Shown here: positions 1 to 64,000 of the stretch, piece by piece | Layout: each line of letters opens with the position of its first letter | Position numbering within the stretch: position 1 is the first letter of the stretch | Assembly: GCA_964530995.1 (NCBI GenBank) | Contig: CAZHCG010000002.1 | Span: 23,558 to 87,557 of the forward strand | Direction: 5' to 3' | Source of the DNA: an uncultured Myxococcales bacterium | GTDB lineage: Bacteria > Myxococcota_A > Polyangia > JAAYKL01 | Length of the DNA: 64,000 bases | Translations under genes and position numbers: made by a program | Notes under the pieces: generated by a model | Database searches by the model: none | What the model saw: the letters and a program-made list of their open reading frames with translations, nothing else | What the model was told of the DNA's origin: nothing

Positions 1-273
1 GTACGCTCCCAGCGAGACGCCGCCGCTGACCGTCACTGCGAGCGGCACCGGCAGCGGCGGCCTGGCCCGCTCCTCGGACGGCTCCGGCTCGGTCCCCGCG
101 TCGGGATCCACCCCGGCGTCGGCGGGCTCGACTCCGGCGTCGGCCGAAGCCGCCGCGACCGGCTCCGTCCGTTCACTCTCTCCCCCGCCGGCTGCGAGAG
201 CGAACAGCGAGACCGCCGCGGCCGCGAGGCCGACCGCGCAGCAACTGGCGGATCTGGACCGATTCACCCGCAT
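1..273 (-). CDS. Partial secreted protein (3' portion only; start ATG near 271-273 on the minus strand, rest beyond the window edge)
   Basis: Minus-strand translation gives MRVNRSRSASCCAVGLAAAAVSLFALAAGGG followed by Ala/Asp/Pro-rich sequence, a signal-peptide-like N-terminus. Absent from the ORF track because it is truncated by the window start. Confidence 0.3.
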   Translation of the reverse strand, partial: MRVNRSRSASCCAVGLAAAAVSLFALAAGGGESERTEPVAAASADAGVEPADAGVDPDAGTEPEPSEERARPPLPVPLAVTVSGGVSLGAY

Positions 274-444
274 CACTCCAATCGAGCAAGAAACCCGCGA
301 ACGGCGACGATTATCGAGGCGTCCCGCCGCGCGATCAAGCAGCATCGCCCCGGAGTGCTCCAGCGGTCAGAAGGTTTTTCCATCAGATAGGCTCACGTGG
401 GACGGGACAGGCTCGAGGTTCGGCTCCGGCTCCGACCCAAAATC

Positions 445-1200
445 TCACCCCGACCGGGGTCGCCTGCAGCTCAGGGGCTGGATCGGTCTGTCGATGTGGT
501 AGCGGATGAAATCGTCCAGGGCGGATTCCATCTCGTCCAGCGCCTTTCCTCCGGCCGGCGCGTCTACCAGCCGGTCCAGCGAAGCGCTCTGCAAAACCCT
601 CAGCCCGGCGGCGGCGGCGGCGCTCAGCAAGTGCGGGCCGCCGCCGCAGGGAGTGCAGATCACCCCTCCCCGGCGGGGGTCGAAGCGCACCGGCCTTCCG
701 GGCGGCACGGGCCTTCCGCAGGCGTTGCAACGCGCGGATCCCACTCCGACCCCGGCCAGCGCCAGCGCTCGCATCGCGGCCGCGGCGCTCAGCCGGCGGC
801 ACTGCTCGGGCTCGGCCCGCGCCAGCAGGGGCAGAGCTTCGCTCAGCAGGGCGAACGCTCCGGGCTCCGGCTGGTCCTCGGGCAGCAGCTCCCGGAGCAG
901 ACCCAGCAGCAGCGAGGCGCCCTCGATTCTGTCCAGGCTTCGCGCCAGGCCCGTGTTGGCCTCGATCAGCGATGCCTCGGCCAGCCGCAGCAGGCTGCCC
1001 TTGCCCGGCGCCAGCGAGACCTCGATCAGGGAAAAGGCCTCCAGCGCCCCGGCGAACCTGCGGCTGCTCTTGCGCGCACCCCTGGCGATCGCCGAGATCC
1101 TCCCGCGCTTTTCGGTCAACAGAGTCACCACTCTGTCCGACTCGCCGTAGTCGACCGAGCGCAGCAGAAAGGCCCGGGAGGTGACGGTCGGCGCGGCCAC
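445..1200 (-). CDS. recO: DNA repair protein RecO
   Basis: 251 aa. N-terminal OB-fold signature FLLRSVDYGESDRVV, a C-terminal Cys cluster (CNACG...CTPCGG) and a length typical of RecO. Confidence 0.8.
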   Translation of the reverse strand: MAAPTVTSRAFLLRSVDYGESDRVVTLLTEKRGRISAIARGARKSSRRFAGALEAFSLIEVSLAPGKGSLLRLAEASLIEANTGLARSLDRIEGASLLLGLLRELLPEDQPEPGAFALLSEALPLLARAEPEQCRRLSAAAAMRALALAGVGVGSARCNACGRPVPPGRPVRFDPRRGGVICTPCGGGPHLLSAAAAAGLRVLQSASLDRLVDAPAGGKALDEMESALDDFIRYHIDRPIQPLSCRRPRSG

Positions 1201-1203
1201 GGC

Positions 1204-2574
1204 TCAGAGGAAAACGTTGATGATCTTGAAGTAGATCAGGACGCCCAGCACGTCGATCGTGGTGGTGACGAACGGGCCGGTGGCCACCGCCGGATCGATC
1301 CGCAAGCGCGCCAACAGCAGCGGCATCGTCGCCCCGACCACGGCGGCCAGCAGCATCGAGATCGCCGAGGCCGATCCCACCAGCCCGGCCAGCAGCAGCA
1401 GGTTCTGCCCGGTGCCCTCCCGCATCTGGATCAGCCCCCAGCCGCCCAGCGCGGCACCGTACAGAACTCCCAGCAGCAGCCCGACCGCCAGCTCTCTGCC
1501 GAGCACGCGCCAGAACTGCTTGACGTCGGTGCGGCGCGTGGCCAGGCCGCGCACCACGATCGCCAGCGACTGCGTGCCCACGTTGCCCGCCATCCCGATG
1601 ATGATCGGAATGAAGGCGGCCAGCGCCAGCACGCCGGTCAGCGTCTGTTCGTAGTGGCCGATGATGATCGAGGCGACCACGCCTCCGCCCCAGGCCACCG
1701 CCAGCCACGGCGCGCGGCGCGCGAACGAGCCGAGCACCGACTGCTTGGCTTCCAGCGCCTCTCCGGCGCCGGCCATCTTGAGGATGTCCTCGGTGGCCTC
1801 CTCGCGCAGCACGTCGATCACGTCGTCGACCGTGACCATGCCGACCAGCTTGTTGGTGTCGTCGACGACCGGTACGGCCAGCAGGTCGTAGCGGGCCACG
1901 ATCCGGGCCACATCCTCCTGGTCCTCGTCGGTGCGCACCGAGACGACGTGGGGGTTCATGATCTCCTCGAGCGGACTGTTGGGTCTCGAGATCACCAGTT
2001 GCCGCAGCGAGAGCACGCCGACCAGCGAGTGGTGGTCGTTGACCACGTAGATGTAGAATGCCATCTCCACGTCCGGGGAGATCTGGATGATCTTGATCGC
2101 CTCCTCGGCGCTGACGTCCTGGGAGATGGCCAGCACGTCCGGGCTCATGATCCCGCCGGCGGTGGTCGCTCCGTAGCGCAGCAGCTCGGCGACCTCGTCC
2201 GAGTCCTCGTCCGGCAGCGCCGCGATCAGCTCGGCGGCCACCTCCTCGTCGAGCTCGCCGAGGATGTCGGCGCGATCGTCGCCGGACATCGCGCTCAACA
2301 GCTCCACGACCCGCTCGACCGGCATCGAGGAGATCAGCTCCACCGCGAAGTCGAGCGGCAGCGAGGCCACGACCTCGGCCCGGTACTCCTCGTCCTCGGC
2401 CAGCGCGAGCAGCCGTTGCTGCTCCTCGGGAAGGAAGCGATCGAAGACGTGGGACAGGTCGACCGGGTGCGTCCGCTTCAAGATGCGGCGGATGTTGGGA
2501 TCGGCGCTGCGCCTGAGCAGCCGCTTGAGCGTGTCGGTGAACAGGTGGCTCTGTCCTCGCAACGCTTCGATCAT
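1204..2574 (-). CDS. mgtE: Magnesium transporter MgtE
   Basis: 456 aa. MgtE N-domain, tandem CBS domains and a C-terminal TM domain with GNVGTQS and PFVTTTIDVLGVLIYF motifs. Confidence 0.9.
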   Translation of the reverse strand: MIEALRGQSHLFTDTLKRLLRRSADPNIRRILKRTHPVDLSHVFDRFLPEEQQRLLALAEDEEYRAEVVASLPLDFAVELISSMPVERVVELLSAMSGDDRADILGELDEEVAAELIAALPDEDSDEVAELLRYGATTAGGIMSPDVLAISQDVSAEEAIKIIQISPDVEMAFYIYVVNDHHSLVGVLSLRQLVISRPNSPLEEIMNPHVVSVRTDEDQEDVARIVARYDLLAVPVVDDTNKLVGMVTVDDVIDVLREEATEDILKMAGAGEALEAKQSVLGSFARRAPWLAVAWGGGVVASIIIGHYEQTLTGVLALAAFIPIIIGMAGNVGTQSLAIVVRGLATRRTDVKQFWRVLGRELAVGLLLGVLYGAALGGWGLIQMREGTGQNLLLLAGLVGSASAISMLLAAVVGATMPLLLARLRIDPAVATGPFVTTTIDVLGVLIYFKIINVFL

Positions 2575-2586
2575 CGCGACATCCTC

Positions 2587-3381
2587 TCAGAGATCGGAGA
2601 GCGCATCGGTGCACTGGCGCCCGATCTCGCTGCCCGGATCGATTTGTTCGCAACGATCGAACGCCTCGCGCGCCCGCTCGTCGTCGCCGAGGCGCAGATG
2701 GGTTATTCCCAGCAGCCGGTGAGCCTGCTGGATCTCTCCGCAGCGCTCGTCCTCGGAGCCGATCGCGTCGGTCAGGCTCTGCTCGGCGGCCCGATAGTCT
2801 CCGCTCAGGTAGTAGGCCTGCCCGAGGCGGTACTTGCCCACGCAGAACCGCGACTGGTCGAAGGTCGCGCGGCGCAGCACCTCTATCGCCTTTTCGTGCT
2901 CTCCCAGCTCGATGTAGGCCCAGCCCAGGTTGCCCATCGCGAGCCACGGCTCCCGGTTGAGCACCTCATCGGCCGCCTCCTCGAGAAACCGGATCGCCTC
3001 GGCGTAGCGCTGCTGGTGGATCAGCAAGACGCCCAGGCTGTTGAGCGCCTCGCAGCGCGCAGCCGGTCGATTCTCGCCCCGCAGCCGCACGGCATCCCGC
3101 AGGTGGTGCTCGGCCCGGTCGAGCTCGCCGCGGCCGAGCCGAAGCGTGCCCAGCAGGTAGTGGGCGTCGTCGTTGTCGGGGTTCTTTTCCACGGCGCGGG
3201 TCAGGTGCCTGATCGCGGCGAGGTTGTCGTGCTCGTCGTACCAGGCGATGTGGGCCGCCTCGTAGAATCGGTCGGACTGGCGGCGCGCCTTGTCGGATAT
3301 CTCCGGGCCGCAGGACCCCAGCATCGCGCCCGTGAGCCACAGGCCGGCGGTCAGCATCGCTTTGGGCGCAACGTTTCGCAT
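2587..3381 (-). CDS. TPR-repeat lipoprotein
   Basis: Signal peptide plus LGSCG lipobox. Repeated 34-residue Tyr/Ala/Leu-patterned helical repeats (AHYLLGTLRL, AWAYIELGEHEKAI, YYLSGDYRAAEQ). Confidence 0.6.
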   Translation of the reverse strand: MRNVAPKAMLTAGLWLTGAMLGSCGPEISDKARRQSDRFYEAAHIAWYDEHDNLAAIRHLTRAVEKNPDNDDAHYLLGTLRLGRGELDRAEHHLRDAVRLRGENRPAARCEALNSLGVLLIHQQRYAEAIRFLEEAADEVLNREPWLAMGNLGWAYIELGEHEKAIEVLRRATFDQSRFCVGKYRLGQAYYLSGDYRAAEQSLTDAIGSEDERCGEIQQAHRLLGITHLRLGDDERAREAFDRCEQIDPGSEIGRQCTDALSDL

Positions 3382-3506
3382 CGTGGTTCCCCGAGGCCGC
3401 CCGACGGGGACGGCAGGCGCCGGGACCGAATAGCAGGGAACCTTTCGCCGGTCAAGCGACGGAAAAGAAAAAGGTCTTTGTTATGAAGAGGTTAACTCGT
3501 CAAATC

Positions 3507-4127
3507 TCAAATCGCATTGAACGAGGCGCGTTTCTGCTGGGGGGCTATCTGCGAGGCGTTCACCTTGAACTTGACGTGGACCACGTCCATCTTGACGATG
3601 TTGTCGTCCTCGTGGCCGGCGCCGATCAGCACCGTCAGCTCGTCCCCGCTGGAAGTGGACTTGCGTCCTTCCTCGATGTCCTTTTTCGCCTTGAGCACGA
3701 CCGTGTTCTTTCCCTTCTTCAACCAGGCCGAGATCTCGGTGATCACCGCGTCGTCCCCGGCCTCTATCACCGCGCGCTCCACTCCGTTGATCTCGAGCAC
3801 CACGTCGTACTGGGCACGCCCCTGGGGCGACGGCTTGGTGGCGAGGAAGTACTTGGTCCTCAGCTCCGGGTTGGCGCCCGCCTCGCTGCGGTCGGACGAG
3901 GATTCCTCCTCGCCGGCCTCCTCGTCCGCCACCTCGACCTTGTAGTGCGGCGCGCTGAGATGGATGTCGCCGTTCTCGTCGATGTGACATTTGACGTCCT
4001 TGAACGTGCGGTCCTTGACGTGCGAGATATCCACGCCGTTGAGGTAGACGGCCCTGGCCGCCGCGGCGAGCGGGGCGGCCAGGATCACGACGGCGACGAG
4101 GCCGGCGATTGCGCTGCGTTTCTTCAT
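3507..4127 (-). CDS. Secreted hypothetical protein
   Basis: 206 aa with a cleavable signal peptide (MKKRSAIAGLVAVVILAAPLAAAARA) and no recognisable catalytic motif. Confidence 0.5.
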   Translation of the reverse strand: MKKRSAIAGLVAVVILAAPLAAAARAVYLNGVDISHVKDRTFKDVKCHIDENGDIHLSAPHYKVEVADEEAGEEESSSDRSEAGANPELRTKYFLATKPSPQGRAQYDVVLEINGVERAVIEAGDDAVITEISAWLKKGKNTVVLKAKKDIEEGRKSTSSGDELTVLIGAGHEDDNIVKMDVVHVKFKVNASQIAPQQKRASFNAI

Positions 4128-4195
4128 CTCGATTCCTCCTTGGACGAGTCGACCCCTCGCTCAGTTGAGACGCGAAGACAGAGAGAAAATTTAGA

Positions 4196-4858
4196 TCAGC
4201 CCTTGCGCAGCTCTTCCTTCATGCCCATCAGCCGGTAGAGCTTGCGCAGCGCCTCCACATCGAACACCTGCAGCGCCTCCCCCGCGATCGACAGGTAGCC
4301 GTTCTCCTTGAGCTCGAGGATCCCCCGCTTGACGGTGTCCACGTCGAGCCCGATCCGCGAGGAGAGCTCGATCGGCGAGATCGGCAGCAGAGTGCTGCCG
4401 TTGGCGTCGGGAGGCGTTCCCTGCGAGAGCTTGATCAGGGTGTTGACGATCTTGCTCTGGCTGTCGCGCAGCATCATGTTCTCGATGCGCTCCTCCGACG
4501 ACTGCAGCCTGCGCACCAGCTGCCCGATCAGCTTGAGCGCGATCGCGGGCTGACCCTCGAGCAGGTGCTCGAAATCGTCCGCCTCGAAGGCCAGCACCCG
4601 GCAGTCGCCCAGCGCCACGGCCGAGGCGGGCCGGCGGTGGCCGCGAGCCAACGCCGATTCGCCGAAGATGTCCCCGGCGCGCAGAATCGCGATATCCCTC
4701 TCGACGAGCCGCACCCGCTTGATCACGCGGACCCGCCCGTCGATCACCATGAACACCTCGGTCGACTCGTCGTCCTCGGCGTAGATGATCTCTCCGCCCT
4801 CGTAACTGCGGCCGAAGCGCTCGAACAGCCGTTCGGATTCCTGGGATTCCGGCTTCAT
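4196..4858 (-). CDS. Crp/Fnr-family transcriptional regulator (cNMP-binding domain plus HTH)
   Basis: 220 aa. N-terminal cyclic-nucleotide-binding beta-roll (GDIFGESAL motif) and a C-terminal HTH (ISPIELSSRIGLDVDTVKRGILELKENG). Confidence 0.8.
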   Translation of the reverse strand: MKPESQESERLFERFGRSYEGGEIIYAEDDESTEVFMVIDGRVRVIKRVRLVERDIAILRAGDIFGESALARGHRRPASAVALGDCRVLAFEADDFEHLLEGQPAIALKLIGQLVRRLQSSEERIENMMLRDSQSKIVNTLIKLSQGTPPDANGSTLLPISPIELSSRIGLDVDTVKRGILELKENGYLSIAGEALQVFDVEALRKLYRLMGMKEELRKG

Positions 4859-5052
4859 TTCACGGTGGATTCTAGGGGATGGCCCGAAAAAAGCAAAACG
4901 TCATCGGCAGGATTCTTGCATGTAAAGCACCGTTGGTACGGTGCGTCCCCGATCGCGAAAGGAGCTTTCGGGCCGGCAATCTCGCTTGATAGCACTTGAA
5001 TTTGTGGCATGATGCCTCGTCGATCAGAAATGGAAACGGCGTCGACGCGAAG

Positions 5053-5421
5053 ATGACGATGGAGCGCAAAAGAAGACTGGCCGCGCACGTGATGCTGGCT
5101 GCCTTCCTCTCGTGGCAGCTCAGCGCGGTGATGCACCTCCTGCTCGTCACTCACGTCATCCAACCAGACGGCAGCGTCGCCGACATCGATCCCGAGAGCG
5201 GCGAGTCCGTTCCCGAGCGCGGTGGACCGAACCCGCTCGACGACGGTTGCCCCTATCTCTACCAGATCACGGTCTCGAGCGCCCTGACCAGCGAGAGCGT
5301 CTCGGCCGTCTCCGCGGTCGCGGTCGTCGAGCCAGTCCCGCTCCCGCGGGAGGTCGACCGCGTCGATCGGGGCGATGAGATCTACAGGCTCTCGCCTTCC
5401 AACTCGCCCCCGTTCGCCTGA
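5053..5421 (+). CDS. Small hypothetical membrane-anchored protein
   Basis: Internal Met of ORF 4996..5421, followed by a hydrophobic segment LAAHVMLAAFLSWQLSAVMHLLLV. Preceded by a lower-GC promoter-like region (TTGATA...). Weak evidence. Confidence 0.25.
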   Translation: MTMERKRRLAAHVMLAAFLSWQLSAVMHLLLVTHVIQPDGSVADIDPESGESVPERGGPNPLDDGCPYLYQITVSSALTSESVSAVSAVAVVEPVPLPREVDRVDRGDEIYRLSPSNSPPFA

Positions 5422-5514
5422 GCTACCGAGCAGCCGGGCCCGCGAGGGCTCGATGGCGACGACGGAATCTGCGGCCCCCGAAACGGTCCGCAGCGGTGGT
5501 GAAGGGCGAAAAGG

Positions 5515-6954
5515 ATGAGGAAAAAGAGCACATTGATCGCGCTGTCCGCGACGTTGCTGATCTGCGAGCTGGCGATCGCGCAGGAAGAGGCAAAGGACGC
5601 CTCCGGGCGGGACGATTCCGAGACCGGCGAAGAGGCGAGCGGCGAGGAGGACGCCGCCGGCGACGAGGGCCGCGTGCTCGAGCTGCAAGAGCGCGTGGCC
5701 GAGCTGGAAGAGGAGATGCAGGCGCTGACCGAGCGCGCCGAGCAGGACGAGCTGGAGAAGCTGGTGGCCGAGGCCGAGGCGGCCGCCGACGCCCCCGAGG
5801 AGGAGGAGGCACCCGAAGAGCGCACCTTTCTCTGGGGCGCGCTGGCCCTGCAGAAGCTCAACCCGGAGCTGAGCGTCAGCGCCGATTTCCTGGCGGGGCT
5901 GATCATCGACGACGCGAAAAATCCCCATTTCTACGCCGGGGCCGACGACAGGAGCACGATGGTGATCCGTGAGCTGGGGTTCCAGATCCAGCACGTGCTC
6001 GATCCCTACTCGATGTTCAAGGCGGCGGTGAACTTCTTCCCCGAGCCGCATCCCGGCGTGGAGGTCGAGGAGGTCTACATGACCTGGTTCGGCGCGATCC
6101 CCTCGGTCTCGCTGACCGTGGGGCGCTTTCGCCAGAACCTGGGCGTGGTCAACCGCTGGCACGGGCACGACCTGGACCAGACCGACTACCCGCTGGCGAT
6201 GAGCGCGGTGCTGGGCGAGGGCGGCGTGGCCGGGACCGGGCTGGCGCTCAAGTGGTTCATGCCGCCGCTGTGGGCCTCGGCCAACGAGTTCTCGCTGGAG
6301 GTGGCGACCGGCGAGAACGACACGCTGTTCGCCGGCGAGTTCGTCAGCGTGCCGACGGTGATGGGCCACCTCAAGAACTACTGGGACCTGAGCGAGTCGA
6401 CCTACATGGAGCTGGGTCTGAGCGGAATGTGGGGGGTCAACAACCGCCGCGGATACGTCAACGAGGACGACCGGCTGGTGGACGAGCCCTGGCGCCACAC
6501 CGCGGTCGCGGCGGCCGACCTGACGCTCAACTGGAACCCGCTCCAGCAGGCCAAGTACCGTTCCTTCACCTGGCGCAGCGAAGGCTACTTCGTCTTCAAG
6601 CAGGTGCCGGGCGACGAGGAGGCGATCGGCTCGGGAGTCGGAACCGCGGACGGCGAGCGGATCGGTGTCGGGGCCTACTCGTACATCGATTTCCAGCTGG
6701 CCACGCGCTGGTTCGCCGGGGTGCGCGGAGACGCGGCCGTTCCCACGGTGCGCACCAAAAACAAGATCGCCTGGGACGTGGTGCCCTACCTCACGTTCTG
6801 GCAAAGCGAGTTCGTCTACCTGCGGCTGGAGTACAGCCACGGGCAGGACATTCCGATCGAGCGGCCGGACGGCACGCTCGCGCTGAGAACGGACGACCGG
6901 GTGATGCTCCAGCTAGACTGGGCGGCCGGTCCCCACAAGCACGAGAAATACTGA
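5515..6954 (+). CDS. Outer-membrane beta-barrel (porin-like) protein with an acidic coiled-coil N-terminal segment
   Basis: Signal peptide, a D/E-rich coiled-coil segment (ELQERVAELEEEMQALTERAEQDELEKL), then alternating amphipathic beta-strands ending in an aromatic C-terminal residue region. First gene of the metal-uptake operon. Confidence 0.65.
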   Translation: MRKKSTLIALSATLLICELAIAQEEAKDASGRDDSETGEEASGEEDAAGDEGRVLELQERVAELEEEMQALTERAEQDELEKLVAEAEAAADAPEEEEAPEERTFLWGALALQKLNPELSVSADFLAGLIIDDAKNPHFYAGADDRSTMVIRELGFQIQHVLDPYSMFKAAVNFFPEPHPGVEVEEVYMTWFGAIPSVSLTVGRFRQNLGVVNRWHGHDLDQTDYPLAMSAVLGEGGVAGTGLALKWFMPPLWASANEFSLEVATGENDTLFAGEFVSVPTVMGHLKNYWDLSESTYMELGLSGMWGVNNRRGYVNEDDRLVDEPWRHTAVAAADLTLNWNPLQQAKYRSFTWRSEGYFVFKQVPGDEEAIGSGVGTADGERIGVGAYSYIDFQLATRWFAGVRGDAAVPTVRTKNKIAWDVVPYLTFWQSEFVYLRLEYSHGQDIPIERPDGTLALRTDDRVMLQLDWAAGPHKHEKY

Positions 6955-6955
6955 G

Positions 6956-8035
6956 ATGAAGATAACGAGGAGAAAAACTATGAAACGGCTTGCAACGACA
7001 ATCGCGATCGCGGCGCTGGCGCTGGCCGCGTCGCTCAACGGCGGACGAGCGCTGGCCGGCGACAAGCTCGAGGTGGTGGTCACCTCGGCGGCCTACGCTC
7101 CGATCGCGCGCTACATCGGCGGAGACGAGGTCGAGGTCAGCTACATCGTGCGCGGCAACCAGGACCCTCACATCGTGCGGCCCAAGCCCTCGCTGGCGGT
7201 CAAGCTGAGCAGGGCCGACGTCTTCGTCGCGACCGGGATGGACCTCGAGATGTGGGCCCCGGCGCTGGTCGACATGTCCAACAATCCCGACATCCGCAGC
7301 GGCCAGAAGGGCTACGTCTCGGCCAGCGCGGGAATCGATATCATCGAAAAGCCGGTCACGGTCAGCCGGGCCGAGGGCGACGTGCACATCTACGGCAACC
7401 CGCACATCCACACCAGCCCGCTCAACGGCAAGGTGATCGCGGAGAACATCTGCACCGGGCTGAAGAAGAACGCGCCCGAGCACTCCGACTACTTCGAGCA
7501 GAAACTCAAACGCTTCAAGCGCGAGATCAACCGCCGCACCTTCGGCTCGGAGCTGGTCGAGATGGTGGGCGGCAAGACGCTGACCAAGCTCGCGCAGCGG
7601 GGCCGGCTGATCTCGTTTCTGGAGGGCAAGGAGTACAAGGGCAAGTCGCTGATCGACTACCTGGGCGGCTGGATGAAGCAGGCGATGCCGCTGCGCGGCA
7701 AGAAGCTGGTCGACTACCACAAGAACTGGAGCTACTTCGCGCAGCTGTTCGGCGTCGAAATCGTCGAGCACATGGAGCCCAAGCCCGGAATCCCGCCCAC
7801 GCCCGGCCACGTCTCGGCCGTGATCGACAAGATGAAGAACGAGAACATCAAAGTGATGCTGGCCGCCAACTACTTCGACATCGGTCGCGTGCGGCATGTG
7901 GCCTCGCGCGTCGGCGCCGTTCCGGTCATCACCGCGCTGGGCCCGGGCGGAGAGCGCGGAATGAACACGTTTTTCGACCAGTTCGATATCTGGATCTCGA
8001 AGCTGACCTCGGCTTTCGAGCAGACCGCCCAGTAG
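6956..8035 (+). CDS. Metal (Zn/Mn) ABC transporter substrate-binding protein, ZnuA/TroA family
   Basis: Signal peptide plus the cluster-9 solute-binding fold, with metal-binding His (NPHIHTSP, GHVSAVID). The start may be the downstream Met (MKRLATT). Confidence 0.8.
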   Translation: MKITRRKTMKRLATTIAIAALALAASLNGGRALAGDKLEVVVTSAAYAPIARYIGGDEVEVSYIVRGNQDPHIVRPKPSLAVKLSRADVFVATGMDLEMWAPALVDMSNNPDIRSGQKGYVSASAGIDIIEKPVTVSRAEGDVHIYGNPHIHTSPLNGKVIAENICTGLKKNAPEHSDYFEQKLKRFKREINRRTFGSELVEMVGGKTLTKLAQRGRLISFLEGKEYKGKSLIDYLGGWMKQAMPLRGKKLVDYHKNWSYFAQLFGVEIVEHMEPKPGIPPTPGHVSAVIDKMKNENIKVMLAANYFDIGRVRHVASRVGAVPVITALGPGGERGMNTFFDQFDIWISKLTSAFEQTAQ

Positions 8036-8068
8036 AGCGCCGCGCGCTCGCGGCATCGAGGTGGATTC

Positions 8069-9388
8069 ATGAACATGCTGGAGTTGATGGCGGCTCCGTT
8101 CGCCGAGTGCCTGATCCTGGTCGCAATCCACACCTATCTCGGAATCCACGTGCTGCGGCGGAGGGTGATCTTCGTCGACCTGGCGCTGGCCCAGACCGCG
8201 GCGCTGGGGACCACGGTCGGATTCATGTTCGGAATAGTGCCCGAGACGCCGGCCGCGCTGATCTACTCGATAACCTTCACCTTCGTCGCCGCGGCGATCT
8301 TCGCCTTGACCCGCCTGCGCGGAGAGCGGGTTCCCCAGGAGGCGGTGATCGGGCTGTTCTACGCCCTGACCGCCTCGGTGGCCGTGCTGGTCGTACAGAA
8401 GACGCAGGGCGCCGAGCACCTGGACAGCATCCTGGTCGGAGGCCTGCTCTGGGTCGAGTGGTCGGACGTGATCTCCGCGCTGATCGCCTACTCGGTGATC
8501 GGAGCGATCCACGTGGTCTTCAGCCGTCAGTTCCGCCTGATCTCCAACAACCCGTCGCAGGCCTACGAGCGGGGGATGAACGTCCGCGCCTGGGATTTCC
8601 TCTTCTACCTGACCTTCGGCTTCGTGATCTCGTTTTCGGTGCGCGTGGCCGGAGTGCTGCTGGTCTTCGTCTTCCTGGTCGCGCCGGCGATCATGGCCTT
8701 CATGATCACCGATCGGCTCAAATGGCAGCTGATCGTCGGCTGGTCGATGGGGACGATCGTGACCACGATCGGATTGCTGATCTCCTACGGAGCCGACCTG
8801 CCGAGCGGACCCACGGTGGTCTCCTTCTACGGAGTGGTGCTCGCGATCGGGGCGCTGGTGCTCTACGTGGTCAAGGCGCGAAGGACGGGCCGCGCTTTGG
8901 GCTGGGTCGCTCTGGGCGTGTCCGCGGCGGCGGCGATCTCGCTGGCCGTCTACGGCGAGGGCCTGCTGCTGGGCGGCAGCTCGCTGGCGACCGACGAGAA
9001 GCTGGTCGCGGTGGGGGACGAGATGGAACGGGTGTCAAGAAGGGCGCACCAACGGAAGATCATCGAGGAGAACTCCGAGGTGGCGCGCCTCGAGCGCGAG
9101 GTGGGGGGCGGGGTTCCCGCCTCCAGCCTGGTCAGCTACATCGAGCTGGAGGACTCCGAGTCGCGCCTGGAGTTCATCCGCCGCGAGATCGAGCGCCACG
9201 AGAAAAGCGGGCTGCCGCTGCTGATCTGCTTCCTCTCCGACCCGGAGACCGGAATCTTCTTCAGGGCCGAAGCGCTGGGCATCATCGAGGAGCGGCTGGG
9301 CGAGGACTTCGGCTACGACCCGGAAAAGAAGCCCGGCCGGAACAGCGAGGCGCTGAGCAGAATCCGCGCCGCGATCTCCGACCTCTGA
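8069..9388 (+). CDS. Metal ABC transporter permease (ZnuB-like) fused to a ~170-aa C-terminal coiled-coil extension
   Basis: The first ~270 aa have the ZnuB/TroC permease topology (YLGIHVLRRRVIFVDLALAQ). The C-terminal part is a hydrophilic E/R-rich domain. No ATPase gene is adjacent. Confidence 0.75.
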   Translation: MNMLELMAAPFAECLILVAIHTYLGIHVLRRRVIFVDLALAQTAALGTTVGFMFGIVPETPAALIYSITFTFVAAAIFALTRLRGERVPQEAVIGLFYALTASVAVLVVQKTQGAEHLDSILVGGLLWVEWSDVISALIAYSVIGAIHVVFSRQFRLISNNPSQAYERGMNVRAWDFLFYLTFGFVISFSVRVAGVLLVFVFLVAPAIMAFMITDRLKWQLIVGWSMGTIVTTIGLLISYGADLPSGPTVVSFYGVVLAIGALVLYVVKARRTGRALGWVALGVSAAAAISLAVYGEGLLLGGSSLATDEKLVAVGDEMERVSRRAHQRKIIEENSEVARLEREVGGGVPASSLVSYIELEDSESRLEFIRREIERHEKSGLPLLICFLSDPETGIFFRAEALGIIEERLGEDFGYDPEKKPGRNSEALSRIRAAISDL

Positions 9389-9389
9389 G

Positions 9390-9863
9390 CTAGTCGCCGA
9401 TCATCGCGGCGATTCGCTCCAGGCCGATCCGATCGGCTTCGAAGAAGGCGTCGAGCTCGTTGGAGTCCACGTCGAGCACGCCGACGACCGCGCCCTCGGC
9501 CCCGCGCACCGGAATCGCGATCTCGCTGCGCGAGCGCGCGTCGCAGACGATGTGCCCCTCGAACGCGTGGACGTCCGGCACTACGATCGTCTCGCCGCGC
9601 TGGACGCAGGACCAGCACACGCCGCTGCCCCGCGGCTCGAGGATCGCGCAGGCCAGCGCCCCCTGGTAGGGACCGACCAGCAGATCCCGGCCCACCGCGC
9701 GGTAGAACCCGGTCCAGACGAAGTGCGGCATCTTGGCGTGCAACAGCGCCGCGGTGGTCGCCATCCGCGCGTCGGTGTCCAGCGCGGGGACGAACAGCTC
9801 CTCTAGCTGCTCGGCGATCCGTTCGTAGCGCCCGGCGTAACGTTGAGCGTCTCTTTCAGGCAT
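9390..9863 (-). CDS. GAF-domain protein (free methionine-R-sulfoxide reductase-like)
   Basis: 157 aa single GAF domain with the conserved Cys pattern (CAILEPRGSGVCWSC) of fRMsr/YebR-type proteins. Confidence 0.7.
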   Translation of the reverse strand: MPERDAQRYAGRYERIAEQLEELFVPALDTDARMATTAALLHAKMPHFVWTGFYRAVGRDLLVGPYQGALACAILEPRGSGVCWSCVQRGETIVVPDVHAFEGHIVCDARSRSEIAIPVRGAEGAVVGVLDVDSNELDAFFEADRIGLERIAAMIGD

Positions 9864-10983
9864 GCGGGCCCCCTGACTCGTCTGCGGCGCGCTCGAAAGA
9901 GGACGAGCCGGCGGCCTGCTCGACCAGCAGCCGCTTGGTCCGGCTCTTGGTGCGCTTGATCATCTCCCGCTTGTACTCGTAGGGGATGAACGCCGACTTG
10001 ACACCCGCCATCACCAGGTCCAGCACGTCGGCCGGGTAGAGATCGTAATCGCGGTAGGCGCGATGGAACTCGTCGGTCATCGTGGTATCGGTGATCAGCC
10101 GGTTGTCGGTGTTGATCGTCACGCGCAGCCCCATGTCCATGTAGAAACGGAACGGATGGGTGGAGAAATCCTCGACCGCGCCGGTCTGCACGTTGCTCGA
10201 GATGCAGATCTCGAGCGGAATGCGGTGGTCGTTGACGTAGTTGAGCAGGTCGCCGTCCTCGCGCAGGCGCGTGCCGTGTCCGACCCGGTGCGCTCCGCAG
10301 TAATGCAGCGCCTGGTGGATGCTGTCCGGGCCGTACGCCTCGCCGGCGTGGATGGTGACGTTGACGTTGTTGGAGAGAATCAAATTGAAGGCCTCGAGAT
10401 GATCCTTGGCAGGGTAGTTGTGCTCGCTGCCGGCCAGGTCGAAGCCTACCACGCCGCGGTTCTTGAACGCCACCGCCAGCTCGGCGAGCCGCAGGCTGAC
10501 GTCGGGGGAGATGTTGCGAATCCCGCTGACGATCACGCCGCTACGGATGCCGTGGTCGGTCTCGGCGTCGCGCAGGCCGGACAGCACGGACTCCAGGATC
10601 GCCGCGGTGGACAGCTTGCGACGCGTGTGCAAGATGGGCGAGTAGCGCACCTCCATGTACTCGATGTTCTCGGCCGCCGCGTCCTCGGCCAGCTCGTAGG
10701 CGGCGCGGTACAGCGCGTGGTCGGTCTGCAGCACCTTGAGCGTGGTCTCGAAGACCTGCAAGTACTCGTGGAGCGAGCCGTGGCGCGCCCCGGGTCGCAG
10801 CAACTCGACGAGGCTCTCCTCGTCCTCGGCGCCGAGCGAGATTTGATCCTGCTCGGCCAGCTCCAGCATCGTCCGCGGCCGCAGCGATCCGTCGAGATGC
10901 ACGTGCAGATCGACCTTGGGCAGCTTCTCGAAAAAAGCCCTGTCGAGCGCTATGGGTCGCTGTGCGATGTCGTCGAAATCCAT
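9856..10983 (-). CDS. add: Adenosine deaminase
   Basis: Metal-dependent hydrolase motifs VDLHVHLDGS and HAGE plus the C-terminal TINTDN motif. Start taken at the internal Met MDFDD; the ORF-track N-terminal extension is Arg/Gly junk. Overlaps the GAF gene by 8 nt. Confidence 0.8.
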   Translation of the reverse strand: MDFDDIAQRPIALDRAFFEKLPKVDLHVHLDGSLRPRTMLELAEQDQISLGAEDEESLVELLRPGARHGSLHEYLQVFETTLKVLQTDHALYRAAYELAEDAAAENIEYMEVRYSPILHTRRKLSTAAILESVLSGLRDAETDHGIRSGVIVSGIRNISPDVSLRLAELAVAFKNRGVVGFDLAGSEHNYPAKDHLEAFNLILSNNVNVTIHAGEAYGPDSIHQALHYCGAHRVGHGTRLREDGDLLNYVNDHRIPLEICISSNVQTGAVEDFSTHPFRFYMDMGLRVTINTDNRLITDTTMTDEFHRAYRDYDLYPADVLDLVMAGVKSAFIPYEYKREMIKRTKSRTKRLLVEQAAGSSSFERAADESGGPHA

Positions 10984-10997
10984 CCGGCCTCTTCGTC

Positions 10998-12236
10998 CTA
11001 CTCGGCGAGCGCCACCCGCGCGATCACCTGCGCATCGCCGAGGATGTTGCTCAGGCTCGCGTTCTCGTTGGGGGTGTGCATCGTCTCCTCCATCCGCGAC
11101 CAGACCACGCACGGCAGCCCCTTGCGCCTCAAGAAGGCGGCCACGGTTCCGCCGCCGATCCCGATCGGCCCGGCCTCCACACCGTAGACCTCCTCGATCG
11201 CGGACTTGAGCAGGCCGACCACCGGCGCGTCGACCGGGGTGGGCGGAGCCGCCTCCTCGCGCTGGGTGAAGGTGATCTCTCCTTCGACGCCGAAGTCCTC
11301 CTCCACGCTTGCCAGGATTCTGCCCATCTCGGCCTCCACGTTCTCCAGCGGGTAGCGCGGCAGCACGCGGCAGTCCAGGTGGAAGACGTCCTCGCCGGGC
11401 ATGATGTTGACCGCGCCGACGTTGGCCTCCTTCTTGGTCGGAGTGAACGTGCTTCGCGGCGGATCGAAGACGCCGTCACTGTCGCCGAACACCTCGGCCA
11501 GCTTCTCCAGCCGCACCACCAGGTGGGCCCCGGCGCGCATCGCGTTGGTTCCCTTTTCCGGCATCGAGGCGTGGCAGCTCTTGCCCACCAGGCGGAAGCG
11601 GGCCCACATGATCGCCTTTTCGGCGACCTCGATCTCGCTGCCGTCCGCCGCGCCTCCGTCCGGAACGATGATGATGTCGTCCTTTCCGAACGGATTGCGC
11701 TGCTCGAGCACGTAGCCGATCCCGAGCTTGGATCCGCACTCCTCGTCGGCGACGAACAGGATCGCGTAGTCGTGGGGAAGCTCGGCCTCGCACTCCTTGA
11801 TCGCCTTGGCGACCATCAAGGAGGCGACCAGCCCCTGGTGGTTGTCCTCCACCCCGCGCCCGTAGAGCGTGTCGCCGTCGACCTCGAGCTTCCACGGATC
11901 GGTCTTCCAATCGCCGCGGTCTCCGGGCGGCACCACGTCGGTGTGGACCATCACCCAGGTGGTCTTTCCGCTCGAGCGGCCCGGAATCCTGGCGATCAGG
12001 CTCGGCCTGACCCCCTCGGGTACCCGATCGTCCGGCGCCTCGATCCGCTCCAGGTCGTCGATGCCGAGCTCGCGGAGGTACTTCTCCAAAAAGGCCACCT
12101 TGCGCGACTCGCCGGCCTGCTCTGGGGGCGGATCGTACTCGGGGCTCAGCGCCGGGATCGCCACCAGCTCGCGCTCCAGCTCGACGACTGCGTCGCGGTA
12201 GGACGCGATTCTTTCGACCATTTTCGAGATATCCAT
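10998..12236 (-). CDS. M20-family metallopeptidase (ArgE/DapE-like)
   Basis: HTDVVPP, GRGVEDNHQG and EEcGS motifs typical of M20 dinuclear zinc peptidases. Start chosen at the internal Met MDISKMVERIASY. Confidence 0.75.
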   Translation of the reverse strand: MDISKMVERIASYRDAVVELERELVAIPALSPEYDPPPEQAGESRKVAFLEKYLRELGIDDLERIEAPDDRVPEGVRPSLIARIPGRSSGKTTWVMVHTDVVPPGDRGDWKTDPWKLEVDGDTLYGRGVEDNHQGLVASLMVAKAIKECEAELPHDYAILFVADEECGSKLGIGYVLEQRNPFGKDDIIIVPDGGAADGSEIEVAEKAIMWARFRLVGKSCHASMPEKGTNAMRAGAHLVVRLEKLAEVFGDSDGVFDPPRSTFTPTKKEANVGAVNIMPGEDVFHLDCRVLPRYPLENVEAEMGRILASVEEDFGVEGEITFTQREEAAPPTPVDAPVVGLLKSAIEEVYGVEAGPIGIGGGTVAAFLRRKGLPCVVWSRMEETMHTPNENASLSNILGDAQVIARVALAE

Positions 12237-12348
12237 TCCTCTCGACCTCCTCGGGATATCCCCCCGGGACAATGGACTGATACTAGTGCCGCCCGCCGCG
12301 ACGGTCAAATCCACCAGGAGACGGACGGGCCGGGAATCGAACAGCGGC

Positions 12349-12377
12349 TTGACAGGAGCGCCGCTCGAGTGGATAAA
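12349..12377 (+). promoter_or_regulatory. Putative sigma70-type promoter for tRNA-Leu (TTGACA - 17 nt - GATAAA)
   Basis: A perfect -35 hexamer 17 nt from an A/T-rich -10, about 16 nt upstream of the tRNA 5' end. Confidence 0.35.
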
Positions 12378-12393
12378 CGCTGACTCGACGCCG

Positions 12394-12481
12394 GCGCGGA
12401 TGGCGGAATTTGGTAGACGCGCTAGGTTGAGGGCCTAGTGAGGGTTTCCCTCATGGGGGTTCGAGTCCCCCTCCGCGCACC
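12394..12481 (+). tRNA. tRNA-Leu (anticodon GAG)
   Basis: Manual fold: acceptor stem GCGCGGA/TCCGCGC, D-arm GCGGAATTTGGTAGACGC, anticodon stem CTAGG/CCTAG with loop TTGAGGG. A long variable arm (GAGGGTTTCCCTCAT), T-arm GGGGGTTCGAGTCCCCC, discriminator A, and no encoded CCA. Near-identical architecture to E. coli tRNA-Leu. Confidence 0.85.
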
Positions 12482-12731
12482 GGGAAAAGCCGCTGTTTCC
12501 TTTATCCGTTCAAAAAAAACGGTAGACGACACCCTGTTTCGGCGTCAGCGCGCACCGGCGGTACCACCCAAAGATGGCAGGATTATTGCTAGCTCGTATT
12601 GGAGATGGGGTTGGAACGACCCAGGGAGAATGCCGCAAGACGTGTTGACATAGTTGAACAAAGCCGCTTGAATGCATCTCACCGTTCTCCCCGTGGCGGT
12701 GACGTCCCCATGAAAGGAGAATGGGGACGCC

Positions 12732-14006
12732 TTGCTGAAAGGAACGCGTACCGTGCAAAAACGCCTGGTTATCATTCTGTGGACGACAGCTCTGTTGACA
12801 TCGACCGGTCTCGCCGCGGCCCAGGAGGGCGACGAGGAGGAACCGGAGGCCCCGGCGCTGGATGATCCCTACGCCACGGCCGAGGAGGAGCAGCCCGCCG
12901 CAGACGAGGAAGAGCCCGCCGCCGAGGAGGAGCAGCCCGCCGCAGGGGAGGGTGAAGAGGAAGAGGGAGAAGAGGAAGACGGCGAAAAGCCGTTCCGCCG
13001 CACGTTCGCCGGCACCTCTCTGAGCTGGGACAACTCCTTCACGGCCCGCTCGCTCGACAAGAACTACCAGTACTCATACAATCCAAACTACTCGATGGGA
13101 TTCGGCCTCGCTCCGGTGTGGAACATCTCCGACGAGGTCAGCCTGTCCACGTCGATCGGGTTCGACACCGAGCTGACCAACAGCGATTTTTCCAACAAGA
13201 AACGCGAGACGTTCTTCCGCGATATTCCGATCAACCTGGGCTACACGCACAGCTTCGACGTAAATGACGACGTCAAGTTCCGCACCGGGCTCGACGGCGG
13301 AGCGGTGCTGCCCACCTCGCGGATGTCACGCTACACCACGATGTACACCTCGCTCAAGCTGGGCACCCAGGCCACCTTCTCGTTCCCCAACGTTCTCGAA
13401 GGGCTTTCCCTGGGCTGGAGGCCGGGATTCACCAAGTACTTCCACGAGTCGGTGACTCCCAGGCCGGACGCCAACCCGCTGGACGAGACCCCGATTCCGG
13501 ACACCGAGCGAGCCACCTCGACGCGCTACCAGGCGCTGGCCTACGACGCCTACGCGATCAATCCCACGTTCAGCGTCGCCAACACGCTGAGCCTCAGCCT
13601 CGGTCTGGTCTCCACCTTGTCGTTCGCCTTTTCCTACACTCACAATTACATCTACAAGTACAAGCCGAGCGACATCGGCGGCTCGGACGACGGGATCTGC
13701 ACGGATCCGCAGGGCTGCGACGATCCGCGCGACACGGACCACAACGAGCGCGGGATCTACAGCCAGAGCTTCTCCTACATGCTGAGCTACGGTCTGCCCG
13801 AGCCGGTGCAGATGATCAGCCTCAACCTCGGCGCGATCACGGCATCCAACCAGCTCGCGCCCAGCGGCGAGTACCGCAAGCCGTTCTTCAACCGCGAGAC
13901 GGTGATCACCTTCGGTCTAAGCCTGGACATCGACGGCGCGATCCGCGCAGCCCAGGGCAAAGACGAAGAAGATGGACAGGAGGAGGAGGAGGGCGAGGAA
14001 GAGTAG
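12732..14006 (+). CDS. Outer-membrane beta-barrel protein with polyacidic N- and C-terminal segments
   Basis: Signal peptide (likely a GTG start near 12753, QKRLVIILWTTALLTSTGLAAA), a ~70-aa E/D/P-rich segment, then alternating beta-strands rich in Y/N/S/T/G. The C-terminus is DEEDGQEEEEGEEE. Confidence 0.6.
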   Translation: MLKGTRTVQKRLVIILWTTALLTSTGLAAAQEGDEEEPEAPALDDPYATAEEEQPAADEEEPAAEEEQPAAGEGEEEEGEEEDGEKPFRRTFAGTSLSWDNSFTARSLDKNYQYSYNPNYSMGFGLAPVWNISDEVSLSTSIGFDTELTNSDFSNKKRETFFRDIPINLGYTHSFDVNDDVKFRTGLDGGAVLPTSRMSRYTTMYTSLKLGTQATFSFPNVLEGLSLGWRPGFTKYFHESVTPRPDANPLDETPIPDTERATSTRYQALAYDAYAINPTFSVANTLSLSLGLVSTLSFAFSYTHNYIYKYKPSDIGGSDDGICTDPQGCDDPRDTDHNERGIYSQSFSYMLSYGLPEPVQMISLNLGAITASNQLAPSGEYRKPFFNRETVITFGLSLDIDGAIRAAQGKDEEDGQEEEEGEEE

Positions 14007-14030
14007 GCCCCCGCTCGCCCGCCGTCCCCG

Positions 14031-14837
14031 ATGCCTCCCGACGAATCGCAGCAGAAAAAAGGCGCCTCCATCTTCCGCTGGCTGACGGTCGGCGCCGCCG
14101 GCTTCGGCGGCTGGGCCGTGGCCAACCTGCTGCTGCTCGCGGCCCTGCCCCTGTTGGCGCTGGTCGCGCTGATCGGCCGCCGTCGCGGAGCGGTCGCCTT
14201 GCGCCGCTTCGGCTCGTGGTTTCTGCGCTCGTTCTTCGTCCGTTACCTCAGCGCGGTGCGCCTGCTGGGCTTCGCCGAGCTGCCGGATCCGGCGTCGACC
14301 CGCGGGCCGCCCCGTCTATACGTGGCCAACCACCGCTCCTGGATCGACGCGCTGCTGGCGCTGGCGCTGTTTCCCGGCGTGCGCGTGCCGGTCAGCGCCG
14401 GCTACCTGCGGGTGCCGCTGTTGGGAATCCTGATTCGCTGGAGCGGATCGATCCCGGTCGACACGGCGAGCGCGGCCTCGGCGCTGGAGGGAATCGGCCG
14501 CGCCAGGCGAGCGCTGGAGGCGGGCGACTCCCTGTTCGCCTTTCCCGAGGGACGGCGCGCCGCCGGACGGCGCCCGCTGCCCTTCTCGGACGTCTTTTTC
14601 CGCGTGGCGATCGATGCCGGAGTCCCGATCGTGCCGGTGGTGCTGCACTCCGACGAGCCGTACCTCGCGCCCGGGCCCGGCAGCTGGTTGCCGAGGCGCC
14701 GCGCCACGTGGAGAATCCGGGTCCTGGAGGAGTCGACCCCGGACCCGCGGGACAGGCCCGCGGACCTCGGCCGTCGCGCGCGCAAGCTGCTGGCGGAGCA
14801 GCTGGCCGAGCTGGATCCGCCGGAAAGGACGAGATGA
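14031..14837 (+). CDS. plsC: 1-acyl-sn-glycerol-3-phosphate acyltransferase (PlsC family)
   Basis: HxxxxD acyltransferase motif (NHRSWID), FPEGRR motif and an N-terminal TM segment. Its stop overlaps the fabZ start (ATGA). Confidence 0.8.
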   Translation: MPPDESQQKKGASIFRWLTVGAAGFGGWAVANLLLLAALPLLALVALIGRRRGAVALRRFGSWFLRSFFVRYLSAVRLLGFAELPDPASTRGPPRLYVANHRSWIDALLALALFPGVRVPVSAGYLRVPLLGILIRWSGSIPVDTASAASALEGIGRARRALEAGDSLFAFPEGRRAAGRRPLPFSDVFFRVAIDAGVPIVPVVLHSDEPYLAPGPGSWLPRRRATWRIRVLEESTPDPRDRPADLGRRARKLLAEQLAELDPPERTR

Positions 14838-15286
14838 AAGAGTTGCAAGTCGGACGTGAAAGAATCGAGGAGCTGCTGCCTCACCGCGAGCCGTTCCTGT
14901 TCGTCGACCGCGTGCTCCGGCTGGAGGTCGACCGCAAGATCCTGGCCGAGCGCGAGCTGCGCGCCAACGAGCCGCAGTTCTCCGGGCACTTTCCGGGGCG
15001 TCCGATCATGCCGGGCGTGCTGGTCACCGAGGCGCTGGCGCAGACAGCGGGGCTGTTGATCGCGCTGTCCGCCGAGCAGCGAAAGGAGCGTCCCCAGGGG
15101 CGCATCTTCTACCTGGCCCGCGCCGACATGAAGTGGACCGCGCCGGTCGAGCCCGGCGATACGCTGAAGCTGGAGGCGAGCCTGCACAGAGCCTTCGGAG
15201 CGTTGATCGCCTTTCGCGTGCGCGCCTGCACTCGACGCGTCGACGTGGCCAGCGGCTCGCTGACGCTGGCGCGCGTCGAACAGTGA
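14834..15286 (+). CDS. fabZ: 3-hydroxyacyl-ACP dehydratase FabZ
   Basis: 150 aa hotdog fold with the HFPGRPIMPGVL catalytic motif. Start verified at the ATG overlapping the plsC stop. Confidence 0.85.
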   Translation: MKELQVGRERIEELLPHREPFLFVDRVLRLEVDRKILAERELRANEPQFSGHFPGRPIMPGVLVTEALAQTAGLLIALSAEQRKERPQGRIFYLARADMKWTAPVEPGDTLKLEASLHRAFGALIAFRVRACTRRVDVASGSLTLARVEQ

Positions 15287-15297
15287 GATCGAAGTCG

Positions 15298-15831
15298 ATG
15301 GCCGACGAAGAACACCGTGAGAACCGGCGCCGCTGGTACGCGGTGCACGTCAAGTCCAACCAGGAGCGCACCACCTCCCGCTTCCTGGAGGGACGCGCGG
15401 TCGAGGTCTTCCTGCCCACTTATCGCACAGTCTCCAGCCGCCGCGATCGGCGCGTGGAGCTGGTCCGCCCGCTGTTCACCGGCTACCTGTTCGCGCGCGT
15501 CGATCCGCGATCGCCGGAGCGGATCGAGATCCTGAGGGCCCCGGGCACGGTGCGGATCGTCGGTTTCGGAGAGACGCCCACCCCGGTCGACGACGATGTG
15601 GTGGAGAGCCTGATGATCCTGGTGGGATGCGGGGAGGACGAAGTGCGCCCGCATCCGCTGGTGCGGGCCGGTCAGCGCGTGCGTGTCGCTGACGGACCGT
15701 TCGCCGGCGCCTCGGGAGTGCTCTCCGTCGTCGAGGGACGCCGGCCGCGGCTGGTGGTCGAGGTCTCCTTTCTCGGAAGGGCCGTGGCGGTTCCGGTCTC
15801 TCCGGAGCAGGTCCGGCCGCTGCTGCCCTGA
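15298..15831 (+). CDS. NusG-family transcription antiterminator paralog (NGN plus KOW domains)
   Basis: 177 aa. NGN domain (WYAVHVKSNQE...FLPTYR...RPLFTGYLFARVD) and KOW motif (GQRVRVADGPFAGASGVLSVVEG). It does not sit in a secE-nusG-rplK context, so it is a specialised paralog. Confidence 0.75.
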   Translation: MADEEHRENRRRWYAVHVKSNQERTTSRFLEGRAVEVFLPTYRTVSSRRDRRVELVRPLFTGYLFARVDPRSPERIEILRAPGTVRIVGFGETPTPVDDDVVESLMILVGCGEDEVRPHPLVRAGQRVRVADGPFAGASGVLSVVEGRRPRLVVEVSFLGRAVAVPVSPEQVRPLLP

Positions 15832-15832
15832 G

Positions 15833-16027
15833 CTATTCGCCCAGCCCCAGCGCCTCGGCCAGCTGCCGGGCGTCCACGGTCTTGGGAATCACGGCGTCTA
15901 TCCCGGCCGAGCGCTCCAGCTCGTCCATGCTGGCACCGGTGAGAATCACCGCAGCGGTAATCGAAGGGTAGCGCTCGCGCCAATCGGCGGCGACGTCCAT
16001 CCCTTCGGGCTGATGCGGTCCGACCCC
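15833..16027 (-). pseudogene. Truncated response-regulator receiver domain (C-terminal ~64 codons only)
   Basis: Minus-strand frame GVGPHQPEGMDVAADWRERYPSITAAVILTGASMDELERSAGIDAVIPKTVDARQLAEALGLGE. This matches receiver alpha3-beta5 (MDG, ILTGA, PK), but the phospho-acceptor Asp region is absent. The frame is closed by a TAA inside an abrupt AT-rich junction at 16027-16066. Confidence 0.55.
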
Positions 16028-16186
16028 TTATAATGCTCATACCATTTACCATAAAGTCAACGAACGGCGGCGAATCGCCCCGGATCGCCGTTTCGCCGCT
16101 CTCGCCGCCGTTTCGCCACTCGACCGGAACGCGGGCAGCCCGCGCGCCTGCTGCCTTTCGACTCTCGACAGCTTGCGGCACGGTGC

Positions 16187-18676
16187 TTGCTTTTCGGCTC
16201 CGGCATGTCCCCTTTGCCCGCAATTGCTGTTTCCTTCGCCGCCGGTGTCGGCCTGGGCCTGCTGGCTCCAACCGCGGTACAGGGAGCGATCGCCGCGGCG
16301 GCGATCGGCGCGGTCGGATTCTCGCTGGCCAGACGAGCCGGGACGGGCCTGTTGCCGGTGGCGGCCGCGGTCGCGCTGGCGCTGGGCTGGCTGCGCGCGC
16401 CGACGCCCGAGGATCGGCCTCGCGCGCCGGAGCCGCGGGGGCCGTGCGAGCGCGTGCTGCGAGGTACCCTGGCGCGTCCCGTGCTGACGGTCGAGGGCCG
16501 CCACCGGCTCGCGATCGACCTCGACGCCTGCACGGGTTGTCTCGGCGAGCCGCGCGTCTCGGGATGGCGCCGCTGCGGCGGACGGCTCTACGTCACTGCG
16601 CTGGAAGGCCCGAGGCCTCGACTGCGGCAGGGCGACCTGGTGCGCCTGCGGAGCACTGCGCGGCCGTGGCGACGACCGGCCAATCCGCCCGGCGGAAAAC
16701 AGGCCGAAGAGCATCTCTACCTTTCGGCCGTCGTCCCCCACGCCGGGGCGATCGCGCTGGAGGAGACGCGCTCCAGATTCGCGACCCGGCGCGTCGACGA
16801 GCTCCGAGCCGGGTTGGCAGAGTTCTGGAGCGACGCTCTCGAGGAGGCTCCCTCGCGCCTGGCGCGCGCTCTGGGCCTGGGCCAGTCCGCCGCGCTCTCC
16901 AGCGAGCAGCGCGAGGCGTTCCGGCGGACCGGCACCGCCCACCTGCTGGCGATCAGCGGCCTGCACCTGGGACTGGTCGTGCTGGCGGTCTTCTGGCTGC
17001 TGCGCCTCGCGCTGCTGCGCGTGCCTCCGCTGGCCAGGCGCCTGGATCCGGCCCGGATCGCCGCGGCGGCGACGATTCCGGTCGCGGTCGCCTTCACCCT
17101 GCTGACCGGTGCCCGCACACCGACGATCAGGGCCTGCGCGATGGCTGTTTTCCTGCTCTCCGGGCGAGCTCTCGCTCAGCGGGGACGCGCGCTGGAATCG
17201 CTCTCGCTGGCCGGCGCTGCGCTGCTGGCCGCTGATCCGACCTCGCTCGTCGAGCCGGGCTTCCAGCTCAGCTTCGCGGCGGTGATCGCCTTTCTGCTGG
17301 TGCTGCGTCCCGTCGCCCGGACCGGGGATGATCTCGCGACCCTGCCCGGCGGAAACGACGCCGAGCAGGGAAGGCTGCGATCCGGGCTGCGGGCCGCGGC
17401 CGGCTGGTTTGCTCGACTGCTGCGCTCCACCCTCGCCGCCTCGGCAGCAACCGTTCCGCTGGTGCTGCTGCACTTCGATCGCGCCTCTGTGGTCGGCGTG
17501 CCGGCCAACCTGCTGGCCGTCCCGGCGGTCAGCCTGCTGGTGCTGCCCGCGGTGCTGGTCACCGAGCTCGCCGCGATCTTCTCTCCGGCGGCCGCCTCGA
17601 TCGCGGCGCGGGCGGTGGAGCCGCTGCTGGCCGTTCTCGAGGGATCGCTGCGCTCCCTGGCCGAGCTGCCGTGCGTGATCTCCGACCCGTCGCCAACGGT
17701 CGTGGTCGGGGTGTTCGCGCTCGCCGTCGCGGTGCTGCTGCTGCTCGCCGGGCGGCCCAGGCTCGCGGCGATACCGGGCGCCGCCTTCGCGCTGCTGATC
17801 TCGGCGGCGGTCGCGCTCGACGCTCCGAAGATCCCCCGCGATCGCCTCACCGTCGACTTCCTCGACGTCGGCCAGGGCGACTCCTCGCTGGTCACCTTCC
17901 CGCGCGGCGAGCACTGGCTGATCGACTGCGGCGGAACCGCCGGCCGCGATCCCGGAGGCGACGTGGTGACTCCCGTGCTGGAACGGCTGGGCGTGGAGCG
18001 ACTGGAGACGGTGGTGCTGACCCACCCGGATCTGGATCACGTCGCCGGCCTGCCCGCGATCGCGCGCGGCTTCGAGCTGGGAAGCATCTGGGACAACGGC
18101 CAGGGCGCGGACGAGGGCGCCCACCCGGCCTACGCCGAGCTTCTGGACATCGCCGCGCAAAAGAGCGTCCGGGTTTTTCGCACGCGCGAGATCTGCGGCG
18201 AGCACAGAGTCGGCGCGGCGAGCCTCGAGGTGCTGCACCCCTGCCACGACCGGGTCGGCTACGATCCCACCCTCGAGTTGAACGAAAACTCGATCGTCGT
18301 CCGCATCGACTACGGTCGAACATCGTTCCTGCTGAGCGGAGACCTCGGCGCGGCCGGCGAGCGGATTCTGCTGGCGAACCACGCCCGCCTGCAAGCCGAC
18401 GTGCTCAAGCTGGGGCACCACGGCAGCCGCAGCTCCTCGACCCCGGAGTTTCTCGAGGCGGTCTCGCCGGCGGTGGCGGTCGCCAGCTGCGGCCCCTGGA
18501 ACCGCCACGGGATGCCGCACCGCAGGGTCCGCCTCGCGCTCGCCGAGCGGACCGTCTCTCTGTTCCGCACCGATCGCCAGGGAGCGATCCGCGCCACCAG
18601 CGACGGCGACCGGATCGCAATCAGCGCCACGAGAACGACGGGGGAGGGGCTCGAGCGGAAGTTGACAGGTAGATGA
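16187..18676 (+). CDS. comEC: DNA internalisation-related competence protein ComEC/Rec2
   Basis: 829 aa. Polytopic N-terminal domain, a competence domain and a C-terminal metallo-beta-lactamase domain (LTVDFLDVGQGDSSLV, THPDLDHVAGL, LKLGHHGSRSSS). Confidence 0.85.
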   Translation: MLFGSGMSPLPAIAVSFAAGVGLGLLAPTAVQGAIAAAAIGAVGFSLARRAGTGLLPVAAAVALALGWLRAPTPEDRPRAPEPRGPCERVLRGTLARPVLTVEGRHRLAIDLDACTGCLGEPRVSGWRRCGGRLYVTALEGPRPRLRQGDLVRLRSTARPWRRPANPPGGKQAEEHLYLSAVVPHAGAIALEETRSRFATRRVDELRAGLAEFWSDALEEAPSRLARALGLGQSAALSSEQREAFRRTGTAHLLAISGLHLGLVVLAVFWLLRLALLRVPPLARRLDPARIAAAATIPVAVAFTLLTGARTPTIRACAMAVFLLSGRALAQRGRALESLSLAGAALLAADPTSLVEPGFQLSFAAVIAFLLVLRPVARTGDDLATLPGGNDAEQGRLRSGLRAAAGWFARLLRSTLAASAATVPLVLLHFDRASVVGVPANLLAVPAVSLLVLPAVLVTELAAIFSPAAASIAARAVEPLLAVLEGSLRSLAELPCVISDPSPTVVVGVFALAVAVLLLLAGRPRLAAIPGAAFALLISAAVALDAPKIPRDRLTVDFLDVGQGDSSLVTFPRGEHWLIDCGGTAGRDPGGDVVTPVLERLGVERLETVVLTHPDLDHVAGLPAIARGFELGSIWDNGQGADEGAHPAYAELLDIAAQKSVRVFRTREICGEHRVGAASLEVLHPCHDRVGYDPTLELNENSIVVRIDYGRTSFLLSGDLGAAGERILLANHARLQADVLKLGHHGSRSSSTPEFLEAVSPAVAVASCGPWNRHGMPHRRVRLALAERTVSLFRTDRQGAIRATSDGDRIAISATRTTGEGLERKLTGR

Positions 18677-18703
18677 GCGTGGGTAATACTACTATCAGTA
18701 GTA
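18662..18703 (+). promoter_or_regulatory. Putative mazEF promoter/operator (TTGACA -35, TAATAC -10, 17-bp palindrome TACTACTATCAGTAGTA)
   Basis: An AT-rich patch inside otherwise GC-rich DNA. A perfect -35, a 17-nt spacer, and a perfect inverted repeat overlapping the -10/+1 just upstream of the mazE start. Confidence 0.4.
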
Positions 18704-18717
18704 ATAATGGTATAACA

Positions 18718-18975
18718 ATGGCGAGCGTCAAGACAGCGATCTCCGTGCCGCGCGAAATCTTCGAGCAGGCAGATCTTCTCGCCGAGGAGCTGGGGATCTC
18801 TCGCAGCCGCGTCTTCGCGCTGGCGGTGAAGAGGCTGGCCCGCCTGTTGGAGAACCGTCGGTTGCTCGAGGAGATCAACGCAGCCCACGTCGACGGCGAA
18901 AGAGGCGAAAGCGAAAAGCGGCTCCGCGAAGCGATGCGCGACAAGCACCGCTTATTGTTGCGGGAACAATGGTAG
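18718..18975 (+). CDS. mazE: Type II antitoxin, MazE/ribbon-helix-helix-like
   Basis: 85 aa from the internal Met (MASVKTAISVPREIFEQADLLAEELGISRSRVFALAVKRL). Overlaps mazF by 7 nt. The ORF-track N-terminal extension is the AT-rich operator. Confidence 0.65.
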   Translation: MASVKTAISVPREIFEQADLLAEELGISRSRVFALAVKRLARLLENRRLLEEINAAHVDGERGESEKRLREAMRDKHRLLLREQW

Positions 18976-19328
18976 CCAGGCAGGGGGATATCTTCTGGAT
19001 AGATCTCGGTCGCCCGTCCGGGTCGGGTCCGGGCTACAGGCATCCGCATGTCGTGATTCAAAACGATCTGTTCAACAAGAGCGGGATTAGAACAGTGGTG
19101 GTCTGCGCCCTGACCACGAGCAGGAGGCTCGCCGCCTCGCCGGGAAACGTGCCGCTGAAGAAGAAGACGGCCAACCTGCCCAGGAGCTGCACGGTCAACG
19201 TCTCGCAGATCTTCACCGTGGACAGACGAGACCTTGTGGAGAAGATCGGCACCCTCTCTTCCGAGACGGTGCGCCGTATTCTGGACGGAGTCCGCCTTTT
19301 GACCGAGCCGCGGGACGTGGAGCCGTAG
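18969..19328 (+). CDS. mazF: MazF/PemK-family endoribonuclease toxin
   Basis: 119 aa. RGDIFWIDLG...GYRHPHVVIQND...RTVVVCALTTS matches the PemK/MazF fold. Confidence 0.8.
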   Translation: MVARQGDIFWIDLGRPSGSGPGYRHPHVVIQNDLFNKSGIRTVVVCALTTSRRLAASPGNVPLKKKTANLPRSCTVNVSQIFTVDRRDLVEKIGTLSSETVRRILDGVRLLTEPRDVEP

Positions 19329-19366
19329 CCGCTCGTTTCGCGGAGCGCTCGAACGCGATGCCCTTT

Positions 19367-19395
19367 TTTACAGGACGATCGCGCCTGGCTATAAT
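19367..19395 (+). promoter_or_regulatory. Near-consensus sigma70 promoter (TTTACA - 17 nt - TATAAT) giving a near-leaderless MNT-HepT transcript
   Basis: A perfect TATAAT 7-8 nt upstream of the ATG at 19402. Preceded by a GC-rich dyad plus T-run (possible mazF terminator). Confidence 0.45.
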
Positions 19396-19401
19396 CGAGG
19401 T

Positions 19402-19857
19402 ATGAGCTTCACCGAGCAGATGGCGCTGCTGCCGCGACCGGTGGCCGGAGCGGTCGAGGAGATGGTCGCGCGGGACGAGGTCGACCTCGTGCTCCTCTTC
19501 GGCTCGAGAGCGCGCGGAGAGCACGGTCCGATGAGCGACGTCGACCTCGCGGTGCGGACGAACGAGAACGTCGAGAACATTCACGATTGGAAGCTCGCGA
19601 CTCTGGCGCGACTGGCCGGACCCGTCCAGAGCGTAGACCTCGTGCTCCTCGAGCAGGCCTCCCCGGCCCTGCGCTACCGCGTCGCCCGGGACGGCCTCCC
19701 CCTGTGGACGCGGGACGAGCGCGCGCTCCACGCCTTTCGTTTCGAAGCCGTGCGCGACTGGCTCGACTTCGAGCCGGTGACGCGCGCCCACAACGCCGCC
19801 CTGGCCCGGCGAATCGCCGACGGGACCTTCGGAAAGGGGGAGCCGCGCGATGGTTGA
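19402..19857 (+). CDS. Nucleotidyltransferase (MNT-type antitoxin of a HepT/MNT pair)
   Basis: Pol-beta-type NTase motif LFGSRARGEHGPMSDVDLAV. Overlaps the downstream HEPN gene by 8 nt. Confidence 0.8.
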   Translation: MSFTEQMALLPRPVAGAVEEMVARDEVDLVLLFGSRARGEHGPMSDVDLAVRTNENVENIHDWKLATLARLAGPVQSVDLVLLEQASPALRYRVARDGLPLWTRDERALHAFRFEAVRDWLDFEPVTRAHNAALARRIADGTFGKGEPRDG

Positions 19858-20287
19858 TCCCGAGGTGATCCGCACCCGGATCGAGCACGCCGAGGAAGCG
19901 CTGCGCCGCCTGGCTGTCGTCCGCGCTCGTGGGCGTGAGGCCTTCCTCGCGAGTTGGGAGAATCGCGACATCGCCGAGCGGAACCTGCAAACGTTGATCC
20001 AGGCCGTGATCGACGTGGGCAACCACATCGTCACGGACGCCGGCTTGGGCGCTCCGGTACGCTACACCGACATCCTCGAGAAGATGTCGCGGGCCGGGGT
20101 GATCGCCGGCGACCTGGCGAGCCGGCTCGTGCCGGTCCTGGGCATGCGAAACGTGCTCGTCCACGAGTACGTCAAGCTCGAAGCCCAGAAGGTGTGGGAC
20201 GCGATCGCCGACACCTCGGCCATCGAGGAGATCATCGCCGCGGTGGCCGAGAGATGCCTGGCGCCCGGGGGTAAGGCGACATCCTGA
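19850..20287 (+). CDS. HepT-like HEPN RNase toxin (DUF86)
   Basis: 145 aa with the HEPN R-x4-HxY motif (RNVLVHEY) near the C-terminus. Confidence 0.8.
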   Translation: MVDPEVIRTRIEHAEEALRRLAVVRARGREAFLASWENRDIAERNLQTLIQAVIDVGNHIVTDAGLGAPVRYTDILEKMSRAGVIAGDLASRLVPVLGMRNVLVHEYVKLEAQKVWDAIADTSAIEEIIAAVAERCLAPGGKATS

Positions 20288-20301
20288 GGTATTCGTCGAG
20301 G

Positions 20302-20517
20302 ATGAGAACCACGCTGAACATCGACGACGCCCTTCTCGCACAGGCGAGTAGCCTCACCGGGATCTCCGAGAAGACCGCGCTCGTGCGCGCGGGCCTCGAG
20401 GCGCTCGTCGAGCGCGAGAACGCCCGGCGCCTGACGCGGCTCGGCGGAAACGCGACGAGGCCTCCTGAAAATCGACCTTGCATCGCCGGCCCGGCAACGT
20501 GTAGCTTTTCGGCCTGA
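20302..20517 (+). CDS. Orphan VapB-like ribbon-helix-helix antitoxin / putative transcriptional regulator
   Basis: 71 aa. MRTTLNIDDALLAQASSLTG is a typical RHH N-terminus of VapB antitoxins. There is no PIN toxin downstream; the next gene is the 989-aa ORF 44 nt away. Confidence 0.6.
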   Translation: MRTTLNIDDALLAQASSLTGISEKTALVRAGLEALVERENARRLTRLGGNATRPPENRPCIAGPATCSFSA

Positions 20518-20561
20518 ATCTGGGTGGCCTCGGGCGTTACTCGATCGAGCTTGCGTGTTCA

Positions 20562-23531
20562 ATGGGAAGAAGAAAGAGAAAACGCAAGAAGCGTAGCGGT
20601 GGCGGCGGCGCGGCGGCGATCGGCGAGCTGGGAACCTCGGCGGAGGAAGCGGCGCGCGTCGAGGATCTCTTCCGCGGCGGCGCTTTCAGGGAGGCCCTCT
20701 CGCGAGCCAAGGCGCTGCACCGGCGCGACCGTACGGACGAGACCGAGGATCTCGTCGCCCGGGCCTACTCGGCGCGCGCCGACGCGATGATCGCCTCGGG
20801 GATGAGAGTCGAGGCGAAGGCCCTGCTCGACGTGGTCGAGAGCGATTTTCCCCGGCACCGCGAGATCGCGCTCCGCGGCCGGGCCTGCCTGGCGGCTTTG
20901 ACAGGGAAGGTCGACGCCCTGCTCGCTCCCCTGGCCCGCGACGATTTTCCAGAGGAGAAGCGGCGCGAGATCGAGGACGACATCCGGCGCTTCGTGGTCG
21001 ATCCGCGGCAGGTGGCCGGGTGCGGGGTTCTGAGCCGCGAGCACCCGCTGCGCCTCGCCGCCGGCGAGCTGTCCGCGGCGCTGGAGGCGGCGACGAGCGG
21101 GCCGGTCGGAGAGGAGGAGCTGGCCTGTCCGAGCGTGTCCCGCCGCAGCCCGCTGGCGCCCTGGAAGCTGCTCGCCCGCGCGATCGCCGCCTTCTACCGG
21201 CGCGACGACGCTGCGTGCGAGGAGCTGATCGGGGCGCTGCCGCCCGAATGCGCGCCCGCCGCGATCGCTCCGGCTTTCGGCGTCCTACTCGGCGGAGCGC
21301 GGCCGCGAATCGCCACGCCGCCGGTCGTGGCGCTGGTCGACGCCGTGCTCGGCGAGCGCGCTCGGCTGCGCGACGCCCTCGCCGCCGTGGACGAAACCAT
21401 CGCCGCGGGCAAGCGCCGGAAAGTGGGGCGGGTGGTCGGAGCGGCGATGAAGGAGTGCGAGCGGAGAGCGCCCGAGCTGGCACGGCGCCTCGCACAGCGG
21501 ATCGCGGCGCGGTGCTTGCTGGCGTACGTCCCGTTCGGTCATGTCCGCCGAGCGCTAGGCGGTAGAATAACGGTCGATTCCGATTTCTGGCGGCTGTTCG
21601 TGCGCACCAACGAGATCCTGGCCGAGCGCCACGGCGAGGCCGTATCGCTGTGCAACGCCTGCGCAGGCCTGGAGGAGCTCCGCAGGCACTCCCAGGCCGA
21701 GGGCCGGTTCTCGAAGGGCGGTCCAGAGGAAGCGACCCTCTATCTGCGCATGATCGACCTGCTCGATTGGCCACCCGACGCCGTCGTCGAGGAGGCGCGC
21801 GCCGTGTTCGAGGCGGAAGGGGGTGGGGATGGCCTGGCCCATCTCTACGAGGGCCAACCACCTGAAATCCGGGCGCGCTCTTCGCTGGTGGACGGATGTG
21901 ATTCGTACTTCCTCTACCCGGAGCTAATCTGGGAACGCGCGTGCCGCGCCGATCCGGATCCCGAGATTTTTTGCCGCAGGTTGGAGTGGACAGCGGCCAG
22001 GAACGGGGACTGGAGAGCGCTGGACGAGATTGCGCTCGCCTGGCGCGACGCCGCACCCGACGACGTGCGACCGCTCCTCCATCTGGCGCGCTCCGCCGAA
22101 AAGCGGGGCTCGCTGAACAAGGCGCTCGGACATGTCGAGCGCGCGGAGACGATCGAACCCAACCGAGGCGACGTGCAAAGGGCGCGGAGACGGCTGCTCA
22201 CGGCTACGGCGCGGCGACACCTGACGCAACGCAAGCTGCACCTGGTCGAGCGCGACCTCGACCGCCTGGGGCGACTGCCCGGCGCGGAAGAAGCCGGGAG
22301 ACGCGCGATGACAACGGCGCTGCGCTTTTGCAAGCACATCCTGTCGGGCGATATCGAGAGCGCGCGGAGCGGACTGGTCGCTCTGTACGAGCTGCTGGGC
22401 GATGAGCTGGCAGCCGGGGCGCTGTGCGAGGCGACGGCCGAGCCGGACGGCGCGCTCCTCTCCGCGGCCGGAAATCTCCTGCCGGACGCGCCCGCTCTCC
22501 TAGCTCCCGGCTCGATTGCGCTGGCGGCCGCGCGGGTCTGTGGGATCGGGGAGGATCACGAGACTCCGCTGGGCCCGCCCCGGCAGTGGAGGAGGAGAAT
22601 TCTCGACGATCTGGCCGCCGGATCGGGCGCGCTGGGAGCCGCCGAGCTGGCGGCTCTCGCCCGAGCCGCAACGCGCGCGCGCCAGTACGATTTGGCCTAC
22701 GCGGCTTCGGGTGCCGGATTGGCCCTCGGACCGCCGCACACGGCGCGTTTCTTGCTGCTGCGGGCCAATAGCCTGCCGCCATCGAGGTGGCTGCGGATCT
22801 TGATGTGCCTGCGGGCCGCGCTCGGTCTGGCCCGCAGACAGGGCGACAACCAGCTCGTCGCCGAGATCTTGACCGCCCACCGCGAGAGCGGGCGCCGAAC
22901 GAGGAGCCCTGCGTCGCCGCCGGGAGGCGGCGTGCTGGAAGAGCTGGATTTCTCCCGGACGGACGAGGTTGTCCTGCGGGAGCGGGAGGCGGCCTCAAGG
23001 CCCTCGTCGACAGGCTACGATCCGACGGACTCCTGGTGGACCGAGGAGCTGGCGCCGTGCGACTGCCCTGCCTGCCGGCGCGCGCGGGGGGAGCCGCCAT
23101 TGCCGCAGCAAGAGGAGTTCGAGGACGTTTTCGACCAGGGGGACGAGGAAGATTCGGTCATCGATTCGTTGGATTCGCTGGGCGAGATCCTGATGTCCCA
23201 GCTAAACATGCCCCCGGAGATGCTGCACGAGTTCGTCGAGGAGATGATCGACCGCGAGGGCAACCCCATGCCCGACCTGCCACCTCGGCTGGCTGCCTGC
23301 ATGCTCGAGATCGCGATTCGCTTCGGCCCCCGGATGATGGAGAATCCCGACCTGGAAGAGCTGAAAAAACGAGCTCCCGATCTCCACAGGCGCCTGGGCG
23401 AGGCGATACGCCAGACCGAGGCTTCCGGAGAGCTTCCGACCATTTGGTCCGAATCGACAGGACGCAAGAAGAGAAAAGACAAGAAGAAAAAGAACGGAAA
23501 AAAGAAAAAGAGAAAGAGCCGCCGTCGATAA
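20562..23531 (+). CDS. Large (989 aa) predicted all-helical hypothetical protein with polybasic N- and C-terminal tails
   Basis: A long uninterrupted ORF with no competing gene on either strand, 27 nt upstream of the J-like gene. N-terminus MGRRKRKRKKRSGGGG; C-terminus RKKRKDKKKKNGKKKKRKSRRR preceded by an acidic stretch. A CDCPACRRARGE Cys knuckle is present. No known catalytic motif recognised. Confidence 0.6.
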   Translation: MGRRKRKRKKRSGGGGAAAIGELGTSAEEAARVEDLFRGGAFREALSRAKALHRRDRTDETEDLVARAYSARADAMIASGMRVEAKALLDVVESDFPRHREIALRGRACLAALTGKVDALLAPLARDDFPEEKRREIEDDIRRFVVDPRQVAGCGVLSREHPLRLAAGELSAALEAATSGPVGEEELACPSVSRRSPLAPWKLLARAIAAFYRRDDAACEELIGALPPECAPAAIAPAFGVLLGGARPRIATPPVVALVDAVLGERARLRDALAAVDETIAAGKRRKVGRVVGAAMKECERRAPELARRLAQRIAARCLLAYVPFGHVRRALGGRITVDSDFWRLFVRTNEILAERHGEAVSLCNACAGLEELRRHSQAEGRFSKGGPEEATLYLRMIDLLDWPPDAVVEEARAVFEAEGGGDGLAHLYEGQPPEIRARSSLVDGCDSYFLYPELIWERACRADPDPEIFCRRLEWTAARNGDWRALDEIALAWRDAAPDDVRPLLHLARSAEKRGSLNKALGHVERAETIEPNRGDVQRARRRLLTATARRHLTQRKLHLVERDLDRLGRLPGAEEAGRRAMTTALRFCKHILSGDIESARSGLVALYELLGDELAAGALCEATAEPDGALLSAAGNLLPDAPALLAPGSIALAAARVCGIGEDHETPLGPPRQWRRRILDDLAAGSGALGAAELAALARAATRARQYDLAYAASGAGLALGPPHTARFLLLRANSLPPSRWLRILMCLRAALGLARRQGDNQLVAEILTAHRESGRRTRSPASPPGGGVLEELDFSRTDEVVLREREAASRPSSTGYDPTDSWWTEELAPCDCPACRRARGEPPLPQQEEFEDVFDQGDEEDSVIDSLDSLGEILMSQLNMPPEMLHEFVEEMIDREGNPMPDLPPRLAACMLEIAIRFGPRMMENPDLEELKKRAPDLHRRLGEAIRQTEASGELPTIWSESTGRKKRKDKKKKNGKKKKRKSRRR

Positions 23532-23558
23532 CGCGGAGGATCACCGAGGTCGAAACAG

Positions 23559-23867
23559 ATGGACGAGCATGTCGAAAACGACGATCCCTGGGCCGTTCTG
23601 GGAGTAGGGCACGACGCCACATCTGACGAGATACGCGGCGCCTACCTGGATTGTGTACGGCGCAACCCGCCCGAAGGGAACCCCGAAGCGTTCGAGCGGA
23701 TTCGCGACGCCTACGAGGCCATCTCCGATCCTCGCCGACGGATCGAGCGTCTGCTGCTCGCGGACGATCCGGAAAGACCGCTGGCGGCCCTGCTCGACGA
23801 TCTGCCGGCCGAGCGCCGCTTCGTCGGTCTCGGCCCCTGGCTGGCTGTCATCGCGAAAGGAAAATAG
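23559..23867 (+). CDS. J-like domain protein lacking the HPD motif
   Basis: 102 aa. DPWAVLGV...SDEIRGAYLDCVRRNPPEGNPEAFERIRDAYEAISDPRRR aligns to J-domain helices I-IV, but HPD is replaced by NPP. There is no G/F region, zinc finger or C-terminal substrate-binding domain. Confidence 0.6.
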   Translation: MDEHVENDDPWAVLGVGHDATSDEIRGAYLDCVRRNPPEGNPEAFERIRDAYEAISDPRRRIERLLLADDPERPLAALLDDLPAERRFVGLGPWLAVIAKGK

Positions 23868-23871
23868 GGAA

Positions 23872-24657
23872 ATGGAGGGCGAACAGCGGGACAGAGTCGA
23901 CCAGACGGCCTCTCGCGTGGCGGAGTGGGTCCGTGCTGTCCTCGCCGACGAGGCACCGCCGGCCGGTGTCGCCCCCGAGATCCTATCGGCTGCCGAGAGA
24001 AACGGGGGCAAGGGCGCGGAAAAGGGCGGCGGTTACGATCTGCACTCGCTGTGGTCGGCGCTGACGACCCTGGCCCGGGAGATCGGCCTCCAGGGGCGAT
24101 CGTTCGACCGACTCCGCGGCGACCTCTCCTCCGTGGCAGGACTTTCCGAGCGCGTGGACGCCGCGCTCGCCGCCTGCCGTGAGAACCCTACCGGAGCACA
24201 CGCCGGCCGCGAGGGCGAAGCGCACGAGTCGGTCCGGCGGGAGATGGTCGAGATACTGATCGATCTGCGCGAGCGGCTCGATCGGAGCCAGAACACGGCG
24301 CGGCGCGGGCTGGCTGCGGCGCGGGAGTCGGTCGCGTCCTCGTGGGTGCTGCGCGCGTTCGGCACGCGCGCCGCCGGACAAACGATCGAGGCGGCCGAGG
24401 CGATTGCCGACGGCGATCTGCTGGGCCTGGAGCGGATCGAGGAGCTGTTGCGCGAGTGGGGCGTGACCCGGTCGAAGTGCGAGGGGCGGCCTTTCGATCC
24501 CGCACGCATGCGAGCGGTGGAGATCGTGAGGACGGACGCCGAACCGGAAGGCCGGGTGCTCGGAGTCGTCCGCAACGGGTACGAGTGGCGGGGTCGGGTG
24601 ATCCGGCACGCCGAAGTCGAGGTCGCCAGGCGGGAGACAGAGGGAGAAGAACGATGA
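23872..24657 (+). CDS. Divergent GrpE-like nucleotide-exchange factor
   Basis: 261 aa. The C-terminal beta-domain matches GrpE (FDPARMRAVEIVRTD...GVVRNGYEWRGRVIRHAEVEVAR), after a long helical region. Its stop overlaps the Hsp70 start (ATGA). Confidence 0.65.
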   Translation: MEGEQRDRVDQTASRVAEWVRAVLADEAPPAGVAPEILSAAERNGGKGAEKGGGYDLHSLWSALTTLAREIGLQGRSFDRLRGDLSSVAGLSERVDAALAACRENPTGAHAGREGEAHESVRREMVEILIDLRERLDRSQNTARRGLAAARESVASSWVLRAFGTRAAGQTIEAAEAIADGDLLGLERIEELLREWGVTRSKCEGRPFDPARMRAVEIVRTDAEPEGRVLGVVRNGYEWRGRVIRHAEVEVARRETEGEER

Positions 24658-26447
24658 GCGGTGAGACGACGGCAGGTATCGATCTGGGTACGAGCAACTC
24701 GGAGATCGCGATGTTCGACGGAGACCGGGTGCGGGTGCTCGCTGCGGACGGCGAGGAGATGCTGCCTTCCTGCGTGGGGCTGTCCGCCTCCGGTGAGCTG
24801 CTCGTCGGCGCGCCGGCGCGCAACCAGCACTTGCTCTACCCGGAGCGCACCGCGCGTGGAATAAAGCGGATGATGGGCACGGAAGACGAGATCGAGCTGG
24901 GCGATCGCCGCTTCAGCCCCCAGGAACTCTCCGCCCTCTTGCTGCGCGAGCTGGTCGAGCGGGCCGCGCGCGAGTTGGGGAGCGCCCCTCGGCGGGCCGT
25001 GATCACGGTGCCGGCCTACTTCTCCGACGCCCAGCGGCAGGCCACTCGCGAGGCCGGGGCGCTGGCCGGCCTGGAGGTCGAGCGCATACTCAACGAGCCC
25101 ACCGCAGCCTGTCTGGCCTACGGCCGCGGGGGCGCCGGTGAGACCGTGATGGCTTACGATCTCGGCGGCGGAACGCTGGACGTCTCGCTGGTGCGCCTGG
25201 AGGGCAACGTGACCGAGGTGCTCGCTAGCCACGGCGACAACCGGCTCGGCGGAGACGATTTCACCCAGATCCTGTTCAATCGCCTCGCAGACGTCTTTGC
25301 CGAAGAGCACGGCATGGATCTCCGCCGCGGCGATCCGGCCGCCCGTTCCCGCCTGTGGTGGGCGGCGGAGGCGGCCAAGCGCAGGCTCAGCGAGGAGCCC
25401 TACGCCGAGATCAGGGAAGACGGGCTCGGCCAGCGCGACGGCAAGCCGCTGCACCTCGAGCTGGAGATCGGCAAAAACGAGTACGACGAGATGATCCGCC
25501 CGCTGGTGGAAAAGACGATGGAAAGCGTGACCCGGGCGATGGACGACTCCGGGGTCGGGGCTCGCGAGCTGGACGCCGTGCTGCTCGTCGGCGGCTCGAC
25601 ACGGACCCCGTTGGTTCGTGAACTGCTGCAAAATCGCCTCGAGCTCGAACCACACGAAGAAATCCACCCCGATCTGTGTGTGGCGCTGGGCGCGGGTGTG
25701 CTGGCCTCGAGAATCGACGGGCGGGAGGTCTCGAATGTGCTCGTGGACGTCTCGCCGTACTCGTTCGGCATCTCGTTCCTCGGCGAGCGGGGGGGCGCCC
25801 CCTACCCCTACTGCTACAGGCCGATCATCCGCGCCAACTCGGCGCTTCCGGTCACACGCACCGAACGCTATACGACCGCAACCCCCTATCAGCGCGAGGC
25901 CCGCATCGACGTCTTCCAGGGAGAAGACGCGGACGCGCTGCGCAACATCCCGGTGGGATCGTTCACCGTCGAGGATCTGAACCCCAGGGAGGACCCCAAC
26001 GAAATCCTGTGCAAGATGAGGTTGGATCTCGACGGAATGCTGAACGTCTCCGCGATCGAGAAGGAGACCGGACACGCCAAGCACGTCGCGATAGACGGCG
26101 CGCTGGCCCGCAAGAGCGAAGCGGAGATCGAAGCGGCCCGGGAGCGGCTGGAGACCCTTTTTGGCGACCGCGTCGGAGAGGGAGAAACCGCTGGAGCGGC
26201 GCCCGAGGACGCCTCCGGGCGAGACGGCTCGTCGGCGAGCCCGGACTGGCGCGAGGCAGTGGCACGTTCCGATGCGCTGGTCGGACGCTCGCAACGTCTG
26301 CTCGAGAAGATGCACGCCGAAGACAAGGAGGAGGCGATCGACCTCCACGAGGCGATTCGCCACGCGGTCGAGTCCGGCGACGAGGCCGCCCTGAGCGCTG
26401 CGGTGCGGGAGCTGGAGGATCTCGTGTTCTTCGTGGAGGGCAGATGA
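24654..26447 (+). CDS. Hsp70-family chaperone (DnaK paralog, 598 aa)
   Basis: GIDLGTSNS, DLGGGTLDVS and VLLVGGSTRTPLV NBD motifs, plus a substrate-binding domain (VLVDVSPYSFGISFLGE) and helical lid. Start verified at the ATG overlapping the GrpE-like stop. Shorter than canonical DnaK and not in a dnaK-dnaJ context. Confidence 0.85.
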   Translation: MSGETTAGIDLGTSNSEIAMFDGDRVRVLAADGEEMLPSCVGLSASGELLVGAPARNQHLLYPERTARGIKRMMGTEDEIELGDRRFSPQELSALLLRELVERAARELGSAPRRAVITVPAYFSDAQRQATREAGALAGLEVERILNEPTAACLAYGRGGAGETVMAYDLGGGTLDVSLVRLEGNVTEVLASHGDNRLGGDDFTQILFNRLADVFAEEHGMDLRRGDPAARSRLWWAAEAAKRRLSEEPYAEIREDGLGQRDGKPLHLELEIGKNEYDEMIRPLVEKTMESVTRAMDDSGVGARELDAVLLVGGSTRTPLVRELLQNRLELEPHEEIHPDLCVALGAGVLASRIDGREVSNVLVDVSPYSFGISFLGERGGAPYPYCYRPIIRANSALPVTRTERYTTATPYQREARIDVFQGEDADALRNIPVGSFTVEDLNPREDPNEILCKMRLDLDGMLNVSAIEKETGHAKHVAIDGALARKSEAEIEAARERLETLFGDRVGEGETAGAAPEDASGRDGSSASPDWREAVARSDALVGRSQRLLEKMHAEDKEEAIDLHEAIRHAVESGDEAALSAAVRELEDLVFFVEGR

Positions 26448-26728
26448 GCGCCGACCCGCCGAGATCGCGGTGCCCGGTCTGCCGGGCGCGCTTTCGCGGC
26501 ACGACCGGGTGTTCCCGCTGCGGCGCGGATCTCGAGCCGCTGATGACGATCGAGATTCTGGCCTGGCGAGCCAGGCAGGCCGCGCGCGCGGAGCTGCTCG
26601 CCGGCTCTCCGTCGAAAGCGATGCGGTGGGCCGTGCGCGCCCAGAGACTGCGCGCGACAGGCGCCGGGCGGGATCTCGAGATCCTGGCTGCGGCGCTGCT
26701 GGAGGCGGAAGAGCTGCTCGGAGAATGA
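26444..26728 (+). CDS. Small zinc-ribbon protein translationally coupled to Hsp70
   Basis: 94 aa with CPVC-x13-CSRC followed by an Ala/Arg-rich helix. Its ATG overlaps the Hsp70 stop (ATGA). Confidence 0.5.
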   Translation: MSADPPRSRCPVCRARFRGTTGCSRCGADLEPLMTIEILAWRARQAARAELLAGSPSKAMRWAVRAQRLRATGAGRDLEILAAALLEAEELLGE

Positions 26729-26774
26729 CCGGCGCTCCGGGGAGACGGCAAGAGATTTTCGTCGGGCCTCGTAA

Positions 26775-26882
26775 TCAACGCTCGTAGTGGCCGCCGATCG
26801 CCAGGACGTGGACGGCTTCGTCGTCGAAGGCGCAGACGATCTTTCGGCCAACTCTGATTGAATAGTACGGCTTTCCCGACTG
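26775..26882 (-). pseudogene. RelE/ParE-family toxin remnant (C-terminal 35 codons)
   Basis: Minus frame QSGKPYYSIRVGRKIVCAFDDEAVHVLAIGGHYER* matches the RelE/ParE C-terminus (YRxRVGDYRxxYxxDDExxxVxVLxxGHR). An in-frame TAA lies immediately upstream, so the N-terminal two-thirds is missing. Confidence 0.45.
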
Positions 26883-26890
26883 TTAGTCGA

Positions 26891-26927
26891 GCACCGCGGC
26901 GAGCGTTCGCGACTATCGCGCTTGACC
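26891..26927 (+). repeat. 37-bp imperfect direct repeat, copy 1 (gcaccgcggcgagcgttcgcgactatcgcgcttgacc)
   Basis: 34/37 identical to copy 2 at 27919..27955, about 1.03 kb downstream. It lies in the 5' region of the RHH remnant. Confidence 0.6.
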
Positions 26928-27056
26928 TTTCCGAGGGATCTCCTCGAGCAGGCCGACCGCGTTGCCAAGAGGGAATCGCGCAGCCGCAGCGAGCTGGTCC
27001 GGGAGGCGCTGCGCGCATACCTCGACCGGCGTCCCGAGTCGGAGACCGTCCCGTGA
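26922..27056 (+). CDS. Small RHH (CopG/VapB-like) antitoxin, possibly with a TTG start, or an N-terminally eroded gene
   Basis: Frame ...LTFPRDLLEQADRVAKRESRSRSELVREALRAYLDRRPESETVP* is a typical RHH antitoxin. There is no in-frame ATG (the open frame extends back to 26862). Its stop overlaps the GTG of the vapC remnant (GTGA). Confidence 0.4.
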   Translation: MTFPRDLLEQADRVAKRESRSRSELVREALRAYLDRRPESETVP

Positions 27057-27154
27057 TCCTGGCCGATACCTAGATCTGGGTCGATTTCCTGCGGCGAGGC
27101 GAGCCGGCGCTCGCCCGAGCGGACGAGATGGGTCACTTGCGGAACACCAGATAG
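27053..27154 (+). pseudogene. vapC (PIN toxin) remnant with a premature TAG at codon 7, truncated after ~33 codons
   Basis: VILADT*IWVDFLRRGEPALARADEMGHLRNTR resembles the VapC N-terminus (MILADTSIWIDFLRG...). It has an in-frame TAG at 27071-73, and the frame ends in the AT-rich promoter of the next TA module. Confidence 0.45.
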
Positions 27155-27185
27155 TATAACATAATGGTTTCATAAAGGAGTTATT

Positions 27186-27452
27186 ATGGATCACAAGGAA
27201 ACGGCTACTCTCTCCATCAAGAAGGTTCCCGGCACGCTCAAGCGCCGCCTGGCACGCCGGGCCGCGGCCGCGCACCGCAGTCTGAACGGCGAGCTGCTCC
27301 ACATCCTCGAGTCGGCCGTGGCAGAGGCCCGGCCCGACGAGGAGGGGATCGAGGAACGGCTCGAGCGGCTGAAGGCCGTCCGGGAGGCGATCGGAGGCCC
27401 GGGGATGACCGACGAGCAAGTCGAAGCGGCCATCGCCGAGAAACGGCCTTGA
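27186..27452 (+). CDS. RHH antitoxin (FitA/VapB-like)
   Basis: 88 aa. TLSIKKVPGTLKRRLARRAAAAHRSLNGELLHILESAV is the RHH fold. Overlaps the PIN gene by 4 nt. An AT-rich promoter patch lies at 27140-27185. Confidence 0.7.
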   Translation: MDHKETATLSIKKVPGTLKRRLARRAAAAHRSLNGELLHILESAVAEARPDEEGIEERLERLKAVREAIGGPGMTDEQVEAAIAEKRP

Positions 27453-27853
27453 TCGTCGTCGATACCAACATCGTCGTGCCGCTCGTGATCCCGGGCGAGA
27501 GAACGGAGATCGTCGAGCGACTCTTGCGACGCGACCCGGCCTGGCGGGCGCCGCCGCTCCTGTTCTCGGAGCTGCGCAACGTGCTGCTCGCCTACTTTCG
27601 AAAAGGGCTGGCGACCCGTTCCCAGTGCCTGAACGCGATCGAGGCCGTCCGCGGGCTTCTCGACTCCCGGGCCGAAGACGAGCCGGATGACAGCCACGTG
27701 CTCCGGCTCGCCGGCGATTCGGGCTGCACAGCGTACGACTGCGAGTTCGTGGCCATGGCCGAGCGCCTGCGATGCCGGCTCGTCACCTGGGACCGGCAGG
27801 TGCTCGCGGCGTTCGGCGAGCGGGCCGTCACTCCCGAGGTCATTTGCGGCTGA
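27449..27853 (+). CDS. vapC: PIN-domain toxin VapC
   Basis: 134 aa. MIVVDTNIVV start, conserved acidic residues (D5, E in LFSELRNV, D in YDCEFVAMA). Confidence 0.8.
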   Translation: MIVVDTNIVVPLVIPGERTEIVERLLRRDPAWRAPPLLFSELRNVLLAYFRKGLATRSQCLNAIEAVRGLLDSRAEDEPDDSHVLRLAGDSGCTAYDCEFVAMAERLRCRLVTWDRQVLAAFGERAVTPEVICG

Positions 27854-27918
27854 AAAGAGCCCCGCCGGCCGGACCGAGCAGAGCCGGCCGGCCCTTGCGG
27901 CCCGGAGCCCGCATCGTT

Positions 27919-27955
27919 GCACCCCGGCGAGCGTTCGCGACTATTGCGCTCGACC
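27919..27955 (+). repeat. 37-bp imperfect direct repeat, copy 2, overlapping the lspA stop codon
   Basis: gcaccccggcgagcgttcgcgactattgcgctcgacc. Positions 27941-27955 are the last codons and stop of lspA on the minus strand. Confidence 0.6.
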
Positions 27956-28576
27956 CGCCTTGTCCGCGGCGGGCTTCTTTGCGCGGTCGTCCTTCTTGCC
28001 CGGCAGCATCTGGAGGATCATCAACCCGATCCCGATCACGATCGCGGCGTCGGCCACGTTGAAGGTCGGCCAGTGGCGCTCGACTCCGCCCACGGTCACG
28101 TACCAGTCGACGAAATCGACCACGTAGCGGTAGACCAGCCGGTCGATCAGGTTGCCCACCGCGCCGCCCAGCACGAACGGCAGCGCGTAGAGCATCATCC
28201 GCTGCTCGGCCGGGGTCTTGCGGTACAGGTAGGGGATGAAGGCCGCCGCCAGCAGCGAGATCAGAATGAAAAAGGGGTAGCGGAACGACTCGGGCACGCG
28301 GCTCATCAGGCCGAAGGCGCTGGCGCAGTTCTCCACGTACTTGAAGTTGAACAGCCCGTCGATCACCTCGATCGACTCGCGGTGCCTCCGCACGAAGCGC
28401 TCGCGCGCGACCTCCTCGGCGCCGCTGGCGCAGACCGGGTACTCCTCGCCGCGGGCGTGGAAGGTCTCGTCGACCAGCGCGTGCAGGGCCCACTGCTTGC
28501 TGGCCTGGTCCGCCGCCACGGTCAGCGCGAACAGCACGACAAGACCGATCAGCGGCTTTTTCGCTCGTTTGGCCAC
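27941..28576 (-). CDS. lspA: Lipoprotein signal peptidase II
   Basis: 211 aa, four TM segments, conserved FNVADAAI and GAVGNLIDR motifs. Immediately downstream of ileS, the conserved ileS-lspA operon. Confidence 0.85.
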   Translation of the reverse strand: MAKRAKKPLIGLVVLFALTVAADQASKQWALHALVDETFHARGEEYPVCASGAEEVARERFVRRHRESIEVIDGLFNFKYVENCASAFGLMSRVPESFRYPFFILISLLAAAFIPYLYRKTPAEQRMMLYALPFVLGGAVGNLIDRLVYRYVVDFVDWYVTVGGVERHWPTFNVADAAIVIGIGLMILQMLPGKKDDRAKKPAADKAGRAQ

Positions 28577-28582
28577 GGCTGC

Positions 28583-31387
28583 TCAGACCTCCGCCTCGCC
28601 GCGCGCGACGAGATCCTCGACGACCCCGGCGCAGCGCGCGCACAGCTCGGGACGACGCGCGTCCTGTCCGATTCCGTGCCCGTAGCGCCAGCAGCGCGGG
28701 CACTTGGCGGCCTCGCTCCTGGAGGTGGTCACCGCGAGCGGACCTCGGCCCTCTTCCACCTCCACGCCCGAGACGATGAACAGGTCGGCCAGCGCCCGCC
28801 CGCCCACCTCGCGCAGCAGCTCCAGGGTCGCGCCCGAGGCGCGAATCCCGATCTCGGCCTCCAGCGAGTTGCCGATCTGCTTGGCAGCGCGCCGCTCCTC
28901 GAGCAGCTTGGTCACCTGCCGCCGCACCTCTCGCAGCGCTTCCATCCGATCGAGCAGCGCCTCGTCGCGCCACTGGCCGGGTACCTCGGGGAAGCCGGCC
29001 AGAAAGACCGAGTCCGGCTCTCCGGAGCCGGCCGGCAGGTTCTGCCAGACGTCCTCGGCGGTGAAGCTCAGCACCGGCGCCAGCGCGCGGGCGGTGTCGC
29101 GGGCCAGCGCGTACAGCACGGTCTGCGCCGAGCGCCGCGAAAGGCCCTCGGGCGCGTCGCAGTAGACGCGATCCTTGATGATGTCCAGGTAGAAGGAGGA
29201 CAGCTCCACCGTGGCCAGCTCGATCGTGCCGTGGAAGACGTGGTGGAAATCGTACTCGTCGTAGGCGCGATCGATCCTGTCCAGGTAGCGCCCGAAGCGC
29301 GCCAGCATCCAGCGATCCAGCTCGGTCATCTCTGCGAGCGGCACGGCGTGCTCGGCCGGGTCGAAGCCGTGCAGGTTGCCCAGCATGAAGCGGAAGGTGT
29401 TGCGGATCTTGCGGTACGACTCCACCAGGCTCTTGAGGATCCCCTGCGAGAACGCGATGTCCGAGCGGTAGTCCTCGTAGCCGACCCACAGCCTCAGGAT
29501 CTCGGCGCCCTGCTGGTCGACGATCTTCTGCGGCGGCACGAAGTTGCGCTGGCTCTTGGAGAGGATCTCGCCTTTCTCGTTGGTGATGAAACCGTGGGTC
29601 AGCACCGCGCGGTAGGGCGCGTGTCCGCGCGTCGCGGTCGCGGTCAGCAGCGCGGTGTGGAACCAGCCGCGGTGCTGGTCCGAGCCCTCGAGGTAGAGGT
29701 CGACCGGCACCGACATCCCCTCGCGCCGCTGGGCGACCGCGGCCCAGCTGACGCCCGACTCGAACCAGACGTCGACGATGTTGGCCTCCTTGCCGAAGGA
29801 ACGCCCGCCGCAGGCCGCGCATTCCACTCCGTCGGGCAGCAGCTCGGCGGCCTCGCGCTTCCACCACTCGTCGCTGCCGTGCTCGCCGAAGATCTTCGCC
29901 ACGTGGCGGATCACCCCGGCGTCGACCAGCGGCTCGCCGCACTTCTCGCAGAAGAAGAACGGCAAAGGCACGCCCCAGACCCGCTGGCGCGAGATGCACC
30001 AGTCCGGGCGGTTCTCCACCATTCCGTGGATGCGGTCGCGACCCCAGGGCGGAATCCAGCGCGTGCGATCGATCTCGGCCAGCGCCTCTTCGCGCAGGCC
30101 GGTGCGATCCATCGAGACGAACCACTGCGGAGTGGCGCGGAAGATCACCGGCTGCTTGCAGCGCCAGCAGGCCGGGTACTGGTGGTCGATCGTCTGGTCG
30201 GGCGGGTTGAGCAGCGCGCCGCTTTCTGCGAGGAGCTCGACGATCTCCGGGTTGGCGTCGAACACGCCCTTGCCGGCCCAGCGCTCGACCTCGTCGGTGA
30301 ACCTGCCGTTCTCGTCGACCGGCGCGTAGGCGTCTATTCCGTGCCCGGCGCACAGCACGTAGTCCTCCTGCCCGTGACCGGGCGCGGTGTGCACGCAGCC
30401 GGTCCCGGCCTCGAGCGTCACGTAGTCCGCGACCAGGATCGGCACCTCGCGCTCGATGAACGGGTGCCGCACGCGCAGCCCGGCCAGCCGCTGGCCGGGG
30501 ACGGCCCGCCCGAGCGGCTCGGCCTCGACCCGGCAGTCCCCAAAAGCTCTCTCGGCCATCTCCTCGGCCACGACCACCCGCTGCTCGCCGACCGCGTAGG
30601 CCCGGTAGCGGTACGAAGGGTGGACCGCGACGACCAGCGAGGCGGGCAGCGTCCAGGGGGTGGTCGTCCAGATCATGACCGAGGGCGGCGCGCCGTCCTT
30701 CTCCAGGCCGAGCGCCTCGGCCAGCTCGTCGGCGTCGAGCGCCGGATACGTTACGTAGATCGACGGCGAGGTGTGCTCGCCGTACTCGACCTCGGCCTCG
30801 GCCAGCGCGGTCCGGCAGCCGGCGCACCAGTAGACCGGTTTGTGGCCGCGGTAGACCAGGCCGCGCTCCACGATCCGCGCCAGCTCCTCGACGATCACCT
30901 GCTCGTAGTCGCGATCGATCGTGCGGTAGGCCTCGTCCCACAGCGAGAAGACGCCCAGGCGCCGCAGCTCGGCGAGCTGGTGGTTCGACCACTTCAGCGC
31001 GAACTGCTCGCAGCGCTTGCGGATCGAGAGCCGGTCCGCCTCGTCCGAGGGCTTGCCCAGCTCGCGCTCCACGTTGAGCTCGATCGGCAGTCCGTGGCAG
31101 TCCCAGCCCGGAATGTAGCGCACGTGCCGGCCCTTGAGCGAACGGTACTTGGTCACGATGTCCTTGAGCACCTTGTTCAGCACGTGCCCGTGGTGAATCC
31201 CGCCGTTGGCGTAGGGCGGGCCGTCGTGGAAGACGAAGCGCTCGCCGCCGGAGGTCTTGTCCAGCAGCCGCTCGTAGACCCGCTTCTCCTTCCACAGCTC
31301 GAGGAACTCCGGCTCCCGGCTGGAGAGCGAGGCCTTCATCGGAAAGCCGGTGCGCGGCAGGCAGATCGTGTCTTTGTAGTCGACCAT
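28583..31387 (-). CDS. ileS: Isoleucyl-tRNA synthetase
   Basis: 934 aa. HIGH-type motif (PYANGGIHHGH), KMSKS (ILSKSQRN variant region), editing domain, and a C-terminal zinc-binding CPRCW...CARC. Confidence 0.95.
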   Translation of the reverse strand: MVDYKDTICLPRTGFPMKASLSSREPEFLELWKEKRVYERLLDKTSGGERFVFHDGPPYANGGIHHGHVLNKVLKDIVTKYRSLKGRHVRYIPGWDCHGLPIELNVERELGKPSDEADRLSIRKRCEQFALKWSNHQLAELRRLGVFSLWDEAYRTIDRDYEQVIVEELARIVERGLVYRGHKPVYWCAGCRTALAEAEVEYGEHTSPSIYVTYPALDADELAEALGLEKDGAPPSVMIWTTTPWTLPASLVVAVHPSYRYRAYAVGEQRVVVAEEMAERAFGDCRVEAEPLGRAVPGQRLAGLRVRHPFIEREVPILVADYVTLEAGTGCVHTAPGHGQEDYVLCAGHGIDAYAPVDENGRFTDEVERWAGKGVFDANPEIVELLAESGALLNPPDQTIDHQYPACWRCKQPVIFRATPQWFVSMDRTGLREEALAEIDRTRWIPPWGRDRIHGMVENRPDWCISRQRVWGVPLPFFFCEKCGEPLVDAGVIRHVAKIFGEHGSDEWWKREAAELLPDGVECAACGGRSFGKEANIVDVWFESGVSWAAVAQRREGMSVPVDLYLEGSDQHRGWFHTALLTATATRGHAPYRAVLTHGFITNEKGEILSKSQRNFVPPQKIVDQQGAEILRLWVGYEDYRSDIAFSQGILKSLVESYRKIRNTFRFMLGNLHGFDPAEHAVPLAEMTELDRWMLARFGRYLDRIDRAYDEYDFHHVFHGTIELATVELSSFYLDIIKDRVYCDAPEGLSRRSAQTVLYALARDTARALAPVLSFTAEDVWQNLPAGSGEPDSVFLAGFPEVPGQWRDEALLDRMEALREVRRQVTKLLEERRAAKQIGNSLEAEIGIRASGATLELLREVGGRALADLFIVSGVEVEEGRGPLAVTTSRSEAAKCPRCWRYGHGIGQDARRPELCARCAGVVEDLVARGEAEV

Positions 31388-31649
31388 GTAAACGAACCTC
31401 TATTGACAATCGGACGGCACTCGCTCTTCTCGCCGTTCCACCTCGCCCCGCCGGAGCGCAGCCCCGCGGCGGGGAGACGAAACATAGCACGTATCGCGGA
31501 TTTGGGTAGCTCCCGCAACTTTCCCGCAACTTTCACGGCTTTCGCAAACCATGGGGACAGATCGTCTCCAATCAGAACCAAATCCGTGGTACAAGTCGTC
31601 AGCATCAAAAGTGTAAAGTTGGCATCTGGCTGTACGGAGGTGATTCCCG

Positions 31650-34600
31650 ATGAGGTGGTTCGTTTCTAGAGCGATGCTCTGCTGGCTCGCGGCCGGGATG
31701 CTCCTGGCCGCCTGCGGCGAGAAGGACGAGGAGGTCGAGGACGGCGAGCAGAACCAGCGCCCGCTGGCGGTGGCTGACGGTCCGACCCAGGTCTCGATCG
31801 GAGGCGCGGTCACGCTCGACGGCTCGGGCAGCAGCGATCCGGACGGCGACGAGATCGCCTACCTCTGGCAGCAGGTCTTCGGTCCCGCGGTGGACGGCTC
31901 CAGCCCGCTGGAGGAGACCCTCTCGTTCAACGCGCCGCTCGAGGAGGCGACGCTCGGGTTCCAGCTGGTTGTCAACGACGGGCTCGAGGAGTCGTTGCCG
32001 GCCTACGTCGAGTTCGACGTGGTCGACGACAACGCCTCGCCGGTCGCCGACGCGGGCGAGGACCAGGCGACGCCGGGCGGCGAGACAGTGACGCTCTCCG
32101 GCTCGGGCAGCGACTCGGACGGGGACGCGCTGAGCTACGAGTGGGCGCAGGTCAGCGGCGACTACGTGGAGCTGGACGGCTCCGACAGCGCCGAGTGCTC
32201 CTTCGTCGCTCCCGAGAGCAACACCGTGCTGGCCTTCGAGCTGAGCGTCTCCGACGGGCTGCACACCTCCGAGCCGGATCTGGTGCTGGTCACCGTGCTG
32301 TGGAGCGGCGCGCCCTACGCCGACGCCGGCCCGGACCAGGTGGTCGAGCCCGGCCAGAGCGTGGTGCTCGACGGCTCCGGGGTCGACCCGGACGGAGCGC
32401 CGCTCGACTACTCGTGGAGCCAGCTCTCGGGCGAGACGGTCTCGCTCTCGGCGGGCGACATCCCCGACCCGACCTTCACCGCGCCCCAGACCGGCGGGGA
32501 GCTGGTCTTCGAGCTGATCGTCTCCAACGAGGTGCACAGCAGCGATCCCGACCAGGTCACGATCGCGGTCGACCGGCGGCCGATCGCCGACGCCGGCGAG
32601 CTCCAGATCGTCGCGTCGGGCGAGGTGGTGCAGCTCGACGGCAGCGGCAGCCTGGATCCGGACGGCGACTCGCTGAGCTACGAGTGGTCGCAGATCGCAG
32701 GCTCTCCGGTCGCGCTGGACGATCCGTTCGCGGCGCAGCCCTCGTTCACCGCTCCGGACGAGGACGTCAGCCTCGTCTTCCAGCTGGTGGTCGCGGACTC
32801 CTACTCCGAGAGCTACGCCGACGCGGTCGCGATCCAGGTCCAGCACAACCGCCCGCCCGAGGCCGACGCCGGCTCCAACGTGGGCACGCTCAACGGCCAG
32901 ACCGCGATCCTGGAGGGCTCGGCCAGCGACCCGGACGGCGATTCGATCATCGAGTATCAGTGGGAGGTGATCGGCACCCCGCCGGGCGGGGACGACTACC
33001 AGCTGAGCGGCCAGAGCTCGCCGACCGCTCACTTCACCCCGTTCGCCAAGGGGGAGTACACCCTCTCGCTGGCGGCGGCCGACGCAGAGGGCTTCGGCGC
33101 TCCGGATCTGGTCACGGTCGACTCCGAGAACAACCCGCCCACGGCCGAGGCCGGCGAGGACGTCACCCTGGTCAACACCCAGACCGCGGTGCTGGCCGGC
33201 TCGGGCGGCGACTACGACGGCGACGATCTCGCCTACCAGTGGTCGGTGACCGGCTCCCCGCAGGACGCCGCTTGGGACCTGATCGACGGCGACACGGATC
33301 ACCCGCGGCTGACGCCCCACACCAAGGGGAGCTACACCGTGCAGCTGATCGTCGACGACGGCGAGGACGCCAGCGCGCCGGACACGCTGACGCTGACCGC
33401 GACCAACAATCCTCCCGAGGTGGACGCCGGCGACGACTTCTCGGTGGCCGAGCTGGCACCGGCCCAGCTGGCGCCCGCGGTCACGGACCCGGACGGAGAG
33501 ACGCTGGACTACTGGTGGGAGATCGTCTCCACCGATCCCGAGGGCTCGAGCGGCAGCTTTTCCGACGCGAGCGCCGAGGCGCCCGAGCTGAGCGCCGACT
33601 CGCTGGGTCGCTACACGCTGCGGCTGACGGTCACCGACGGCGACCTGGCCTCGGACTGGGACGAGGTGAGCGTCGACTTCTACACACTGCCCGGCGAGGA
33701 GGAGCACGTCTTCGTCGCGGTGGAGGGCGACGACGCGGGCGGCTCCTGCGGCAGCAAGGCCGCGCCCTGCGCCACGCTCGGAACCGCGGTCCAGCTCGCC
33801 GACGCCGAGGGCAAGGATGTGATCGTCTCGGCCGGCGAGTACCAGCTCGTCGACCGCTCCCTCGAGCTGCCGCCGGGCCTGCGCCTGCTGGGCGGCTACG
33901 ATCCGGACAGCTGGGAGCGCGACGTGGATCAGTTCGAGACCGTCGTGCGCCCGGGCGGCCGGGTCGAGGAGAGCGGGGCGCTGATCGGGGACGGCCTGGA
34001 CAACGACTGCGACGCGCTGGTCGACGAGCCCGAGTGCATTGTCGAGGAGGAGGTCTGCAACAACCGCGACGACGACTGCGACGGCGTGGTCGACGACGTG
34101 CTCGCGGGCGAGTGCGGAGACGAGCTGGAGCCCAACGACGCCTCGGGCGACGCGGCCGCGATAGATTTCGGCGTGGCCTACGAGGGACTGGAGATAGTCG
34201 ACAGCGACACCGCCGACTGGTTCAGCTTCGAGCTGGCGGAGCTTCCCTCGAGCGGCGAGGGCTGGGAGCTGGAGATCCAGCTCGCCTGCAGCGAGTACTG
34301 CCCGACCGACGCCGCCGAGCAGATCGGGCTCGAGGTCTACCTGGACGGCACCGATCCGGCCGACCTGTTCTACAGCGACGAGACCGTCTACAGCGGCGGA
34401 ACCCACTACCCGATCGAGATCGACGTGCCGGCCGCCGAGGCGCAGACCGGGACCTACTACCTGGCGGTCAGCGCTCCGGCCTACGGCGGCTACTACGGCA
34501 ATTCGGCCGGGTACGATCTGGTCGCGGCGCTGCGCGAGGCGGGGCACGATCCCCAGGCGGGCGGGCTGTACGACCGGGCGCGACCCGAGTGCCGCGACTC

Positions 34601-35804
34601 GTACGTCTTCGGAATCGAGGGCGCTGTGCAGATGTTCCAGCCCGGCGACGAGAACGTGATCGGCGGGCTCACGATCCACGGGCAGACGGACACGGTCCAG
34701 TCCGCTCTGCCCGCCCCCTACCAGGACTTCGGCTCGGTGATCTACTGCGACGGCTGCGCCGTCGCGATCGAGGACTGCGAGATCCGCGAGTCCCAGGTGG
34801 CGCGCCGCGAGATCGCCGGCGACGGCTCGGACCGCTCGGCCGCGATCCTGGTCAGGGATTCCTTGAGCTACCCGGTGCGCGTGGAGCGCAACCGAATCCA
34901 CCTGGGATACACCAAGCGGGCCCGCGGGGTGTCGCTGCGCAACCTGGGCGACATGATCGTGCGCGAGAACGACTTCTTCGCCGACGACGCCAGCGACGAT
35001 CCCTACCTGGAGAGGTACGCCTTCGTTCACCTCGACTTCGAGGACTACGGCGACGAGCGGATGATCGTCGACGGCAACATCTTCGCTCTGAGCGGCAACG
35101 CGGGGCAGAACTGCCGGGCGATCCACAGCGAGGAGGCCTCCGACTACCACCTGTTCGGCGAGATGTTCGTGAGCAACAACCTGTTCGTCGCAGAGGGCTC
35201 GTGCGAGACCCACGCGCCGGTCTACCTGGCCACCAAGGAGCTGAACGACTCCCAGTTGCATCCCCACACCCTGCTGCTGGGCAACACGTTCGTCGGGCAG
35301 GGGCACTCCACCGCGATCCGGCTCTCCGAGAGCCACCACGGCAGCGCGGACATCGCGGTGGTCGGCAACTACATCGAGGGCTTCGAGCACGGGATGTACG
35401 CCGACTACTATCGCCCCTACCTGGGCAACAACGCCTTTTTCGACGTGGATCACTGCGTCTACACATACACGGGCATCGACTGCGAGCCGCCCGACTGCGA
35501 CGGCTGCATCGCCGCCGAGTTCGCCGACGTGGACGACGGCCTGTGGGCCTCGCAGGACAACTGGTACGCGAGCTGCGAGTTCGTCGATCCTTCCGTCTAC
35601 GACTACACGCCGGCGGCCGGCTCCTTCTGCGCGGACTCGGGCCACATGCTGGAGATCCCGATCGAGTTCCCGCAGACGCCGAGCTGGATGGAGCACGACC
35701 TGCTCGGCGCGGATCGACCGGTCGATATCGACGGCGCGGACTGCCCGGACGGCGGGACGTGCGACGGCTCCGACATCGGGGCCTTCGAGCGCCAGGGCGA
35801 TTGA
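31650..35804 (+). CDS. Giant surface lipoprotein: ~9 tandem PKD/Ig-like repeats followed by Cys-rich and right-handed beta-helix regions
   Basis: Lipobox LLAACGE. Repeated ~90-aa units with ADAGxDQ...V-LDGSGSxDPDGDxLxYxWxQxSG. Then CxxC-rich modules and beta-helix-like repeats (NNLFVAEG, GNTFVGQG, GNYIEGF). Confidence 0.75.
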   Translation: MRWFVSRAMLCWLAAGMLLAACGEKDEEVEDGEQNQRPLAVADGPTQVSIGGAVTLDGSGSSDPDGDEIAYLWQQVFGPAVDGSSPLEETLSFNAPLEEATLGFQLVVNDGLEESLPAYVEFDVVDDNASPVADAGEDQATPGGETVTLSGSGSDSDGDALSYEWAQVSGDYVELDGSDSAECSFVAPESNTVLAFELSVSDGLHTSEPDLVLVTVLWSGAPYADAGPDQVVEPGQSVVLDGSGVDPDGAPLDYSWSQLSGETVSLSAGDIPDPTFTAPQTGGELVFELIVSNEVHSSDPDQVTIAVDRRPIADAGELQIVASGEVVQLDGSGSLDPDGDSLSYEWSQIAGSPVALDDPFAAQPSFTAPDEDVSLVFQLVVADSYSESYADAVAIQVQHNRPPEADAGSNVGTLNGQTAILEGSASDPDGDSIIEYQWEVIGTPPGGDDYQLSGQSSPTAHFTPFAKGEYTLSLAAADAEGFGAPDLVTVDSENNPPTAEAGEDVTLVNTQTAVLAGSGGDYDGDDLAYQWSVTGSPQDAAWDLIDGDTDHPRLTPHTKGSYTVQLIVDDGEDASAPDTLTLTATNNPPEVDAGDDFSVAELAPAQLAPAVTDPDGETLDYWWEIVSTDPEGSSGSFSDASAEAPELSADSLGRYTLRLTVTDGDLASDWDEVSVDFYTLPGEEEHVFVAVEGDDAGGSCGSKAAPCATLGTAVQLADAEGKDVIVSAGEYQLVDRSLELPPGLRLLGGYDPDSWERDVDQFETVVRPGGRVEESGALIGDGLDNDCDALVDEPECIVEEEVCNNRDDDCDGVVDDVLAGECGDELEPNDASGDAAAIDFGVAYEGLEIVDSDTADWFSFELAELPSSGEGWELEIQLACSEYCPTDAAEQIGLEVYLDGTDPADLFYSDETVYSGGTHYPIEIDVPAAEAQTGTYYLAVSAPAYGGYYGNSAGYDLVAALREAGHDPQAGGLYDRARPECRDSYVFGIEGAVQMFQPGDENVIGGLTIHGQTDTVQSALPAPYQDFGSVIYCDGCAVAIEDCEIRESQVARREIAGDGSDRSAAILVRDSLSYPVRVERNRIHLGYTKRARGVSLRNLGDMIVRENDFFADDASDDPYLERYAFVHLDFEDYGDERMIVDGNIFALSGNAGQNCRAIHSEEASDYHLFGEMFVSNNLFVAEGSCETHAPVYLATKELNDSQLHPHTLLLGNTFVGQGHSTAIRLSESHHGSADIAVVGNYIEGFEHGMYADYYRPYLGNNAFFDVDHCVYTYTGIDCEPPDCDGCIAAEFADVDDGLWASQDNWYASCEFVDPSVYDYTPAAGSFCADSGHMLEIPIEFPQTPSWMEHDLLGADRPVDIDGADCPDGGTCDGSDIGAFERQGD
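31770..33480 (+). repeat. Tandem ~270-bp coding repeats (PKD-like domains) within the giant lipoprotein gene
   Basis: A recurrent nucleotide/peptide unit (gacgccggcgag...ctcgacggctcgggcagc...ccggacggcgac...tac.agtgg) occurs about 9 times. Confidence 0.5.
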
Positions 35805-35815
35805 GGAGGCGAGGA

Positions 35816-35986
35816 TGACGCTCGCGAGGAGAGTTCTCTCGGCCGCGGCGCTGGCGGCCGCGCTGGCCGCCGGTTGCGGCGGGGCCGCGCCCGCGCCCTC
35901 GGAGCCCGGGATTCCCGAGCCGCCCGACGTGGATATCCCCGATCCGGCGGCGGACCCGGAGCAGGGCGACGCCGGCGCGGGCTAGG
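35816..35986 (+). CDS. Small lipoprotein (56 aa)
   Basis: ATG 12 nt after the upstream stop. MTLARRVLSAAALAAALAAGCGG lipobox, then a Pro/Asp-rich tail. Below the ORF-track length cut-off. Confidence 0.3.
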
Positions 35987-35992
35987 GATCTC

Positions 35993-37075
35993 TCAACGCA
36001 GCTCGCCCAGCACGTGCGCGGCGATCTCGTCGTGGGGGCGCGGCGATCGGTTCAGCACGGTCCAGCCCCGGGCGGCCGAGACCCAGCGCGCCGAGAAGGT
36101 GCTGCGCAGCGGGGTGGCGGAAGCCGAGAGGCCGCGCCGCCGCTCGCCGAACCCGAGCGGGACCAGGCAGGGGTAGGGATAGCGGATCCGGGGCGGCTCG
36201 TCCCAGTAGGCGGGTCGCGTCCCGAGCTCGCGCCCGGCCCAGCTCGCCAGCGCTCGCGGCAGAAAGGCCAGCGCGGCCAGCGCGGTCTTGAAGAAGACGT
36301 CGGGCAGGACCAGCACCGGAGCCCCGCGCAGGCGACCGAGGCCGACGTGCTTGCAAGGCTGCAGGTCGAGCTTCCAAAACAGCGTCTCGAACCCGGGCAG
36401 CGCACCACCGGTCAGCCTCTTGATCTCGTCGTAGCGCCCGGGTCGTCCGTCCGAGACCACGATCCCCAGGTCGGTCCCGCCCTCGGGGAAGGACAGCTCG
36501 CCGATCGCGCCGAGCGGCTCCACGCTCAGCTCGACCTCGTGGTAGGAGCCGAGCAGCCCGCGCAGCCAGGACTCGACCGCCTCGAAGAAGGGACGACCCT
36601 CGAAGATCGCCACGCGGATCCGCGGCCTGCGCAGCGCACGCACGCTCTCGACGCCGAACAGGGCCAGCTGCGAGACGTCGCGGTGGGAGATCACCGCGCC
36701 GGCCGGCACCACCTCGTCCCCGGCGGCGTACTCGGAGCCGCTGCGGACCACGTGCTGGGTCGAGGCGTCGCTTCGCGGATCGTCTCCGTCCAGCGCCTCG
36801 ACGGGAATCACCGCCTCGGCCCCGGCCGGAATCGGCTCGCCGGTGCGCACCGGGCTGCCCTGCTCGGGCGTCTCGCCCGGGCGGAGCGCGACGCCGTCCA
36901 TCATCGACAGGTCGCTCGCCGGAAACGGGCGCAAGGCGCGCACATCCTCGGCGGCGACGCGCCCCACCGCCTCGCGCAGCGGCACCTCCTCGACCGGCAC
37001 GCTCGCGGGCAGGCCGTCCAGCAGCAGCTCCAGCGCCCGCTCGTGGCTCGGCTTGTAGAGAAAGCCGCCCGAGCC
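35993..37075 (-). CDS. moeA: MoeA-like molybdopterin molybdenumtransferase (divergent; start uncertain, probably non-ATG)
   Basis: The C-terminal ~365 aa of the 889-aa ORF match MoeA (ALELLLDGLPASVPVEEVPLREAVGRVAAEDVRALRPFPASDLSMMDGVALR; later PVLVLPDVFFKTALAALAFL). The upstream part of that ORF is off-frame junk. Confidence 0.55.
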   Translation of the reverse strand, partial: GSGGFLYKPSHERALELLLDGLPASVPVEEVPLREAVGRVAAEDVRALRPFPASDLSMMDGVALRPGETPEQGSPVRTGEPIPAGAEAVIPVEALDGDDPRSDASTQHVVRSGSEYAAGDEVVPAGAVISHRDVSQLALFGVESVRALRRPRIRVAIFEGRPFFEAVESWLRGLLGSYHEVELSVEPLGAIGELSFPEGGTDLGIVVSDGRPGRYDEIKRLTGGALPGFETLFWKLDLQPCKHVGLGRLRGAPVLVLPDVFFKTALAALAFLPRALASWAGRELGTRPAYWDEPPRIRYPYPCLVPLGFGERRRGLSASATPLRSTFSARWVSAARGWTVLNRSPRPHDEIAAHVLGELR

Positions 37076-37161
37076 GGAGTCGTGTTTGACAGCACCCACG
37101 GGGAGAAAATACACCACTTTCCGCCGCCGGCGAAAGAGGCGGGCGGCGGGGAGCAGGGAGG

Positions 37162-37266
37162 CTGAGCGGCATCGACCCGATCCTGCCGGAGCTGATCGAA
37201 GCGCTGGAGCGCGCCGCGGTGCTGGTCGCCCCTTTCGGATCGGGCAAGACCACCGGCGTGCCGCCC
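37162..37266 (+). pseudogene. 5' remnant of an HrpB-like DEAH-box helicase gene (~35 codons including the Walker A motif)
   Basis: LSGIDPILPELIEALERAAVLVAPFGSGKTTGVPP matches the HrpB N-terminus (LPELL.AL......LL.APTGAGKST). The frame then diverges into non-helicase sequence overlapping ftsY. Confidence 0.4.
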
Positions 37267-37480
37267 GTCCCACGGCCCGAACCAGACCGCGCCGCGAGCG
37301 GAAGAAGCGCTGAGGCGGTTTGCCGGTCGCTGGGAGACCATCTGTATATTGGTGGTGGATTCCGGGATCGCGAGGGCTTGACTTTTGGCTTACAGGGAGG
37401 CTTAAATAGCGCCCGTATTCCGACGGACACACAACTGAAAAGCGTTGCGGATTCAACGCTTTATCATTTGGAGGCCGCAG

Positions 37481-38776
37481 ATGAGCACGCCCGTTGTCAT
37501 CGGCATCGTCGCCGCCATCGCAGTCGTCGTCATCATCGTGGTGGCCGTCTCGCGGCGCAAGAAGCCCGAGAAAGAAGAGCGGCTCGAGCAGCCGGCCGCC
37601 GAACGAGCGCTGGCCGTCGAGGAGAAAGCCGAGCCGGCCGAGCCCGCCGCCGAGGAGCCGGAGCCGAAGGCGGAGGAACCGGCCGAGCCCGCGGCCGAAG
37701 AACCGCTCGAGCCCGCCGCCGAGGAGCCGGAGCCGAAGGCGGAGGAACCGGCCGAGGCGGAGGAAGAGGCCGCGCCCGGCGTGAGGCTCGAGGAGGAGGA
37801 GGAGGAGCGGGCCGCCGCAGCGGAGCTCAAGGCCGCCAAGAGGGAACGGAAGCTGCGCAAGCTGCGGCAGGGTCTGGCGCCGACCAGGGGAGGTCTGATC
37901 GCCAAGATCGGTTCGCTGATCAAGGGTAAAAAGGAGATCGATCCGGAGCTGCTCGGCGACCTGGAAGACACCTTGCTGACCGCGGACGTGGGAACCAAGA
38001 CCACCGAGTGGCTGGTCGGCATGCTGCGCGAGGCTCTCGACAAGGACGAGCTCTCCGACGAGGAAGCGGTCTGGGGACTGCTCGAGCAGGAAGTGACCAA
38101 GGCGCTCTCGCTGGAGACCCCCGAGTGGGAGATCGACGCCGACAAGCCATTTTGCGTGATGGTCGTGGGTGTCAACGGAGTGGGCAAGACCACCACGATC
38201 GGCAAGCTCTGCTCCAAGCTCACGGAGCAAAACCGCGAGATCGTGCTCGCCGCGGCCGACACCTTCCGCGCCGCCGCGGTCAACCAGCTCGAGATCTGGG
38301 GCAGGCGCACCGGGTGCGAGGTGGTCAAGTCCAAGGAGGGTGCCGATCCCTCCTCGGTGGTCTTCGACGCGATCAAGCGCGCCGAGGAGAGCGGCGCCGG
38401 CCTGGTGATGGCGGACACGGCCGGGAGGCTGCACACCAAGACGCCGCTGATGGAAGAGCTGAAGAAAGTCAAGCGCGTGATGGGCAAGGCGCACGAGGGT
38501 GCTCCTCACAGGGTGATGCTCGTGCTGGATGCGACCACCGGCCAGAACGCCCTGCAACAGGTCGCGGAGTTCAACCAGGCCCTGGGCGTCACCGACCTGG
38601 TGTTGACCAAGCTCGACGGGACGGCCAAGGGGGGAGTCATCATCGGCGTCTGCCACGAGCACGGCATTCCGGTGCGCTACATCGGCATCGGCGAGGCGAA
38701 GGACGATCTGCGCAGCTTCGCCGTCGAGGATTTCGTCGAGGCGCTGTTCCTGCGCGAAGACGAGCAGGAAGGCTGA
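37481..38776 (+). CDS. ftsY: Signal recognition particle receptor FtsY
   Basis: N-terminal TM anchor, an acidic EPAEPAAEEPEPKAEEPAE-repeat A-domain, then the NG domain (VGVNGVGKTTTIGKL, DTAGRLH, TKLDGTAKGG). Confidence 0.9.
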   Translation: MSTPVVIGIVAAIAVVVIIVVAVSRRKKPEKEERLEQPAAERALAVEEKAEPAEPAAEEPEPKAEEPAEPAAEEPLEPAAEEPEPKAEEPAEAEEEAAPGVRLEEEEEERAAAAELKAAKRERKLRKLRQGLAPTRGGLIAKIGSLIKGKKEIDPELLGDLEDTLLTADVGTKTTEWLVGMLREALDKDELSDEEAVWGLLEQEVTKALSLETPEWEIDADKPFCVMVVGVNGVGKTTTIGKLCSKLTEQNREIVLAAADTFRAAAVNQLEIWGRRTGCEVVKSKEGADPSSVVFDAIKRAEESGAGLVMADTAGRLHTKTPLMEELKKVKRVMGKAHEGAPHRVMLVLDATTGQNALQQVAEFNQALGVTDLVLTKLDGTAKGGVIIGVCHEHGIPVRYIGIGEAKDDLRSFAVEDFVEALFLREDEQEG

Positions 38777-38850
38777 AGCGCCGGGTTCGGGGGGCGCGGC
38801 GAGCGCGGATGCGAAGAGATTGAGAGCGGGTCAAATAGTAAAAATAAAAA

Positions 38851-38880
38851 TTGATTGCGAAACTGGCTGTATGCTATAGT
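38851..38880 (+). promoter_or_regulatory. Putative sigma70 promoter (TTGATT - 18 nt - TATAGT) in a ~130-bp AT-rich intergenic island
   Basis: Region 38826-38950 is roughly 25-30% GC in a 70% GC genome. Consensus-like hexamers sit ~95 nt upstream of the OMP gene at 38976. Confidence 0.4.
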
Positions 38881-38975
38881 GAGCGACCAATGAAGCTCTT
38901 GCAAATTAATTCAATTATTATCAATACTTACGCAGCACGGCATACGTCACGAAGCGATCGCGAGAGGAACAACCG

Positions 38976-40004
38976 ATGAAAAGAGCACGCGTCGAGCTGG
39001 CGGTGATGTTGGCTTGTCTATTCCTCGTGCCTTCCGCGGCCTTCGCCCAGGACGATATGATGTCGTTCACGGAGGAGGAGACCGCGGAAGACGAGGCCGC
39101 ATCCCCCGCGGGCGAGGAGGGTGAAGCCGACATGGCCTTCGGCGAGGAAGAGGCCTCGGAAGAAGAGGAAGGTCTCTTCGAGGAAGAGGGCGAGGAAGGT
39201 GCCGGGGAAGCAGAGGGCGGCGTCACCGATGCCGACATCATGAGCGCGCTGGGCGAGGAAGGCGCGGGAGCGGGCGCCGCTGCTCCGGCCGAGGGCGAGG
39301 GTCCCCAGGAAGGCGACAAGGAGTGGGACCGCCACCCGATCTGGGCCGTCCAGCAGGTGTACGCCCTGCGCGCCGGCCGCGTCGACGTGCAGCCGTCGTT
39401 CGGCATCTCGATGAACGACCCGTTCGTACAGCACCAGTCGATCAACCTGGGCGCGTCCTACTACATCACCGAGGTGCTGGCCGCCGGGCTGAGCTTCAAT
39501 TTCTATCGCTGGCTCGACGCCCCCACCGACCTCAACTTCTCGGTCAGCCGCGCCACGCACCAGACGGTTCCGATCAACGAGTACTTCTGGGGCGGGCAGC
39601 TGAACTTCTCCTACGTCCCGATCTACGGGAAGTTCGCGATGTTCAAGGAGTGGATCGTCCACTGGGACGTGTGGGTGATCGGCGGCGGCGGCTTCATCTT
39701 CACGCGGCCGATCCCGGTGATCGACCCCGAGTACCGGGAGTTCGATTACTCGGCGAAGTTCTCTTTCAACGTGGGTCTGGGCGGACGCCTCTACCTGACG
39801 CGTTTCCTCGCGATCTACCTCGAGCTGCGCGACTACATCTTCCCCGAGGAGCTCGAGAGCCTCGAGACCTCTTTCGACGAGGAAGAACGAGGAGACAAGA
39901 AGAATTGGCTGGACGAGGACTACAAGCTGACCAACAACGTGATGCTGCACGTCGGCGTCAGCCTGTTCGTGCCCTTTATATTCGAGTACGAGCTGCCGAA
40001 GTAG
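38976..40004 (+). CDS. Outer-membrane beta-barrel protein with a polyacidic N-terminal segment
   Basis: Signal peptide (LFLVPSAAFA), a ~100-aa E/D/G-rich region, then amphipathic beta-strands, ending ...FIFEYELPK. Confidence 0.65.
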   Translation: MKRARVELAVMLACLFLVPSAAFAQDDMMSFTEEETAEDEAASPAGEEGEADMAFGEEEASEEEEGLFEEEGEEGAGEAEGGVTDADIMSALGEEGAGAGAAAPAEGEGPQEGDKEWDRHPIWAVQQVYALRAGRVDVQPSFGISMNDPFVQHQSINLGASYYITEVLAAGLSFNFYRWLDAPTDLNFSVSRATHQTVPINEYFWGGQLNFSYVPIYGKFAMFKEWIVHWDVWVIGGGGFIFTRPIPVIDPEYREFDYSAKFSFNVGLGGRLYLTRFLAIYLELRDYIFPEELESLETSFDEEERGDKKNWLDEDYKLTNNVMLHVGVSLFVPFIFEYELPK

Positions 40005-40017
40005 GAAGGGGACACGA

Positions 40018-40989
40018 ATGCTTGACGGACGAAAGGGGCTAGGAACCATGAAGCGACTCATCCTGGCGTTGGCCTTCGCAGTGGTCGCGGTCTGCGGGAC
40101 GACCAAGACGGCCTCGGCGCAGGAGATCCTGCTCGAGGGTCCGCTAGCAGGCGCGCCGGCCGTGCGCAAGCTCGTCCAGCACCGCGAGATGCGTTTCTCG
40201 GCCGGGCCGCAGTTCGGATACACGATTCTGAACGACTACATGCACAACTTCCTGCTCGGCGCCCGGCTCGAGTTCAACGTCTTCGACTGGCTGGGCATCG
40301 GTGCCATCGCCTACTACGCGTTGAACGCGCCGACCAAGTTGACTCAGCACATCTCCAACTCCGAGGATATCGGAGGAAGCTCGACGCAACCGTCCGAGTC
40401 CAACTGGCCGAGCTACACCGGCGCCAACAATTTCGAGAACCAGGTGGGGCTGATGAAGGGCATGTACCTCGCTCAGCTCTCGGCGGTTCCCCTGCGCGGC
40501 AAGCTGGCCGTCTTCGAGAAGCTGTTCGTCGCGGTCGACGGTTACCTGTTCCTCGGCGGCGGCGTGGTCCACTACGAGCAACGCGAGACCTGCAACGGAA
40601 ACGACCCGTCGTCCAGCAACTACTGCGGCGATTGGAACGACTCCGACGCCTGGGATCCGCAACGCGAGTCCAAGGTCTGGGGTACCTTCACGGCGGGGAT
40701 CGGTTTCATGGTCTATTTCAACGACTGGTTCGCGGTCAACCTCGAGTACCGCCTGGCACCGTTCAAGTGGAACGCGGGCGGCACCGACGAGGCCGGTCAG
40801 GCCGGCACCCAGTGGGAGCTCGGCGAGGGCGAGGACGACGAGGTGCAGTGGCAGGCCACATCCAAGGGCGGCGACGGCGACTATCCCGACGGCAACATCG
40901 ACGACCAGGACATGACCTGGAACTCCAATCAGAGCATCGGTCTCGGGTTCATCTTCCACTTCCCCTTCGAGCCGACGATCGCCGAGTAA
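40018..40989 (+). CDS. Outer-membrane beta-barrel protein (paralogous neighbour)
   Basis: Signal peptide (MKRLILALAFAVVAVCGTTKTASA), alternating beta-strands, C-terminal GFIFHFPFEPTIAE. Confidence 0.6.
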   Translation: MLDGRKGLGTMKRLILALAFAVVAVCGTTKTASAQEILLEGPLAGAPAVRKLVQHREMRFSAGPQFGYTILNDYMHNFLLGARLEFNVFDWLGIGAIAYYALNAPTKLTQHISNSEDIGGSSTQPSESNWPSYTGANNFENQVGLMKGMYLAQLSAVPLRGKLAVFEKLFVAVDGYLFLGGGVVHYEQRETCNGNDPSSSNYCGDWNDSDAWDPQRESKVWGTFTAGIGFMVYFNDWFAVNLEYRLAPFKWNAGGTDEAGQAGTQWELGEGEDDEVQWQATSKGGDGDYPDGNIDDQDMTWNSNQSIGLGFIFHFPFEPTIAE

Positions 40990-41040
40990 GGGCGGCTCTC
41001 TTTTCGTGAAAAGCCAGAGCCTGCGGACCGGGCGGAGGTC

Positions 41041-41544
41041 TCACTCCTTCCGGATTCCCTCTTCGTAGTAAGTCTTCAGCTCCGAGCCCGTGACCTGGCA
41101 CTCCCGTTTGAACAGCCTGGCGATCGCGTCGTGATCGCGCTGCACGTCGCGACCCAGGGCATCCTTGACCAGGTGCCCCTCGCTTTCCAGCAGCTCGTCG
41201 AGCCGACAGCGAATCCCGTCGATCAGCTCGCGCTGCTCGTTGTAGACCTCGAAATCCTCGTAGCGCGGGGAAGCCTTGATGATGCGGAGCTGGGTCTCGA
41301 TCGCCAGCTTCCAGGCCGTAACCGAGAACTCGAGCCTGCGCATCGCGAACGAGCCGTGATCTCCGCTCTCGGCCTCCTCGACGGCCGCCCGACGCCGCTC
41401 GACCAGCTCGTTGACGCGAGCCACGTCGCCGGCCATCAGCTGTTCCTCGTCGAGGCTCGCCTTGACCTCGGGACAGGTCGGTCCGCACCCGGCCGCAACG
41501 AGAACCGATAGCGCGACGACCATTGCTGCTACGCGTTCTGTCAT
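41041..41544 (-). CDS. Hypothetical lipoprotein
   Basis: 167 aa. Signal plus lipobox VAAGCG. Helical, no recognised domain. Confidence 0.5.
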   Translation of the reverse strand: MTERVAAMVVALSVLVAAGCGPTCPEVKASLDEEQLMAGDVARVNELVERRRAAVEEAESGDHGSFAMRRLEFSVTAWKLAIETQLRIIKASPRYEDFEVYNEQRELIDGIRCRLDELLESEGHLVKDALGRDVQRDHDAIARLFKRECQVTGSELKTYYEEGIRKE

Positions 41545-41592
41545 TTTTCGTCTTGGCTCCTCGAACGGCGTTGTCTGGTTGGTTGTAAAATT

Positions 41593-41604
41593 CTAGTATA
41601 CTAG
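41593..41604 (+). promoter_or_regulatory. Perfect 12-bp palindrome CTAGTATACTAG immediately upstream of the response-regulator/J-domain gene
   Basis: Lies 6 nt before the ATG at 41610, within an AT-rich patch (ttgtaaaattctagtatactag). Confidence 0.35.
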
Positions 41605-41609
41605 TCGCG

Positions 41610-43646
41610 ATGAAGCAACACGGCAGCAAGGCGCGCGTGCTGGTGGTCGAGGACAACGACGACGTTCGCCGTGTGGTCAGCATCTATCTGAAATCCCACG
41701 GCTACGCCGTCGAGGAGGCCGCCGACGGACAGGCCGGCCTGGAAAAGGCCGCCGGCCTCCCCGACGTGGTGCTGCTCGACGTGCTGCTGCCGCGCCTCGA
41801 CGGTCTCGAGGTCCTGCGCCGGCTGCGCAAGGACGAGAAGACCGCGCGCCTGCCGGTGATCATGATGAGCGCCGTGCTCCAGACTCGCGACCTGCAAGCC
41901 GAAACCGCCAGGCTCCGGGTCTCCGGGTTTCTGCAAAAACCGTTTCAGGTCAAGCAGCTGATCTCCCAGATCGAGGGCGTGGTCTCCAGCGATCGCCGCG
42001 CAGAGAAAAAGGACGCAGCACGCAAGAAGACCGACCGCGACAGCGGTCCGGGCGGCGGCGCCAGACCCTCGCCCTCGCGCGAGCCCGAGGGCGTCCGCTA
42101 CCAGAGAGTACGGCTGCCCGAGTTCGGATCGCTGGACAAGCTGCCGATGCCCGAGCTGCTCCACGCGGTCTACGTCGAGGAGCGCACCGGCGTGCTGTCG
42201 ATCATCCACGGTCCCATGCAGAAGAAGATCTTCTTCGAAAACGGCTTTTCGGTCTACGCCGAGTCGTCTCTGCCCGAGGAGACCCTGGGCGCCCACATGC
42301 TGCGCAACGGACGCATCACCGCAGAGCAGAACGAGCGGGCGATCGCGGAGATGACCCGCAGCGGTCGCCGCTTCGGAGAGGTTCTGCTCAAGATGGAGCT
42401 GATAAGCCCGCACGAGCTGTTCGCCGAGATGGAATCCCACCTCTCGGAGAAGGTCGTCTCCACCTTCGGCTGGCTGACCGGGCAGTTCCGCTTCTCCCCG
42501 GGCGATTCGTGGAGGGAAGACGTGATAATCGCCCGGATGAATCCGGGACGAATTCTGCTCGACGGGGTCGCCCGTCACTGGTCGCCGGAGAGAATCCAGA
42601 AGCGGATACCGATCACCGACCGCAGCGTCGTGTTTTCACTGAGATCTTCGCCTTACCCGCACGAGCAGATCGGGCTGATTCCCCGCGAAGCCAAGGTCTT
42701 CCAGCTCGCTCGCAGGGGAGCCAGCGTGAGAGAAATCCTGCAGCAGGTTCCCGAAACGCAGTCCGTGGCTGCGCTGCTGTTCGGCCTGTTCGTGATGGAG
42801 CACGTCGGTTTCGTCCTCGATCCGCCGCGCGACAGCGAAATTCCGAAAGGCGCCGTCCAGAAAATCCGCCGCTCCGAGCCGCCGGCCACCCCGCGCGACG
42901 AGGAGCCGGCCAAGGGCCTGCTCGCCGAGTACCTCAAGCTCAGAACGGCCGACTACTTCAAGCTGCTGGGCCTCACGCGCGACTCCACCGAAGAGGAGAT
43001 CCGCGCCGCTTTCCAGCAGCGCCAGCGTCGCTACCACCCGGATACGCTGGCCGGCATCGACCGGGGGCTGGTCCACGAGAAGATCGAGGAGCTGTACATC
43101 CGCGTGCACACCGCCTACCGCACTCTGATCGATCCGGAAGGCCGCCGCCGCTACATCGCCAGGCTCGATCGAGAAGACGGACCCGAGCGGGCTTCCACGG
43201 ACGCGCGCACCCGCCCTTTGGAAACCCTCAAGGCGCAACCGGATCACGAGCGGCCTTTCGACGGAGGCCTGAGCGCGCTGCGCAACGGCGACTTCGATCT
43301 CGCGGCGAGGCTGTTCGCCCAGGCGGAGCAGCAGGATTCACATCCCAGGCACACCGCCTACCGCATCTGGGCGGAGTACCTGATGAAGCCGCACGATCGC
43401 AAAAGCGAGACCGAGCGAGCCTTCAACAAGCTGCAAAAGAAGCATCCCGACGAGGTCGCCTTCCCCTACCTGCTGGGCAAGCTGCACCTCAGGGAAAAGA
43501 GCAGGGCGCGGGCGATCAAGCACTTCGAAACCGCCCTCGAAGTAGACCCAGACCACATCGACTCGGCGCGACAGCTGCGCATCATCCGCATGCGACAGCG
43601 CTCGTCGGAGCACTCCGGCCTGTTCGACCTTCTCAAGCGCCGCTGA
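41610..43646 (+). CDS. Multidomain response regulator: receiver, PATAN/DUF4388-like, canonical J domain (HPD), TPR-like C-terminus
   Basis: Receiver (VLVVEDNDDVRR...VVLLDVLLPRLDG...KPF). J domain DYFKLLGLTRDSTEEEIRAAFQQRQRRYHPDTL with intact HPD. C-terminal TPR-like helices. Confidence 0.75.
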   Translation: MKQHGSKARVLVVEDNDDVRRVVSIYLKSHGYAVEEAADGQAGLEKAAGLPDVVLLDVLLPRLDGLEVLRRLRKDEKTARLPVIMMSAVLQTRDLQAETARLRVSGFLQKPFQVKQLISQIEGVVSSDRRAEKKDAARKKTDRDSGPGGGARPSPSREPEGVRYQRVRLPEFGSLDKLPMPELLHAVYVEERTGVLSIIHGPMQKKIFFENGFSVYAESSLPEETLGAHMLRNGRITAEQNERAIAEMTRSGRRFGEVLLKMELISPHELFAEMESHLSEKVVSTFGWLTGQFRFSPGDSWREDVIIARMNPGRILLDGVARHWSPERIQKRIPITDRSVVFSLRSSPYPHEQIGLIPREAKVFQLARRGASVREILQQVPETQSVAALLFGLFVMEHVGFVLDPPRDSEIPKGAVQKIRRSEPPATPRDEEPAKGLLAEYLKLRTADYFKLLGLTRDSTEEEIRAAFQQRQRRYHPDTLAGIDRGLVHEKIEELYIRVHTAYRTLIDPEGRRRYIARLDREDGPERASTDARTRPLETLKAQPDHERPFDGGLSALRNGDFDLAARLFAQAEQQDSHPRHTAYRIWAEYLMKPHDRKSETERAFNKLQKKHPDEVAFPYLLGKLHLREKSRARAIKHFETALEVDPDHIDSARQLRIIRMRQRSSEHSGLFDLLKRR

Positions 43647-43671
43647 GAGAGCCCGGGGTGAATCCTCGCCG

Positions 43672-44097
43672 TCAGCCGGTGGGCCATGAGAGATCCAGAG
43701 TCTTGATCTGGCACTGCTTCTCGTCGCAGAGGCTCATCTTGAGCTCGGCCCTGATCTGTCCCGCCTCGCCGGACGTCCGGTAGGGTACGCGAAAGAGCAC
43801 CTTGCTTTCGCCGAACTGGGAGGCGTCGTTCTTGCGGAACTTCTTCTTGCCCAGCTGCACGCCGTCCGGCGCCTCGATCGTCAGCTTCCACGGGTAGAGC
43901 GTGTTGCAGTGGTAGCCACCTCTGCCGCTGACCTCGACCGCCGCCACCACGTCGCGGCCGTCGGCCGCTGTCTTCACTTCGACCTGGTAGAAAGAGCCTT
44001 TCTGGCTGACTGTCGCGGCAAAGGCCCCTGTCGCCACGCTCGCCGTCGACAGCAGGGTCGCGATTGCCAACGCTCTCGGTTTGATGCACTGTCTCAT
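43672..44097 (-). CDS. Secreted hypothetical protein
   Basis: 141 aa. Signal peptide (ALAIATLLSTASVATGAFA); two Cys pairs. Confidence 0.5.
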   Translation of the reverse strand: MRQCIKPRALAIATLLSTASVATGAFAATVSQKGSFYQVEVKTAADGRDVVAAVEVSGRGGYHCNTLYPWKLTIEAPDGVQLGKKKFRKNDASQFGESKVLFRVPYRTSGEAGQIRAELKMSLCDEKQCQIKTLDLSWPTG

Positions 44098-44167
44098 CGA
44101 TGTCGCTCCTCTTCGATTCTATGACGCGGCAAGGCCGCGTCTGATACAACTTCTATGACCAAAAACG

Positions 44168-44968
44168 ATGGCAAAGGCAAACTGCGGCGACTCGACGACT
44201 GCTGACGCGCTTTTCGAGGGGCGTCTGATCCTGGAGCAGCCCGAGCGCGGGTATCGCTTCTCGGTCGACACCCCGTTGCTGATCTGGTTCGCCGCCCAGG
44301 GCAGGCGCGCCAGGTCCTGTGTCGACCTCGGCGCCGGCTGCGGCGCGCTGGGCCTGGCAGCGCTCGCCTGCGAGCTGGCGCAACTGGCGATCGGCGTCGA
44401 GATCCAGCCGCGGCTCGCCGCGCTGGCCCGCTCCAACGCGCGGCGCAACGGTTTCAAAGAACGCTATCGCCTGGTCGAGGGAGACATGCGCGATCCCGAC
44501 CCGCTGCTCGAGCCCCAACGCCTCGAGCTCGCGCTGGTCAACCCTCCCTTCTGGCCGGCCGACGATGGAGGCCGTCTCCCCGGCGATCCGGAGCGGTGCA
44601 CCGCCTGTCACGAGATCGCGATCGACCTTCGCGGTTGGATCGAGGTCGCCGCTCGCCTGCTGCACCCAGCGCGAGGAAGGCTCTGCGCCGTCTTCCCGGC
44701 ACGCCGCACAGACGATCTGCTCGTGGCGCTGAGCGAGCGCGGTCTGCGCGCCGAGCGGCTGACCCCGGTCTACTCCGCGCCGGGCGAGTCCGCCGAGCTG
44801 ACGTTGATCGAGGCCCGCCGCGGCCGCCCGGGACGCGTCTCGCTCTCGGAGCCGATCACGCTGCACGATGCCGGGGGCCGCCCGACCGCTCGGCTGGAAA
44901 CCGTGCTGAGCGGCGGATTCTCCCAGGCGCTGCTCGCCCGCCCGGACCGCCGCCGCAATCGAGACTGA
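44168..44968 (+). CDS. Class I SAM-dependent methyltransferase, N6-adenine type (tRNA m6A37 TrmN6/YfiC-like)
   Basis: SAM-binding VDLGAGCGALGL and the NPPF (motif IV) signature of N6-adenine/N5-glutamine methyltransferases. Confidence 0.7.
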   Translation: MAKANCGDSTTADALFEGRLILEQPERGYRFSVDTPLLIWFAAQGRRARSCVDLGAGCGALGLAALACELAQLAIGVEIQPRLAALARSNARRNGFKERYRLVEGDMRDPDPLLEPQRLELALVNPPFWPADDGGRLPGDPERCTACHEIAIDLRGWIEVAARLLHPARGRLCAVFPARRTDDLLVALSERGLRAERLTPVYSAPGESAELTLIEARRGRPGRVSLSEPITLHDAGGRPTARLETVLSGGFSQALLARPDRRRNRD

Positions 44969-44981
44969 TGCCGTTACCCGT

Positions 44982-47267
44982 TCAGTCCACCGCGGCACCG
45001 ACGATCTCGAAATCACCCAGCATGTCGAAGATGATCAGACCCTGCCCCGCCTGATCGATGATTATCAGCTCGTCCTCGGGGGTCGGCACTATGTCCGTCA
45101 TCTGGTTGCCCAGCACCGCGTAGAGCGGCCTGAAACCGCCGTCGGTCTCGAAGGTGAAGGCCAGCTCCTCGAACTCTTTCTTGCCCTGCGCGCCGCTGCC
45201 CTCCAGCCTGAAGGTGAAGTAGTAGTTGTAGAAGTCGTGGCCCTCGAAGACGCGCTGGCGCTTGTAGTGCAGGCGCTGCTCCTCCTCGTCCGGGTCCTCG
45301 GCGACCGGCACGCACTGGCCCTGCACGTCGTAGGAGCCGTGCTCGAGGTGCCCCGTGCTCGATCCCTTCAGGACCCAGTGCCGCCAGGCGCGAATCTCGT
45401 AGGTGAACGCCTGGCCGAAGCACTGCTCGTCCAGCCAGGGCGTCTGGCTGTCGAGGCGCTCCAGCCGCAGGCCGTCCCCGTCCAAAATCTCGGAGATCTG
45501 GTAGACGAGCTCCAGGTCCTCGAATTCGCTGCAATCCGCTCCCTCGAGCGGCGTCGGCTCGGAGGTGACGACGAACAGGTCGCCCTGGTAGCCCTCCAGC
45601 TCCGAGATGCCGTCGTACGTCTGGCCCTGGTCGCGACCGAGCACCCCTTGCGCGCAGTAGCTCTTGCTCTCGTCCACGACCACCAGGTGGCCCCCCTCGC
45701 CCGCCGCGGGCTCCAGCTCCCAGAGCACGGCCGCGCCGCTGACCCCGACCTCGCCCTCCCAGCTCAGCGTCCACTTCTCGCTCGACGAGCGCCGCGGATC
45801 GCAGGCGAAGCGAATTCCGTAGTCGTCGTCGGGCCCGAAATCGACGCCCTCCTGCTCGCAGTCCGGCAGCCCGGCGTCGCCGGCTCCGGCATCGGGCTCG
45901 GCGAAGTGGGCCAGATCGTCCGCCTCCTGCCCGGAGAGCTGCGTGCCGTCGGCCTCCAGGATCGGGTCCTCGACGACGTAGGGAAGATTTTCCTCGTCCG
46001 AGAGATCGACGGCGGAGCGCAACGAGTGGGGATCGAACGGATCCGCGTAGCTGTCGTCGGCATCGACGACGAACAGCGCCGCCTTGGAGGTGGAGACGAC
46101 TCCGAAGGTGCCGTTGAAGGTCAGCGTGGGATCGTCGTCCTCGCCCGGCTCCTCGTCGAGCCTCAGCATCGCGACCGCCTCGGCGCGACCGGGGAGATCG
46201 ATGCTGTAGGCATCCTCGGCCAGCGGGTCGTCCTCGTTGATCGGCAGGATCTCGCCTTCGAGAAGGTCGACGACCAGCACGCCGCCGCGCTCGTTCTCGA
46301 CCGCGTAGATCCAGCGCTCGAGGCGAGGCTCCAGGGCGATCGCGGAGCTGGTGAACTCCTCGAGCTCGAGGCGGCGCACCAGCGCCACCTCTCCCAGCGG
46401 CCCGGGCTCGGCGAGCTCCAGCGCCGCGGAGACGAGGATCTCGCTGTCGATCTCGGCCAGGTAGTGGCCGTCTATTCCGCCGACGAACAGCGCGGGCGTC
46501 TGCTCCGAGGCGACCAGCGCCCAGGGAGCGATCCCCTCCGGCGAATCGTCCTCCACGGCGTGGGGAATCCCGGTGGCCGAGTCGAGGCGCATGTAGCCCA
46601 GCTCGCAGCCCACGGCCGGAGCTTCTCCGCCCGTCGAGGCGGGGCAGAGATCCGGGTCGAGGGAGATCACCGAGAGGCGACCCATGGTCGGCATCGTGAC
46701 GAAAGCGAAGCGACCGCGGATCGACTCCGCCTTGGCGATCGCGATCCGTCCCCCGGGCCCGCTGAGCGGAATCACGACCGCCGGCACGATCTCTCCGGTG
46801 AACACTTCGGCGACCTCGATCACCGAGAGATCCTCGGTCTCGAGGTTCGAGGTCACCACCTTGCTCCCATCCCAGGTCGCCGCGATGTCGTTGGGCTGGC
46901 CGCCCACCGGCACGAAGCTGTTGTAGGGAATGCGCTCGTCCTGGTCGATGATCGACTGGGAGCCCACGTCCACCACCGCGACCTCTCCCGGAGTGGTCTG
47001 CGTGACGAAAGCCAGCAGGCCGGCCTCGGGGAGCGGCCCGCTGCAGTAGCCCTCGACGCCGTGTCCCGACGAGCGGCAGCAATCCAGGGGGTATGTCTCG
47101 GTCGCCACGCCGCCGTCGGCCTCGACGCGATCGTAGCAGACCAGCGCCACGTCCTGGGGACGGTCGAACTGGGAGATGTCGGCGTCCGGCGGGTTGTCCT
47201 CGCACGCCGAGGTCAGCAGCAGCGCCGTCAAAGCCAGGCCCGCGACTGCCGGTGAGCGATCAGTCAT
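44982..47267 (-). CDS. Large hypothetical lipoprotein (761 aa)
   Basis: Signal plus lipobox LLTSAC. Asp/Glu-rich, probably beta-rich. Overlaps the upstream YVTN gene by 8 nt (same operon). Confidence 0.55.
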   Translation of the reverse strand: MTDRSPAVAGLALTALLLTSACEDNPPDADISQFDRPQDVALVCYDRVEADGGVATETYPLDCCRSSGHGVEGYCSGPLPEAGLLAFVTQTTPGEVAVVDVGSQSIIDQDERIPYNSFVPVGGQPNDIAATWDGSKVVTSNLETEDLSVIEVAEVFTGEIVPAVVIPLSGPGGRIAIAKAESIRGRFAFVTMPTMGRLSVISLDPDLCPASTGGEAPAVGCELGYMRLDSATGIPHAVEDDSPEGIAPWALVASEQTPALFVGGIDGHYLAEIDSEILVSAALELAEPGPLGEVALVRRLELEEFTSSAIALEPRLERWIYAVENERGGVLVVDLLEGEILPINEDDPLAEDAYSIDLPGRAEAVAMLRLDEEPGEDDDPTLTFNGTFGVVSTSKAALFVVDADDSYADPFDPHSLRSAVDLSDEENLPYVVEDPILEADGTQLSGQEADDLAHFAEPDAGAGDAGLPDCEQEGVDFGPDDDYGIRFACDPRRSSSEKWTLSWEGEVGVSGAAVLWELEPAAGEGGHLVVVDESKSYCAQGVLGRDQGQTYDGISELEGYQGDLFVVTSEPTPLEGADCSEFEDLELVYQISEILDGDGLRLERLDSQTPWLDEQCFGQAFTYEIRAWRHWVLKGSSTGHLEHGSYDVQGQCVPVAEDPDEEEQRLHYKRQRVFEGHDFYNYYFTFRLEGSGAQGKKEFEELAFTFETDGGFRPLYAVLGNQMTDIVPTPEDELIIIDQAGQGLIIFDMLGDFEIVGAAVD

Positions 47268-48591
47268 GACCCTCCGGAAGACGCGGCTTTCCGATTTTCA
47301 CGATCCGGTCCGCGTCGTCGCGCAACAGGTTGAAGTAAGGGGGGCGCACCTCGATGATGCTGATCGTCGACTCGGAGAAGTTCGCCACGTAGGCCAGGCG
47401 CCGGTTCCGGTCGAACCAGATCGCGTGGGGCCCCTCGCCCACGGACTGCACGGCCAGCACCATCATCAGCTCGGTGTCCACGATGAAGACCTTGCCGATC
47501 AGGAAGCACAGCACGAAGGCGTAGGTCGCGTCGTCCGCCTCGCTCGCGGTTCCGGCGTCGTCCTCGTAGAGAGCCACCACCGAGGGATCGGTGCAGACCG
47601 AGGTCATGCCCACCATCCCGTGCGCGTCGGCGTCCAGCTCGAGCAGCGCCGAGGGCGTGCGGGTCGCCATGTAGACCGTTTCTCCGCCCGAGGTGACGGC
47701 CAGCCCGCGCCCGTCGGTGCCTGCGTACATCTCGTCTCCCAGATCGATGTGGCTCACCTGGCCGAAAAACGGGTTGTAGGAGTACTGGCCGGTCTGCGAG
47801 TCGGTGAGCACCTTGAGCACCGCCACCTGGGCCTGCTGGGAACGACCGGAGACGTAGACCTCCCGGTTGACCGGGTTGACCGCGATCCCGCTCGCGCCGG
47901 GAACGACGCCGCCCAGCACGTCGATCAGCTCTCCCTCGGCCTGCCCGCCGACGCTGCCGTCCCTGACGACGAACAGGGAGACCTCCCCGCCGGCCAGGTG
48001 CGTGGCGAATCCCAGGGTGGTGGTGTTGCCGCTGACCGGCTCCGGGTAGTCCAGCGCGGCTACTTCGTAGGGCTCGATCGGGAGCGAGTGGTCGTCGTTG
48101 CTCTCCACGCGGTGGGCGCTGTCGCAGCGCCGGTCGCCGCCCTCGCCGCAGCCGAGCAGATCGTCGTCCTCGGGCCCGCCCACGTCCACGAGCAGAATCG
48201 CGCGCTCTCCGCGCACGGGAATGATCGCCCGGTCTCCGGACGGCGTCAGCTCCAGGTCGCTGGCATAGGCTCCGACCCGGATTGTCTCCTCTTTTATCGT
48301 CAGCTCGGACTCGTCGACGAAAAGGTACTGCCCGTCGCGGCTGACCTCGCTGGAAGGATCGTCGAACCGGCTTTCCAAATCGCTGACGTCGATCAACATC
48401 AACGTGCCGGAATTGTACTCGAGGTCGAAATTGGAGTTGAGCACCATCAGGCGCTCGCCGCCGGCGACGCCCGCCAGCCCGACCGGGTAGATGAACCGAT
48501 CGCTGGGAGGATTCACGCCGTCCGTATCCGGCATGCACCCCGCCGCGAGCACGAGGACGACCGCGGCGGCGATGATTCTCGAGCGTCTCAT
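47260..48591 (-). CDS. YVTN-family beta-propeller repeat lipoprotein
   Basis: Lipobox LAAGCM. Repeated ~40-aa units ending in ...YV.N/...AV.P.....YVSG, typical of the 40-residue YVTN beta-propeller repeat. Confidence 0.65.
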   Translation of the reverse strand: MRRSRIIAAAVVLVLAAGCMPDTDGVNPPSDRFIYPVGLAGVAGGERLMVLNSNFDLEYNSGTLMLIDVSDLESRFDDPSSEVSRDGQYLFVDESELTIKEETIRVGAYASDLELTPSGDRAIIPVRGERAILLVDVGGPEDDDLLGCGEGGDRRCDSAHRVESNDDHSLPIEPYEVAALDYPEPVSGNTTTLGFATHLAGGEVSLFVVRDGSVGGQAEGELIDVLGGVVPGASGIAVNPVNREVYVSGRSQQAQVAVLKVLTDSQTGQYSYNPFFGQVSHIDLGDEMYAGTDGRGLAVTSGGETVYMATRTPSALLELDADAHGMVGMTSVCTDPSVVALYEDDAGTASEADDATYAFVLCFLIGKVFIVDTELMMVLAVQSVGEGPHAIWFDRNRRLAYVANFSESTISIIEVRPPYFNLLRDDADRIVKIGKPRLPEGHD

Positions 48592-48685
48592 GGCTGGGGG
48601 ATAGTAGACGAACCCTTCCCACCGCGCAAGCTGACGCCGCGCAGCTTTCGAGTCGAGACGGGCATGGAGCGAATCTCGAATCGGG

Positions 48686-50059
48686 CTAGAGAGCTTCGGG
48701 TTTGGGGTGGGTCACGGGCACCGGGATCACGTGCCGCTTGAGCACTTCGACCGTGTCGCGGGTGCCGAGCTGGTCGAAGAGGAACGAGAACTTGCTCTGG
48801 AGCTGCTCGCAGATCGCCGCGCGCACCTCCGCGGGCAAATCCCAGATCCGGCGCTTGAAGGGGCCGAAGGCCTTCTTGCGCGTCTTGTAGATGAACTGCT
48901 CGTCGGTCTGGCCCTCCTTGCGCTCCGAGGCGTTGTTCTCCTCGAGGTGCTTGTAGATCTCGTCGCGCAGCTCGGAGGGGAACTCGTCGTGATCATAGAT
49001 GATGTTCTGGAACCCGGTGGCCAGGTGGATCTCCGAGGCGCCGGTCTTGGGGAAGTGGTGGAACGCCTCGTCGGGCAGCGTGGAGGCGCCGTGCTGCACC
49101 GCTCCCGAGATGCCGTACTTCTCGCGCGCCGCCTTGGTGATCGACTCCAGCACGCCGAAGTCCAGCTTGACCTCGGCGACCGACCCGTCCGGGAGCGGCA
49201 CGCCGCCGTGCGAGGTTCCGGTCTGCACCGAGATCTTGGAGATGCCCTTGATATCGGGAGCGGTCTCGGCGAAACCGTCCATGAACGCGCAGAGTTCTTC
49301 GACGGTGCTGTTCTTTCCGCCCACCTCGCCGATCTCGCCGCCGACCGAGACGGTGATCCCCTCGGGCTGAATCTCGCGGATCAGCTTTGCGATCTCGGCG
49401 CAGCGCTCGTAGTTGGCCCGCTGCTGCTCCTCGAGCGTCTCCTTCTCGAGGTCGACCAGGGTCGAGCTGTCCACGTCGATGTTGTAGAAGCCGGCGGCGA
49501 TCGCCTCCCGGGTCAAAGCCTTGACTGACTCCACCTCGGGGGCGGGGTCCTTCTTCATCTTGGCCAGCTTGAACTGGAAGTGATCGCCCTGGAGCATCAC
49601 CGGCAGCTTCCAGCCCTCCTTGATCGCGGCGCCGAGCACCGAAGAGGTATACTCCGCGGGCCGCTGATCGGTGTAGCTCACCTCGGAGCGGGCGATCTCG
49701 AAGATGATCGGGCCGGTGCCCAGCTTCTCGGCCGCGGAGAAGACGGTCCGCGCCGCGTCGTAGGTCAGTCCGCGCAGGTTGATCGCCGGCACGGTGAAGC
49801 CGCTGACCTCGCCGCGACCCATCGCGTCGTAGAGACCCTGGATCGATGCCGAGCCGCATCCCAGCGCCTGGCTGGCCGACCAGATGATCCAGCGCGCGGC
49901 CTCGCGCACGTCCTCTTCGCCGAAGACGGCGCTGCGCACCAGGCGATCGATCGGCTCGCCGCGCAGGGCGCCTGCATCGGTGACGTCCACACCTTCGTCC
50001 TTGATCTCGACGACTCCAAAAATCGACGATTTCAGTTCTTCCAAACTGGCGTACGGCAT
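48686..50059 (-). CDS. Class II (zinc) fructose-bisphosphate aldolase family protein, long form
   Basis: Alignable to E. coli FbaA: FTVPAINLRGLTYDAA (cf. FALPAVNCVGTDSINAV), QGDHF (cf. HTDHC), GEIGEVGG, QHGASTLPDE (cf. FHGGSGSTAQE). Start taken at MPYASLEEL. Confidence 0.7.
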   Translation of the reverse strand: MPYASLEELKSSIFGVVEIKDEGVDVTDAGALRGEPIDRLVRSAVFGEEDVREAARWIIWSASQALGCGSASIQGLYDAMGRGEVSGFTVPAINLRGLTYDAARTVFSAAEKLGTGPIIFEIARSEVSYTDQRPAEYTSSVLGAAIKEGWKLPVMLQGDHFQFKLAKMKKDPAPEVESVKALTREAIAAGFYNIDVDSSTLVDLEKETLEEQQRANYERCAEIAKLIREIQPEGITVSVGGEIGEVGGKNSTVEELCAFMDGFAETAPDIKGISKISVQTGTSHGGVPLPDGSVAEVKLDFGVLESITKAAREKYGISGAVQHGASTLPDEAFHHFPKTGASEIHLATGFQNIIYDHDEFPSELRDEIYKHLEENNASERKEGQTDEQFIYKTRKKAFGPFKRRIWDLPAEVRAAICEQLQSKFSFLFDQLGTRDTVEVLKRHVIPVPVTHPKPEAL

Positions 50060-50177
50060 CGCAAGACTCCTTTCTCGCGTTCGGCAGGGCGCGGCCCCAC
50101 ATACCACCCGGACCCATCATACGATGCCGCCTACGCGATGCAAGCACGGCGCGGGGCGAAACCGAGCGCCGAATCGC

Positions 50178-51818
<1,641 letters not shown>

Positions 51819-51959
51819 CGTTCCTCCTGTGCCGGCTGATACTACCCGAAATCACCGTGCCTGGCATCGCCCGCACGGCCGCCGAGTGCAAGTGGGTGGA
51901 TGAGAAGTAGACGCCTCTGGATTTTTGCTGTAGGTTAATCTCAAGCGAGGAGGTGGACA

Positions 51960-52415
51960 ATGAAACGAGCATTTCTGATCTTGGGTTTGGGTGGGGTTCT
52001 TTTGGCCGGCGCCTGGGGATGTGACGATGGCGGCGGAGACGGCGGCGACGCGGACACCGACACCGACACCGATGCCGACTCGGACGCCGATACCGACACA
52101 GACTCGGACACCGATGCCGACTCGGACGCCGATACCGATACCGACACAGACTCGGACGCCGATACCGACACCGATGGCGACCCCACGCTGGATTCGAGCC
52201 ATGCGGGCTGGGAAGATCCGAAATGCGCCGACTGCCATCCCGATGCGCACCACCCGGAGATGGATCCCTACGAGTGCGCCTCGTGTCATGGCACCAACGG
52301 GGCCTGCGCCGGGCACGGAGGTGCCACGCCCTGCGCCGACTGCCACGCGGACAGCCACGGCGGCGGAGAGAGCTTTCCCGACCCGGAGTCGTGTCAGACC
52401 TGCCATCCCGATTGA
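51960..52415 (+). CDS. Small tetraheme c-type cytochrome lipoprotein with an Asp/Thr/Ser-repeat linker
   Basis: Lipobox LAGAWGC; (DTDxDS)n linker; four CxxCH motifs (CADCH, CASCH, CADCH, CQTCH) within ~65 residues. Confidence 0.7.
   Translation: MKRAFLILGLGGVLLAGAWGCDDGGGDGGDADTDTDTDADSDADTDTDSDTDADSDADTDTDTDSDADTDTDGDPTLDSSHAGWEDPKCADCHPDAHHPEMDPYECASCHGTNGACAGHGGATPCADCHADSHGGGESFPDPESCQTCHPD
52044..52185 (+). repeat. Coding microsatellite-like repeat (gacaccgac / gactcggac units) encoding a DTDTDADSDADTD... linker
   Basis: Periodic 6/9-nt units visible directly in the sequence. The same repeat class recurs at 58850-58960 and 59103-59190. Confidence 0.5.
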
Positions 52416-52466
52416 TCCGACTGCCGCGCGACTTGCTACGCCGGACGCGGTTTTGCTAAACAACCT

Positions 52467-53564
52467 TTGATGGGTTCGGCTCGCGACGACGAATCTGCGC
52501 TGGCCGGCCGGCTGATCCTGGCCGGCTTCGACGGCGCGGAGCTGCCCGACCGCTTGGCGCGCGACCTGGAGCGCGGCGCGCTGGCCGGGATCGTTCTGTT
52601 CGCGCGCAACGTGGAGAGCCCGGCCCAGGTGCGGCGCCTGACGGACGAGGCGCGGCGGGCCGCCGGCGGATCGCCGGCGCCGATCGTGGCCGTCGACCAG
52701 GAAGGCGGCCGCGTTGTGCGCCTGCGCGAGCCGCTGACCGTGCTGCCGACTGCCCGAGCGCTGGGTGCGATCGACGATCCCGAGCTCACCGAGCGGGCCG
52801 GACGGCTGGTCGGCGCCGAGCTGCGCGCCTCGGGGTTCACGCTCGATTTTGCGCCGGTGCTCGACGTGGACATCAATCCCGACTCCCCGGTGATCGGCGA
52901 TCGTTCCTACGGGGCGAGCCCGGCCGCGGTGGTGCGCCACGGGCTGGCGTTCGCGCGCGGGCTGAAGGACGGCGGCGTGCTGCCCTGCGCCAAGCACTTT
53001 CCGGGACACGGTCGCGCCACGCTGGACAGCCACCTCTCGCTGCCGCGCATCGATTGCGGCCGCGAGAGCCTCGAGGCGGTCGAGCTGGAGCCGTTCCGCG
53101 CCTGGTGCCGCACCGGTCTGGGGCCGGTGATGACAGCCCACGCCGTCTACCCCGCCCTCGATCCGGAGCAGCCCGCCACCGCCAGCCGCGGCATCGTGCG
53201 GGGCGAGCTGCGGGAACGCCTGCGTTTCGGCGGCGCGGTGCTGAGCGACGACCTGGAGATGGGCGCTGTCGGAGACTCCGGGGGGCCGTCGGCCGTGGCG
53301 GTCCGCGCGCTGGCGGCCGGAGTGGACGGCATGCTCGTCTGTCGCAGCGCGGAGGTGCTCGACGAGGTGCGGGACGGCCTGGCGCGCGCTATCTCTTCCG
53401 AGCCCGGTCTGCTGCGCCGCGTGGAGGTCGCCTCCTCTCGCCTGGCGGCGCTGGGCGAGCCGCCGGGACCCGACGTCGAGCTCGAATGGCTGGGGTCGGC
53501 CGACCACCGGGCGGCCCGCTCGCCGGTCATCGAGCGGATCCGCGAGGCAACGAAAAAGAGTTGA
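52467..53564 (+). CDS. nagZ: Beta-N-acetylhexosaminidase NagZ (GH3)
   Basis: KHFPGHG motif, the Asp-His catalytic dyad region, and length/organisation of cytoplasmic NagZ. Confidence 0.85.
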   Translation: MMGSARDDESALAGRLILAGFDGAELPDRLARDLERGALAGIVLFARNVESPAQVRRLTDEARRAAGGSPAPIVAVDQEGGRVVRLREPLTVLPTARALGAIDDPELTERAGRLVGAELRASGFTLDFAPVLDVDINPDSPVIGDRSYGASPAAVVRHGLAFARGLKDGGVLPCAKHFPGHGRATLDSHLSLPRIDCGRESLEAVELEPFRAWCRTGLGPVMTAHAVYPALDPEQPATASRGIVRGELRERLRFGGAVLSDDLEMGAVGDSGGPSAVAVRALAAGVDGMLVCRSAEVLDEVRDGLARAISSEPGLLRRVEVASSRLAALGEPPGPDVELEWLGSADHRAARSPVIERIREATKKS

Positions 53565-55213
53565 GCGTCCACGGCAACACCAACGGCCTCAAGACCGCCC
53601 AGAAGCGCTCCTTGGAGCGGCTGGCCTCGCGGCGAATTCCGGCCGAAAGAATCGTCACTCCGGAGCTGTCCCAGTCGCTGGCGCTGATCTCGCGGGAGAT
53701 CGGACGCCAGGTGGGGCTGTTCATCGATCGCAGCGGTCAGGTGACGCGGGTCACCGTCGGCGACCAGCGCCGCATCTGGCTGCCCGACTTCGGACGCCTG
53801 CGCGCCGGCGAGCGCCGCTTCCGCGGCCTGCGGCTGGTGCACACCCATCTGCGCTCCGAGCCGCTCAGCCGCGACGACCTGACCGACCTGACACGGCTGC
53901 GGCTCGACATGGTGGTCGCCATCGGAGTCGCGCCGGAGGGAACGCCCGGCGCGGTCTACTACGCGCACCTGCTGCCTCCTTCGCCGGACGGGGAGCTGTA
54001 CCGCCAGGCGGGTCCGCTCAACCCGGGCATGCTCGACGACGACTTCACCGCGCTGATCGGCTCGCTGGAGGAGGAGTTTCGCCGCCGGGTGCGGTCCAGG
54101 CCGATCGAGGCGGCCGAAGGACGCGCGGTGCTGGCCTCGGTGGTGCGGGACCGGCGCCGGATTCCGGAGGCCGAGCGCTCGCTGGACGAAATCGGAGAGC
54201 TGGCGCGGACCTCGGGAGTGGAGGTGGTGGATCGCGTTATCCAGCTGCGCCCTCGGCCCGACCCGCTCTACGTGCTGGGCCGGGGCAAGCTCGAGGACGT
54301 GACGGTCCGCGCGATGCAGCACGACGCCGACCTCATGATCCTGGACACCGATCTCGATCCCAACCAGGCGCGCGCGATCGCTCAGTCGACCGAGCTGAAG
54401 GTGCTGGACCGCACGCAGCTGATCCTGGACGTCTTCGCCCGGCGCGCCCACTCGCTGGACGGCAAGCTCAAGGTGGAGCTGGCTCAACTCAAGTACCTGA
54501 TGCCCAGGCTGGGCGCGCGGGACGATTCGCTGTCGCGGCTGACCGGCGGGATCGGCGGGCGCGGGCCCGGCGAGACAAAGCTGGAGATCGGCCGCCGCCG
54601 CGCGCGGGACAGGATCGCCCGGCTGCAGAAGAAGCTCGACCGCCTGGCGAAAGGCCGCGCGCAGCGCCGCTCTCTGCGGCGCAGCTCGGGAGTGCCGGTG
54701 CTGTCGATCGTGGGCTACACCAACGCGGGCAAGTCTACTCTGCTCAACGCGCTGACCGACTCCGAGGTACCGGTCGAGAACCGGCTGTTCGCCACGCTCG
54801 ACACCTCGAGCCGCCGCCTGCGCTTCCCCCGCGAGCGTGAGGTGGTGATAACCGACACCGTGGGTTTCATCCGCGACCTGCCCCGGGATCTGATCGACGC
54901 TTTCAAGGCCACGCTCGAGGAGCTGGACGACGCCTCGCTGCTGCTGCACGTGGTCGACGCCGCCGATCCGGTGTATCGTGAGCAGATCGAATGCGTGGAG
55001 CGCATCCTGGCCGACCTCGGACTGGGGTCCAAGCCGAGGCTGGCCGTGCTGAACAAGACCGACCTGCTCGGCAGGGAGGAGGCCGCCGCCGCCGCGCAAT
55101 CCCTGGACGGAGTCGCAATCTCGGCCCGCAACCGCGAGACCCTCGGGCCCCTGCTGGAGCGGATCGAAAAAACCCTGTGGCTGGAAGACACACCCGATCC
55201 ACGTGAGGACTGA
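53561..55213 (+). CDS. hflX: GTPase HflX
   Basis: HflX N-domain, then G-domain ([24 protein letters not shown]). Probable TTG start overlapping the nagZ stop; the ORF-track N-terminal 169 aa are off-frame junk. Confidence 0.85.
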
Positions 55214-55250
55214 GTGGATCGAGCCGAGATCATTCTGTTTTCACGATCTT

Positions 55251-57032
55251 TCAGGGACGGTAATCGTAGGCTCCGATGTCCGCGGTGACACCCGGATTTC
55301 CGGTTCCCTCCAGGTCTGTCCAGCAGTTTCCGTCCGCGTCGTGCATCGGCGCTGCCTCCTCGTCTCCCACGTCGATGCAGGGCGAGAGCTGCTGCAAACG
55401 ATAATCTCCGTCGACCCACTTGTCGTCGCTCGCATCGTAAGGAGTACCCCCATCGTCCCAGTGTCCGGAATCGACGAACAGCGGCTGCTGGTCGATGTTG
55501 CCCTGGCCCGGGTAGCCGCCCCCGACGTCGCTGTAGGAGACGACCGGCTCGCTCCCGATCTCGTCGTGAATCTCCCCGCCCTCGTCGCCCCACAGGATGC
55601 AGTTGGTCACCTCGGGCTCCGCCAGCTCGGCGTTGTAGATTCCTCCCCCCTGCTGGGCCAGATTGCCGTTGAAGACCGTGTTGATCAGCCTGGGCTCGGC
55701 TCGCGTCCCGTCGTACATGCCTCCGCCGCTGGTGGCGACGTTGCCGACCACCAGCGTGCTGAGCAACCGCGGCCCGCCGTAGCTGACCGCCACGCCTCCG
55801 CCGTTGCGTCCCGCCAGATTCGCGCTCAGATCGCAGGCGGACAGAGAGCCCTCCGTCAGCTCGATCATCGCACCGCCGCCGTCCAGCTCGGCCCGATTGC
55901 TCTCGATGCTGCAGCGGCTGAGCTCCAGGTCGGTGAACCTGACGAACATGCCGCCGCCGTTCAGCTCGGAGCTGTTTCCGCTCACCGCGGTGTCCGCCAT
56001 GACCAGCTCGCCGCGATAGGTGACGATCCCCCCTCCGCTCGCTTGCGCCGAGTTCTCCTCGACCATGCTGTCGTGGATCTCCGGACTGCAACCGTTGTTG
56101 AACAACCCTCCCCCCTCTCCGAGCGCCTCGTTTTGGCGGATTTCCGTGTCGAGGAAGATGGGGAGGCAGGCCGAGTACATCTTCTCCAGGTACAGGGCGC
56201 CGCCGTGCTCTCCGGCGCGGTTGTCCACGAAAACCGTCTCCTCGAAGACCGGCAGGCCGTTGAGCACGTAGACCGCTCCACCTCGTTCGGCCCGGTTGCC
56301 AGAAAACGTCGTAGCCACGAAGCTGGGAGTGCTGTCGTAGACGAAGACCGCTCCGCCGTCGTAGGCCGCGTTGTCCTCCAGCTCGCAGTTCGCGATCGAG
56401 GTCGACGCCGCGTTGAGGTAGATCCCGCCGCCCCGGTGGTGGGGCGACTCTCCGACCGCGTTCCCGCCTCTCACGACGAACCCGTCGAGGCGCGAGTCGC
56501 TGGCGCCCATCACCACGTGGTAGACCCGCCCGTTTCCGTCCTGCTGGCGCCCCTCCAGCACGGTCGGATGCGTTTCGGGATCGCGCTGGTAGAGATACTG
56601 CTCGTCTCCCGCGAACCCGCCGTAGGCATCGACGTGCGGGTGCAGCTTGAAGGTGTCCAGCGGGTCGCCCTCCCAGGCGCGATAGGTGCCGTTCGCAACC
56701 CAGACCGAGCAGGAGCCGAGCACCTGCGCCGCGTCGTAGGCCGCTTCGATCCCCTCTTGCAGGTCGTCGAACGCGGTCTGCCAGGTGAAGCCGCAATCAT
56801 CGTCGCTTTCGGAATCGAAGCGCACGTAGCGGATGCAGCGCCCCAGCTGGTCGGTGTAATCCGGCGGGCACCCGTTGTCAGTGTCGGCGTGGCTCTCGGT
56901 CTCGGCCTCGGTCTCCGTCTCCGTGTCCGCCTCGGCCGGGTAGAACGGCACCTCGGGATCGTCTCGCCCGGCGCAGCCGGCGACCGAGGCCGCCGCGAGC
57001 GCCAAGCCGACCAGAATCAGACGAACGCGCAT
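55251..57032 (-). CDS. Right-handed parallel beta-helix repeat lipoprotein
   Basis: Start at the internal Met (MRVRLILVGLALAAASVAGCAG). TETETEAETE acidic linker. Many GGGxY/NN.A..GGA beta-helix turns (GGAVFVYD, GGAVYVLNG, GGALYLEK, GGGMFVRF, GGGVAVSYG). Confidence 0.65.
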   Translation of the reverse strand: MRVRLILVGLALAAASVAGCAGRDDPEVPFYPAEADTETETEAETESHADTDNGCPPDYTDQLGRCIRYVRFDSESDDDCGFTWQTAFDDLQEGIEAAYDAAQVLGSCSVWVANGTYRAWEGDPLDTFKLHPHVDAYGGFAGDEQYLYQRDPETHPTVLEGRQQDGNGRVYHVVMGASDSRLDGFVVRGGNAVGESPHHRGGGIYLNAASTSIANCELEDNAAYDGGAVFVYDSTPSFVATTFSGNRAERGGAVYVLNGLPVFEETVFVDNRAGEHGGALYLEKMYSACLPIFLDTEIRQNEALGEGGGLFNNGCSPEIHDSMVEENSAQASGGGIVTYRGELVMADTAVSGNSSELNGGGMFVRFTDLELSRCSIESNRAELDGGGAMIELTEGSLSACDLSANLAGRNGGGVAVSYGGPRLLSTLVVGNVATSGGGMYDGTRAEPRLINTVFNGNLAQQGGGIYNAELAEPEVTNCILWGDEGGEIHDEIGSEPVVSYSDVGGGYPGQGNIDQQPLFVDSGHWDDGGTPYDASDDKWVDGDYRLQQLSPCIDVGDEEAAPMHDADGNCWTDLEGTGNPGVTADIGAYDYRP

Positions 57033-57181
57033 CTCCACCTCTCGCGCGGGAGCCCAGAACACCTTGGGGACGACATACCCCATTGCTCCACCATGCAAAA
57101 AATAAGGCAACACGCGTGCCAACACAACTACAACTCGGTTAGGATGTGGGTGTGGAGCCCGGCAGGGTAAGGAGGATTCCC

Positions 57182-59101
57182 ATGCGTCATTTTTCAATCC
57201 CGCTGGCCGCGCTGCTGGCCGCATCCGCGCTCTCGGCCAGCGAAGAGGCTCGGGCCGAAGATCGCCGGACGCGACCATCCGTCCACCAGCTCGAGCTCCA
57301 GCGCCACCGCGAGCCGGCTCCCGCTCCCGCGCCGGCCGATCCACCCGCGGCGCGCCCCCTCGAACAGCGCGACCCGATTGTGCAGCGAATCGTCTACGGC
57401 TACTACCCGTACTGGTCCTCCGGCTACGAGGATCTCCAGTGGGAGCTGTTGACCCACGTGGCCTGGTTCGCCATCTCGCTCGACGCCGGCGGAAGCTCGG
57501 TGGACAGCAACGGCTGGCCGGGAAGCTGGACCGGGCTGGTCGACACGGCCCACGCCGAGGGGGTTCGCGTCGACGTGGCGTTCACCCTCTTCTCGTCGAG
57601 CGCGATCGAGACCCTGCTTACCAGCGCCGCCAACCGATCGAACGCGATCGACACGATCGTTTCCGCGATCGAGGACGGCGGCGCCGACGGCGCGGCGATC
57701 GACTTCGAGGGCGTTCCCTCGGCCGCGGCGGACGGGCTGGCGACCTTCCTCGCGGAGCTGAGGCAGCGCTTCGACGAGCTGGGCTGGTACGACAAGCAGA
57801 TCTCGGTGGCCGGGCCGGCGGTCGACTGGTCCGGGGCCTTCTACCTTTCCGAGCTGATCGACGCGATCGACATCTTTTTCATAATGGGTTACGATTACTT
57901 TTGGAGCGGCTCGTCCTACGCCGGTCCGACAGGAATCGTGCTCACCGACGAGCTCTGGGGCTCGTACACCTCCCACTCCCAGCTCCGATCGATGGCGACC
58001 TACGCCGGCCAGGTCGGCGAGCAGGAGCGGGCCAAGATCGTGCTGGGCGTTCCGTACTACGGGCGCGAGTGGACCACCGCCAGCGACCAGCTCGCGGCCG
58101 CGACCTACTCCAACGTCGGCTCGGTCACCTACGTCACCGCGATGAGCGATATCGAGGACCCGGACGTCGACTCGCTTTGGGATCCGCACTCCCTGGGGCC
58201 GTGGTACGTCTGGTGGGAAGGCGCCTCCTGGCACGAGGTCTACTACGAGGACGCCGAGAGCCTGGCCTGGAAGTACCGCTTCGCCCTGGAGCAGGGGATG
58301 GGCGGAATCGGAATCTGGGCGCTGCGCTACGACGCCGGGTACACCGAGCTGTGGGACGAGATCGAGTACGCCTTCGCATCCGACTTCGCGCCGCACGAGG
58401 GCGATCGGCTCGACCCGATTCCGGTCGCCGAGCTGCCTTTCGAAGACGCGCGCGACAGCTCGGATCTGGCCGCCGGCGGGATGTTCTTCGACTGGTACTC
58501 GTGCAACGACGCGCTCGCCGAGTGGGGGCGCGAGCACGTCTACCGGGTCGAAATCTGCCACCAGGGCACGCTGACCGCCTCGGTCGCGGGAGACGGCGGG
58601 GGCGTCGACAACGACGTGCACATCCTGTCCGCACCGTCCGAGGACGCCTGCCTGTCCCGCGGCCACAGCGAGGCCTCCTGGGAGGTGACGCCGGGGAGCT
58701 GGTACGTGGTGGTCGACACCTACGTCGAAGGGGGCGTCCCGTGCTGGGGCCCGTACGAGCTGACGATCGAAGGCGAAGGGATCCCCAATCCGCAGTGCGA
58801 CGGCGGACTGGTCTGCCAGCAGGGGGAGTGCGTCGATCCCGGCGCCGACGCGGACACGGACGCCGACTCCGACGCGGACTCCGACGTGGACACGGATGCC
58901 GACACGGACGCCGACGCCGACGCCGACTCCGACGCGGACGCCGACACGAGCTCCGGGCACGATACCGGGGCGGACAGCTCGACCGCGGCCGACGCGGAGG
59001 AAAGCTACCAGCCGGGCGATTCGTGCGGGTGCAGGACGCCGGGCGCCCGGCTGGAATCAGAACCCCTGGAGCTGCTGGCGAGGCTGGCCGGACAGCTCTG
59101 A
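57182..59101 (+). CDS. Secreted GH18-family (chitinase-like) glycoside hydrolase with a C-terminal module and DTD repeat tail
   Basis: Signal peptide. YGYYPYWS GH18 start motif. Catalytic-region variant DGGADGAAIDFEG (D-x-x-D-x-D-W-E with D4 to A and W to F, Glu retained). MGYDY substrate-binding motif. C-terminal DADTDADSDADSDVDTD tail. Confidence 0.75.
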   Translation: MRHFSIPLAALLAASALSASEEARAEDRRTRPSVHQLELQRHREPAPAPAPADPPAARPLEQRDPIVQRIVYGYYPYWSSGYEDLQWELLTHVAWFAISLDAGGSSVDSNGWPGSWTGLVDTAHAEGVRVDVAFTLFSSSAIETLLTSAANRSNAIDTIVSAIEDGGADGAAIDFEGVPSAAADGLATFLAELRQRFDELGWYDKQISVAGPAVDWSGAFYLSELIDAIDIFFIMGYDYFWSGSSYAGPTGIVLTDELWGSYTSHSQLRSMATYAGQVGEQERAKIVLGVPYYGREWTTASDQLAAATYSNVGSVTYVTAMSDIEDPDVDSLWDPHSLGPWYVWWEGASWHEVYYEDAESLAWKYRFALEQGMGGIGIWALRYDAGYTELWDEIEYAFASDFAPHEGDRLDPIPVAELPFEDARDSSDLAAGGMFFDWYSCNDALAEWGREHVYRVEICHQGTLTASVAGDGGGVDNDVHILSAPSEDACLSRGHSEASWEVTPGSWYVVVDTYVEGGVPCWGPYELTIEGEGIPNPQCDGGLVCQQGECVDPGADADTDADSDADSDVDTDADTDADADADSDADADTSSGHDTGADSSTAADAEESYQPGDSCGCRTPGARLESEPLELLARLAGQL

Positions 59102-59156
59102 CAGGTCCGACCCGTCGGACAAGTCCGACCCCGACCTGTCAGACCCGTCCGACCTG

Positions 59157-59987
59157 TCAGACCTGTCTGACCTCTCCGATCAACCAGGCCGCCCCTTCCG
59201 GCGAGTCGAGCAGCCTCGTCTGCTCGGACGGCTCGATCCGCGGCGGCTCCTCGGCGTGGCCGGGACCGGCGCCGGACTCCTCGCGCTCCTTGCGCAGCCG
59301 GCGGACCTCCTCCATCGGCAGCAGCTCTCCGAGCAGCCGGTCCAGGTAGAGCACCCCGTCGAGGTGGTCGAGCTCGTGCTGCCACAGCACGGCGTCGTAT
59401 CCCTCCGCCTCGGTGACCAGCTCTTCGCCGTCGACCGCCGTGTGCCGCACCCGAATCCAGCGGTTGCGGCGCACCATGCCCCCCACTCCCGGCACCGAAA
59501 GACAACCCTCGTAGCCCTCGACGCAGTCGTCGGAGCGCTCCAGGATCACCGGGTTGCGGACGAAGACGGTCTCGGGATGATCGATCTTGTAGCCCAGCAT
59601 CAGCGTCGCCACGCGCAGCGAAAGCCCGACCTGGGGGCCGGCCAGGCCGACCCCTCCCTCCTCGTTCATCGTGCGCTCCATCCGAACCGCCACCTCGTCG
59701 AGATCCAGCCCGGGGGGCACCTCGCGCGCGCGCCTCCTGAGCACGGTGCTGTCGTCGCAACCGCGCACGACGACTTCGAGCTCATTTTGAACGGCCTCCA
59801 CCAGTGGCCGCTCCTCGTCCGTCCACTCGAAGCTCTCCGCCGCGGAGCTCGCCTCCGGCCTCGCCGGCTCGGAAGGCGGCGGAGCTCCGGTCGGCGTCGC
59901 GGGCCGGCGTCCCGCGCAACCCGCCAGCCCGGCGGCTCCGACTGTCGTGGCGGCGGCGATGAAATTTCTTCTCGTCAATTCCTTCAT
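59157..59987 (-). CDS. def: Peptide deformylase homolog with an N-terminal Tat-type signal/lipobox and ~70-aa linker
   Basis: Start MKELTRRNFIAAATTVGAAGLAGCAG (twin-Arg plus lipobox). PDF motifs GVGLAGPQVG, EGCLSVPG and HELDHLDG are all present. Confidence 0.8.
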   Translation of the reverse strand: MKELTRRNFIAAATTVGAAGLAGCAGRRPATPTGAPPPSEPARPEASSAAESFEWTDEERPLVEAVQNELEVVVRGCDDSTVLRRRAREVPPGLDLDEVAVRMERTMNEEGGVGLAGPQVGLSLRVATLMLGYKIDHPETVFVRNPVILERSDDCVEGYEGCLSVPGVGGMVRRNRWIRVRHTAVDGEELVTEAEGYDAVLWQHELDHLDGVLYLDRLLGELLPMEEVRRLRKEREESGAGPGHAEEPPRIEPSEQTRLLDSPEGAAWLIGEVRQV

Positions 59988-59992
59988 TCGAG

Positions 59993-60922
59993 CTACTCCA
60001 TCCCCAGCAGGCGGGCGATCCCCGCCGTGTAGCGTTCGACGACCCAGGGGCCGACGAACAGGTGCTCCAGCGCGCCGAGCGCCAGGAAAGGCCCGAAGGG
60101 GATCCGCGACTTGAGAAACCCCGGGTCCGTCGCCGGCCGCTCTCCGTCTTGCTCTCGTTCCTCCTCCCCGATCTCCTCTTCGAACACCGGCTCGCTGTCC
60201 AGCCCCCGACGTCGGCGAGCGCGAATCACCACCCCCGCGATCAGCCCCTGGATCGCGCCGGCGAAAAGGGCGAACAGCGCCCCGCGGATACCGAAAAACG
60301 CCCCGATCATCGCCACCAGCCTGGCGTCCCCCTCGCCCATGCCCGGCTTGCCGGTCAACAGCCGGTAACCGTCGACGAACAGCAGGCGAATCGCCGCGTA
60401 TCCTCCCACCGCCGCGATCAACGGCTCCCGCCAGCCGAGATCGAGCAAAAAGGCGTTGGCCGCGAGGCCGACGGCGATTCCCGGCAAGGGAATCACGTCG
60501 GGAATCCAGTAGGTCTCCAAATCGATCAAGCCGGCGGTGACCATCGCCCAGCAGAAGGCGAACAGGACGAAGTACTCGGCCAGCCCCTGCTGGAACGAGG
60601 GCGGATCGGCCAGCAGCGTGAGCCGGATCACTCCCACGGACAGCAGCGCCAGCGCCGCCTCGACCACCACGTAGCGAGGCGAGAATCGCGCTTTGCACTC
60701 GCGGCAGCGGCCGCGCAGCACCAAAAAAGAAACGATCGGCACGTTGTTGTACCAGCGAACCGGTTTTCCGCAGGAGATGCAGTGCGAGGCCGGCCTCAAG
60801 ACCGACATCTCTCGGGGCCAGCGCACGATCACCACGTTGGCGAACGAGCCCCACAGCGCGCCGAACACCGCGGCCGCAGCGTACCACTGCCAGGCCGGCA
60901 GCAGGTGGTACGAATCGAACAT
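59993..60922 (-). CDS. pilD: Prepilin peptidase (A24 family, PilD)
   Basis: N-terminal tetra-Cys zinc motif (CISCGKP...CRECKARF), polytopic, conserved Asp-containing GxGDxRL motif (GMGEGDARLV). Confidence 0.8.
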   Translation of the reverse strand: MFDSYHLLPAWQWYAAAAVFGALWGSFANVVIVRWPREMSVLRPASHCISCGKPVRWYNNVPIVSFLVLRGRCRECKARFSPRYVVVEAALALLSVGVIRLTLLADPPSFQQGLAEYFVLFAFCWAMVTAGLIDLETYWIPDVIPLPGIAVGLAANAFLLDLGWREPLIAAVGGYAAIRLLFVDGYRLLTGKPGMGEGDARLVAMIGAFFGIRGALFALFAGAIQGLIAGVVIRARRRRGLDSEPVFEEEIGEEEREQDGERPATDPGFLKSRIPFGPFLALGALEHLFVGPWVVERYTAGIARLLGME

Positions 60923-61010
60923 CGACGGGAGTCTAGCAGAAAACCGGCGCGGCCGGGGAGCTCTCCCGACCGCGCCGTCTACGAACAGGTCGCTCTCGAA
61001 GCGAACGGGA

Positions 61011-62976
<1,966 letters not shown>

Positions 62977-63041
62977 GGCTGACCTCCTCCTGCTCAGCAA
63001 AAAAACCTTTTTTTTCGAAAACTTGCGGTCCTCTACTCCTC

Positions 63042-63069
63042 TTGAGCACTCAAAGGGTCCGAGTGCTCG
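63042..63069. promoter_or_regulatory. CIRCE element (HrcA operator) upstream of groESL: TTGAGCACTC-N9-GAGTGCTCG
   Basis: Matches CIRCE consensus TTAGCACTC-N9-GAGTGCTAA with 3 mismatches, 66-93 nt upstream of groES. Preceded on the minus strand by a TTGACA (63098-63103) / TAGGAT promoter. Confidence 0.6.
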
Positions 63070-63099
63070 CGAGACATCCTAATCACCGCTCGGGGGTTG

Positions 63100-63996
63100 T
63101 CAACGGCGTGGAGTGTTTTTTTCCGAAATTACATCGAGCTGCTCGGCAAAAGCCTCGATCCGCTCCGCGTTTCTGGTCGAGCTGTACTGCTCCGGATCGT
63201 TGTGATCCGCCTCGAGCACCAGATGGGGAGCTCCGCTGTCTTCCGTGACTCGCCTTTGCAGGCCGAACCGGCAGTTGGTGTTGGCCGGGCAGGTACGAGA
63301 GTCGTGCCACAGAATCCCGTCGCAGCGATACTTCTCGAGCTCGCTTGCTATGCGCAGGCCCTTGACCCGCTCGCTTCTGCAGACAAACAGTTCCGTGTAG
63401 GCGCGCGCCATCGACTCCCACGGCAGTTCGGCGTCGAGCGCGTCGAAAACCCACGATCCACAGTAGGTGGAAGCCACCACCGAAATCCCGAGCGCCTGGA
63501 AGGTGGACTCCAGCTCGCGCAGCGCCGGCCAGATCGGCATTCCCTCCCAGTAGAGCCGATGCCTCTCCGGATCGACAGGGGTAAAGCCTTCCTCGCGGCG
63601 AGACTCCAGCTCTTCGAGCAGCTCCTCGTAGCAGCCGACGGCCTGCTCGGTGCCGCGCGCAACCACCGCGGGCCCCATCGCCACCAGCTGGTCGAAGAAC
63701 GTCCAGGGGCTGCCCTCCGCGGCCGCTGTCTCCAGGCATCTTCCCCACAGGCCGGCGCAGAGCCGCGAGAGACGCACCACCTCGGCCAGTCGATCCTCCT
63801 CGACCGGTAGAGCGCCTTGCACCTCGAGCAACTGCTCGGCAAGCTCGCGGAGCTGTCCGGCGATGAAGGCCACGTGACCGCCCGTCACCTCGTCGACCTC
63901 GACGAAACCGTCCAGGGTCAGCAAGGGGACTCCCAGCCGGCGGGAATAGAAATCGAACCAGCGCCGGATTTCCACGCATTGGTTGGTGCTCGCCAC
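63100..63996 (-). CDS. 2-hydroxyacyl-CoA dehydratase family protein (HgdB/BcrC-type subunit); N-terminus may extend beyond the window
   Basis: YCGSWVFDALD, ARAYTELFVCRS and ILWHDSRTCPANTNCRFG resemble the D-component of 2-hydroxyglutaryl-CoA dehydratase / benzoyl-CoA reductase family (Cys ligands for an Fe-S cluster). Confidence 0.55.
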   Translation of the reverse strand: MASTNQCVEIRRWFDFYSRRLGVPLLTLDGFVEVDEVTGGHVAFIAGQLRELAEQLLEVQGALPVEEDRLAEVVRLSRLCAGLWGRCLETAAAEGSPWTFFDQLVAMGPAVVARGTEQAVGCYEELLEELESRREEGFTPVDPERHRLYWEGMPIWPALRELESTFQALGISVVASTYCGSWVFDALDAELPWESMARAYTELFVCRSERVKGLRIASELEKYRCDGILWHDSRTCPANTNCRFGLQRRVTEDSGAPHLVLEADHNDPEQYSSTRNAERIEAFAEQLDVISEKNTPRR

Positions 63997-64000
63997 CAGC

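What the first reader, a model, noticed from the sequence alone, without database searches (positions are those of the whole stretch)
20302..26728. Non-canonical Hsp70 cassette (orphan RHH, 989-aa polybasic protein, HPD-less J-like, GrpE-like, Hsp70, Zn-ribbon) inside a toxin-antitoxin island
Six co-oriented genes with gaps of 44, 27 and 4 nt and two ATGA stop/start overlaps form one apparent operon. All parts of an Hsp70 machine are present but every one is atypical. The J protein lacks the catalytic HPD tripeptide and all client-binding domains. The GrpE is long and divergent. The Hsp70 is short and paralogous rather than the housekeeping dnaK, which is not adjacent to dnaJ here. The cassette also includes a zinc-ribbon protein and a 989-aa helical protein whose termini are polybasic tails. 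It is bracketed by MazEF, MNT-HepT, an orphan VapB and a decayed RelE/VapBC graveyard, which is the classic genomic signature of defence or accessory islands. Hsp70-based modules are not among the described defence systems. The closest known analogue is the Myxococcus sglK/grpS specialised Hsp70 pair used for fibril production and social motility, but that pair has no J-like, Zn-ribbon or giant polybasic partner described, as far as I know. So this is either a novel chaperone-based system (a dedicated folding or disassembly machine for the large protein, or a stress/defence effector module) or an undescribed elaboration of a specialised myxobacterial Hsp70 locus.
Basis: partly seen in the sequence, partly recalled or inferred. 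Interest (0 to 1): 0.85.

Follow-up and report, generated by a model that had tools for sequence, protein, structure and literature searches.

The report
Conserved five-gene specialised Hsp70 cassette
This is a real, undescribed five-gene chaperone module (a giant TPR-like protein, a J-like protein without the usual HPD motif, its own GrpE, its own Hsp70 and a small zinc-ribbon protein) that stays together in at least six bacterial phyla, but nothing shows it is an anti-phage defence system.

Summary
Only five of the six genes form the unit. The order BIG (989 aa), J-like, GrpE-like, Hsp70, Zn-ribbon is kept in every sufficiently long locus among 80 species (one circularly permuted): Acidobacteriota, Planctomycetota, Desulfobacterota, Polyangia, Hydrogenedentota. 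Starting from the Zn-ribbon, 14 of 15 metagenome loci with room hold the full cassette. VapB is a local neighbour, not a member. The Hsp70 keeps every checked ATPase and allostery residue but falls below the DnaK and HscA thresholds and sits on a long private branch. The J-like protein has [F/Y/H]PP[D/E] instead of HPD in all 104 orthologues, and DnaK Q378 is L/M in the partner Hsp70. BIG is an all-alpha TPR-like solenoid with no Pfam family, a near-invariant SRRSPLAPWK loop and usually a polybasic C-tail. It represents at least 661 clusters (50% identity). Flanks elsewhere are heterogeneous (138 Pfam families in 149 neighbours). There are no PADLOC hits and no plasmid or viral copies, and inheritance within phyla looks mostly vertical. 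My best reading is a self-contained, private Hsp70 cycle built around a TPR platform or client. The defence reading is weak. No description was found in the searched literature.

The parts
20471..20561 (+). Leader region that travels with the cassette (promoter not identified)
   Evidence: The 88.7% nucleotide match to the related Polyangia contig L002 begins at 20471, about 90 nt before the first gene. The flanks further upstream differ. The consensus scan found no sigma-70-type site here.
20562..23531 (+). BIG: 989-aa all-alpha TPR-like solenoid with polybasic N- and C-terminal tails. Signature EHPLR...TSGPV...SRRSPLAPWK at residues about 160-202
   Evidence: No Pfam family and no PDB sequence relative. 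AF2 mean pLDDT is 83.8 and the model is all helical. Foldseek hits are TPR scaffolds (IFT-A, Ski3, APC3, Ctr9, OGT) with E 3e-6 to 1e-3 and TM below 0.25. The family holds 661 clusters at E<=1e-30; the 150 best listed are mostly 800-1000 aa (range 681-1024) and show no added domains. Conservation peaks at residues 151-240. The C-tail is basic in most orthologues.
23559..23867 (+). J-like protein, 102 aa: a J-domain with NPPE in place of HPD, plus a conserved 40-aa C-terminal peptide
   Evidence: Pfam DnaJ scores 35.1 bits, above the 27.8 gathering score. The HPD position reads [F/Y/H]PP[D/E] in 104 orthologues and never HPD. R22, Y25 and R27 equivalents of helix II are kept, read from the alignment.
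23872..24657 (+). GrpE-like nucleotide exchange factor, 261 aa, with a conserved N-terminal extension
   Evidence: Pfam GrpE scores 57.1 bits but matches only profile positions 88-164. Every NCBIfam GrpE equivalog is below its cut-off (best 45.9 against 194). The long helix and the beta-domain motif FDP..M.AV...VPEGTV.EVYR.GYEW.G...R.A.VKV are conserved.
24654..26447 (+). Specialised Hsp70, 597 aa, predicted catalytically competent, ending in the conserved ELLFFVEG
   Evidence: Pfam HSP70 scores 389.7 bits. DnaK models score 433/417 bits against cut-offs of 648/822, and HscA scores 340 against 708. D8, K70, E171, D194, T199, D201, P143, R151, R167, N170, T215, E217, L391, D393, P419 and D481 are kept in all or nearly all of 68 orthologues. 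Q378 is L/M and E206 is T/S/A. It has an acidic lid linker and a conserved C-terminal bundle.
26444..26728 (+). Zn-ribbon protein, 94 aa: a CPVC-x9-CSRC knuckle pair followed by three helices (1.5 TPR-like)
26729..26841 (+). Downstream tail shared with the relative. Its distal part (about 26778-26841) is the remnant of a minus-strand yoeB
   Evidence: The match to L002 runs to 26841 and resumes at 26852-26903. L002 carries an intact YoeB gene (70.9 bits) in the roughly 466 nt that the window lacks.

Best explanation
The locus encodes a self-contained, specialised Hsp70 machine with private co-chaperones, separate from housekeeping DnaK/DnaJ/GrpE. The Hsp70 runs a normal ATP-driven open/close cycle, and the cassette's own GrpE-like protein resets it. 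The J-like protein docks at the usual J-site, since the helix II basic face and the Asp/Glu that pairs with Hsp70 R167 are kept. Its loop is PPD/PPE rather than HPD and faces a matching Q378 to L/M change in the Hsp70. The pair is therefore probably insulated from the cell's HPD-type J-proteins and DnaK. The J-like protein then acts either as a rewired activator or as a tether/regulator.

BIG, the TPR-like solenoid, is the obligate fifth partner. It is either the platform that assembles the machine, binding the conserved C-terminal peptide of the J-like protein, the N-terminal extension of GrpE-like or the ELLFFVEG end of the Hsp70 in its groove. Or it is the dedicated client, presenting its near-invariant SRRSPLAPWK loop to the Hsp70 substrate pocket in the way IscU presents LPPVK to HscA. 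Its basic tails probably anchor the assembly to a polyanionic surface (acidic membrane or nucleic acid). The Zn-ribbon/1.5-TPR protein is an accessory adaptor or escort.

Shown here: gene content, synteny, residue conservation and predicted folds. Inferred: all protein-protein contacts, the role of the tails and the cellular process served.
For: - Synteny. The five genes are adjacent in every locus long enough, among 80 species-level genomes from at least five named phyla. One locus has a circular permutation. Starting independently from the Zn-ribbon gene, 14 of 15 metagenome loci with room hold the full cassette. Overlapping starts and stops recur in an acidobacterial example and in the window.
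- Hsp70. The catalytic, linker and allosteric residues checked are kept in all or nearly all of 68 orthologues. It is below the DnaK and HscA cut-offs and forms one tight clade on a long branch from E. coli DnaK.
- J-like. The HPD position is [F/Y/H]PP[D/E] in 104 of 104 orthologues, so this is a fixed family trait and not decay. According to PMC8215388, H33 bonds the L391 carbonyl, P34 contacts P419, and D35 bonds R167 and Q378. Here L391, P419 and R167 are invariant while Q378 is L/M.
- BIG. It is a confident all-helical TPR-like model, and the 150 best family members show a largely uniform 800-1000 aa architecture with no effector fusions. Its strongest conservation lies in a loop flanked by basic residues.
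- Charges. The Hsp70 lid linker has a median net charge of -10, and the last 25 aa of BIG have a median of +5.
- Zn-ribbon. It has a 4-Cys knuckle plus a TPR-like hairpin.
- Neighbours. No conserved extra neighbour exists, so the five genes suffice as a unit.
Against: - No physical interaction was tested. Complex prediction was not possible with the tools.
[quoted passage not shown] The J-like protein may therefore be inhibitory or inert, and a housekeeping DnaJ may serve the Hsp70.
- The platform and client roles of BIG cannot be told apart.
- The SRRSPLAPWK segment is modelled with high confidence (pLDDT about 90), so it may be structural rather than a binding loop.
- The tail-anchoring idea rests on composition alone, and about 40% of orthologues have weaker basic tails that end in ...SLF, LPF or LLF.
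- The cellular process served is unknown.
Confidence: 0.55

Rival explanations
1. It is a chaperone-gated defence or conflict system. BIG acts as a repeat-protein sensor of an invader, the Hsp70 cycle sets the threshold or triggers assembly, and the basic tails deliver a toxic activity on membrane or nucleic acid.
For: - In this window and in its close relative the cassette lies among toxin-antitoxin genes, in a rearranged context.
- The distribution across phyla is patchy, and the window's copy nests among planctomycete copies, which suggests horizontal transfer.
- Flanks vary.
- Hsp70/GrpE/DnaJ/TPR combinations have been predicted in conflict systems (PMC7159879; PMC11090510).
- PIN, YoeB, ParE/RelB and integrase fragments occur near some copies.
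Against: - No nuclease, protease, TIR, pore-former, NTPase switch or other effector domain is present in any of the five proteins.
- The cassette proteins have no meaningful PADLOC match.
- Of 149 nearest neighbours, 138 different Pfam families are hit, mostly metabolic and transport genes. PADLOC hits in the flanks are four generic kinases.
- No copies were found in 72,556 plasmids, 50,697 phages or the IMG/VR contigs.
- The Hsp70 tree largely follows taxonomy within Acidobacteriota and Desulfobacterota.
- The proteins are well conserved (Hsp70 51-67%, Zn-ribbon 43-71%, BIG 30-40% identity across phyla), with no hypervariable sensor-like segment apart from disordered linkers.
Confidence: 0.15
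2. It is a second, stress-specialised general chaperone set, a DnaK2-type paralogue like Myxococcus SglK/GrpS. It serves many clients, and BIG and the Zn-ribbon protein are auxiliary co-chaperones in the style of Hop or Ruc rather than the focus of the machine.
For: - The Hsp70 keeps a canonical hydrophobic substrate pocket and the full allosteric machinery.
- M. xanthus MxDnaK2 is co-transcribed with its own GrpE paralogue and serves a distinct, membrane-rich client set (PMC11019930).
- A small zinc-ribbon protein, Ruc, works with DnaKJE (PMC7448276).
- The Zn-ribbon helices resemble TPR co-chaperone domains.
- Acidobacteria often carry extra dnaK copies.
Against: - The only J-protein in the set lacks HPD and has no client-binding domain. 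That is unsuited to delivering diverse clients.
- The strict five-gene linkage with a 900-aa partner is not seen for DnaK2/GrpS, where none of the 15 J-proteins is adjacent.
- The Hsp70 fails the DnaK thresholds.
- Ruc has CxxC-N17-CxxC and a disordered tail, whereas here the spacing is N9 with an ordered helical domain.
Confidence: 0.2
3. It is simply this lineage's housekeeping dnaK/grpE locus.
For: It contains Hsp70, GrpE and J-domain homologues in one operon.
Against: - Identity to E. coli DnaK is 36%.
- The Hsp70 is below all DnaK, HscA and GrpE equivalog cut-offs.
- There is no HPD, G/F region or zinc-finger domain in the J-protein.
- Only 108 hits were found in a collection of 185,579 species, although with a single peptide pattern.
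- It lies on a long separate branch.
Confidence: 0.02

Closest known systems
HscA/HscB/IscU (Fe-S cluster Hsp70 system)
   Same: It is a specialised bacterial Hsp70 with a private small J-type co-chaperone, dedicated to one partner protein that presents a short invariant loop (LPPVK in IscU; compare SRRSPLAPWK in BIG).
   Different: HscB has HPD. HscA needs no GrpE (from established knowledge of the family). The partner IscU is a small Fe-S scaffold, not a 900-aa TPR solenoid. No isc genes lie nearby. The HscA model scores 340 bits against a cut-off of 708.
Myxococcus xanthus SglK (MxDnaK2, MXAN_6671) / GrpS (MXAN_6672)
   Same: A non-essential Hsp70 paralogue is co-transcribed with its own GrpE paralogue placed directly upstream (PMC11019930).
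   Different: That locus is a two-gene operon with no adjacent J-protein. No BIG or Zn-ribbon partner is described for it. MxDnaK2 is treated as a true DnaK, whereas this Hsp70 fails the DnaK cut-offs. The cassette is mainly acidobacterial, and the window copy groups with planctomycete copies. Orthology was not tested directly because no SglK sequence was at hand.
Mitochondrial PAM import motor (mtHsp70, Pam18, Pam16, Mge1, Zim17/Hep1)
   Same: It combines an Hsp70, a GrpE-type exchange factor, a J-like protein lacking HPD (Pam16) and a small zinc-ribbon Hsp70 partner (Zim17/Tim15), assembled on a fixed platform (PMC9695410).
   Different: Pam16 works as a partner of an HPD-bearing Pam18, and no HPD J-protein is in this cassette. 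The Zn-ribbon has no zf-DNL match, and its knuckles are 9 residues apart. The platform there is the TIM23 translocase, not a TPR solenoid. This is an analogy, not homology.
GAP1-N2 GTPase-centric conflict systems with HSP70+GrpE and DnaJ- or TPR-fused proteins (Kaur et al. 2020)
   Same: They co-occur Hsp70, GrpE, a J-domain and TPR repeats in one predicted operon outside the housekeeping locus (PMC7159879).
   Different: Those systems are defined by a GAP1-N2 GTPase and FNIII-repeat proteins and are mainly actinobacterial and firmicute. No GTPase or FNIII protein is in or next to this cassette.
E. coli HscC with DjlB/DjlC
   Same: It is a third-type bacterial Hsp70 with dedicated J-proteins encoded nearby (PMC8215388).
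   Different: DjlB and DjlC carry HPD. There is no dedicated GrpE, TPR giant or Zn-ribbon protein. No HscC-specific model appeared among the NCBIfam matches.
Ruc (Rv0991c), zinc-ribbon redox chaperone linked to DnaKJE loci
   Same: It is a small 4-Cys zinc-ribbon protein genomically and functionally tied to Hsp70 systems, including in the PVC superphylum (PMC7448276).
   Different: Ruc has CxxC-N17-CxxC and a disordered hydrophilic tail. Here the pattern is CxxC-N9-CxxC followed by a confidently folded three-helix TPR-like domain. The only Zn_ribbon_8 hit is insignificant (E 0.067).

Membership tests
Hsp70 superfamily (PF00012) | Pfam HSP70 above the gathering score; actin-like ATPase catalytic residues (D8, K70, E171, D194, T199, D201 in DnaK numbering) | tested here: met
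   389.7 bits against a cut-off of 20.6. All six residues are kept in the window protein and in 67-68 of 68 orthologues.
Housekeeping DnaK (NCBIfam NF001413 / TIGR02350) | Score above the equivalog cut-off | tested here: not met
   433.2 bits against 648, and 417.2 against 822.55. Identity to E. coli DnaK is 36%.
Housekeeping DnaK-DnaJ-GrpE set | J-protein with an HPD tripeptide and client-binding regions (G/F, Zn-finger, beta-sandwich domains) | tested here: not met
   The protein is 102 aa with only a J-domain. The motif is NPPE in the window and [F/Y/H]PP[D/E] in 104 orthologues.
J-domain (PF00226) | Pfam DnaJ above the gathering score | tested here: met
   35.1 bits against 27.8, covering profile positions 1-59 of 63.
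GrpE (PF01025 / NCBIfam equivalogs) | Pfam GrpE above the gathering score; equivalog cut-off reached | tested here: inconclusive
   The Pfam domain is met (57.1 bits against 25.8), but only the C-terminal half of the profile is matched. All 25 NCBIfam GrpE equivalogs are below cut-off (best 45.9 against 194).
HscA/HscB Fe-S chaperone pair | HscA equivalog score; HscB-type J-protein with HPD; isc gene neighbourhood | tested here: not met
   HscA scores 340 bits against 708.55. There is no HscB match to the J-like protein. No isc genes appear in the flanks.
SglK/GrpS (MxDnaK2 operon) | grpE paralogue directly upstream of the Hsp70 paralogue in one operon | tested here: met
   GrpE-like 23872-24657 overlaps the Hsp70 start at 24654 (ATGA).
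SglK/GrpS (MxDnaK2 operon) | Orthology of the Hsp70 to MXAN_6671 | not tested
Indirectly, the only Myxococcota locus among the 80 listed is a Polyangia MAG (L002; no Myxococcus), and the cassette Hsp70 fails the DnaK cut-offs.
Known or candidate anti-phage systems (PADLOC-DB v2) | Any cassette protein matching a defence-system model | tested here: not met
   The only hit is one insignificant match (PDC-M61B, E 0.014, 12 bits) for the Hsp70. The other five proteins have none.
Defence-island residents (guilt by association) | Recurrent neighbourhood of known defence genes across lineages | tested here: not met
   The 149 nearest neighbours hit 138 Pfam families, with a maximum of 4 members each (Pkinase, PIN). 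PADLOC hits are kinase-type only. No formal enrichment statistic was computed.
GAP1-N2 GTPase-centric HSP70/GrpE conflict systems | GAP1-N2 TRAFAC GTPase and an FNIII-repeat protein in the operon | tested here: not met
   There is no GTPase or FNIII domain in the five proteins, and no conserved neighbour exists.
CoCoNuT CnuD Hsp70-like | Association with an McrB-like NxD GTPase and a McrC DUF2357 protein; degenerate ATPase motifs | tested here: not met
   No McrB or McrC is in the cassette or in conserved flanks. The ATPase residues are intact, in contrast with PMC11090510.
Hep1/Zim17 (zf-DNL) Hsp70 escort proteins | zf-DNL zinc ribbon | tested here: not met
   No zf-DNL hit at E<=0.1. Only weak generic zinc-ribbon hits appear.
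TPR proteins (Pfam TPR clan) | Sequence match to TPR repeat models | tested here: not met
   There is only one sub-threshold TPR_2 hit in the window protein (15.3 bits against 27) and none in 29 relatives. The predicted fold is nevertheless a TPR-like alpha-solenoid.

The most novel reading that the evidence does not exclude
The cassette is an orthogonal Hsp70 cycle in which a J-domain without the 'essential' histidine ([F/Y/H]PP[D/E]) still triggers ATP hydrolysis in its own Hsp70, through a rewired contact (Pro in place of H33 packing against L/M378). This would give bacteria a private chaperone circuit, insulated from DnaK/DnaJ, that operates on or from a giant TPR platform tethered by polybasic tails to membrane or nucleic acid.
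Probability: 0.3. Interest if true: 0.8.

Novelty: new variant of a known kind. Interest (0 to 1): 0.62.

Why it matters
Bacterial Hsp70 biology is built on three well-studied types (DnaK, HscA, HscC) and on the rule that a J-domain needs HPD. This cassette is a fourth, widely spread module: at least 661 protein clusters of its signature partner, at least six phyla, and common in peat and soil Acidobacteriota. Its only J-protein has lost the histidine in every member, yet the whole five-gene unit is under strong purifying selection.

If the J-like protein activates its Hsp70, this would be a natural example of an HPD-independent, insulated J/Hsp70 pair. If it does not, it would be a bacterial counterpart of the regulatory J-like proteins so far known mainly from mitochondria.

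The work also assigns a context to a large family of roughly 900-aa 'hypothetical' TPR-like proteins. Finally, it supplies a tractable host: Edaphobacter aggregans DSM 19364 carries the cassette (L053).

Tried and rejected
- Housekeeping dnaK locus: rejected on NCBIfam cut-offs, identity and distribution.
- Six-gene operon including VapB: rejected. VapB is absent from the 80 other loci, and the match to the close relative starts inside the 3' end of the VapB ORF.
- Extra conserved partner genes: all-against-all clustering of ORFs within 8 kb of the cassette found no family in more than 10 loci (generic histidine kinase and response regulator).
- Defence annotation: PADLOC on the six proteins and on 149 neighbours gave nothing specific.
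- Mobile-element carriage: BIG has no match in plasmids or phages, and the Zn-ribbon has no relative in viral contigs.
- Sequence or fold identity for BIG: Pfam on 30 members, a PDB profile search and Foldseek PDB gave only generic TPR-solenoid similarity. The afdb50 library was unavailable.
- Zn-ribbon as Hep1/Zim17 or Ruc: no family match, and different cysteine spacing and C-terminal domain.
- A CxCPxC motif near the BIG C-terminus, considered as a SecA-like zinc site: it is missing from several orthologues, so it is not defining.
- Promoter and terminator: the consensus scan found no sigma-70-type site, and no terminator after the last gene. A by-eye TTGCAT/TAGCTT pair matches only 3 of 6 in each hexamer, so it is not claimed.
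- Complex prediction: not possible.
- Literature: five full-text searches found no paper on this gene set.


Full report
**What is in the sequence.**
- VapB, 20302-20517
- a 989-aa protein, here called BIG, 20562-23531
- a 102-aa J-like protein, 23559-23867
- a 261-aa GrpE-like protein, 23872-24657
- a 597-aa Hsp70, 24654-26447
- a 94-aa zinc-ribbon protein (ZnR), 26444-26728

The gaps of 44, 27 and 4 nt and the two ATGA overlaps are read directly, and each start has a purine-rich SD-like motif upstream. Pfam confirms VapB_antitoxin (60 bits), DnaJ (35.1 bits, gathering score 27.8), GrpE (57.1 bits, C-terminal half of the profile only) and HSP70 (389.7 bits). BIG and ZnR have no family. NCBIfam puts the Hsp70 well below the DnaK cut-offs (433 against 648; 417 against 822) and the HscA cut-off (340 against 708). 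It puts the GrpE-like protein below every GrpE equivalog. PADLOC finds nothing. The window holds only this one Hsp70 (36% identical to E. coli DnaK). It also holds an unrelated HPD-bearing J-domain in a response-regulator protein at 41610-43646.

**The unit has five genes and is strictly conserved.**
BIG has full-length relatives (30-40% identity, about 850-1000 aa), all unnamed, in many phyla. One scan of one genome per species, using a single BIG peptide pattern, confirmed 108 loci. The 80 best come from Acidobacteriota (Bryobacterales, Solibacteraceae, Acidobacteriaceae including the cultured Edaphobacter aggregans DSM 19364, and Thermoanaerobaculia), Planctomycetota, Desulfobacterota, a Polyangia MAG, Hydrogenedentota and Sumerlaeota.

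A tblastn search with the six window proteins shows BIG, J-like, GrpE-like, Hsp70 and ZnR in that order in every locus long enough to hold them. The single exception, L075, has the circular permutation Hsp70-ZnR-BIG-J-GrpE. VapB was found only in L001, a contig carrying identical cassette proteins.

I then repeated the test from the other end. The ZnR motif recovers at least 482 metagenome stretches, mostly from soil and peat. Of 15 loci with enough upstream DNA, 14 have the whole cassette, and Hsp70 lies directly upstream in 47 of 52. A profile search of 1.84 billion cluster representatives finds 661 BIG clusters at E<=1e-30 (2,071 at E<=1e-3). The 150 best listed are mostly 800-1000 aa (range 681-1024) and show no added domains. 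Clustering of all flanking ORFs finds no sixth conserved gene.

**The Hsp70.**
Aligned with E. coli DnaK, the following residues are kept in all or nearly all of 68 orthologues:
- catalytic residues: D8, K70, E171, D194, T199, D201
- interdomain allostery residues: P143, R151, D393, D481
- linker core: L391
- J-contact residues: R167, N170, T215, E217, P419

Q378 is always L or M and E206 is T/S/A. The lid contains a variable acidic linker (median net charge -10). The protein ends in a strongly conserved helical bundle with the terminal motif ELLFFVEG. In a neighbour-joining tree the cassette Hsp70s form one tight clade on a long branch from DnaK. I conclude that it is an active, allosterically competent Hsp70 and not the housekeeping enzyme.

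**The J-like protein.**
In 104 orthologues the HPD position reads [F/Y/H]PP[D/E] and never HPD. The residue before the two prolines varies among F, Y and H, so it behaves like the aromatic residue that normally precedes HPD and not like the catalytic histidine. Helix II keeps the R22, Y25 and R27 equivalents. A roughly 40-residue C-terminal peptide (LLxxDPxxPLxSLLD...RxFxGPxPWLxVL) is conserved.

According to the review PMC8215388, H33 bonds the L391 carbonyl, P34 contacts P419, and D35 bonds R167 and Q378. His and Asp substitutions abolish stimulation in every system tested. In this family the Asp/Glu, R167, L391 and P419 are kept, while the His and Q378 have both changed, to Pro and to Leu/Met. 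I read this as a co-adapted, private interface. That reading is an inference, not a measurement.

**The other parts.**
- GrpE-like has the usual long helix and beta-domain, plus a conserved N-terminal extension.
- BIG is modelled as an all-helical solenoid (pLDDT 83.8). It resembles long TPR scaffolds at low TM (IFT-A, Ski3, APC3, Ctr9, OGT). It has no Pfam family or PDB sequence relative. Its best-conserved stretch is residues 151-240, with EHPLR, TSGPV and the near-invariant SRRSPLAPWK. Most orthologues end in a run of Lys/Arg. One acidobacterial sub-branch ends in a basic stretch followed by ...SLF, LPF or LLF. N-terminal basic runs occur in the Desulfobacterota and planctomycete copies and in the window.

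**Context.**
In the window the cassette lies between comEC and lspA-ileS, among MazEF, MNT-HepT, VapB and an intact FitA-PIN pair. Compared with the nearest relative (L002, a Polyangia MAG, 88.7% nucleotide identity), similarity covers only 20471-26841 plus 26852-26903. It begins inside the 3' end of the VapB ORF. L002 carries an intact yoeB where the window has a roughly 466-nt deletion. DNA that lies 20 kb away in the window (positions 1-352) sits inverted about 2 kb from the cassette in L002. The local neighbourhood is therefore plastic and rich in toxin-antitoxin genes in this lineage.

Across the family the picture differs. The 149 nearest neighbours in about 65 loci hit 138 Pfam families, none in more than four proteins (Ser/Thr kinases, PIN, TPR, transporters, metabolic enzymes). 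The PADLOC hits there are those same kinases. An acidobacterial example is flanked by MacB/FtsX transporters, a TetR regulator and an epimerase, with a ParE/RelB pair and an integrase fragment 4 kb away. No copy was found on plasmids, phages or viral contigs. The Hsp70 tree keeps Acidobacteriota and most Desulfobacterota together, while the window's copy nests among planctomycete copies. Inheritance therefore looks mostly vertical, with some transfer between phyla.

**Most likely mechanism.**
I commit to a self-contained, specialised Hsp70 cycle. The Hsp70 hydrolyses ATP and clamps a peptide. GrpE-like resets it. The J-like protein occupies the J-site through a rewired PPD/L378 contact, which insulates the pair from DnaJ and DnaK. 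BIG is the obligate platform or client. ZnR is an accessory adaptor.

Two sub-models remain open:
- Platform model. BIG's TPR groove binds the extended conserved peptides of its partners, and its basic tails fix the machine to an anionic surface. This resembles the TPR receptors that recruit Hsp70 in eukaryotes.
- Client model. The SRRSPLAPWK loop is the dedicated Hsp70 substrate, as LPPVK of IscU is for HscA.

Gene content, synteny, residue conservation and folds are shown here. All contacts, the tail function and the physiological role are inferred. My confidence in the general statement is about 0.55.

**Rivals.**
- A defence or conflict system (0.15). Support comes from the toxin-antitoxin setting of this copy, the patchy distribution, and published predictions of Hsp70/GrpE/DnaJ/TPR sets in GTPase-centred systems and of Hsp70-like CnuD in CoCoNuT systems. 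Against it: no effector or switch NTPase, unremarkable flanks elsewhere, no mobile-element copies, and conservative evolution.
- A general stress paralogue of the SglK/GrpS type (0.2). This fits the intact substrate pocket and the grpE-hsp70 pairing. It does not fit a client-domain-less, HPD-less J-protein or the strict linkage to BIG.
- The housekeeping locus. This is refuted.

**Novelty and score.**
Five full-text searches found no description of this gene set. The library is incomplete, so this is absence of evidence only. I rate the finding a new variant of a known kind, namely specialised bacterial Hsp70 systems. Two unusual features are fixed across the family: a sole J-protein without HPD, and an obligate roughly 900-aa TPR-like partner. 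Interest is 0.62. It is still substantial because the module is widespread, strictly conserved and experimentally approachable.

Noticed in passing
window 41610-43646 (+): A 678-aa protein combines an N-terminal response-regulator receiver domain, a central region, a canonical J-domain with intact HPD (YFKLLGL...RRYHPDT) and C-terminal TPR-like helices. It is the only other J-domain in the window.
   Followed up: partly
window 20302-20517 (+): The VapB ORF has a complete 47-residue VapB domain. Its last ~15 codons lie in DNA that travels with the cassette (the match to L002 starts at 20471), and no vapC follows. It looks like an antitoxin gene truncated or fused when the cassette region was joined to it.
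   Followed up: partly
window 26778-27150: This stretch holds decayed toxin-antitoxin remnants. The first is the C-terminal stub of a minus-strand yoeB, which is intact in L002 at 6614-6883. Next is an RHH-type antitoxin reading frame (...RSRSELVREALRAYLDRRPESETVP*). It is overlapped (GTGA) by the N-terminus of a PIN/VapC gene that has an in-frame TAG at codon 7 and is truncated after about 35 codons. Read by eye; not confirmed by a profile search.
   Followed up: partly
window 1-352 vs L002 8257-8971: DNA at the very start of the window (20 kb upstream of the cassette) lies inverted about 2 kb downstream of the cassette in the related Polyangia contig. This indicates rearrangement around the cassette between close relatives.
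   Followed up: no
window 52046-52184; L002 11444-11988: A (GACACC)n-type tandem array (period 6, about 20 copies; higher-order periods of 24, 30 and 42) encodes Asp-Thr/Asp-Ser/Asp-Ala repeats. A longer version is present in L002.
   Followed up: partly
L075 7663-14023: A planctomycete copy has the circularly permuted gene order Hsp70-ZnR-BIG-J-like-GrpE-like. The five genes are still contiguous.
   Followed up: no
L123 9380-10228: This is the only locus found where the Zn-ribbon gene is preceded by just a GrpE-like fragment, with no Hsp70, J-like or BIG. It is probably a degraded cassette.
   Followed up: no
L015 6531-7520; L004 3875-4395: The gaps between the GrpE-like and Hsp70 matches are unusually long (about 1 kb and 0.5 kb) in two loci. 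This may be an insertion, a frameshift or an N-terminal extension.
   Followed up: no
window 16187-18676 (+), 27941-28576 (-), 28583-31387 (-): Housekeeping genes bracket the toxin-antitoxin and cassette region: comEC (Competence plus metallo-beta-lactamase domains) upstream, and lspA (Peptidase_A8) and ileS downstream on the opposite strand.
   Followed up: yes
BIG residues ~823-835 (window 23028-23066): A CxCPxCRxARGE motif is conserved in most BIG orthologues but absent from several. Four other cysteines (C219, C299, C461, C749) are nearly invariant. Possible metal or redox chemistry was not examined.
   Followed up: partly

Follow-up and report, generated by a model that had tools for sequence, protein, structure and literature searches.

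The tetratricopeptide repeat (TPR) co-chaperones Hop/Sti1, CHIP and Tom70 dock the C-terminal EEVD peptide of Hsp70 or Hsp90, and other eukaryotic TPR scaffolds such as Naa15 of NatA, SRP72 and Ski3 contain basic RNA- or ribosome-binding regions, while Zuotin is a J protein and not a TPR protein. The basic patches or lysine-rich tails of such scaffolds hold an enzyme or a chaperone on RNA or on the ribosome. Among bacterial J proteins, AtcJ binds its partner AtcC, encoded in the same operon, by means of a C-terminal extension. AtcJ belongs to a cold-adaptation network of Shewanella oneidensis and is a short J-domain protein with an extension of 21 residues (PMC6715715). The His-Pro-Asp (HPD) motif is carried by about 99% of J domains (PMC13580251). 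Myxococcus xanthus contains a GrpE-DnaK2 bicistronic operon, grpS-sglK (MXAN_6672-6671) (PMC11019930), and HSP70, GrpE and DnaJ- or TPR-fused components were also described in GTPase-centric conflict systems, whose defining components are a GAP1-N2 GTPase and an FNIII-repeat protein and whose hosts are mainly Actinobacteria and Firmicutes (Kaur et al., 2020; PMC7159879). Lysine-rich low-complexity tails of bacterial proteins are reported to bind DNA non-specifically (PMC6821194, PMC3553676), and the histone H1-like protein AlgP of Pseudomonas binds electrostatically to polyphosphate granules through its lysine-rich tail (PMC3553676, PMC6821194, PMC9239181).

The locus described here lies in a window of 64 kb, meaning the whole stretch of DNA that was analysed, which has a GC content of 67.5% and not the ~70% given in an earlier note on this DNA. 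It encodes on one strand a 989-residue protein with polybasic ends (BIG, here called the scaffold), followed by a J-like protein, a GrpE-like protein, an Hsp70 and a small zinc-ribbon protein (SMALL) (Table 1).

Table 1. Features of the scaffold gene and of the Hsp70 cassette, with positions in the window.
Feature	Position	Strand	Basis and remarks
Candidate promoter, TTGCAT, 18-nt spacer, TAGCTT	20478..20507	+	near-identical in the ortholog locus L001
Gene for the 989-aa scaffold (BIG)	20562..23531	+	ORF and translation; GC3 0.82-0.84 in frame
N-terminal polybasic tail MGRRKRKRKKRS	20562..20597	+	net charge +9; AGA/AAG/AAA codons
Predicted TPR-like alpha-solenoid core, residues ~26-780	20637..22901	+	AF2, Foldseek, conserved columns
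CDCPAC cysteine motif, residues 833-838	23058..23075	+	alignment
Acidic disordered block EEFEDVFDQGDEEDSVIDSLDSL, residues 851-873	23112..23180	+	net charge -11; sequence, AF2
Small C-terminal helical domain, residues ~866-965	23157..23456	+	AF2 helices, pLDDT ~80-95
C-terminal polybasic tail GRKKRKDKKKKNGKKKKRKSRRR and TAA stop	23460..23531	+	net charge +17; top purine tract of the window
J-like protein, 102 aa	23559..23867	+	Pfam DnaJ 1.5e-8, 35.1 bits vs cutoff 27.8
GrpE-like nucleotide-exchange factor, 261 aa	23872..24657	+	Pfam GrpE 4e-15; NCBIfam GrpE models
Dedicated Hsp70, 597 aa	24654..26447	+	Pfam HSP70 5e-116
Small zinc-ribbon protein, 94 aa	26444..26728	+	conserved Cys motif

This gene order, with all genes on one strand, is kept at every locus with a long enough contig (~70 loci, with six phylum-level names among the record titles), and the starts of the Hsp70 and zinc-ribbon genes overlap the preceding stop codons as ATGA. 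The dedicated Hsp70 that had been noticed beside the scaffold gene is borne out, and its company is larger than had been described. As in canonical systems, an Hsp70 with nucleotide-binding and substrate-binding domains is combined with a GrpE exchange factor. By direct reading the Hsp70 contains ERILNEPT, which we take to hold the equivalents of R167 and N170 of E. coli DnaK, and the linker NVLVD; it scores below the NCBIfam equivalog cutoffs for DnaK and HscA and is therefore a paralog. Its C terminus reads DLVFFVEGR, and the motif ELLFFVEG (LLFFVEG) is conserved in all cassette Hsp70s listed. Although the J-domain fold is detected in the J-like protein, NPPE (23664-23675) stands where HPD is expected, and a [FYH]PP[DE]R motif is present in 76 of the 77 cassette J-like orthologs, whose C terminus forms a conserved peptide, RRFVGxGPWL (also given as RRFVGPxPWL). 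The zinc-ribbon protein, without match in Pfam or NCBIfam, has the motif CPVC..FRG...CSRCGADL, with a conservation of at least 80% among 68 orthologs. Beyond these five genes, clustering of 1,639 flanking ORFs from ~75 loci revealed no conserved neighbour. The surroundings are island-like at some loci (toxin-antitoxin pairs, DruA) and housekeeping at others, three further neighbourhood look-ups returned mixed contexts as well, and the gene neighbourhoods offer no functional hint. None of the five proteins matches an anti-phage defence profile of PADLOC v2.

Several described systems share components with this cassette. The J-like protein resembles AtcJ in its length of ~100 residues and in the combination of a J domain with a short conserved C-terminal extension. 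However, AtcJ is described as having a functional J domain and works with DnaK, whereas the cassette protein has PP[D/E] in place of HPD and is encoded with its own Hsp70 and GrpE; identity with AtcJ was rejected on account of this difference in the partner and of the score with the NCBIfam model ActJ (E=0.009), far below cutoff. The combination of a non-housekeeping Hsp70, GrpE, a J domain and TPR repeats is reminiscent of the GAP1-N2 neighbourhoods, but the taxonomic range of the cassette differs, and membership was rejected because the five proteins have no GTPase or FNIII match and no flanking gene is conserved. In grpS-sglK, too, a myxobacterium encodes a second, non-heat-shock Hsp70 together with a GrpE of its own; here identity was rejected because that operon consists of two genes, without the J-like, scaffold or zinc-ribbon proteins, while the cassette comprises five fixed genes.

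The reading frame of the scaffold gene, including both tails, is coding, as had been supposed: GC3 supports the frame and the homologs carry tails. The other-frame ORF at 22787-23626 shows no sign of coding, and minus-strand ORFs across the C-terminal tract (e.g., 23015-23620, poly-Phe/Leu) were rejected as spurious since the GC3 filter retains only the plus-strand frame there. Upstream of the conserved first helix no alternative start codon is present. A consensus scan for promoters and terminators called no promoter, 20478-20507 included, and found terminator-like sites no more often than in shuffled sequence; the near-identity of the candidate promoter in an ortholog locus (L001, scaffold 83% identical) weakly suggests that it may be used. 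The search for scaffold homologs gave 69 matches with E down to 0, and the family comprises 834 representative clusters in at least six bacterial phyla. The scaffold has no match in Pfam, NCBIfam, PADLOC or among PDB sequences, and its family is without a name and without a Pfam or NCBIfam model. In the literature searched, the family and the five-gene module, which has no model in Pfam, NCBIfam or PADLOC, appear undescribed.

The AF2 model of the scaffold (mean pLDDT 86.7) is all-alpha, with ~45 helices in hairpins that stack into a superhelix as in TPR and other alpha-solenoid proteins. The best Foldseek matches are the TPR superhelices IFT-A, Ski3, Ctr9, APC3, Naa15 and OGT (E ~1e-5), and TPR and related helical-repeat scaffolds also head the 39 PDB matches at E<=1e-3, with low TM-scores to TPR structures of 0.1-0.2. 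A scan of 32 members against Pfam gave no TPR family at E<=0.01. The scaffold is predicted to fold into a TPR-like alpha-solenoid whose ends are disordered. Its core contains a near-invariant loop, SRRSPLAPWK (residues 193-202), and the C-terminal region combines several conserved elements. A CxCxxC motif is found within the last 250 residues of 60% of the full-length members, and 75% of members have an acidic block, defined as at least 8 D/E per 15 residues, within their last 220 residues, compared to 4% within their first 600; in the window's scaffold, residues 850-868 have a pLDDT below 50. The small helical domain that follows appears in the alignment as a conserved 'PPE...' module.

The scaffold and the Hsp70 with its strictly conserved C-terminal peptide (ELLFFVEG) recall the pairing of TPR-type helical repeats with Hsp70 in Hop/Sti1, CHIP and Tom70. 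The differences are considerable: the cassette peptide is hydrophobic in contrast to EEVD, the system is bacterial and operon-encoded, its interaction is putative, and the scaffold has neither an identified carboxylate-clamp TPR nor a Pfam TPR match. Similar to Naa15 and Ski3, both of which are among the fold matches, the scaffold is a long helical-repeat protein with basic ends, but the likeness in fold to the eukaryotic scaffolds is generic, as the TM-scores given above indicate, there is no sequence homology, and ribosome association is putative.

Both ends of the gene are polypurine tracts encoding polybasic tails, and sequence and translation agree with the earlier description. The first 12 and the last 23 codons are K/R-rich, and the share of purines amounts to 85% at 20562-20594 and 92% at 23461-23519. 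No other 60 nt of the window are as rich in purines as positions 23459-23518 (93%); the next tracts in the ranking are poly-Glu codon runs of other genes. Given the K+R content of the gene body of 13.5%, the chance probability is 6e-7 for at least 9 K/R among 11 residues in the N-terminal tail and 4e-12 for at least 18 among 23 in the C-terminal tail. Residues 1-21 and 968-989 have a pLDDT below 50 in the AF2 model. The two polypurine tracts are the coding sequence of two polybasic tails that are predicted to be disordered. They consist only of K, R, one D, one N, G and S, without Ala or Pro, and the C-terminal tail ends 9 codons past the last Lys run. The acidic segment, which had been described as flanked by both tails, lies ~95 residues upstream of the C-terminal and 840 residues from the N-terminal tail.

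The tails had been called histone-H1-like, but the likeness is one of composition only. The A/P/K repeat units of histone H1 (AKKA, PAKKA, S/TPKK) are absent by direct reading, and in place of a linker-histone winged-helix domain there is just a sub-threshold match to Pfam DUF5646 and the all-alpha solenoid of the AF2 model. The M. smegmatis Ku protein with its PAKKA repeats, Streptomyces TopA with its lysine repeats and AlgP, several of these examples coming from high-GC bacteria, share with the scaffold disordered Lys-rich terminal extensions whose length varies among relatives. Unlike in the scaffold, these extensions are composed of A/P/K repeats, and the protein to which they belong is a known DNA enzyme or has a known DNA-binding fold, whereas the scaffold, a protein with no known nucleic-acid function, has pure K/R tails at both ends of a TPR-like core, paired with an acidic block.

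The tails had also been suspected to be horizontally acquired. Of 194 full-length members from several phyla, 79% carry a basic cluster at the C terminus, 25% at the N terminus and 20% at both, and the N-tail state is clustered by clade (22 parsimony changes compared to 41.5 in shuffles). The tails are therefore old family traits, inherited within the scaffold family and not recent, foreign or artefactual; as the N-terminal tail is absent in 75% of members, it is dispensable for core function. No close relatives were found in JGI metagenomes, by protein or by a conserved intergenic DNA pattern, so that L001 is the single close comparison. The amino acids of its N-terminal tail are the same as in the window, with just 2 synonymous nucleotide changes, and in the C-terminal tail the length differs by two codons (+6 nt, in frame) and the sequence diverges, although the charge is kept (+17 vs +16). 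The window's C-terminal tail is unusually Lys-rich for its GC3, ties with that of L001 as the longest among 79 loci compared, and places 18 K/R within the last 35 residues compared to a family median of 9. TRF detects in the tract imperfect internal repeats (65-93% matches), with a period of 15 (2 copies, 93% match) and a period of 24 (2.2 copies, 78% match). Of the proposed origin by slippage, a part can be retained: repeats and the two-codon difference fit lengthening by local duplication or slippage, and in the window's lineage the tail may have been extended by short in-frame duplications of Lys-rich units, while a recent origin disagrees with the ancestry of the tails. The tract lends no support to phase variation or programmed frameshifting, which had been considered too: no A run exceeds 6 nt, the repeats form no perfect short tandem array, and the sole length difference is in frame; a search of 19500-27500 on both strands against Rfam gave nothing at E<=1 and no frameshift element.

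A preference for rare AGA and AAA codons had been read as a sign of an unusual origin. It holds for AGA, which accounts for 5 of the 11 tail Arg codons compared to 33 of 896 (3.7%) in a reference of 26 genes from the window (p=4e-5) and 8 of 114 in the gene body (p=0.002). It is not supported for AAA, whose share of 5 in 16 tail Lys codons does not differ significantly from the 14% of the reference genes (p=0.08); AAG stays the majority Lys codon in the tails, and no AAA enrichment was found in C-terminal tails across the family. Lys codons are all-purine by definition. AGR codons make up 26-28% of Arg codons in tails family-wide compared to 13% in gene bodies. A preferential position of AGR beside Lys inside tails was not significant; it was replaced by the more direct comparison of positions at which related tails swap K and R, where Arg is AGR in 25 of 26 cases (the pairs are not phylogenetically independent and the significance is overstated) compared to 32% at positions with conserved Arg. 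All 4 K/R swaps between the tails of the window and L001 run via AAR/AGR codons. The frequent AGR codons of tail Arg may thus stem from drift at basic positions, where a single AAR<->AGR transition exchanges K and R. A-rich 5' codons would also hold the translation start unfolded in a GC-rich mRNA in which no Shine-Dalgarno sequence is obvious: compared to 300 synonymous recodings, the native 5' region has an MFE of -31.7 (recoded -38.6 +/- 3.3) and the start region an unpaired probability of 0.60 (recoded 0.36 +/- 0.06). GC dips locally to 0.53-0.57 at the 3' end of the gene because Lys codons impose low GC. The codons fit ordinary explanations, and the nucleotide pattern of the tails requires no special mechanism.

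Taken together, we assign a probability of roughly 0.55 to the explanation that inherited, disordered polybasic tails on the TPR-like scaffold of an Hsp70 module serve as polyanion tethers, their codons having ordinary causes. The scaffold would be an adaptor of the dedicated Hsp70 that docks the chaperone via short conserved peptides, namely the C-terminal LLFFVEG of Hsp70 and the C-terminal peptide of the J-like protein. The basic tails, set against the conserved acidic block, would tether it electrostatically to a polyanion, for which nucleic acid in the form of RNA, the ribosome or the nucleoid is the likeliest candidate. Polyanion binding is the most plausible putative role of the tails, in which no recognisable nucleic-acid-binding domain was found; charged, disordered ends are by themselves an ordinary kind of feature. 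In many Acidobacteriota members the basic cluster is followed by a short acidic/hydrophobic terminus, DDxDFPF or GSLF, and these sequences hint that docking of a peptide might there prevail over simple tethering. Only tentatively do we extend this to the cassette as a whole, which could possibly be an undescribed, self-contained Hsp70 machine whose scaffold docks via terminal peptides and is anchored by its tails on RNA, on ribosomes or on the nucleoid. If true, this would correspond, in bacteria, to the Hsp70 systems associated with ribosomes or nucleoproteins, or else be a new conflict or defence module, and the non-HPD J-like protein would imply a different triggering, or a restraint, of Hsp70 ATP hydrolysis.

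The basic tails might instead pair with the acidic block, within one molecule or between neighbours, and form an electrostatic latch, giving auto-inhibition, head-to-tail oligomers or a condensate that Hsp70 opens or dissolves, so that the scaffold would mainly be a client. Hsp70-binding peptides have a hydrophobic core flanked by basic residues, which is what the invariant loop SRRSPLAPWKLL looks like; moreover, acidic block and basic tail occur in 75% and 79% of members, are both C-terminal-region and disordered elements, and the charge of the C-terminal tail is kept towards L001 despite sequence divergence. Most members that retain the acidic block, however, miss the N-terminal tail. We regard this reading, which is compatible with the tether model and not exclusive of it, as unlikely. 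The tether could also be attached to the membrane, with polybasic ends binding acidic phospholipids and thereby keeping the Hsp70 module on the inner side of the cytoplasmic membrane. Terminal polybasic clusters are a known electrostatic membrane-targeting device (PMC10771482), and some homologs add the hydrophobic residues F, L and W after the basic cluster, but hydrophobic and amphipathic elements are wholly missing from the window's tails, the cassette has no membrane protein, and no transmembrane or lipidation signal is seen, which makes this alternative quite improbable.

Neutral expansion would turn the tails into functionless, slippage-prone filler tolerated at disordered ends. The internal repeats of the C tract and the variation in length and sequence among relatives, with the window's tail as a length outlier, are what would be expected from it. 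Against it, the basic cluster keeps its place in members of several phyla whose GC3 ranges from 0.50 to 0.96, the N-terminal tail has undergone only synonymous changes at 83% overall identity and charge is conserved, and Lys contributes 67% of the basic residues of the C-terminal tail compared to 12% in the gene body despite strong GC pressure, so that filler is very doubtful. The reading put forward in the earlier note, i.e., histone-H1-like nucleic-acid-binding tails recently acquired by horizontal transfer or slippage and possibly phase-variable or frameshifted, could point to the Lys-rich composition, the AGA enrichment, the 3' GC dip and the internal repeats, but it is extremely unlikely and already largely refuted by the homolog survey, given ancestral tails, a GC dip due to Lys codons, no linker-histone domain and no AKKA/SPKK repeats, no A run above 6 nt and no perfect repeat array, a sole length difference that is in frame, and no Rfam element.

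Following up the tails exposed a widespread family that is locked into a five-gene Hsp70 module, and this module breaks two textbook rules in a testable manner, first with a J domain without HPD and second with an invariant C-terminal peptide of an Hsp70 adjoining a TPR-like partner. If the scaffold is a tethered adaptor, the cassette would provide a simple bacterial model for the targeting of Hsp70s to one place or client. Genetics is feasible since the cassette is carried by a cultured bacterium, Edaphobacter aggregans DSM 19364 (locus L065).

The 989-codon reading frame of the scaffold protein exists with a basic segment at both ends, beginning with MGRRKRKRKKRS and finishing with GRKKRKDKKKKNGKKKKRKSRRR and the stop codon. 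The earlier note had described the gene ends as almost pure purine, and this is borne out: purines account for 85% of the first 33 nt and for 92% of positions 23461-23519, and when the whole window was ranked by purine content, 23459-23518 was the richest 60-nt stretch of the 64 kb (93%), followed by poly-Glu codon runs in other genes. The other long polypurine tracts, 12954-12979 and 13949-14008, arise from the Glu-rich segments of the ORF 12732-14006, which shows Glu-rich low complexity near both ends (EEEGEEEDGE... and ...EEDGQEEEEGEEE) and, ahead of these segments, an N terminus resembling a signal peptide. The GC content, put before at ~70% for the genome, is 67.5% over the window; it dips to 0.53-0.57 at the 3' end of the scaffold gene because the Lys codons impose it. 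Since Lys and Arg make up only 13.5% of the gene body, the basic runs are not due to chance (P of 6e-7 and 4e-12 for the N and C tails, respectively). The scaffold frame carries a coding-type third-position GC (GC3) signature of 0.82-0.84, no start codon is present between the upstream stop and 20562, and no further in-frame ATG occurs before codon 76, from which a start would drop helices that are conserved family-wide. The first 12 residues are identical in the closest relative, an ortholog from a Polyangia MAG with 83% identity (locus L001), with two synonymous changes only, and N-terminal tails of the form M-x-x-(K/R)n recur in distant family members with different codons. The probability of the tails being functional traits of the family and not artefacts is, in our estimate, about 0.9.

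Across 194 full-length family members, a basic cluster, defined as at least 6 K/R per 12-residue window, lies near the C terminus in 79%, near the N terminus in 25% and at both ends in 20%; N-tailed members have a median length of 968 aa vs 886 aa. In a rough neighbour-joining tree, presence or absence of the N tail requires 22 changes compared with 41.5 after shuffling (minimum 34), and it is therefore mostly inherited by clade, though at times gained or lost. The layout of the C-terminal region is conserved: a CxCxxC motif (60% of members) and an acidic block (75% of members, compared with 4% for the first 600 residues) are followed by a short helical domain and then the basic tail. The tails are old family traits, and the family-wide basic clusters together with the clade-wise inheritance of the N tail speak against the earlier proposal of horizontal acquisition and against a recent origin. 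What sets the present copy apart is its C tail, with 18 K/R among the final 35 residues of the protein against a family median of 9, equalled by the Polyangia ortholog only. Two thirds of these basic residues are Lys, compared with 15 Lys and 114 Arg in the gene body, and the Lys share is ~1.9 SD over the family trend at its GC3. Tandem Repeats Finder detected imperfect repeats in the C tract (period 15, 2 copies, 93%; period 24, 2.2 copies, 78%), and the C tail of L001 is longer by two codons; a lengthening through short in-frame duplications would fit both, and this is the part of the suggested slippage origin that survives. Phase-variable length is not indicated, the longest homopolymer being A6 with no perfect repeat array, and the comparison with histone H1 fails, as the scaffold has none of its defining features.

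The tails had also been said to use rare AGA and AAA codons, which holds for AGA. Compared with a reference set of 26 high-GC3 genes of the window, AGA provides 5 of 11 Arg codons in the tails vs 3.7% in the reference (p=4e-5) and 7% in the gene body (p=0.002); for AAA, with 5 of 16 Lys codons vs 14% (p=0.08) and AAG as the majority codon, enrichment is not established. In 79 loci, the share of AGR (AGA+AGG) among Arg codons is 26% for C tails and 28% for the first 20 codons, compared with 13% for gene bodies (p=2e-11 and p=2e-6, respectively), and AAA shows no enrichment in C tails (0.377 vs 0.378). We regard it as probable that this codon choice is explained by drift between Lys and Arg via AAR (AAA+AAG) and AGR codons, and at the 5' end by accessibility of the start. 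All four K/R swaps between the tails of the window and L001 pair AAR with AGR, and the terminal RRR, conserved in both, is encoded by CGN codons in both. Among 28 related tail pairs, the Arg codon is AGR at 25 of 26 swap positions vs 90 of 280 conserved-Arg positions, a bias in the direction predicted by the genetic code, for which the p-value is overstated because the pairs are non-independent; a cruder test for AGR codons lying beside Lys within tails was not significant. The native region from -40 to +60 has a minimum free energy of -31.7 kcal/mol vs -38.6 +/- 3.3 over a set of 300 synonymous variants sampled from the codon usage of the window, 98% of them more stable than native, and the unpaired probability of the start region is 0.60 vs 0.36 +/- 0.06, with only 0.3% of the variants reaching the native 0.60. 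By reading, no clear Shine-Dalgarno sequence precedes the start at 20562. It is well known that an open, A-rich start region aids initiation.

A word-indexed search for the scaffold returned 69 relatives, annotated as hypothetical throughout and none with a Pfam domain, while in an exhaustive HMMER search of 1.84 billion representatives 834 clusters passed E<=1e-3, of which 362 also passed E<=1e-30. When GTDB species genomes were scanned with the loop pattern SRRSPLAPWK as seed, 128 loci were recovered. According to the record titles of the 80 loci kept, the majority belongs to Acidobacteriota (Bryobacteraceae, Solibacteraceae, Terriglobia, Thermoanaerobaculia), including the cultured carrier Edaphobacter aggregans DSM 19364, and others to Desulfobacterota, Planctomycetota, Myxococcota (Polyangia), Sumerlaeota and Hydrogenedentota. 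The scaffold matched nothing in Pfam, including its TPR profiles, NCBIfam, PADLOC or PDB sequences. Its AlphaFold2 model, built on a 68-sequence alignment, is all-helical with a mean pLDDT of 86.7, falling below 50 at residues 1-21 (N tail), 787-790, 850-868 (acidic block) and 968-989 (C tail). Foldseek against the PDB retrieved TPR-type superhelical scaffolds (IFT-A subunits, Ski3, Ctr9, APC3/6/8, Naa15, the OGT TPR domain) at E ~1e-5 with TM-scores of 0.1-0.2; the predicted TPR-like fold class is clear, and a specific structural relative does not emerge. The SRRSPLAPWK loop (residues 193-202) holds 3 of the 12 strictly invariant columns (P197, L198, W201), with its remaining positions at least 90% conserved, and by its hydrophobic core and basic flanks it could be a candidate chaperone-binding or partner site.

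Features of the scaffold cassette and its flanks in the window
Feature	Position	Strand	Remarks
Small ORF and MazF/PemK	18673-19328		small ORF a possible antitoxin, no Pfam match
MNT nucleotidyltransferase and HepT	19402-20287		
Scaffold, 989 aa	20562-23531	+	
SRRSPLAPWK loop	21138-21167		
J-like protein, 102 aa	23559-23867	+	Pfam DnaJ 35.1 bits vs cutoff 27.8
NPPE in J-like protein	23664-23675		
GrpE, 261 aa	second gene 3' of scaffold	+	
GrpE/Hsp70 overlap	24654-24657		ATGA
Hsp70, 597 aa		+	Pfam 5e-116; under NCBIfam DnaK and HscA cutoffs
Hsp70 C terminus	26417-26447		DLVFFVEGR
Hsp70/zinc-ribbon overlap	26444-26447		ATGA
Zinc-ribbon protein, 94 aa	26444-26728	+	invariant CPVC..FRG...CSRCGADL, then helices; no Pfam/NCBIfam match
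PIN-domain protein	downstream of cassette		
Toxin-antitoxin flanks	18673-20287 and 27449-27853		

The order and strand of the five cassette genes are kept in every locus with a long enough contig (~70 loci, tblastn with the window proteins), the zinc-ribbon gene being always the fifth, and the flanks of the cassette loci contain no further conserved gene. The stop/start overlaps imply translational coupling. In the J-like protein, which ends in a conserved RRFVGPxPWL peptide (RRFVGLGPWLAV), HPD is replaced by [FYH]PP[DE]R in 76 of 77 orthologs and by NPPE in the window; about 99% of J domains have HPD (PMC13580251). At the extreme C terminus of the Hsp70, ELLFFVEG[KRQ] is invariant in ~60 orthologs from several phyla. 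By reading against E. coli DnaK, the Hsp70 keeps the usual R167/N170 region and interdomain linker. Eukaryotic TPR co-chaperones dock by EEVD-TPR contacts, and the cassette likewise pairs a TPR-like protein with an Hsp70 carrying a fixed C-terminal peptide; the parallel is a lead, and the invariance of the motif suggests that it may serve as docking peptide for the adjoining TPR-like protein. In the ENA contig L087 (12500-15575), the cassette GrpE and Hsp70 are split into many short called genes, which looks like assembly frameshifts and not true decay.

The tails are encoded, conserved and predicted to be disordered, and they are carried by a scaffold of predicted TPR-like fold whose gene is always tied to an Hsp70/J-like/GrpE set of its own. 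The scaffold would act as adaptor, or main client, of this Hsp70, and its basic ends, offset by the acidic block, would tether it electrostatically to a polyanion; we hold this tethering role tentatively, at somewhat below even odds. The polyanion would most likely be nucleic acid, since DNA or RNA is what Lys-rich low-complexity regions at the ends of bacterial proteins generally bind (PMC6821194), the PAKKA repeats of Ku being an example (PMC3553676). Alternatively, the partner may be polyphosphate, with AlgP as precedent (PMC9239181), or membrane lipids, or the basic tails and the acidic block may form an intramolecular latch.

The tails are real but mostly ordinary, being charged, disordered and explainable in their codons, and the interest rests in their context, i.e., a scaffold family joined to an Hsp70 module of five genes whose J-like component lacks HPD. 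The libraries used hold no name or profile for family or module, and the literature searched no description. Three known systems were ruled out: Myxococcus grpS-sglK comprises only two genes (PMC11019930); GAP1-N2 GTPase systems are accompanied by HSP70/GrpE/DnaJ/TPR and require an FNIII protein besides the GTPase (PMC7159879); AtcJ is described with a functional J-domain and partners DnaK, and its model match was sub-threshold (PMC6715715).

The genomic contexts of the cassette vary between toxin-antitoxin, defence-island-like and plain metabolic surroundings: YoeB/YefM and a patatin in L001, ParE/RelB in L004, DruA and transposases in L088, and leuCD and OmpA genes in L086. GC3 is 0.78-0.84 in the cassette genes (20562-26728) vs 0.93-0.95 in neighbours (region 27941-35804, e.g., ORFs 28583-31399 and 31644-35804), which could stem from lower expression or a different history. 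Upstream of the scaffold, at 20470-20510, where a consensus scan called no promoter, TTGCAT and TAGCTT are separated by an 18-nt spacer; the element is a possible promoter candidate and is near-identical in L001 (300-388).

Follow-up and report, generated by a model that had tools for sequence, protein, structure and literature searches.

A five-gene bacterial cassette encoding a short J-domain protein with P-P-E in place of HPD and an HscC-like Hsp70

The cassette, its distribution and its surroundings

The 64-kb window (the whole stretch of DNA analysed, from an uncultured Myxococcales bacterium) carries a cassette of five tightly packed, co-oriented genes encoding, in order, a TPR solenoid, a short J-domain protein (hereafter mini-J), a GrpE-like protein, an Hsp70, and a zinc-ribbon protein. 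The features discussed are as follows.

20562..23531, + strand: gene 1, TPR-type solenoid, 989 aa, all-alpha, with K/R-rich N and C termini, an acidic stretch, and CxCPxC near the C terminus
23559..23867, + strand: gene 2, mini-J, 102 aa, a J domain (about aa 9-68) followed by a conserved C-terminal tail
23667..23675, + strand: codons of P37-P38-E39, the positional equivalent of DnaJ His33-Pro34-Asp35 in gapless alignments, in the helix II-III loop
23814..23849, + strand: tail motif R86-V97 of mini-J (RRFVGLGPWLAV), a hydrophobic core with basic residues on either side
23872..24657, + strand: gene 3, GrpE-like nucleotide-exchange factor (NEF), 261 aa, with a long N-terminal part unmatched by Pfam
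24654..26447, + strand: gene 4, HscC-like Hsp70, 597 aa, with catalytic and allosteric residues intact
26421..26444, + strand: last eight codons of the Hsp70 (LVFFVEGR), a family-invariant C-terminal motif
26444..26728, + strand: gene 5, zinc-ribbon protein, 94 aa, CPVC-x10-CSRCGADLxPLM followed by a helical region
41610-43646: response regulator with a canonical YHPD J domain (RR-PATAN-J-TPR), of the ordinary long-loop type by alignment

The mini-J gene is separated from the GrpE-like gene by 4 nt, the GrpE-like and Hsp70 genes overlap by 4 nt, and the start of gene 5 overlaps the Hsp70 stop (ATGA); junctions at an acidobacterial locus are likewise 4-nt overlaps or short gaps. A sequence-only reading of this DNA had described mini-J as the first chaperone gene of an Hsp70 operon. 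The operon itself holds, with the GrpE-like and Hsp70 genes directly downstream on the same strand, but it begins with the 989-aa TPR-like gene, mini-J being the second of five, and it ends with the zinc-ribbon gene. Promoter and terminator scans gave nothing informative in this DNA of 68-70% GC.

These five genes are found side by side and in unchanged order in at least 52 species genomes (52 loci) from about nine phyla, including Acidobacteriota, Planctomycetota, Desulfobacterota and others, the cassette being complete wherever the contig allows. Gene 1 lies upstream of mini-J in 51 of the 52 loci (the contig ends in the 52nd), the GrpE-like gene is present in 51, and the zinc-ribbon gene is directly 3' of the Hsp70 gene in all 47 loci with a contig reaching that far. 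The flanks are unrelated, no flanking gene being conserved across the loci compared, and with the closest relative (89% identity) homology is confined to the cassette (20471-26841). In this window the cassette sits among three toxin-antitoxin modules; at another locus ParE/RelB and an integrase remnant are nearby.

Two of the five proteins are recognizable principally by their overall architecture. All 69 homologs of the gene 1 product are annotated as hypothetical and have no Pfam domain; its AlphaFold2 (AF2) model (pLDDT 84.7, 53 helices) retrieves only generic TPR scaffolds with Foldseek (TM<0.25). The zinc-ribbon protein has only sub-threshold zinc-ribbon matches in Pfam. The three chaperone-type proteins, by contrast, match the general Pfam families, i.e. 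HSP70 (389.7 bits), GrpE (57.1 bits against a cut-off of 25.8, covering aa 155-252), and DnaJ, but all miss the NCBIfam equivalog cut-offs of the canonical DnaK-DnaJ-GrpE system: the Hsp70 scores 433 bits with the DnaK model (cut-off 648), the GrpE-like protein at most 45.9 bits with the GrpE models (cut-offs at least 137), and mini-J at most 25.9 bits with the J-protein equivalogs (cut-offs at least 338). Other bacterial systems considered include Myxococcus SglK/GrpS, which is bicistronic (grpS-sglK), has a true PRK00290 DnaK and lacks an adjoining J protein, and cyanobacterial DnaK1/DnaJ3/GrpE, which appears to be a different, canonical system; both were set aside.

A short J-domain protein lacking HPD

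The mini-J ORF opens with ATG and its product is of the size previously given. Its PF00226 score of 35.1 bits (E 1.5e-8) exceeds the gathering cut-off (27.8), and the AF2 model, with pLDDT 88-94 across residues 11-60, has helices at 10-14, 22-35, 42-56, and 58-68, i.e. a four-helix fold with a helix II-III hairpin. Among the 50 PDB matches listed by Foldseek, essentially all are J domains or J-domain proteins, with rmsd values of 1.3-2.0 Å (2.0 Å over 62 columns for 5nro_B, 1.9 Å for 2och). The prior assignment of J-domain helices I-IV is thus supported both by the profile score and by structure prediction. Among the best ~150 representatives of 50%-identity clusters, a majority belong to the same family of ~100-aa proteins, which has hundreds of homologs and 22 invariant positions; two multi-J matches in this search, P0029 and P0120, are ordinary HPD repeats outside the family. 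On the combined evidence of sequence and modelling, the ORF is a real gene encoding a genuine J-domain protein.

The HPD tripeptide is absent from the entire protein, as had been noted, although the register earlier proposed (N-P-P) is off by one. Whether solved J domains are aligned by HMMER profile or E. coli DnaJ, DjlA, DjlB, and DjlC by MAFFT, helix II is gapless, such that N36 corresponds to Tyr32, P37 to His33, P38 to Pro34, and E39 to Asp35, and the HPD position reads P-P-E. The central proline is therefore kept, the aspartate is conservatively replaced by glutamate, and the histidine is replaced by proline, the loop being modelled at pLDDT ~94. Of 158 short sequences tabulated, 137 (87%) have x-P-P-[D/E] and most of the remainder x-[S/G/A]-P-[D/E], with HPD at this position in only one; P37 and P38 are invariant in all 15 close homologs. 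By sequence comparison, P-P-[D/E] is fixed family-wide rather than being a case of one-off decay. The mini-J of the window itself departs from its family at two interface positions, the R36-equivalent being Gly and the first motif residue Asn.

Replacement of His33 by Pro places mini-J within the type IV J-domain protein (JDP) definition of PMC13254874. It resembles type IV or pseudo-JDPs such as DNAJB13 (HPL) in having a clear J domain in which HPD is replaced non-conservatively (PMC13254874). It differs from them in that the replacement is fixed in a large family and that the gene of a dedicated, co-varying Hsp70 is a close neighbour, features which argue for positive selection over loss of function.

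The proposal that mini-J lacks client-binding domains is correct to the extent that no known domain was found after the J domain, but the 35-residue C-terminal extension contains a conserved motif. RRFVGxxPW is common to all 15 close homologs, with R86, V89, G90, and W94 invariant; the tail peptide of mini-J is RRFVGLGPWLAVIAKGK, and AF2 models the motif as a helix (91-101) at low confidence. The tail is presumed, from its conservation, to be a partner-binding or pseudo-substrate element. A possible parallel is AtcJ of Shewanella (atcJABC), also a J protein of ~100 aa, in which a J domain is followed by a short, conserved extension at the C terminus; its gene shares an operon with those of its partners, and the 21-aa extension is the partner-binding element (PMC6715715). 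By contrast with mini-J, AtcJ carries a functional HPD and works with the housekeeping DnaK, and atcJABC includes no dedicated Hsp70 or NEF. Mini-J is not a member of the AtcJ family (NF050028, 16.5 bits against a cut-off of 150).

The Hsp70 and the J/Hsp70 interface

When aligned with EcDnaK, EcHscA, and EcHscC as references, the cassette Hsp70 has HscC-type indels, i.e. deletion of DnaK 76-101, an insertion in SBDβ loop L1,2, and a lid deletion of ~9-10 residues that falls at the same place as in HscC, and a small NJ tree puts it as sister to EcHscC. The following residues are kept in 41-45 of 45 cassette Hsp70s: D8, K70, E171, D194, T199, D201, P143, D148, R151, R167, N170, T173, D393, P419, D481, L484, and D326. 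As judged by this retention of every catalytic and allosteric residue examined, the Hsp70 is competent.

All 45 of the aligned cassette Hsp70s end in a motif of the form [EDS]-[LF]-[LV]-[FY]-[FY]-[VILM]-[EG]-G, typically ELLFFVEG. Eukaryotic TPR co-chaperones dock on the Hsp70 C-terminal EEVD. The analogy with the cassette lies in the presence of an invariant peptide at the extreme C terminus of the Hsp70 (ELLFFVEG-x) and of a TPR protein in the same operon, and we infer that the peptide may have an EEVD-like docking role. The interaction is a purely inferred one, however; the motif is hydrophobic, unlike EEVD, and the ~900-aa solenoid has no detectable homology to Hop or CHIP.

The similarities with the E. 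coli HscC-DjlB/DjlC system extend beyond the HscC indels (as described in PMC8215388) and the NJ tree. The mini-J II-III loop is equally short, being of identical length; helix II has the 'IRxAYL' sequence of DjlB/DjlC; DjlB and DjlC also deviate from HPD, having HPE; both appear to be exclusive, co-evolved J/Hsp70 pairs; and repeat-scaffold genes adjoin in both, the E. coli locus having the Sel1-repeat genes ybeQ/ybeT. The differences are also clear. His33 itself is replaced in mini-J (PPE rather than HPE), which has 102 aa compared with ~480 aa, and the zinc-ribbon gene belongs to the cassette. The cassette Hsp70 retains the 274-295 region, which is lost in HscC, together with one nucleotide-cleft salt bridge (R55-E267), and it has its own GrpE-like gene, whereas HscC is thought to work without a NEF (PMC8215388). 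The idea of the TPR protein as a C-terminal domain split off from DjlB/DjlC was rejected, hhalign finding no homology (probability about 1%).

In the canonical pair, J-domain residues R22, K26, R27, K48, and K51 contact DnaK E206, D211, E217, and D477, while H33 interacts with the L391 backbone, P34 with P419, and D35 with R167 and Q378 (Mayer 2021). The three J-Hsp70 residue pairs that co-evolve most strongly involve positions 19, 23, and 26 on the J side (PMC5519331). Comparison with these assignments shows that interface residues depart from the DnaK/DnaJ pair on both the J and Hsp70 sides. In the mini-J family R19 is replaced by Asp/Glu, K23 by Ala/Gly, and K26 by an invariant Leu; in the Hsp70s E206 is replaced by Thr/Arg and N187 by Arg/Lys. 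K48 is an invariant Glu (E46 in mini-J) and E49 an invariant Arg, while Hsp70 position 477 is Arg/Lys in 28 of the 45 and Ser/Asn in 17, with an acidic residue in none. The same position in 120 further Hsp70 homologs is R (90), S (11), N (7), H (6), or K (3), with no D or E; comparison outside the cassette was with E. coli DnaK, HscA, and HscC and with Geobacillus and Thermus chains, since a further protein search gave cassette-type Hsp70s only.

The K48-D477 contact thus appears to be charge-reversed on both sides. The reversal concerns one family-level pair, and because E46 is invariant there is no covariation for it within the family; at 477, about one-third of the Hsp70s carry Ser/Asn in place of Arg/Lys. 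Within the family, comparison of the first motif residue, or of D/E in the motif, with Hsp70 477/378 showed no clear pattern other than that of phylogeny. P419 and R167, the partners of Pro34 and Asp35, are among the conserved residues listed above, but conservation of R167, P419, and D481 is not proof of J contact, because the same residues serve the internal allostery of Hsp70.

Role of the J-domain protein

The available evidence makes it probable, though well short of certain, that mini-J is a genuine non-canonical (type IV, HPD-less) JDP dedicated, as co-chaperone, to the HscC-like Hsp70 whose gene is the second one downstream, the two forming a co-evolved, insulated pair. This reading rests on the J-domain identity of mini-J, on selection for the variant motif, on the obligate five-gene linkage, on mini-J being the sole J domain of the cassette, on the apparent competence of the Hsp70, and on the complementary changes at the interface. 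It is also consistent with precedents, i.e. the shared loop and HscC indels, the HPE motif of DjlB/DjlC, HPE being the only tolerated HPD variant known and belonging to these HscC partners (PMC13254874), and a designed J-domain analogue that lacks HPD and stimulates Hsc70 (PMC13254874). Against it are the observations that in all J/Hsp70 pairs tested the H33Q change eliminates stimulation of the ATPase (Mayer 2021; PMC13254874), that proline cannot supply the hydrogen bond which His33 makes with the linker, that the charge reversal concerns a single pair with about a third Ser/Asn at 477, and that the mini-J of the window has two deviations from its family.

If mini-J is such a co-chaperone, it would dock on its own Hsp70 at the canonical NBD-linker-SBDβ site, with the retained Pro and Asp/Glu still touching P419 and R167 and the lost His33 hydrogen bond to the linker being dispensable or compensated in the remodelled interface, which may also insulate the pair from the housekeeping DnaK/DnaJ. 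The basic-hydrophobic-basic tail would tether mini-J to a partner, candidates being the TPR scaffold or the Hsp70 substrate cleft, in the latter case with the tail as a tethered pseudo-substrate. Mini-J would then be the ATPase trigger or coupling factor of the cassette, with the GrpE-like protein resetting the cycle.

The alternative that survives best, although we consider it unlikely, is that mini-J is a Pam16-like or type IV pseudo-J regulator, which binds via its J fold, does not trigger ATP hydrolysis, and acts either as a brake or as a recruiter or anchor, for instance to the TPR scaffold; what drives the Hsp70 would then be substrate on its own or a J protein from another locus. Loss of His33, given the effect of the His-to-Gln change, favours this proposal, as does loss of three of the five basic Hsp70-positioning residues (K26 to Leu, R27 variable, K48 to Glu); recruitment without stimulation is considered an open possibility for HPD-less JDPs (PMC13254874). 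There are also parallels with Pam16/Tim16, which has a J fold without HPD and is found beside an Hsp70 and a GrpE-type NEF. Pam16, however, pairs with a true HPD J protein (Pam18), whereas, with gene neighbourhood as the proxy, none of the 52 loci has a second J domain within ±8 kb of the cassette, although a partner gene may lie further away, and the Pam16 loop drifts (DKE/DKS) with no retained Pro-Asp (PMC13254874), whereas that of mini-J is fixed with the Pro34 and Asp35 equivalents kept and the Hsp70-side changes are complementary. Nor did the Pam16-type parallel drawn in the sequence-only reading find a family match, since mini-J matches only PF00226 at E<=1 and no Tim16/Pam16 chain is present among 47 PDB J-domain matches of the family profile. 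With respect to the related suggestion that mini-J is a regulator rather than an activator, the sequence evidence leans the other way, given the P-P-[D/E] conservation, the invariant P419 and R167, and the K48-D477 charge reversal on both sides.

A reading at the level of the system, compatible with the others, sees in the cassette a module for conflict or defence, with the Hsp70 cycle switching the TPR protein, rather than a device for proteostasis. The patchy distribution of a self-contained unit across phyla, the toxin-antitoxin modules around the cassette in the window, and the ParE/RelB genes and integrase remnant near another locus are in line with this idea, and described conflict systems do include Hsp70+GrpE modules (PMC7159879). 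It appears improbable, however, since none of the five proteins matches a PADLOC model at E<=0.01, there is no effector-like enzymatic domain in the cassette, and no copy was found on viral contigs (IMG/VR) or plasmids (PLSDB), the latter result also leading to rejection of mobile-element carriage. Moreover, the GTPase-centred Hsp70+GrpE systems described by Kaur et al. 2020 are built from other components, including a GAP1-N2 GTPase and FNIII-DnaJ, and are from different phyla (PMC7159879), no such genes being conserved near the cassette.

That the response regulator at 41610-43646 provides the true activating J domain, with mini-J only modulating, is very improbable. Its YHPD domain is, as had been pointed out, the only HPD J domain in the window, where it is also the only J domain besides mini-J, but mini-J is the only J domain within 8 kb at every locus, and the occurrence of the cassette in about nine phyla with unrelated flanks, the closest relative sharing the cassette alone, makes the 15-kb proximity look accidental; further, the domain is of the long-loop type, and the acidic residues that canonical J domains use, at 477 and 206, are missing from the cassette Hsp70. 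Finally, the view that mini-J is a drifting dnaJ fragment stripped of HPD and its C-terminal domains, for which its shortness and lack of HPD might be cited, is effectively refuted by the conservation data, i.e. hundreds of ~100-aa homologs with invariant positions that include the variant motif and the tail, a fixed position in the cassette, and a confidently predicted fold.

About 99% of J domains carry HPD (PMC13580251), and a 2026 review terms 'enigmatic' whether HPD deviations reflect accident or positive selection, and gives priority to the question of what such proteins do (PMC13254874). A tentative proposal, which we rate as possible rather than probable, is that a naturally selected His-less J domain (P-P-[D/E]) truly triggers ATP hydrolysis by an HscC-like Hsp70 with which it has co-evolved. 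Both would belong to a self-contained chaperone machine of five proteins, not described before, which is insulated from the housekeeping DnaK and whose Hsp70 has an EEVD-like docking peptide; its novelty is judged against literature other than the principal survey of bacterial JDPs (Barriot et al. 2020). If the proposal is true, the 'invariant' HPD is not the sole solution for driving Hsp70. The mini-J family provides a clean natural experiment, with the substitution fixed in hundreds of lineages, the right partners known from the cognate Hsp70 and NEF genes next door, and visible compensations that are testable, such as Pro in place of His33 and the pairing of J E46 with Hsp70 R477. This family would also define an orthogonal Hsp70/J/NEF triad, which could serve as an insulated chaperone module, and the cassette would add to the HscC branch, itself poorly understood, a five-gene form that depends on GrpE and is widespread in Acidobacteriota, Planctomycetota, Desulfobacterota and others.

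The J-domain protein and its motif

The J-domain protein under study, referred to as mini-J, lies second in a cassette of five genes; one other gene in the window encodes a J domain.

20562-23531, 989-aa TPR solenoid protein
23559-23867, + strand, mini-J (ATG start, 102 aa)
23872-24657, GrpE-like protein
24654-26447, Hsp70
26444-26728, zinc-ribbon protein
41610-43646, response regulator of 678 aa, with the domain order REC, DUF4388, J domain, TPR

The sequence-only reading had recognised a J domain in mini-J, and this holds: the protein scores 35.1 bits (E 1.5e-8) against Pfam DnaJ (PF00226), above the curated cut-off of 27.8, and structure prediction returns a J fold. The AlphaFold2 model, for which an alignment of 15 homologs was the input, has pLDDT 88-94 across residues 11-60 and helices at residues 10-14, 22-35, 42-56 and 58-68. 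Of the 50 PDB matches that Foldseek listed, essentially all are J domains or J-domain proteins; the model superposes on DnaJ from its DnaK complex (5nro_B) with an rmsd of 2.0 Å over 62 columns, and on 2och with an rmsd of 1.9 Å. The model and these matches thus predict a J-domain fold for mini-J, so that one of the outcomes named as refuting the sequence-only reading did not occur.

The 102 residues contain no HPD tripeptide, as the same reading had stated, but its assignment of N-P-P to the HPD position is one residue out of register. An HMMER profile alignment to solved J domains is gapless through helix II, as is a MAFFT alignment with Escherichia coli DnaJ, DjlA, DjlB, DjlC and the response-regulator J domain, so that N36, P37, P38 and E39 pair with DnaJ Tyr32, His33, Pro34 and Asp35, respectively. 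The motif is therefore P-P-E, i.e. the His is lost, the Pro retained and the Asp replaced by Glu.

The 15 homologs in the protein database (48-61% identity, all 90-123 aa) share 22 invariant positions, including both prolines, the helix III residues F45-E46-R47-I48-R49-D50-A51, and R86, V89, G90 and W94 in the C-terminal tail. Across 1.84 billion cluster representatives, searching with a profile identified 733 proteins at E<=1e-10, the best 150 of which are mostly ~100 aa and cover the whole profile. In a table of 158 short sequences (representatives plus close homologs), 137 (87%) have x-P-P-[D/E] in the motif position and most of the others x-[S/G/A]-P-[D/E]; the residues found at x (H, F, Y, C, N or S) are those to be expected at the DnaJ Tyr32 position. 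Since HPD occurs at this place in only one of the 158, the His-less motif is, on the sequence evidence, a fixed character of the family and not decay in this genome. Two membrane proteins scoring against the mini-J profile (P0153 and P0160) have two or three tandem degenerate J-like domains in which Y-P-[D/E]-H-F replaces HPD, and look like a different HPD-less J-like family.

The cassette Hsp70 and its proposed interface with mini-J

The cassette Hsp70 scores 389.7 bits against Pfam HSP70, and reaches the NCBIfam equivalog cut-off neither for DnaK (433 vs 648) nor for HscA. Alignment of 45 cassette Hsp70s with E. coli DnaK reveals that the catalytic residues D8, K70, E171, D194, T199 and D201, the allosteric network (P143, D148, R151, D393, D481, L484, D326), and R167, N170, T173 and P419 are kept, with a hydrophobic linker, RVLVD (NVLVD in the window copy). 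With respect to the hallmark indels of HscC listed by Mayer 2021 (PMC8215388), the cassette Hsp70, like E. coli HscC, lacks DnaK residues 76-101, has an insertion in SBDβ loop L1,2 (8 residues in the window protein, 4 in HscC) and has a lid deletion of ~9-10 residues at the same place; HscA has none of the three. A small neighbour-joining tree places E. coli HscC as sister to the cassette clade. Both the 274-295 region and the R55-E267 pair spanning the nucleotide cleft, which HscC and HscA do not have, are present in the cassette Hsp70; this fits with the GrpE-like gene (57.1 bits against Pfam GrpE) in the cassette itself.

All 45 proteins terminate in ELLFFVEG plus 1-3 residues (LVFFVEGR, 26421-26444, in the window copy), an invariant hydrophobic-acidic peptide that recalls the eukaryotic EEVD docking motif; the tail of HscC has likewise been described as aliphatic and acidic. 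Eukaryotic Hsp70 EEVD docks on TPR proteins and, by analogy, the cassette Hsp70 C terminus may dock on the TPR solenoid.

Mayer 2021 (PMC8215388) positions J-domain R22, K26, R27, K48 and K51 against DnaK E206, D211, E217 and D477; H33 bonds the backbone of linker residue L391 in the complex, P34 packs on P419, D35 is bonded to R167 and Q378, and the K48-D477 contact couples the J domain to the path of the substrate signal. Members of the mini-J family retain R22 as invariant R26, K51 as R49, P34 as such and D35 as D/E. By contrast, K48 becomes an invariant Glu (E46), E49 an invariant Arg, K26 an invariant Leu, K23 Ala/Gly and R19 Asp/Glu; the three J-Hsp70 residue pairs with the strongest co-evolution have positions 19, 23 and 26 as their J-domain partners (PMC5519331). 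As for the Hsp70, 28 of the 45 cassette proteins carry Arg/Lys at position 477 and 17 carry Ser/Asn; the counts in 120 further homologs are R 90, S 11, N 7, H 6 and K 3, with Asp/Glu never observed in either set. In addition, E206 is changed to T/R, Q378 to L/M, V389 to R and N187 to R/K. We read these changes as correlated remodelling of one interface, which would imply canonical docking of mini-J on its cognate Hsp70 and insulation of the two from the housekeeping system; the differences are at the family level, and because E46 is invariant there is no within-family covariation for E46-477.

It is reasonably probable that mini-J is the cassette's own J co-chaperone. It would dock canonically, via helix II/III and the retained Pro-Asp/Glu, with the GrpE-like exchange factor recycling the Hsp70, and the tail, RRFVGxxPW, would tie mini-J to a partner. 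DnaK-type clefts prefer a hydrophobic core flanked by basic residues, a composition that the tail has, so it could be a tethered pseudo-substrate, or else a handle for the TPR scaffold. The main alternative is that mini-J binds without stimulating, acting as a recruiter or brake, as has been proposed for 'type IV' J-domain proteins (PMC13254874). The observation that H33Q kills every J domain tested (PMC8215388, PMC13254874) favours such a role, but the fixed motif, the complementary changes in the Hsp70 and the cassette's lack of a canonical J partner do not, and we consider it rather unlikely.

Conservation and surroundings of the cassette

A one-genome-per-species scan found 52 loci with mini-J family members. 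As judged by record titles, the carriers are Polyangia; Bryobacteraceae, Terriglobia and other Acidobacteriota; Tepidisphaerales, Phycisphaerales and other Planctomycetota; Desulfobacteraceae, Desulfatiglandales, Nitrospirales, Lentisphaerae, Riflebacteria and Leptospirales; one alphaproteobacterial bin; and one actinobacterial bin, which is probably mis-binned. The order of a ~820-1050-aa solenoid homolog, mini-J, GrpE-like protein and Hsp70 is the same throughout, with the solenoid gene (the contig ending in the one exception) and the GrpE-like gene each found in 51 of the 52, and the zinc-ribbon gene (CPVCxARFRGxxxCSRCGADLxPLM; zinc-ribbon matches all sub-threshold) directly follows the Hsp70 in 47 of the 47 loci whose contig reaches that far. 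Clustering of all ORFs from the 52 loci gave no other conserved neighbour. The junctions in the window comprise a 27-nt gap, a 4-nt gap and two ATGA overlaps; those of an acidobacterial locus are just as tight.

For the 989-aa protein 69 homologs could be detected, every one of them labelled 'hypothetical' and lacking Pfam domains. The model of the 989-aa protein is an all-helical solenoid (pLDDT 84.7), resembling only generic TPR scaffolds (IFT-A, Ski3, APC subunits, Ctr9; TM<0.25). It begins MGRRKRKRKKR (20562-20600) and its last ~25 residues (23460-23531) are nearly all K/R; many homologs have K/R-rich termini, with a basic C terminus (..KKGRRR) after a poly-acidic stretch and a CxCPxC motif, features which suggest nucleic-acid or membrane binding.

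The surroundings of the cassette include:

19402-20287, nucleotidyltransferase/HepT pair (MntA-HepT type), upstream
20302-20517, orphan VapB antitoxin, upstream
27186-27853, FitA-like RHH/PIN pair, downstream
27941-31387, minus strand, lspA-ileS
31650-35804, 1384-aa protein, adjoining lspA-ileS

The last has an N terminus resembling a signal peptide or lipobox, approximately seven K319L-like PKD domains with Big_9/cadherin-like domains, and an acidic, Cys-rich C-terminal region. Toxin-antitoxin genes flank the window cassette on both sides; the flanks of the closest relative, a Polyangia MAG (89% identity), have none of them, its homology with the window spanning exactly 20471-26841 with unlike flanks. 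The only non-cassette segment in common (8689-8971 of the relative's locus, 1-283 of the window) is ~20 kb off and inverted in the window, which indicates rearrangement around the cassette in close relatives.

The only hints of a role in conflict or defence for the cassette as a whole are its patchy distribution and the toxin-antitoxin genes nearby; such a role, which would not exclude the other readings, is improbable in our estimation. Viral contigs and plasmids yielded no copy, and no PADLOC model matched any component. The J domain of the response regulator, which has a long II-III loop, is indeed, as claimed from the sequence, the only canonical one in the window (YHPD) and the sole J domain there besides mini-J. 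That it is the true activator of the cassette Hsp70 is not supported, none of the 52 loci having a second J domain in the 8 kb on either side of the cassette, and we judge this very improbable; the response regulator could recruit an Hsp70, but on these data is unconnected with the cassette. That mini-J is a decayed fragment is not supported and is scarcely conceivable for a motif so widely kept.

Relation to known systems

The closest known system is HscC-DjlB/DjlC, whose Hsp70 has the indels described above and whose J domains are of the short-loop 'IRxAYL' subtype, like mini-J; DjlB/DjlC carry HPE, the sole departure from HPD that is known to be tolerated (PMC13254874). At the E. coli hscC locus (K-12 672000-690000) a duplicated unit, ybeQ(Sel1)-ybeR(DUF1266)-djlB and ybeT(Sel1)-ybeU(DUF1266)-djlC, adjoins hscC, paralleling the cassette in its combination of repeat scaffold, J protein and specialised Hsp70. 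By contrast with that system, mini-J lacks His33 and is only 102 aa, and the cassette has putatively retained GrpE dependence with a dedicated exchange factor, a TPR solenoid, for which no homology with DjlB/DjlC was found, and a zinc-ribbon gene. Mini-J is not a member of the Pam16 family, which the sequence-only reading gave as an example of HPD-less J-like proteins, nor is it AtcJ (16.5 bits vs 150, NCBIfam); likewise, the cassette is neither an SglK/GrpS operon nor a GTPase-centred Hsp70 conflict system.

No description of the P-P-[D/E] J family or of the five-gene cassette was found in the literature searched, the survey of Barriot et al. 2020 lying outside it. Whether HPD-less J domains are under selection, and what they do, is a question that a 2026 review (PMC13254874) describes as 'enigmatic' and a priority, and one on which the mini-J family has a direct bearing.
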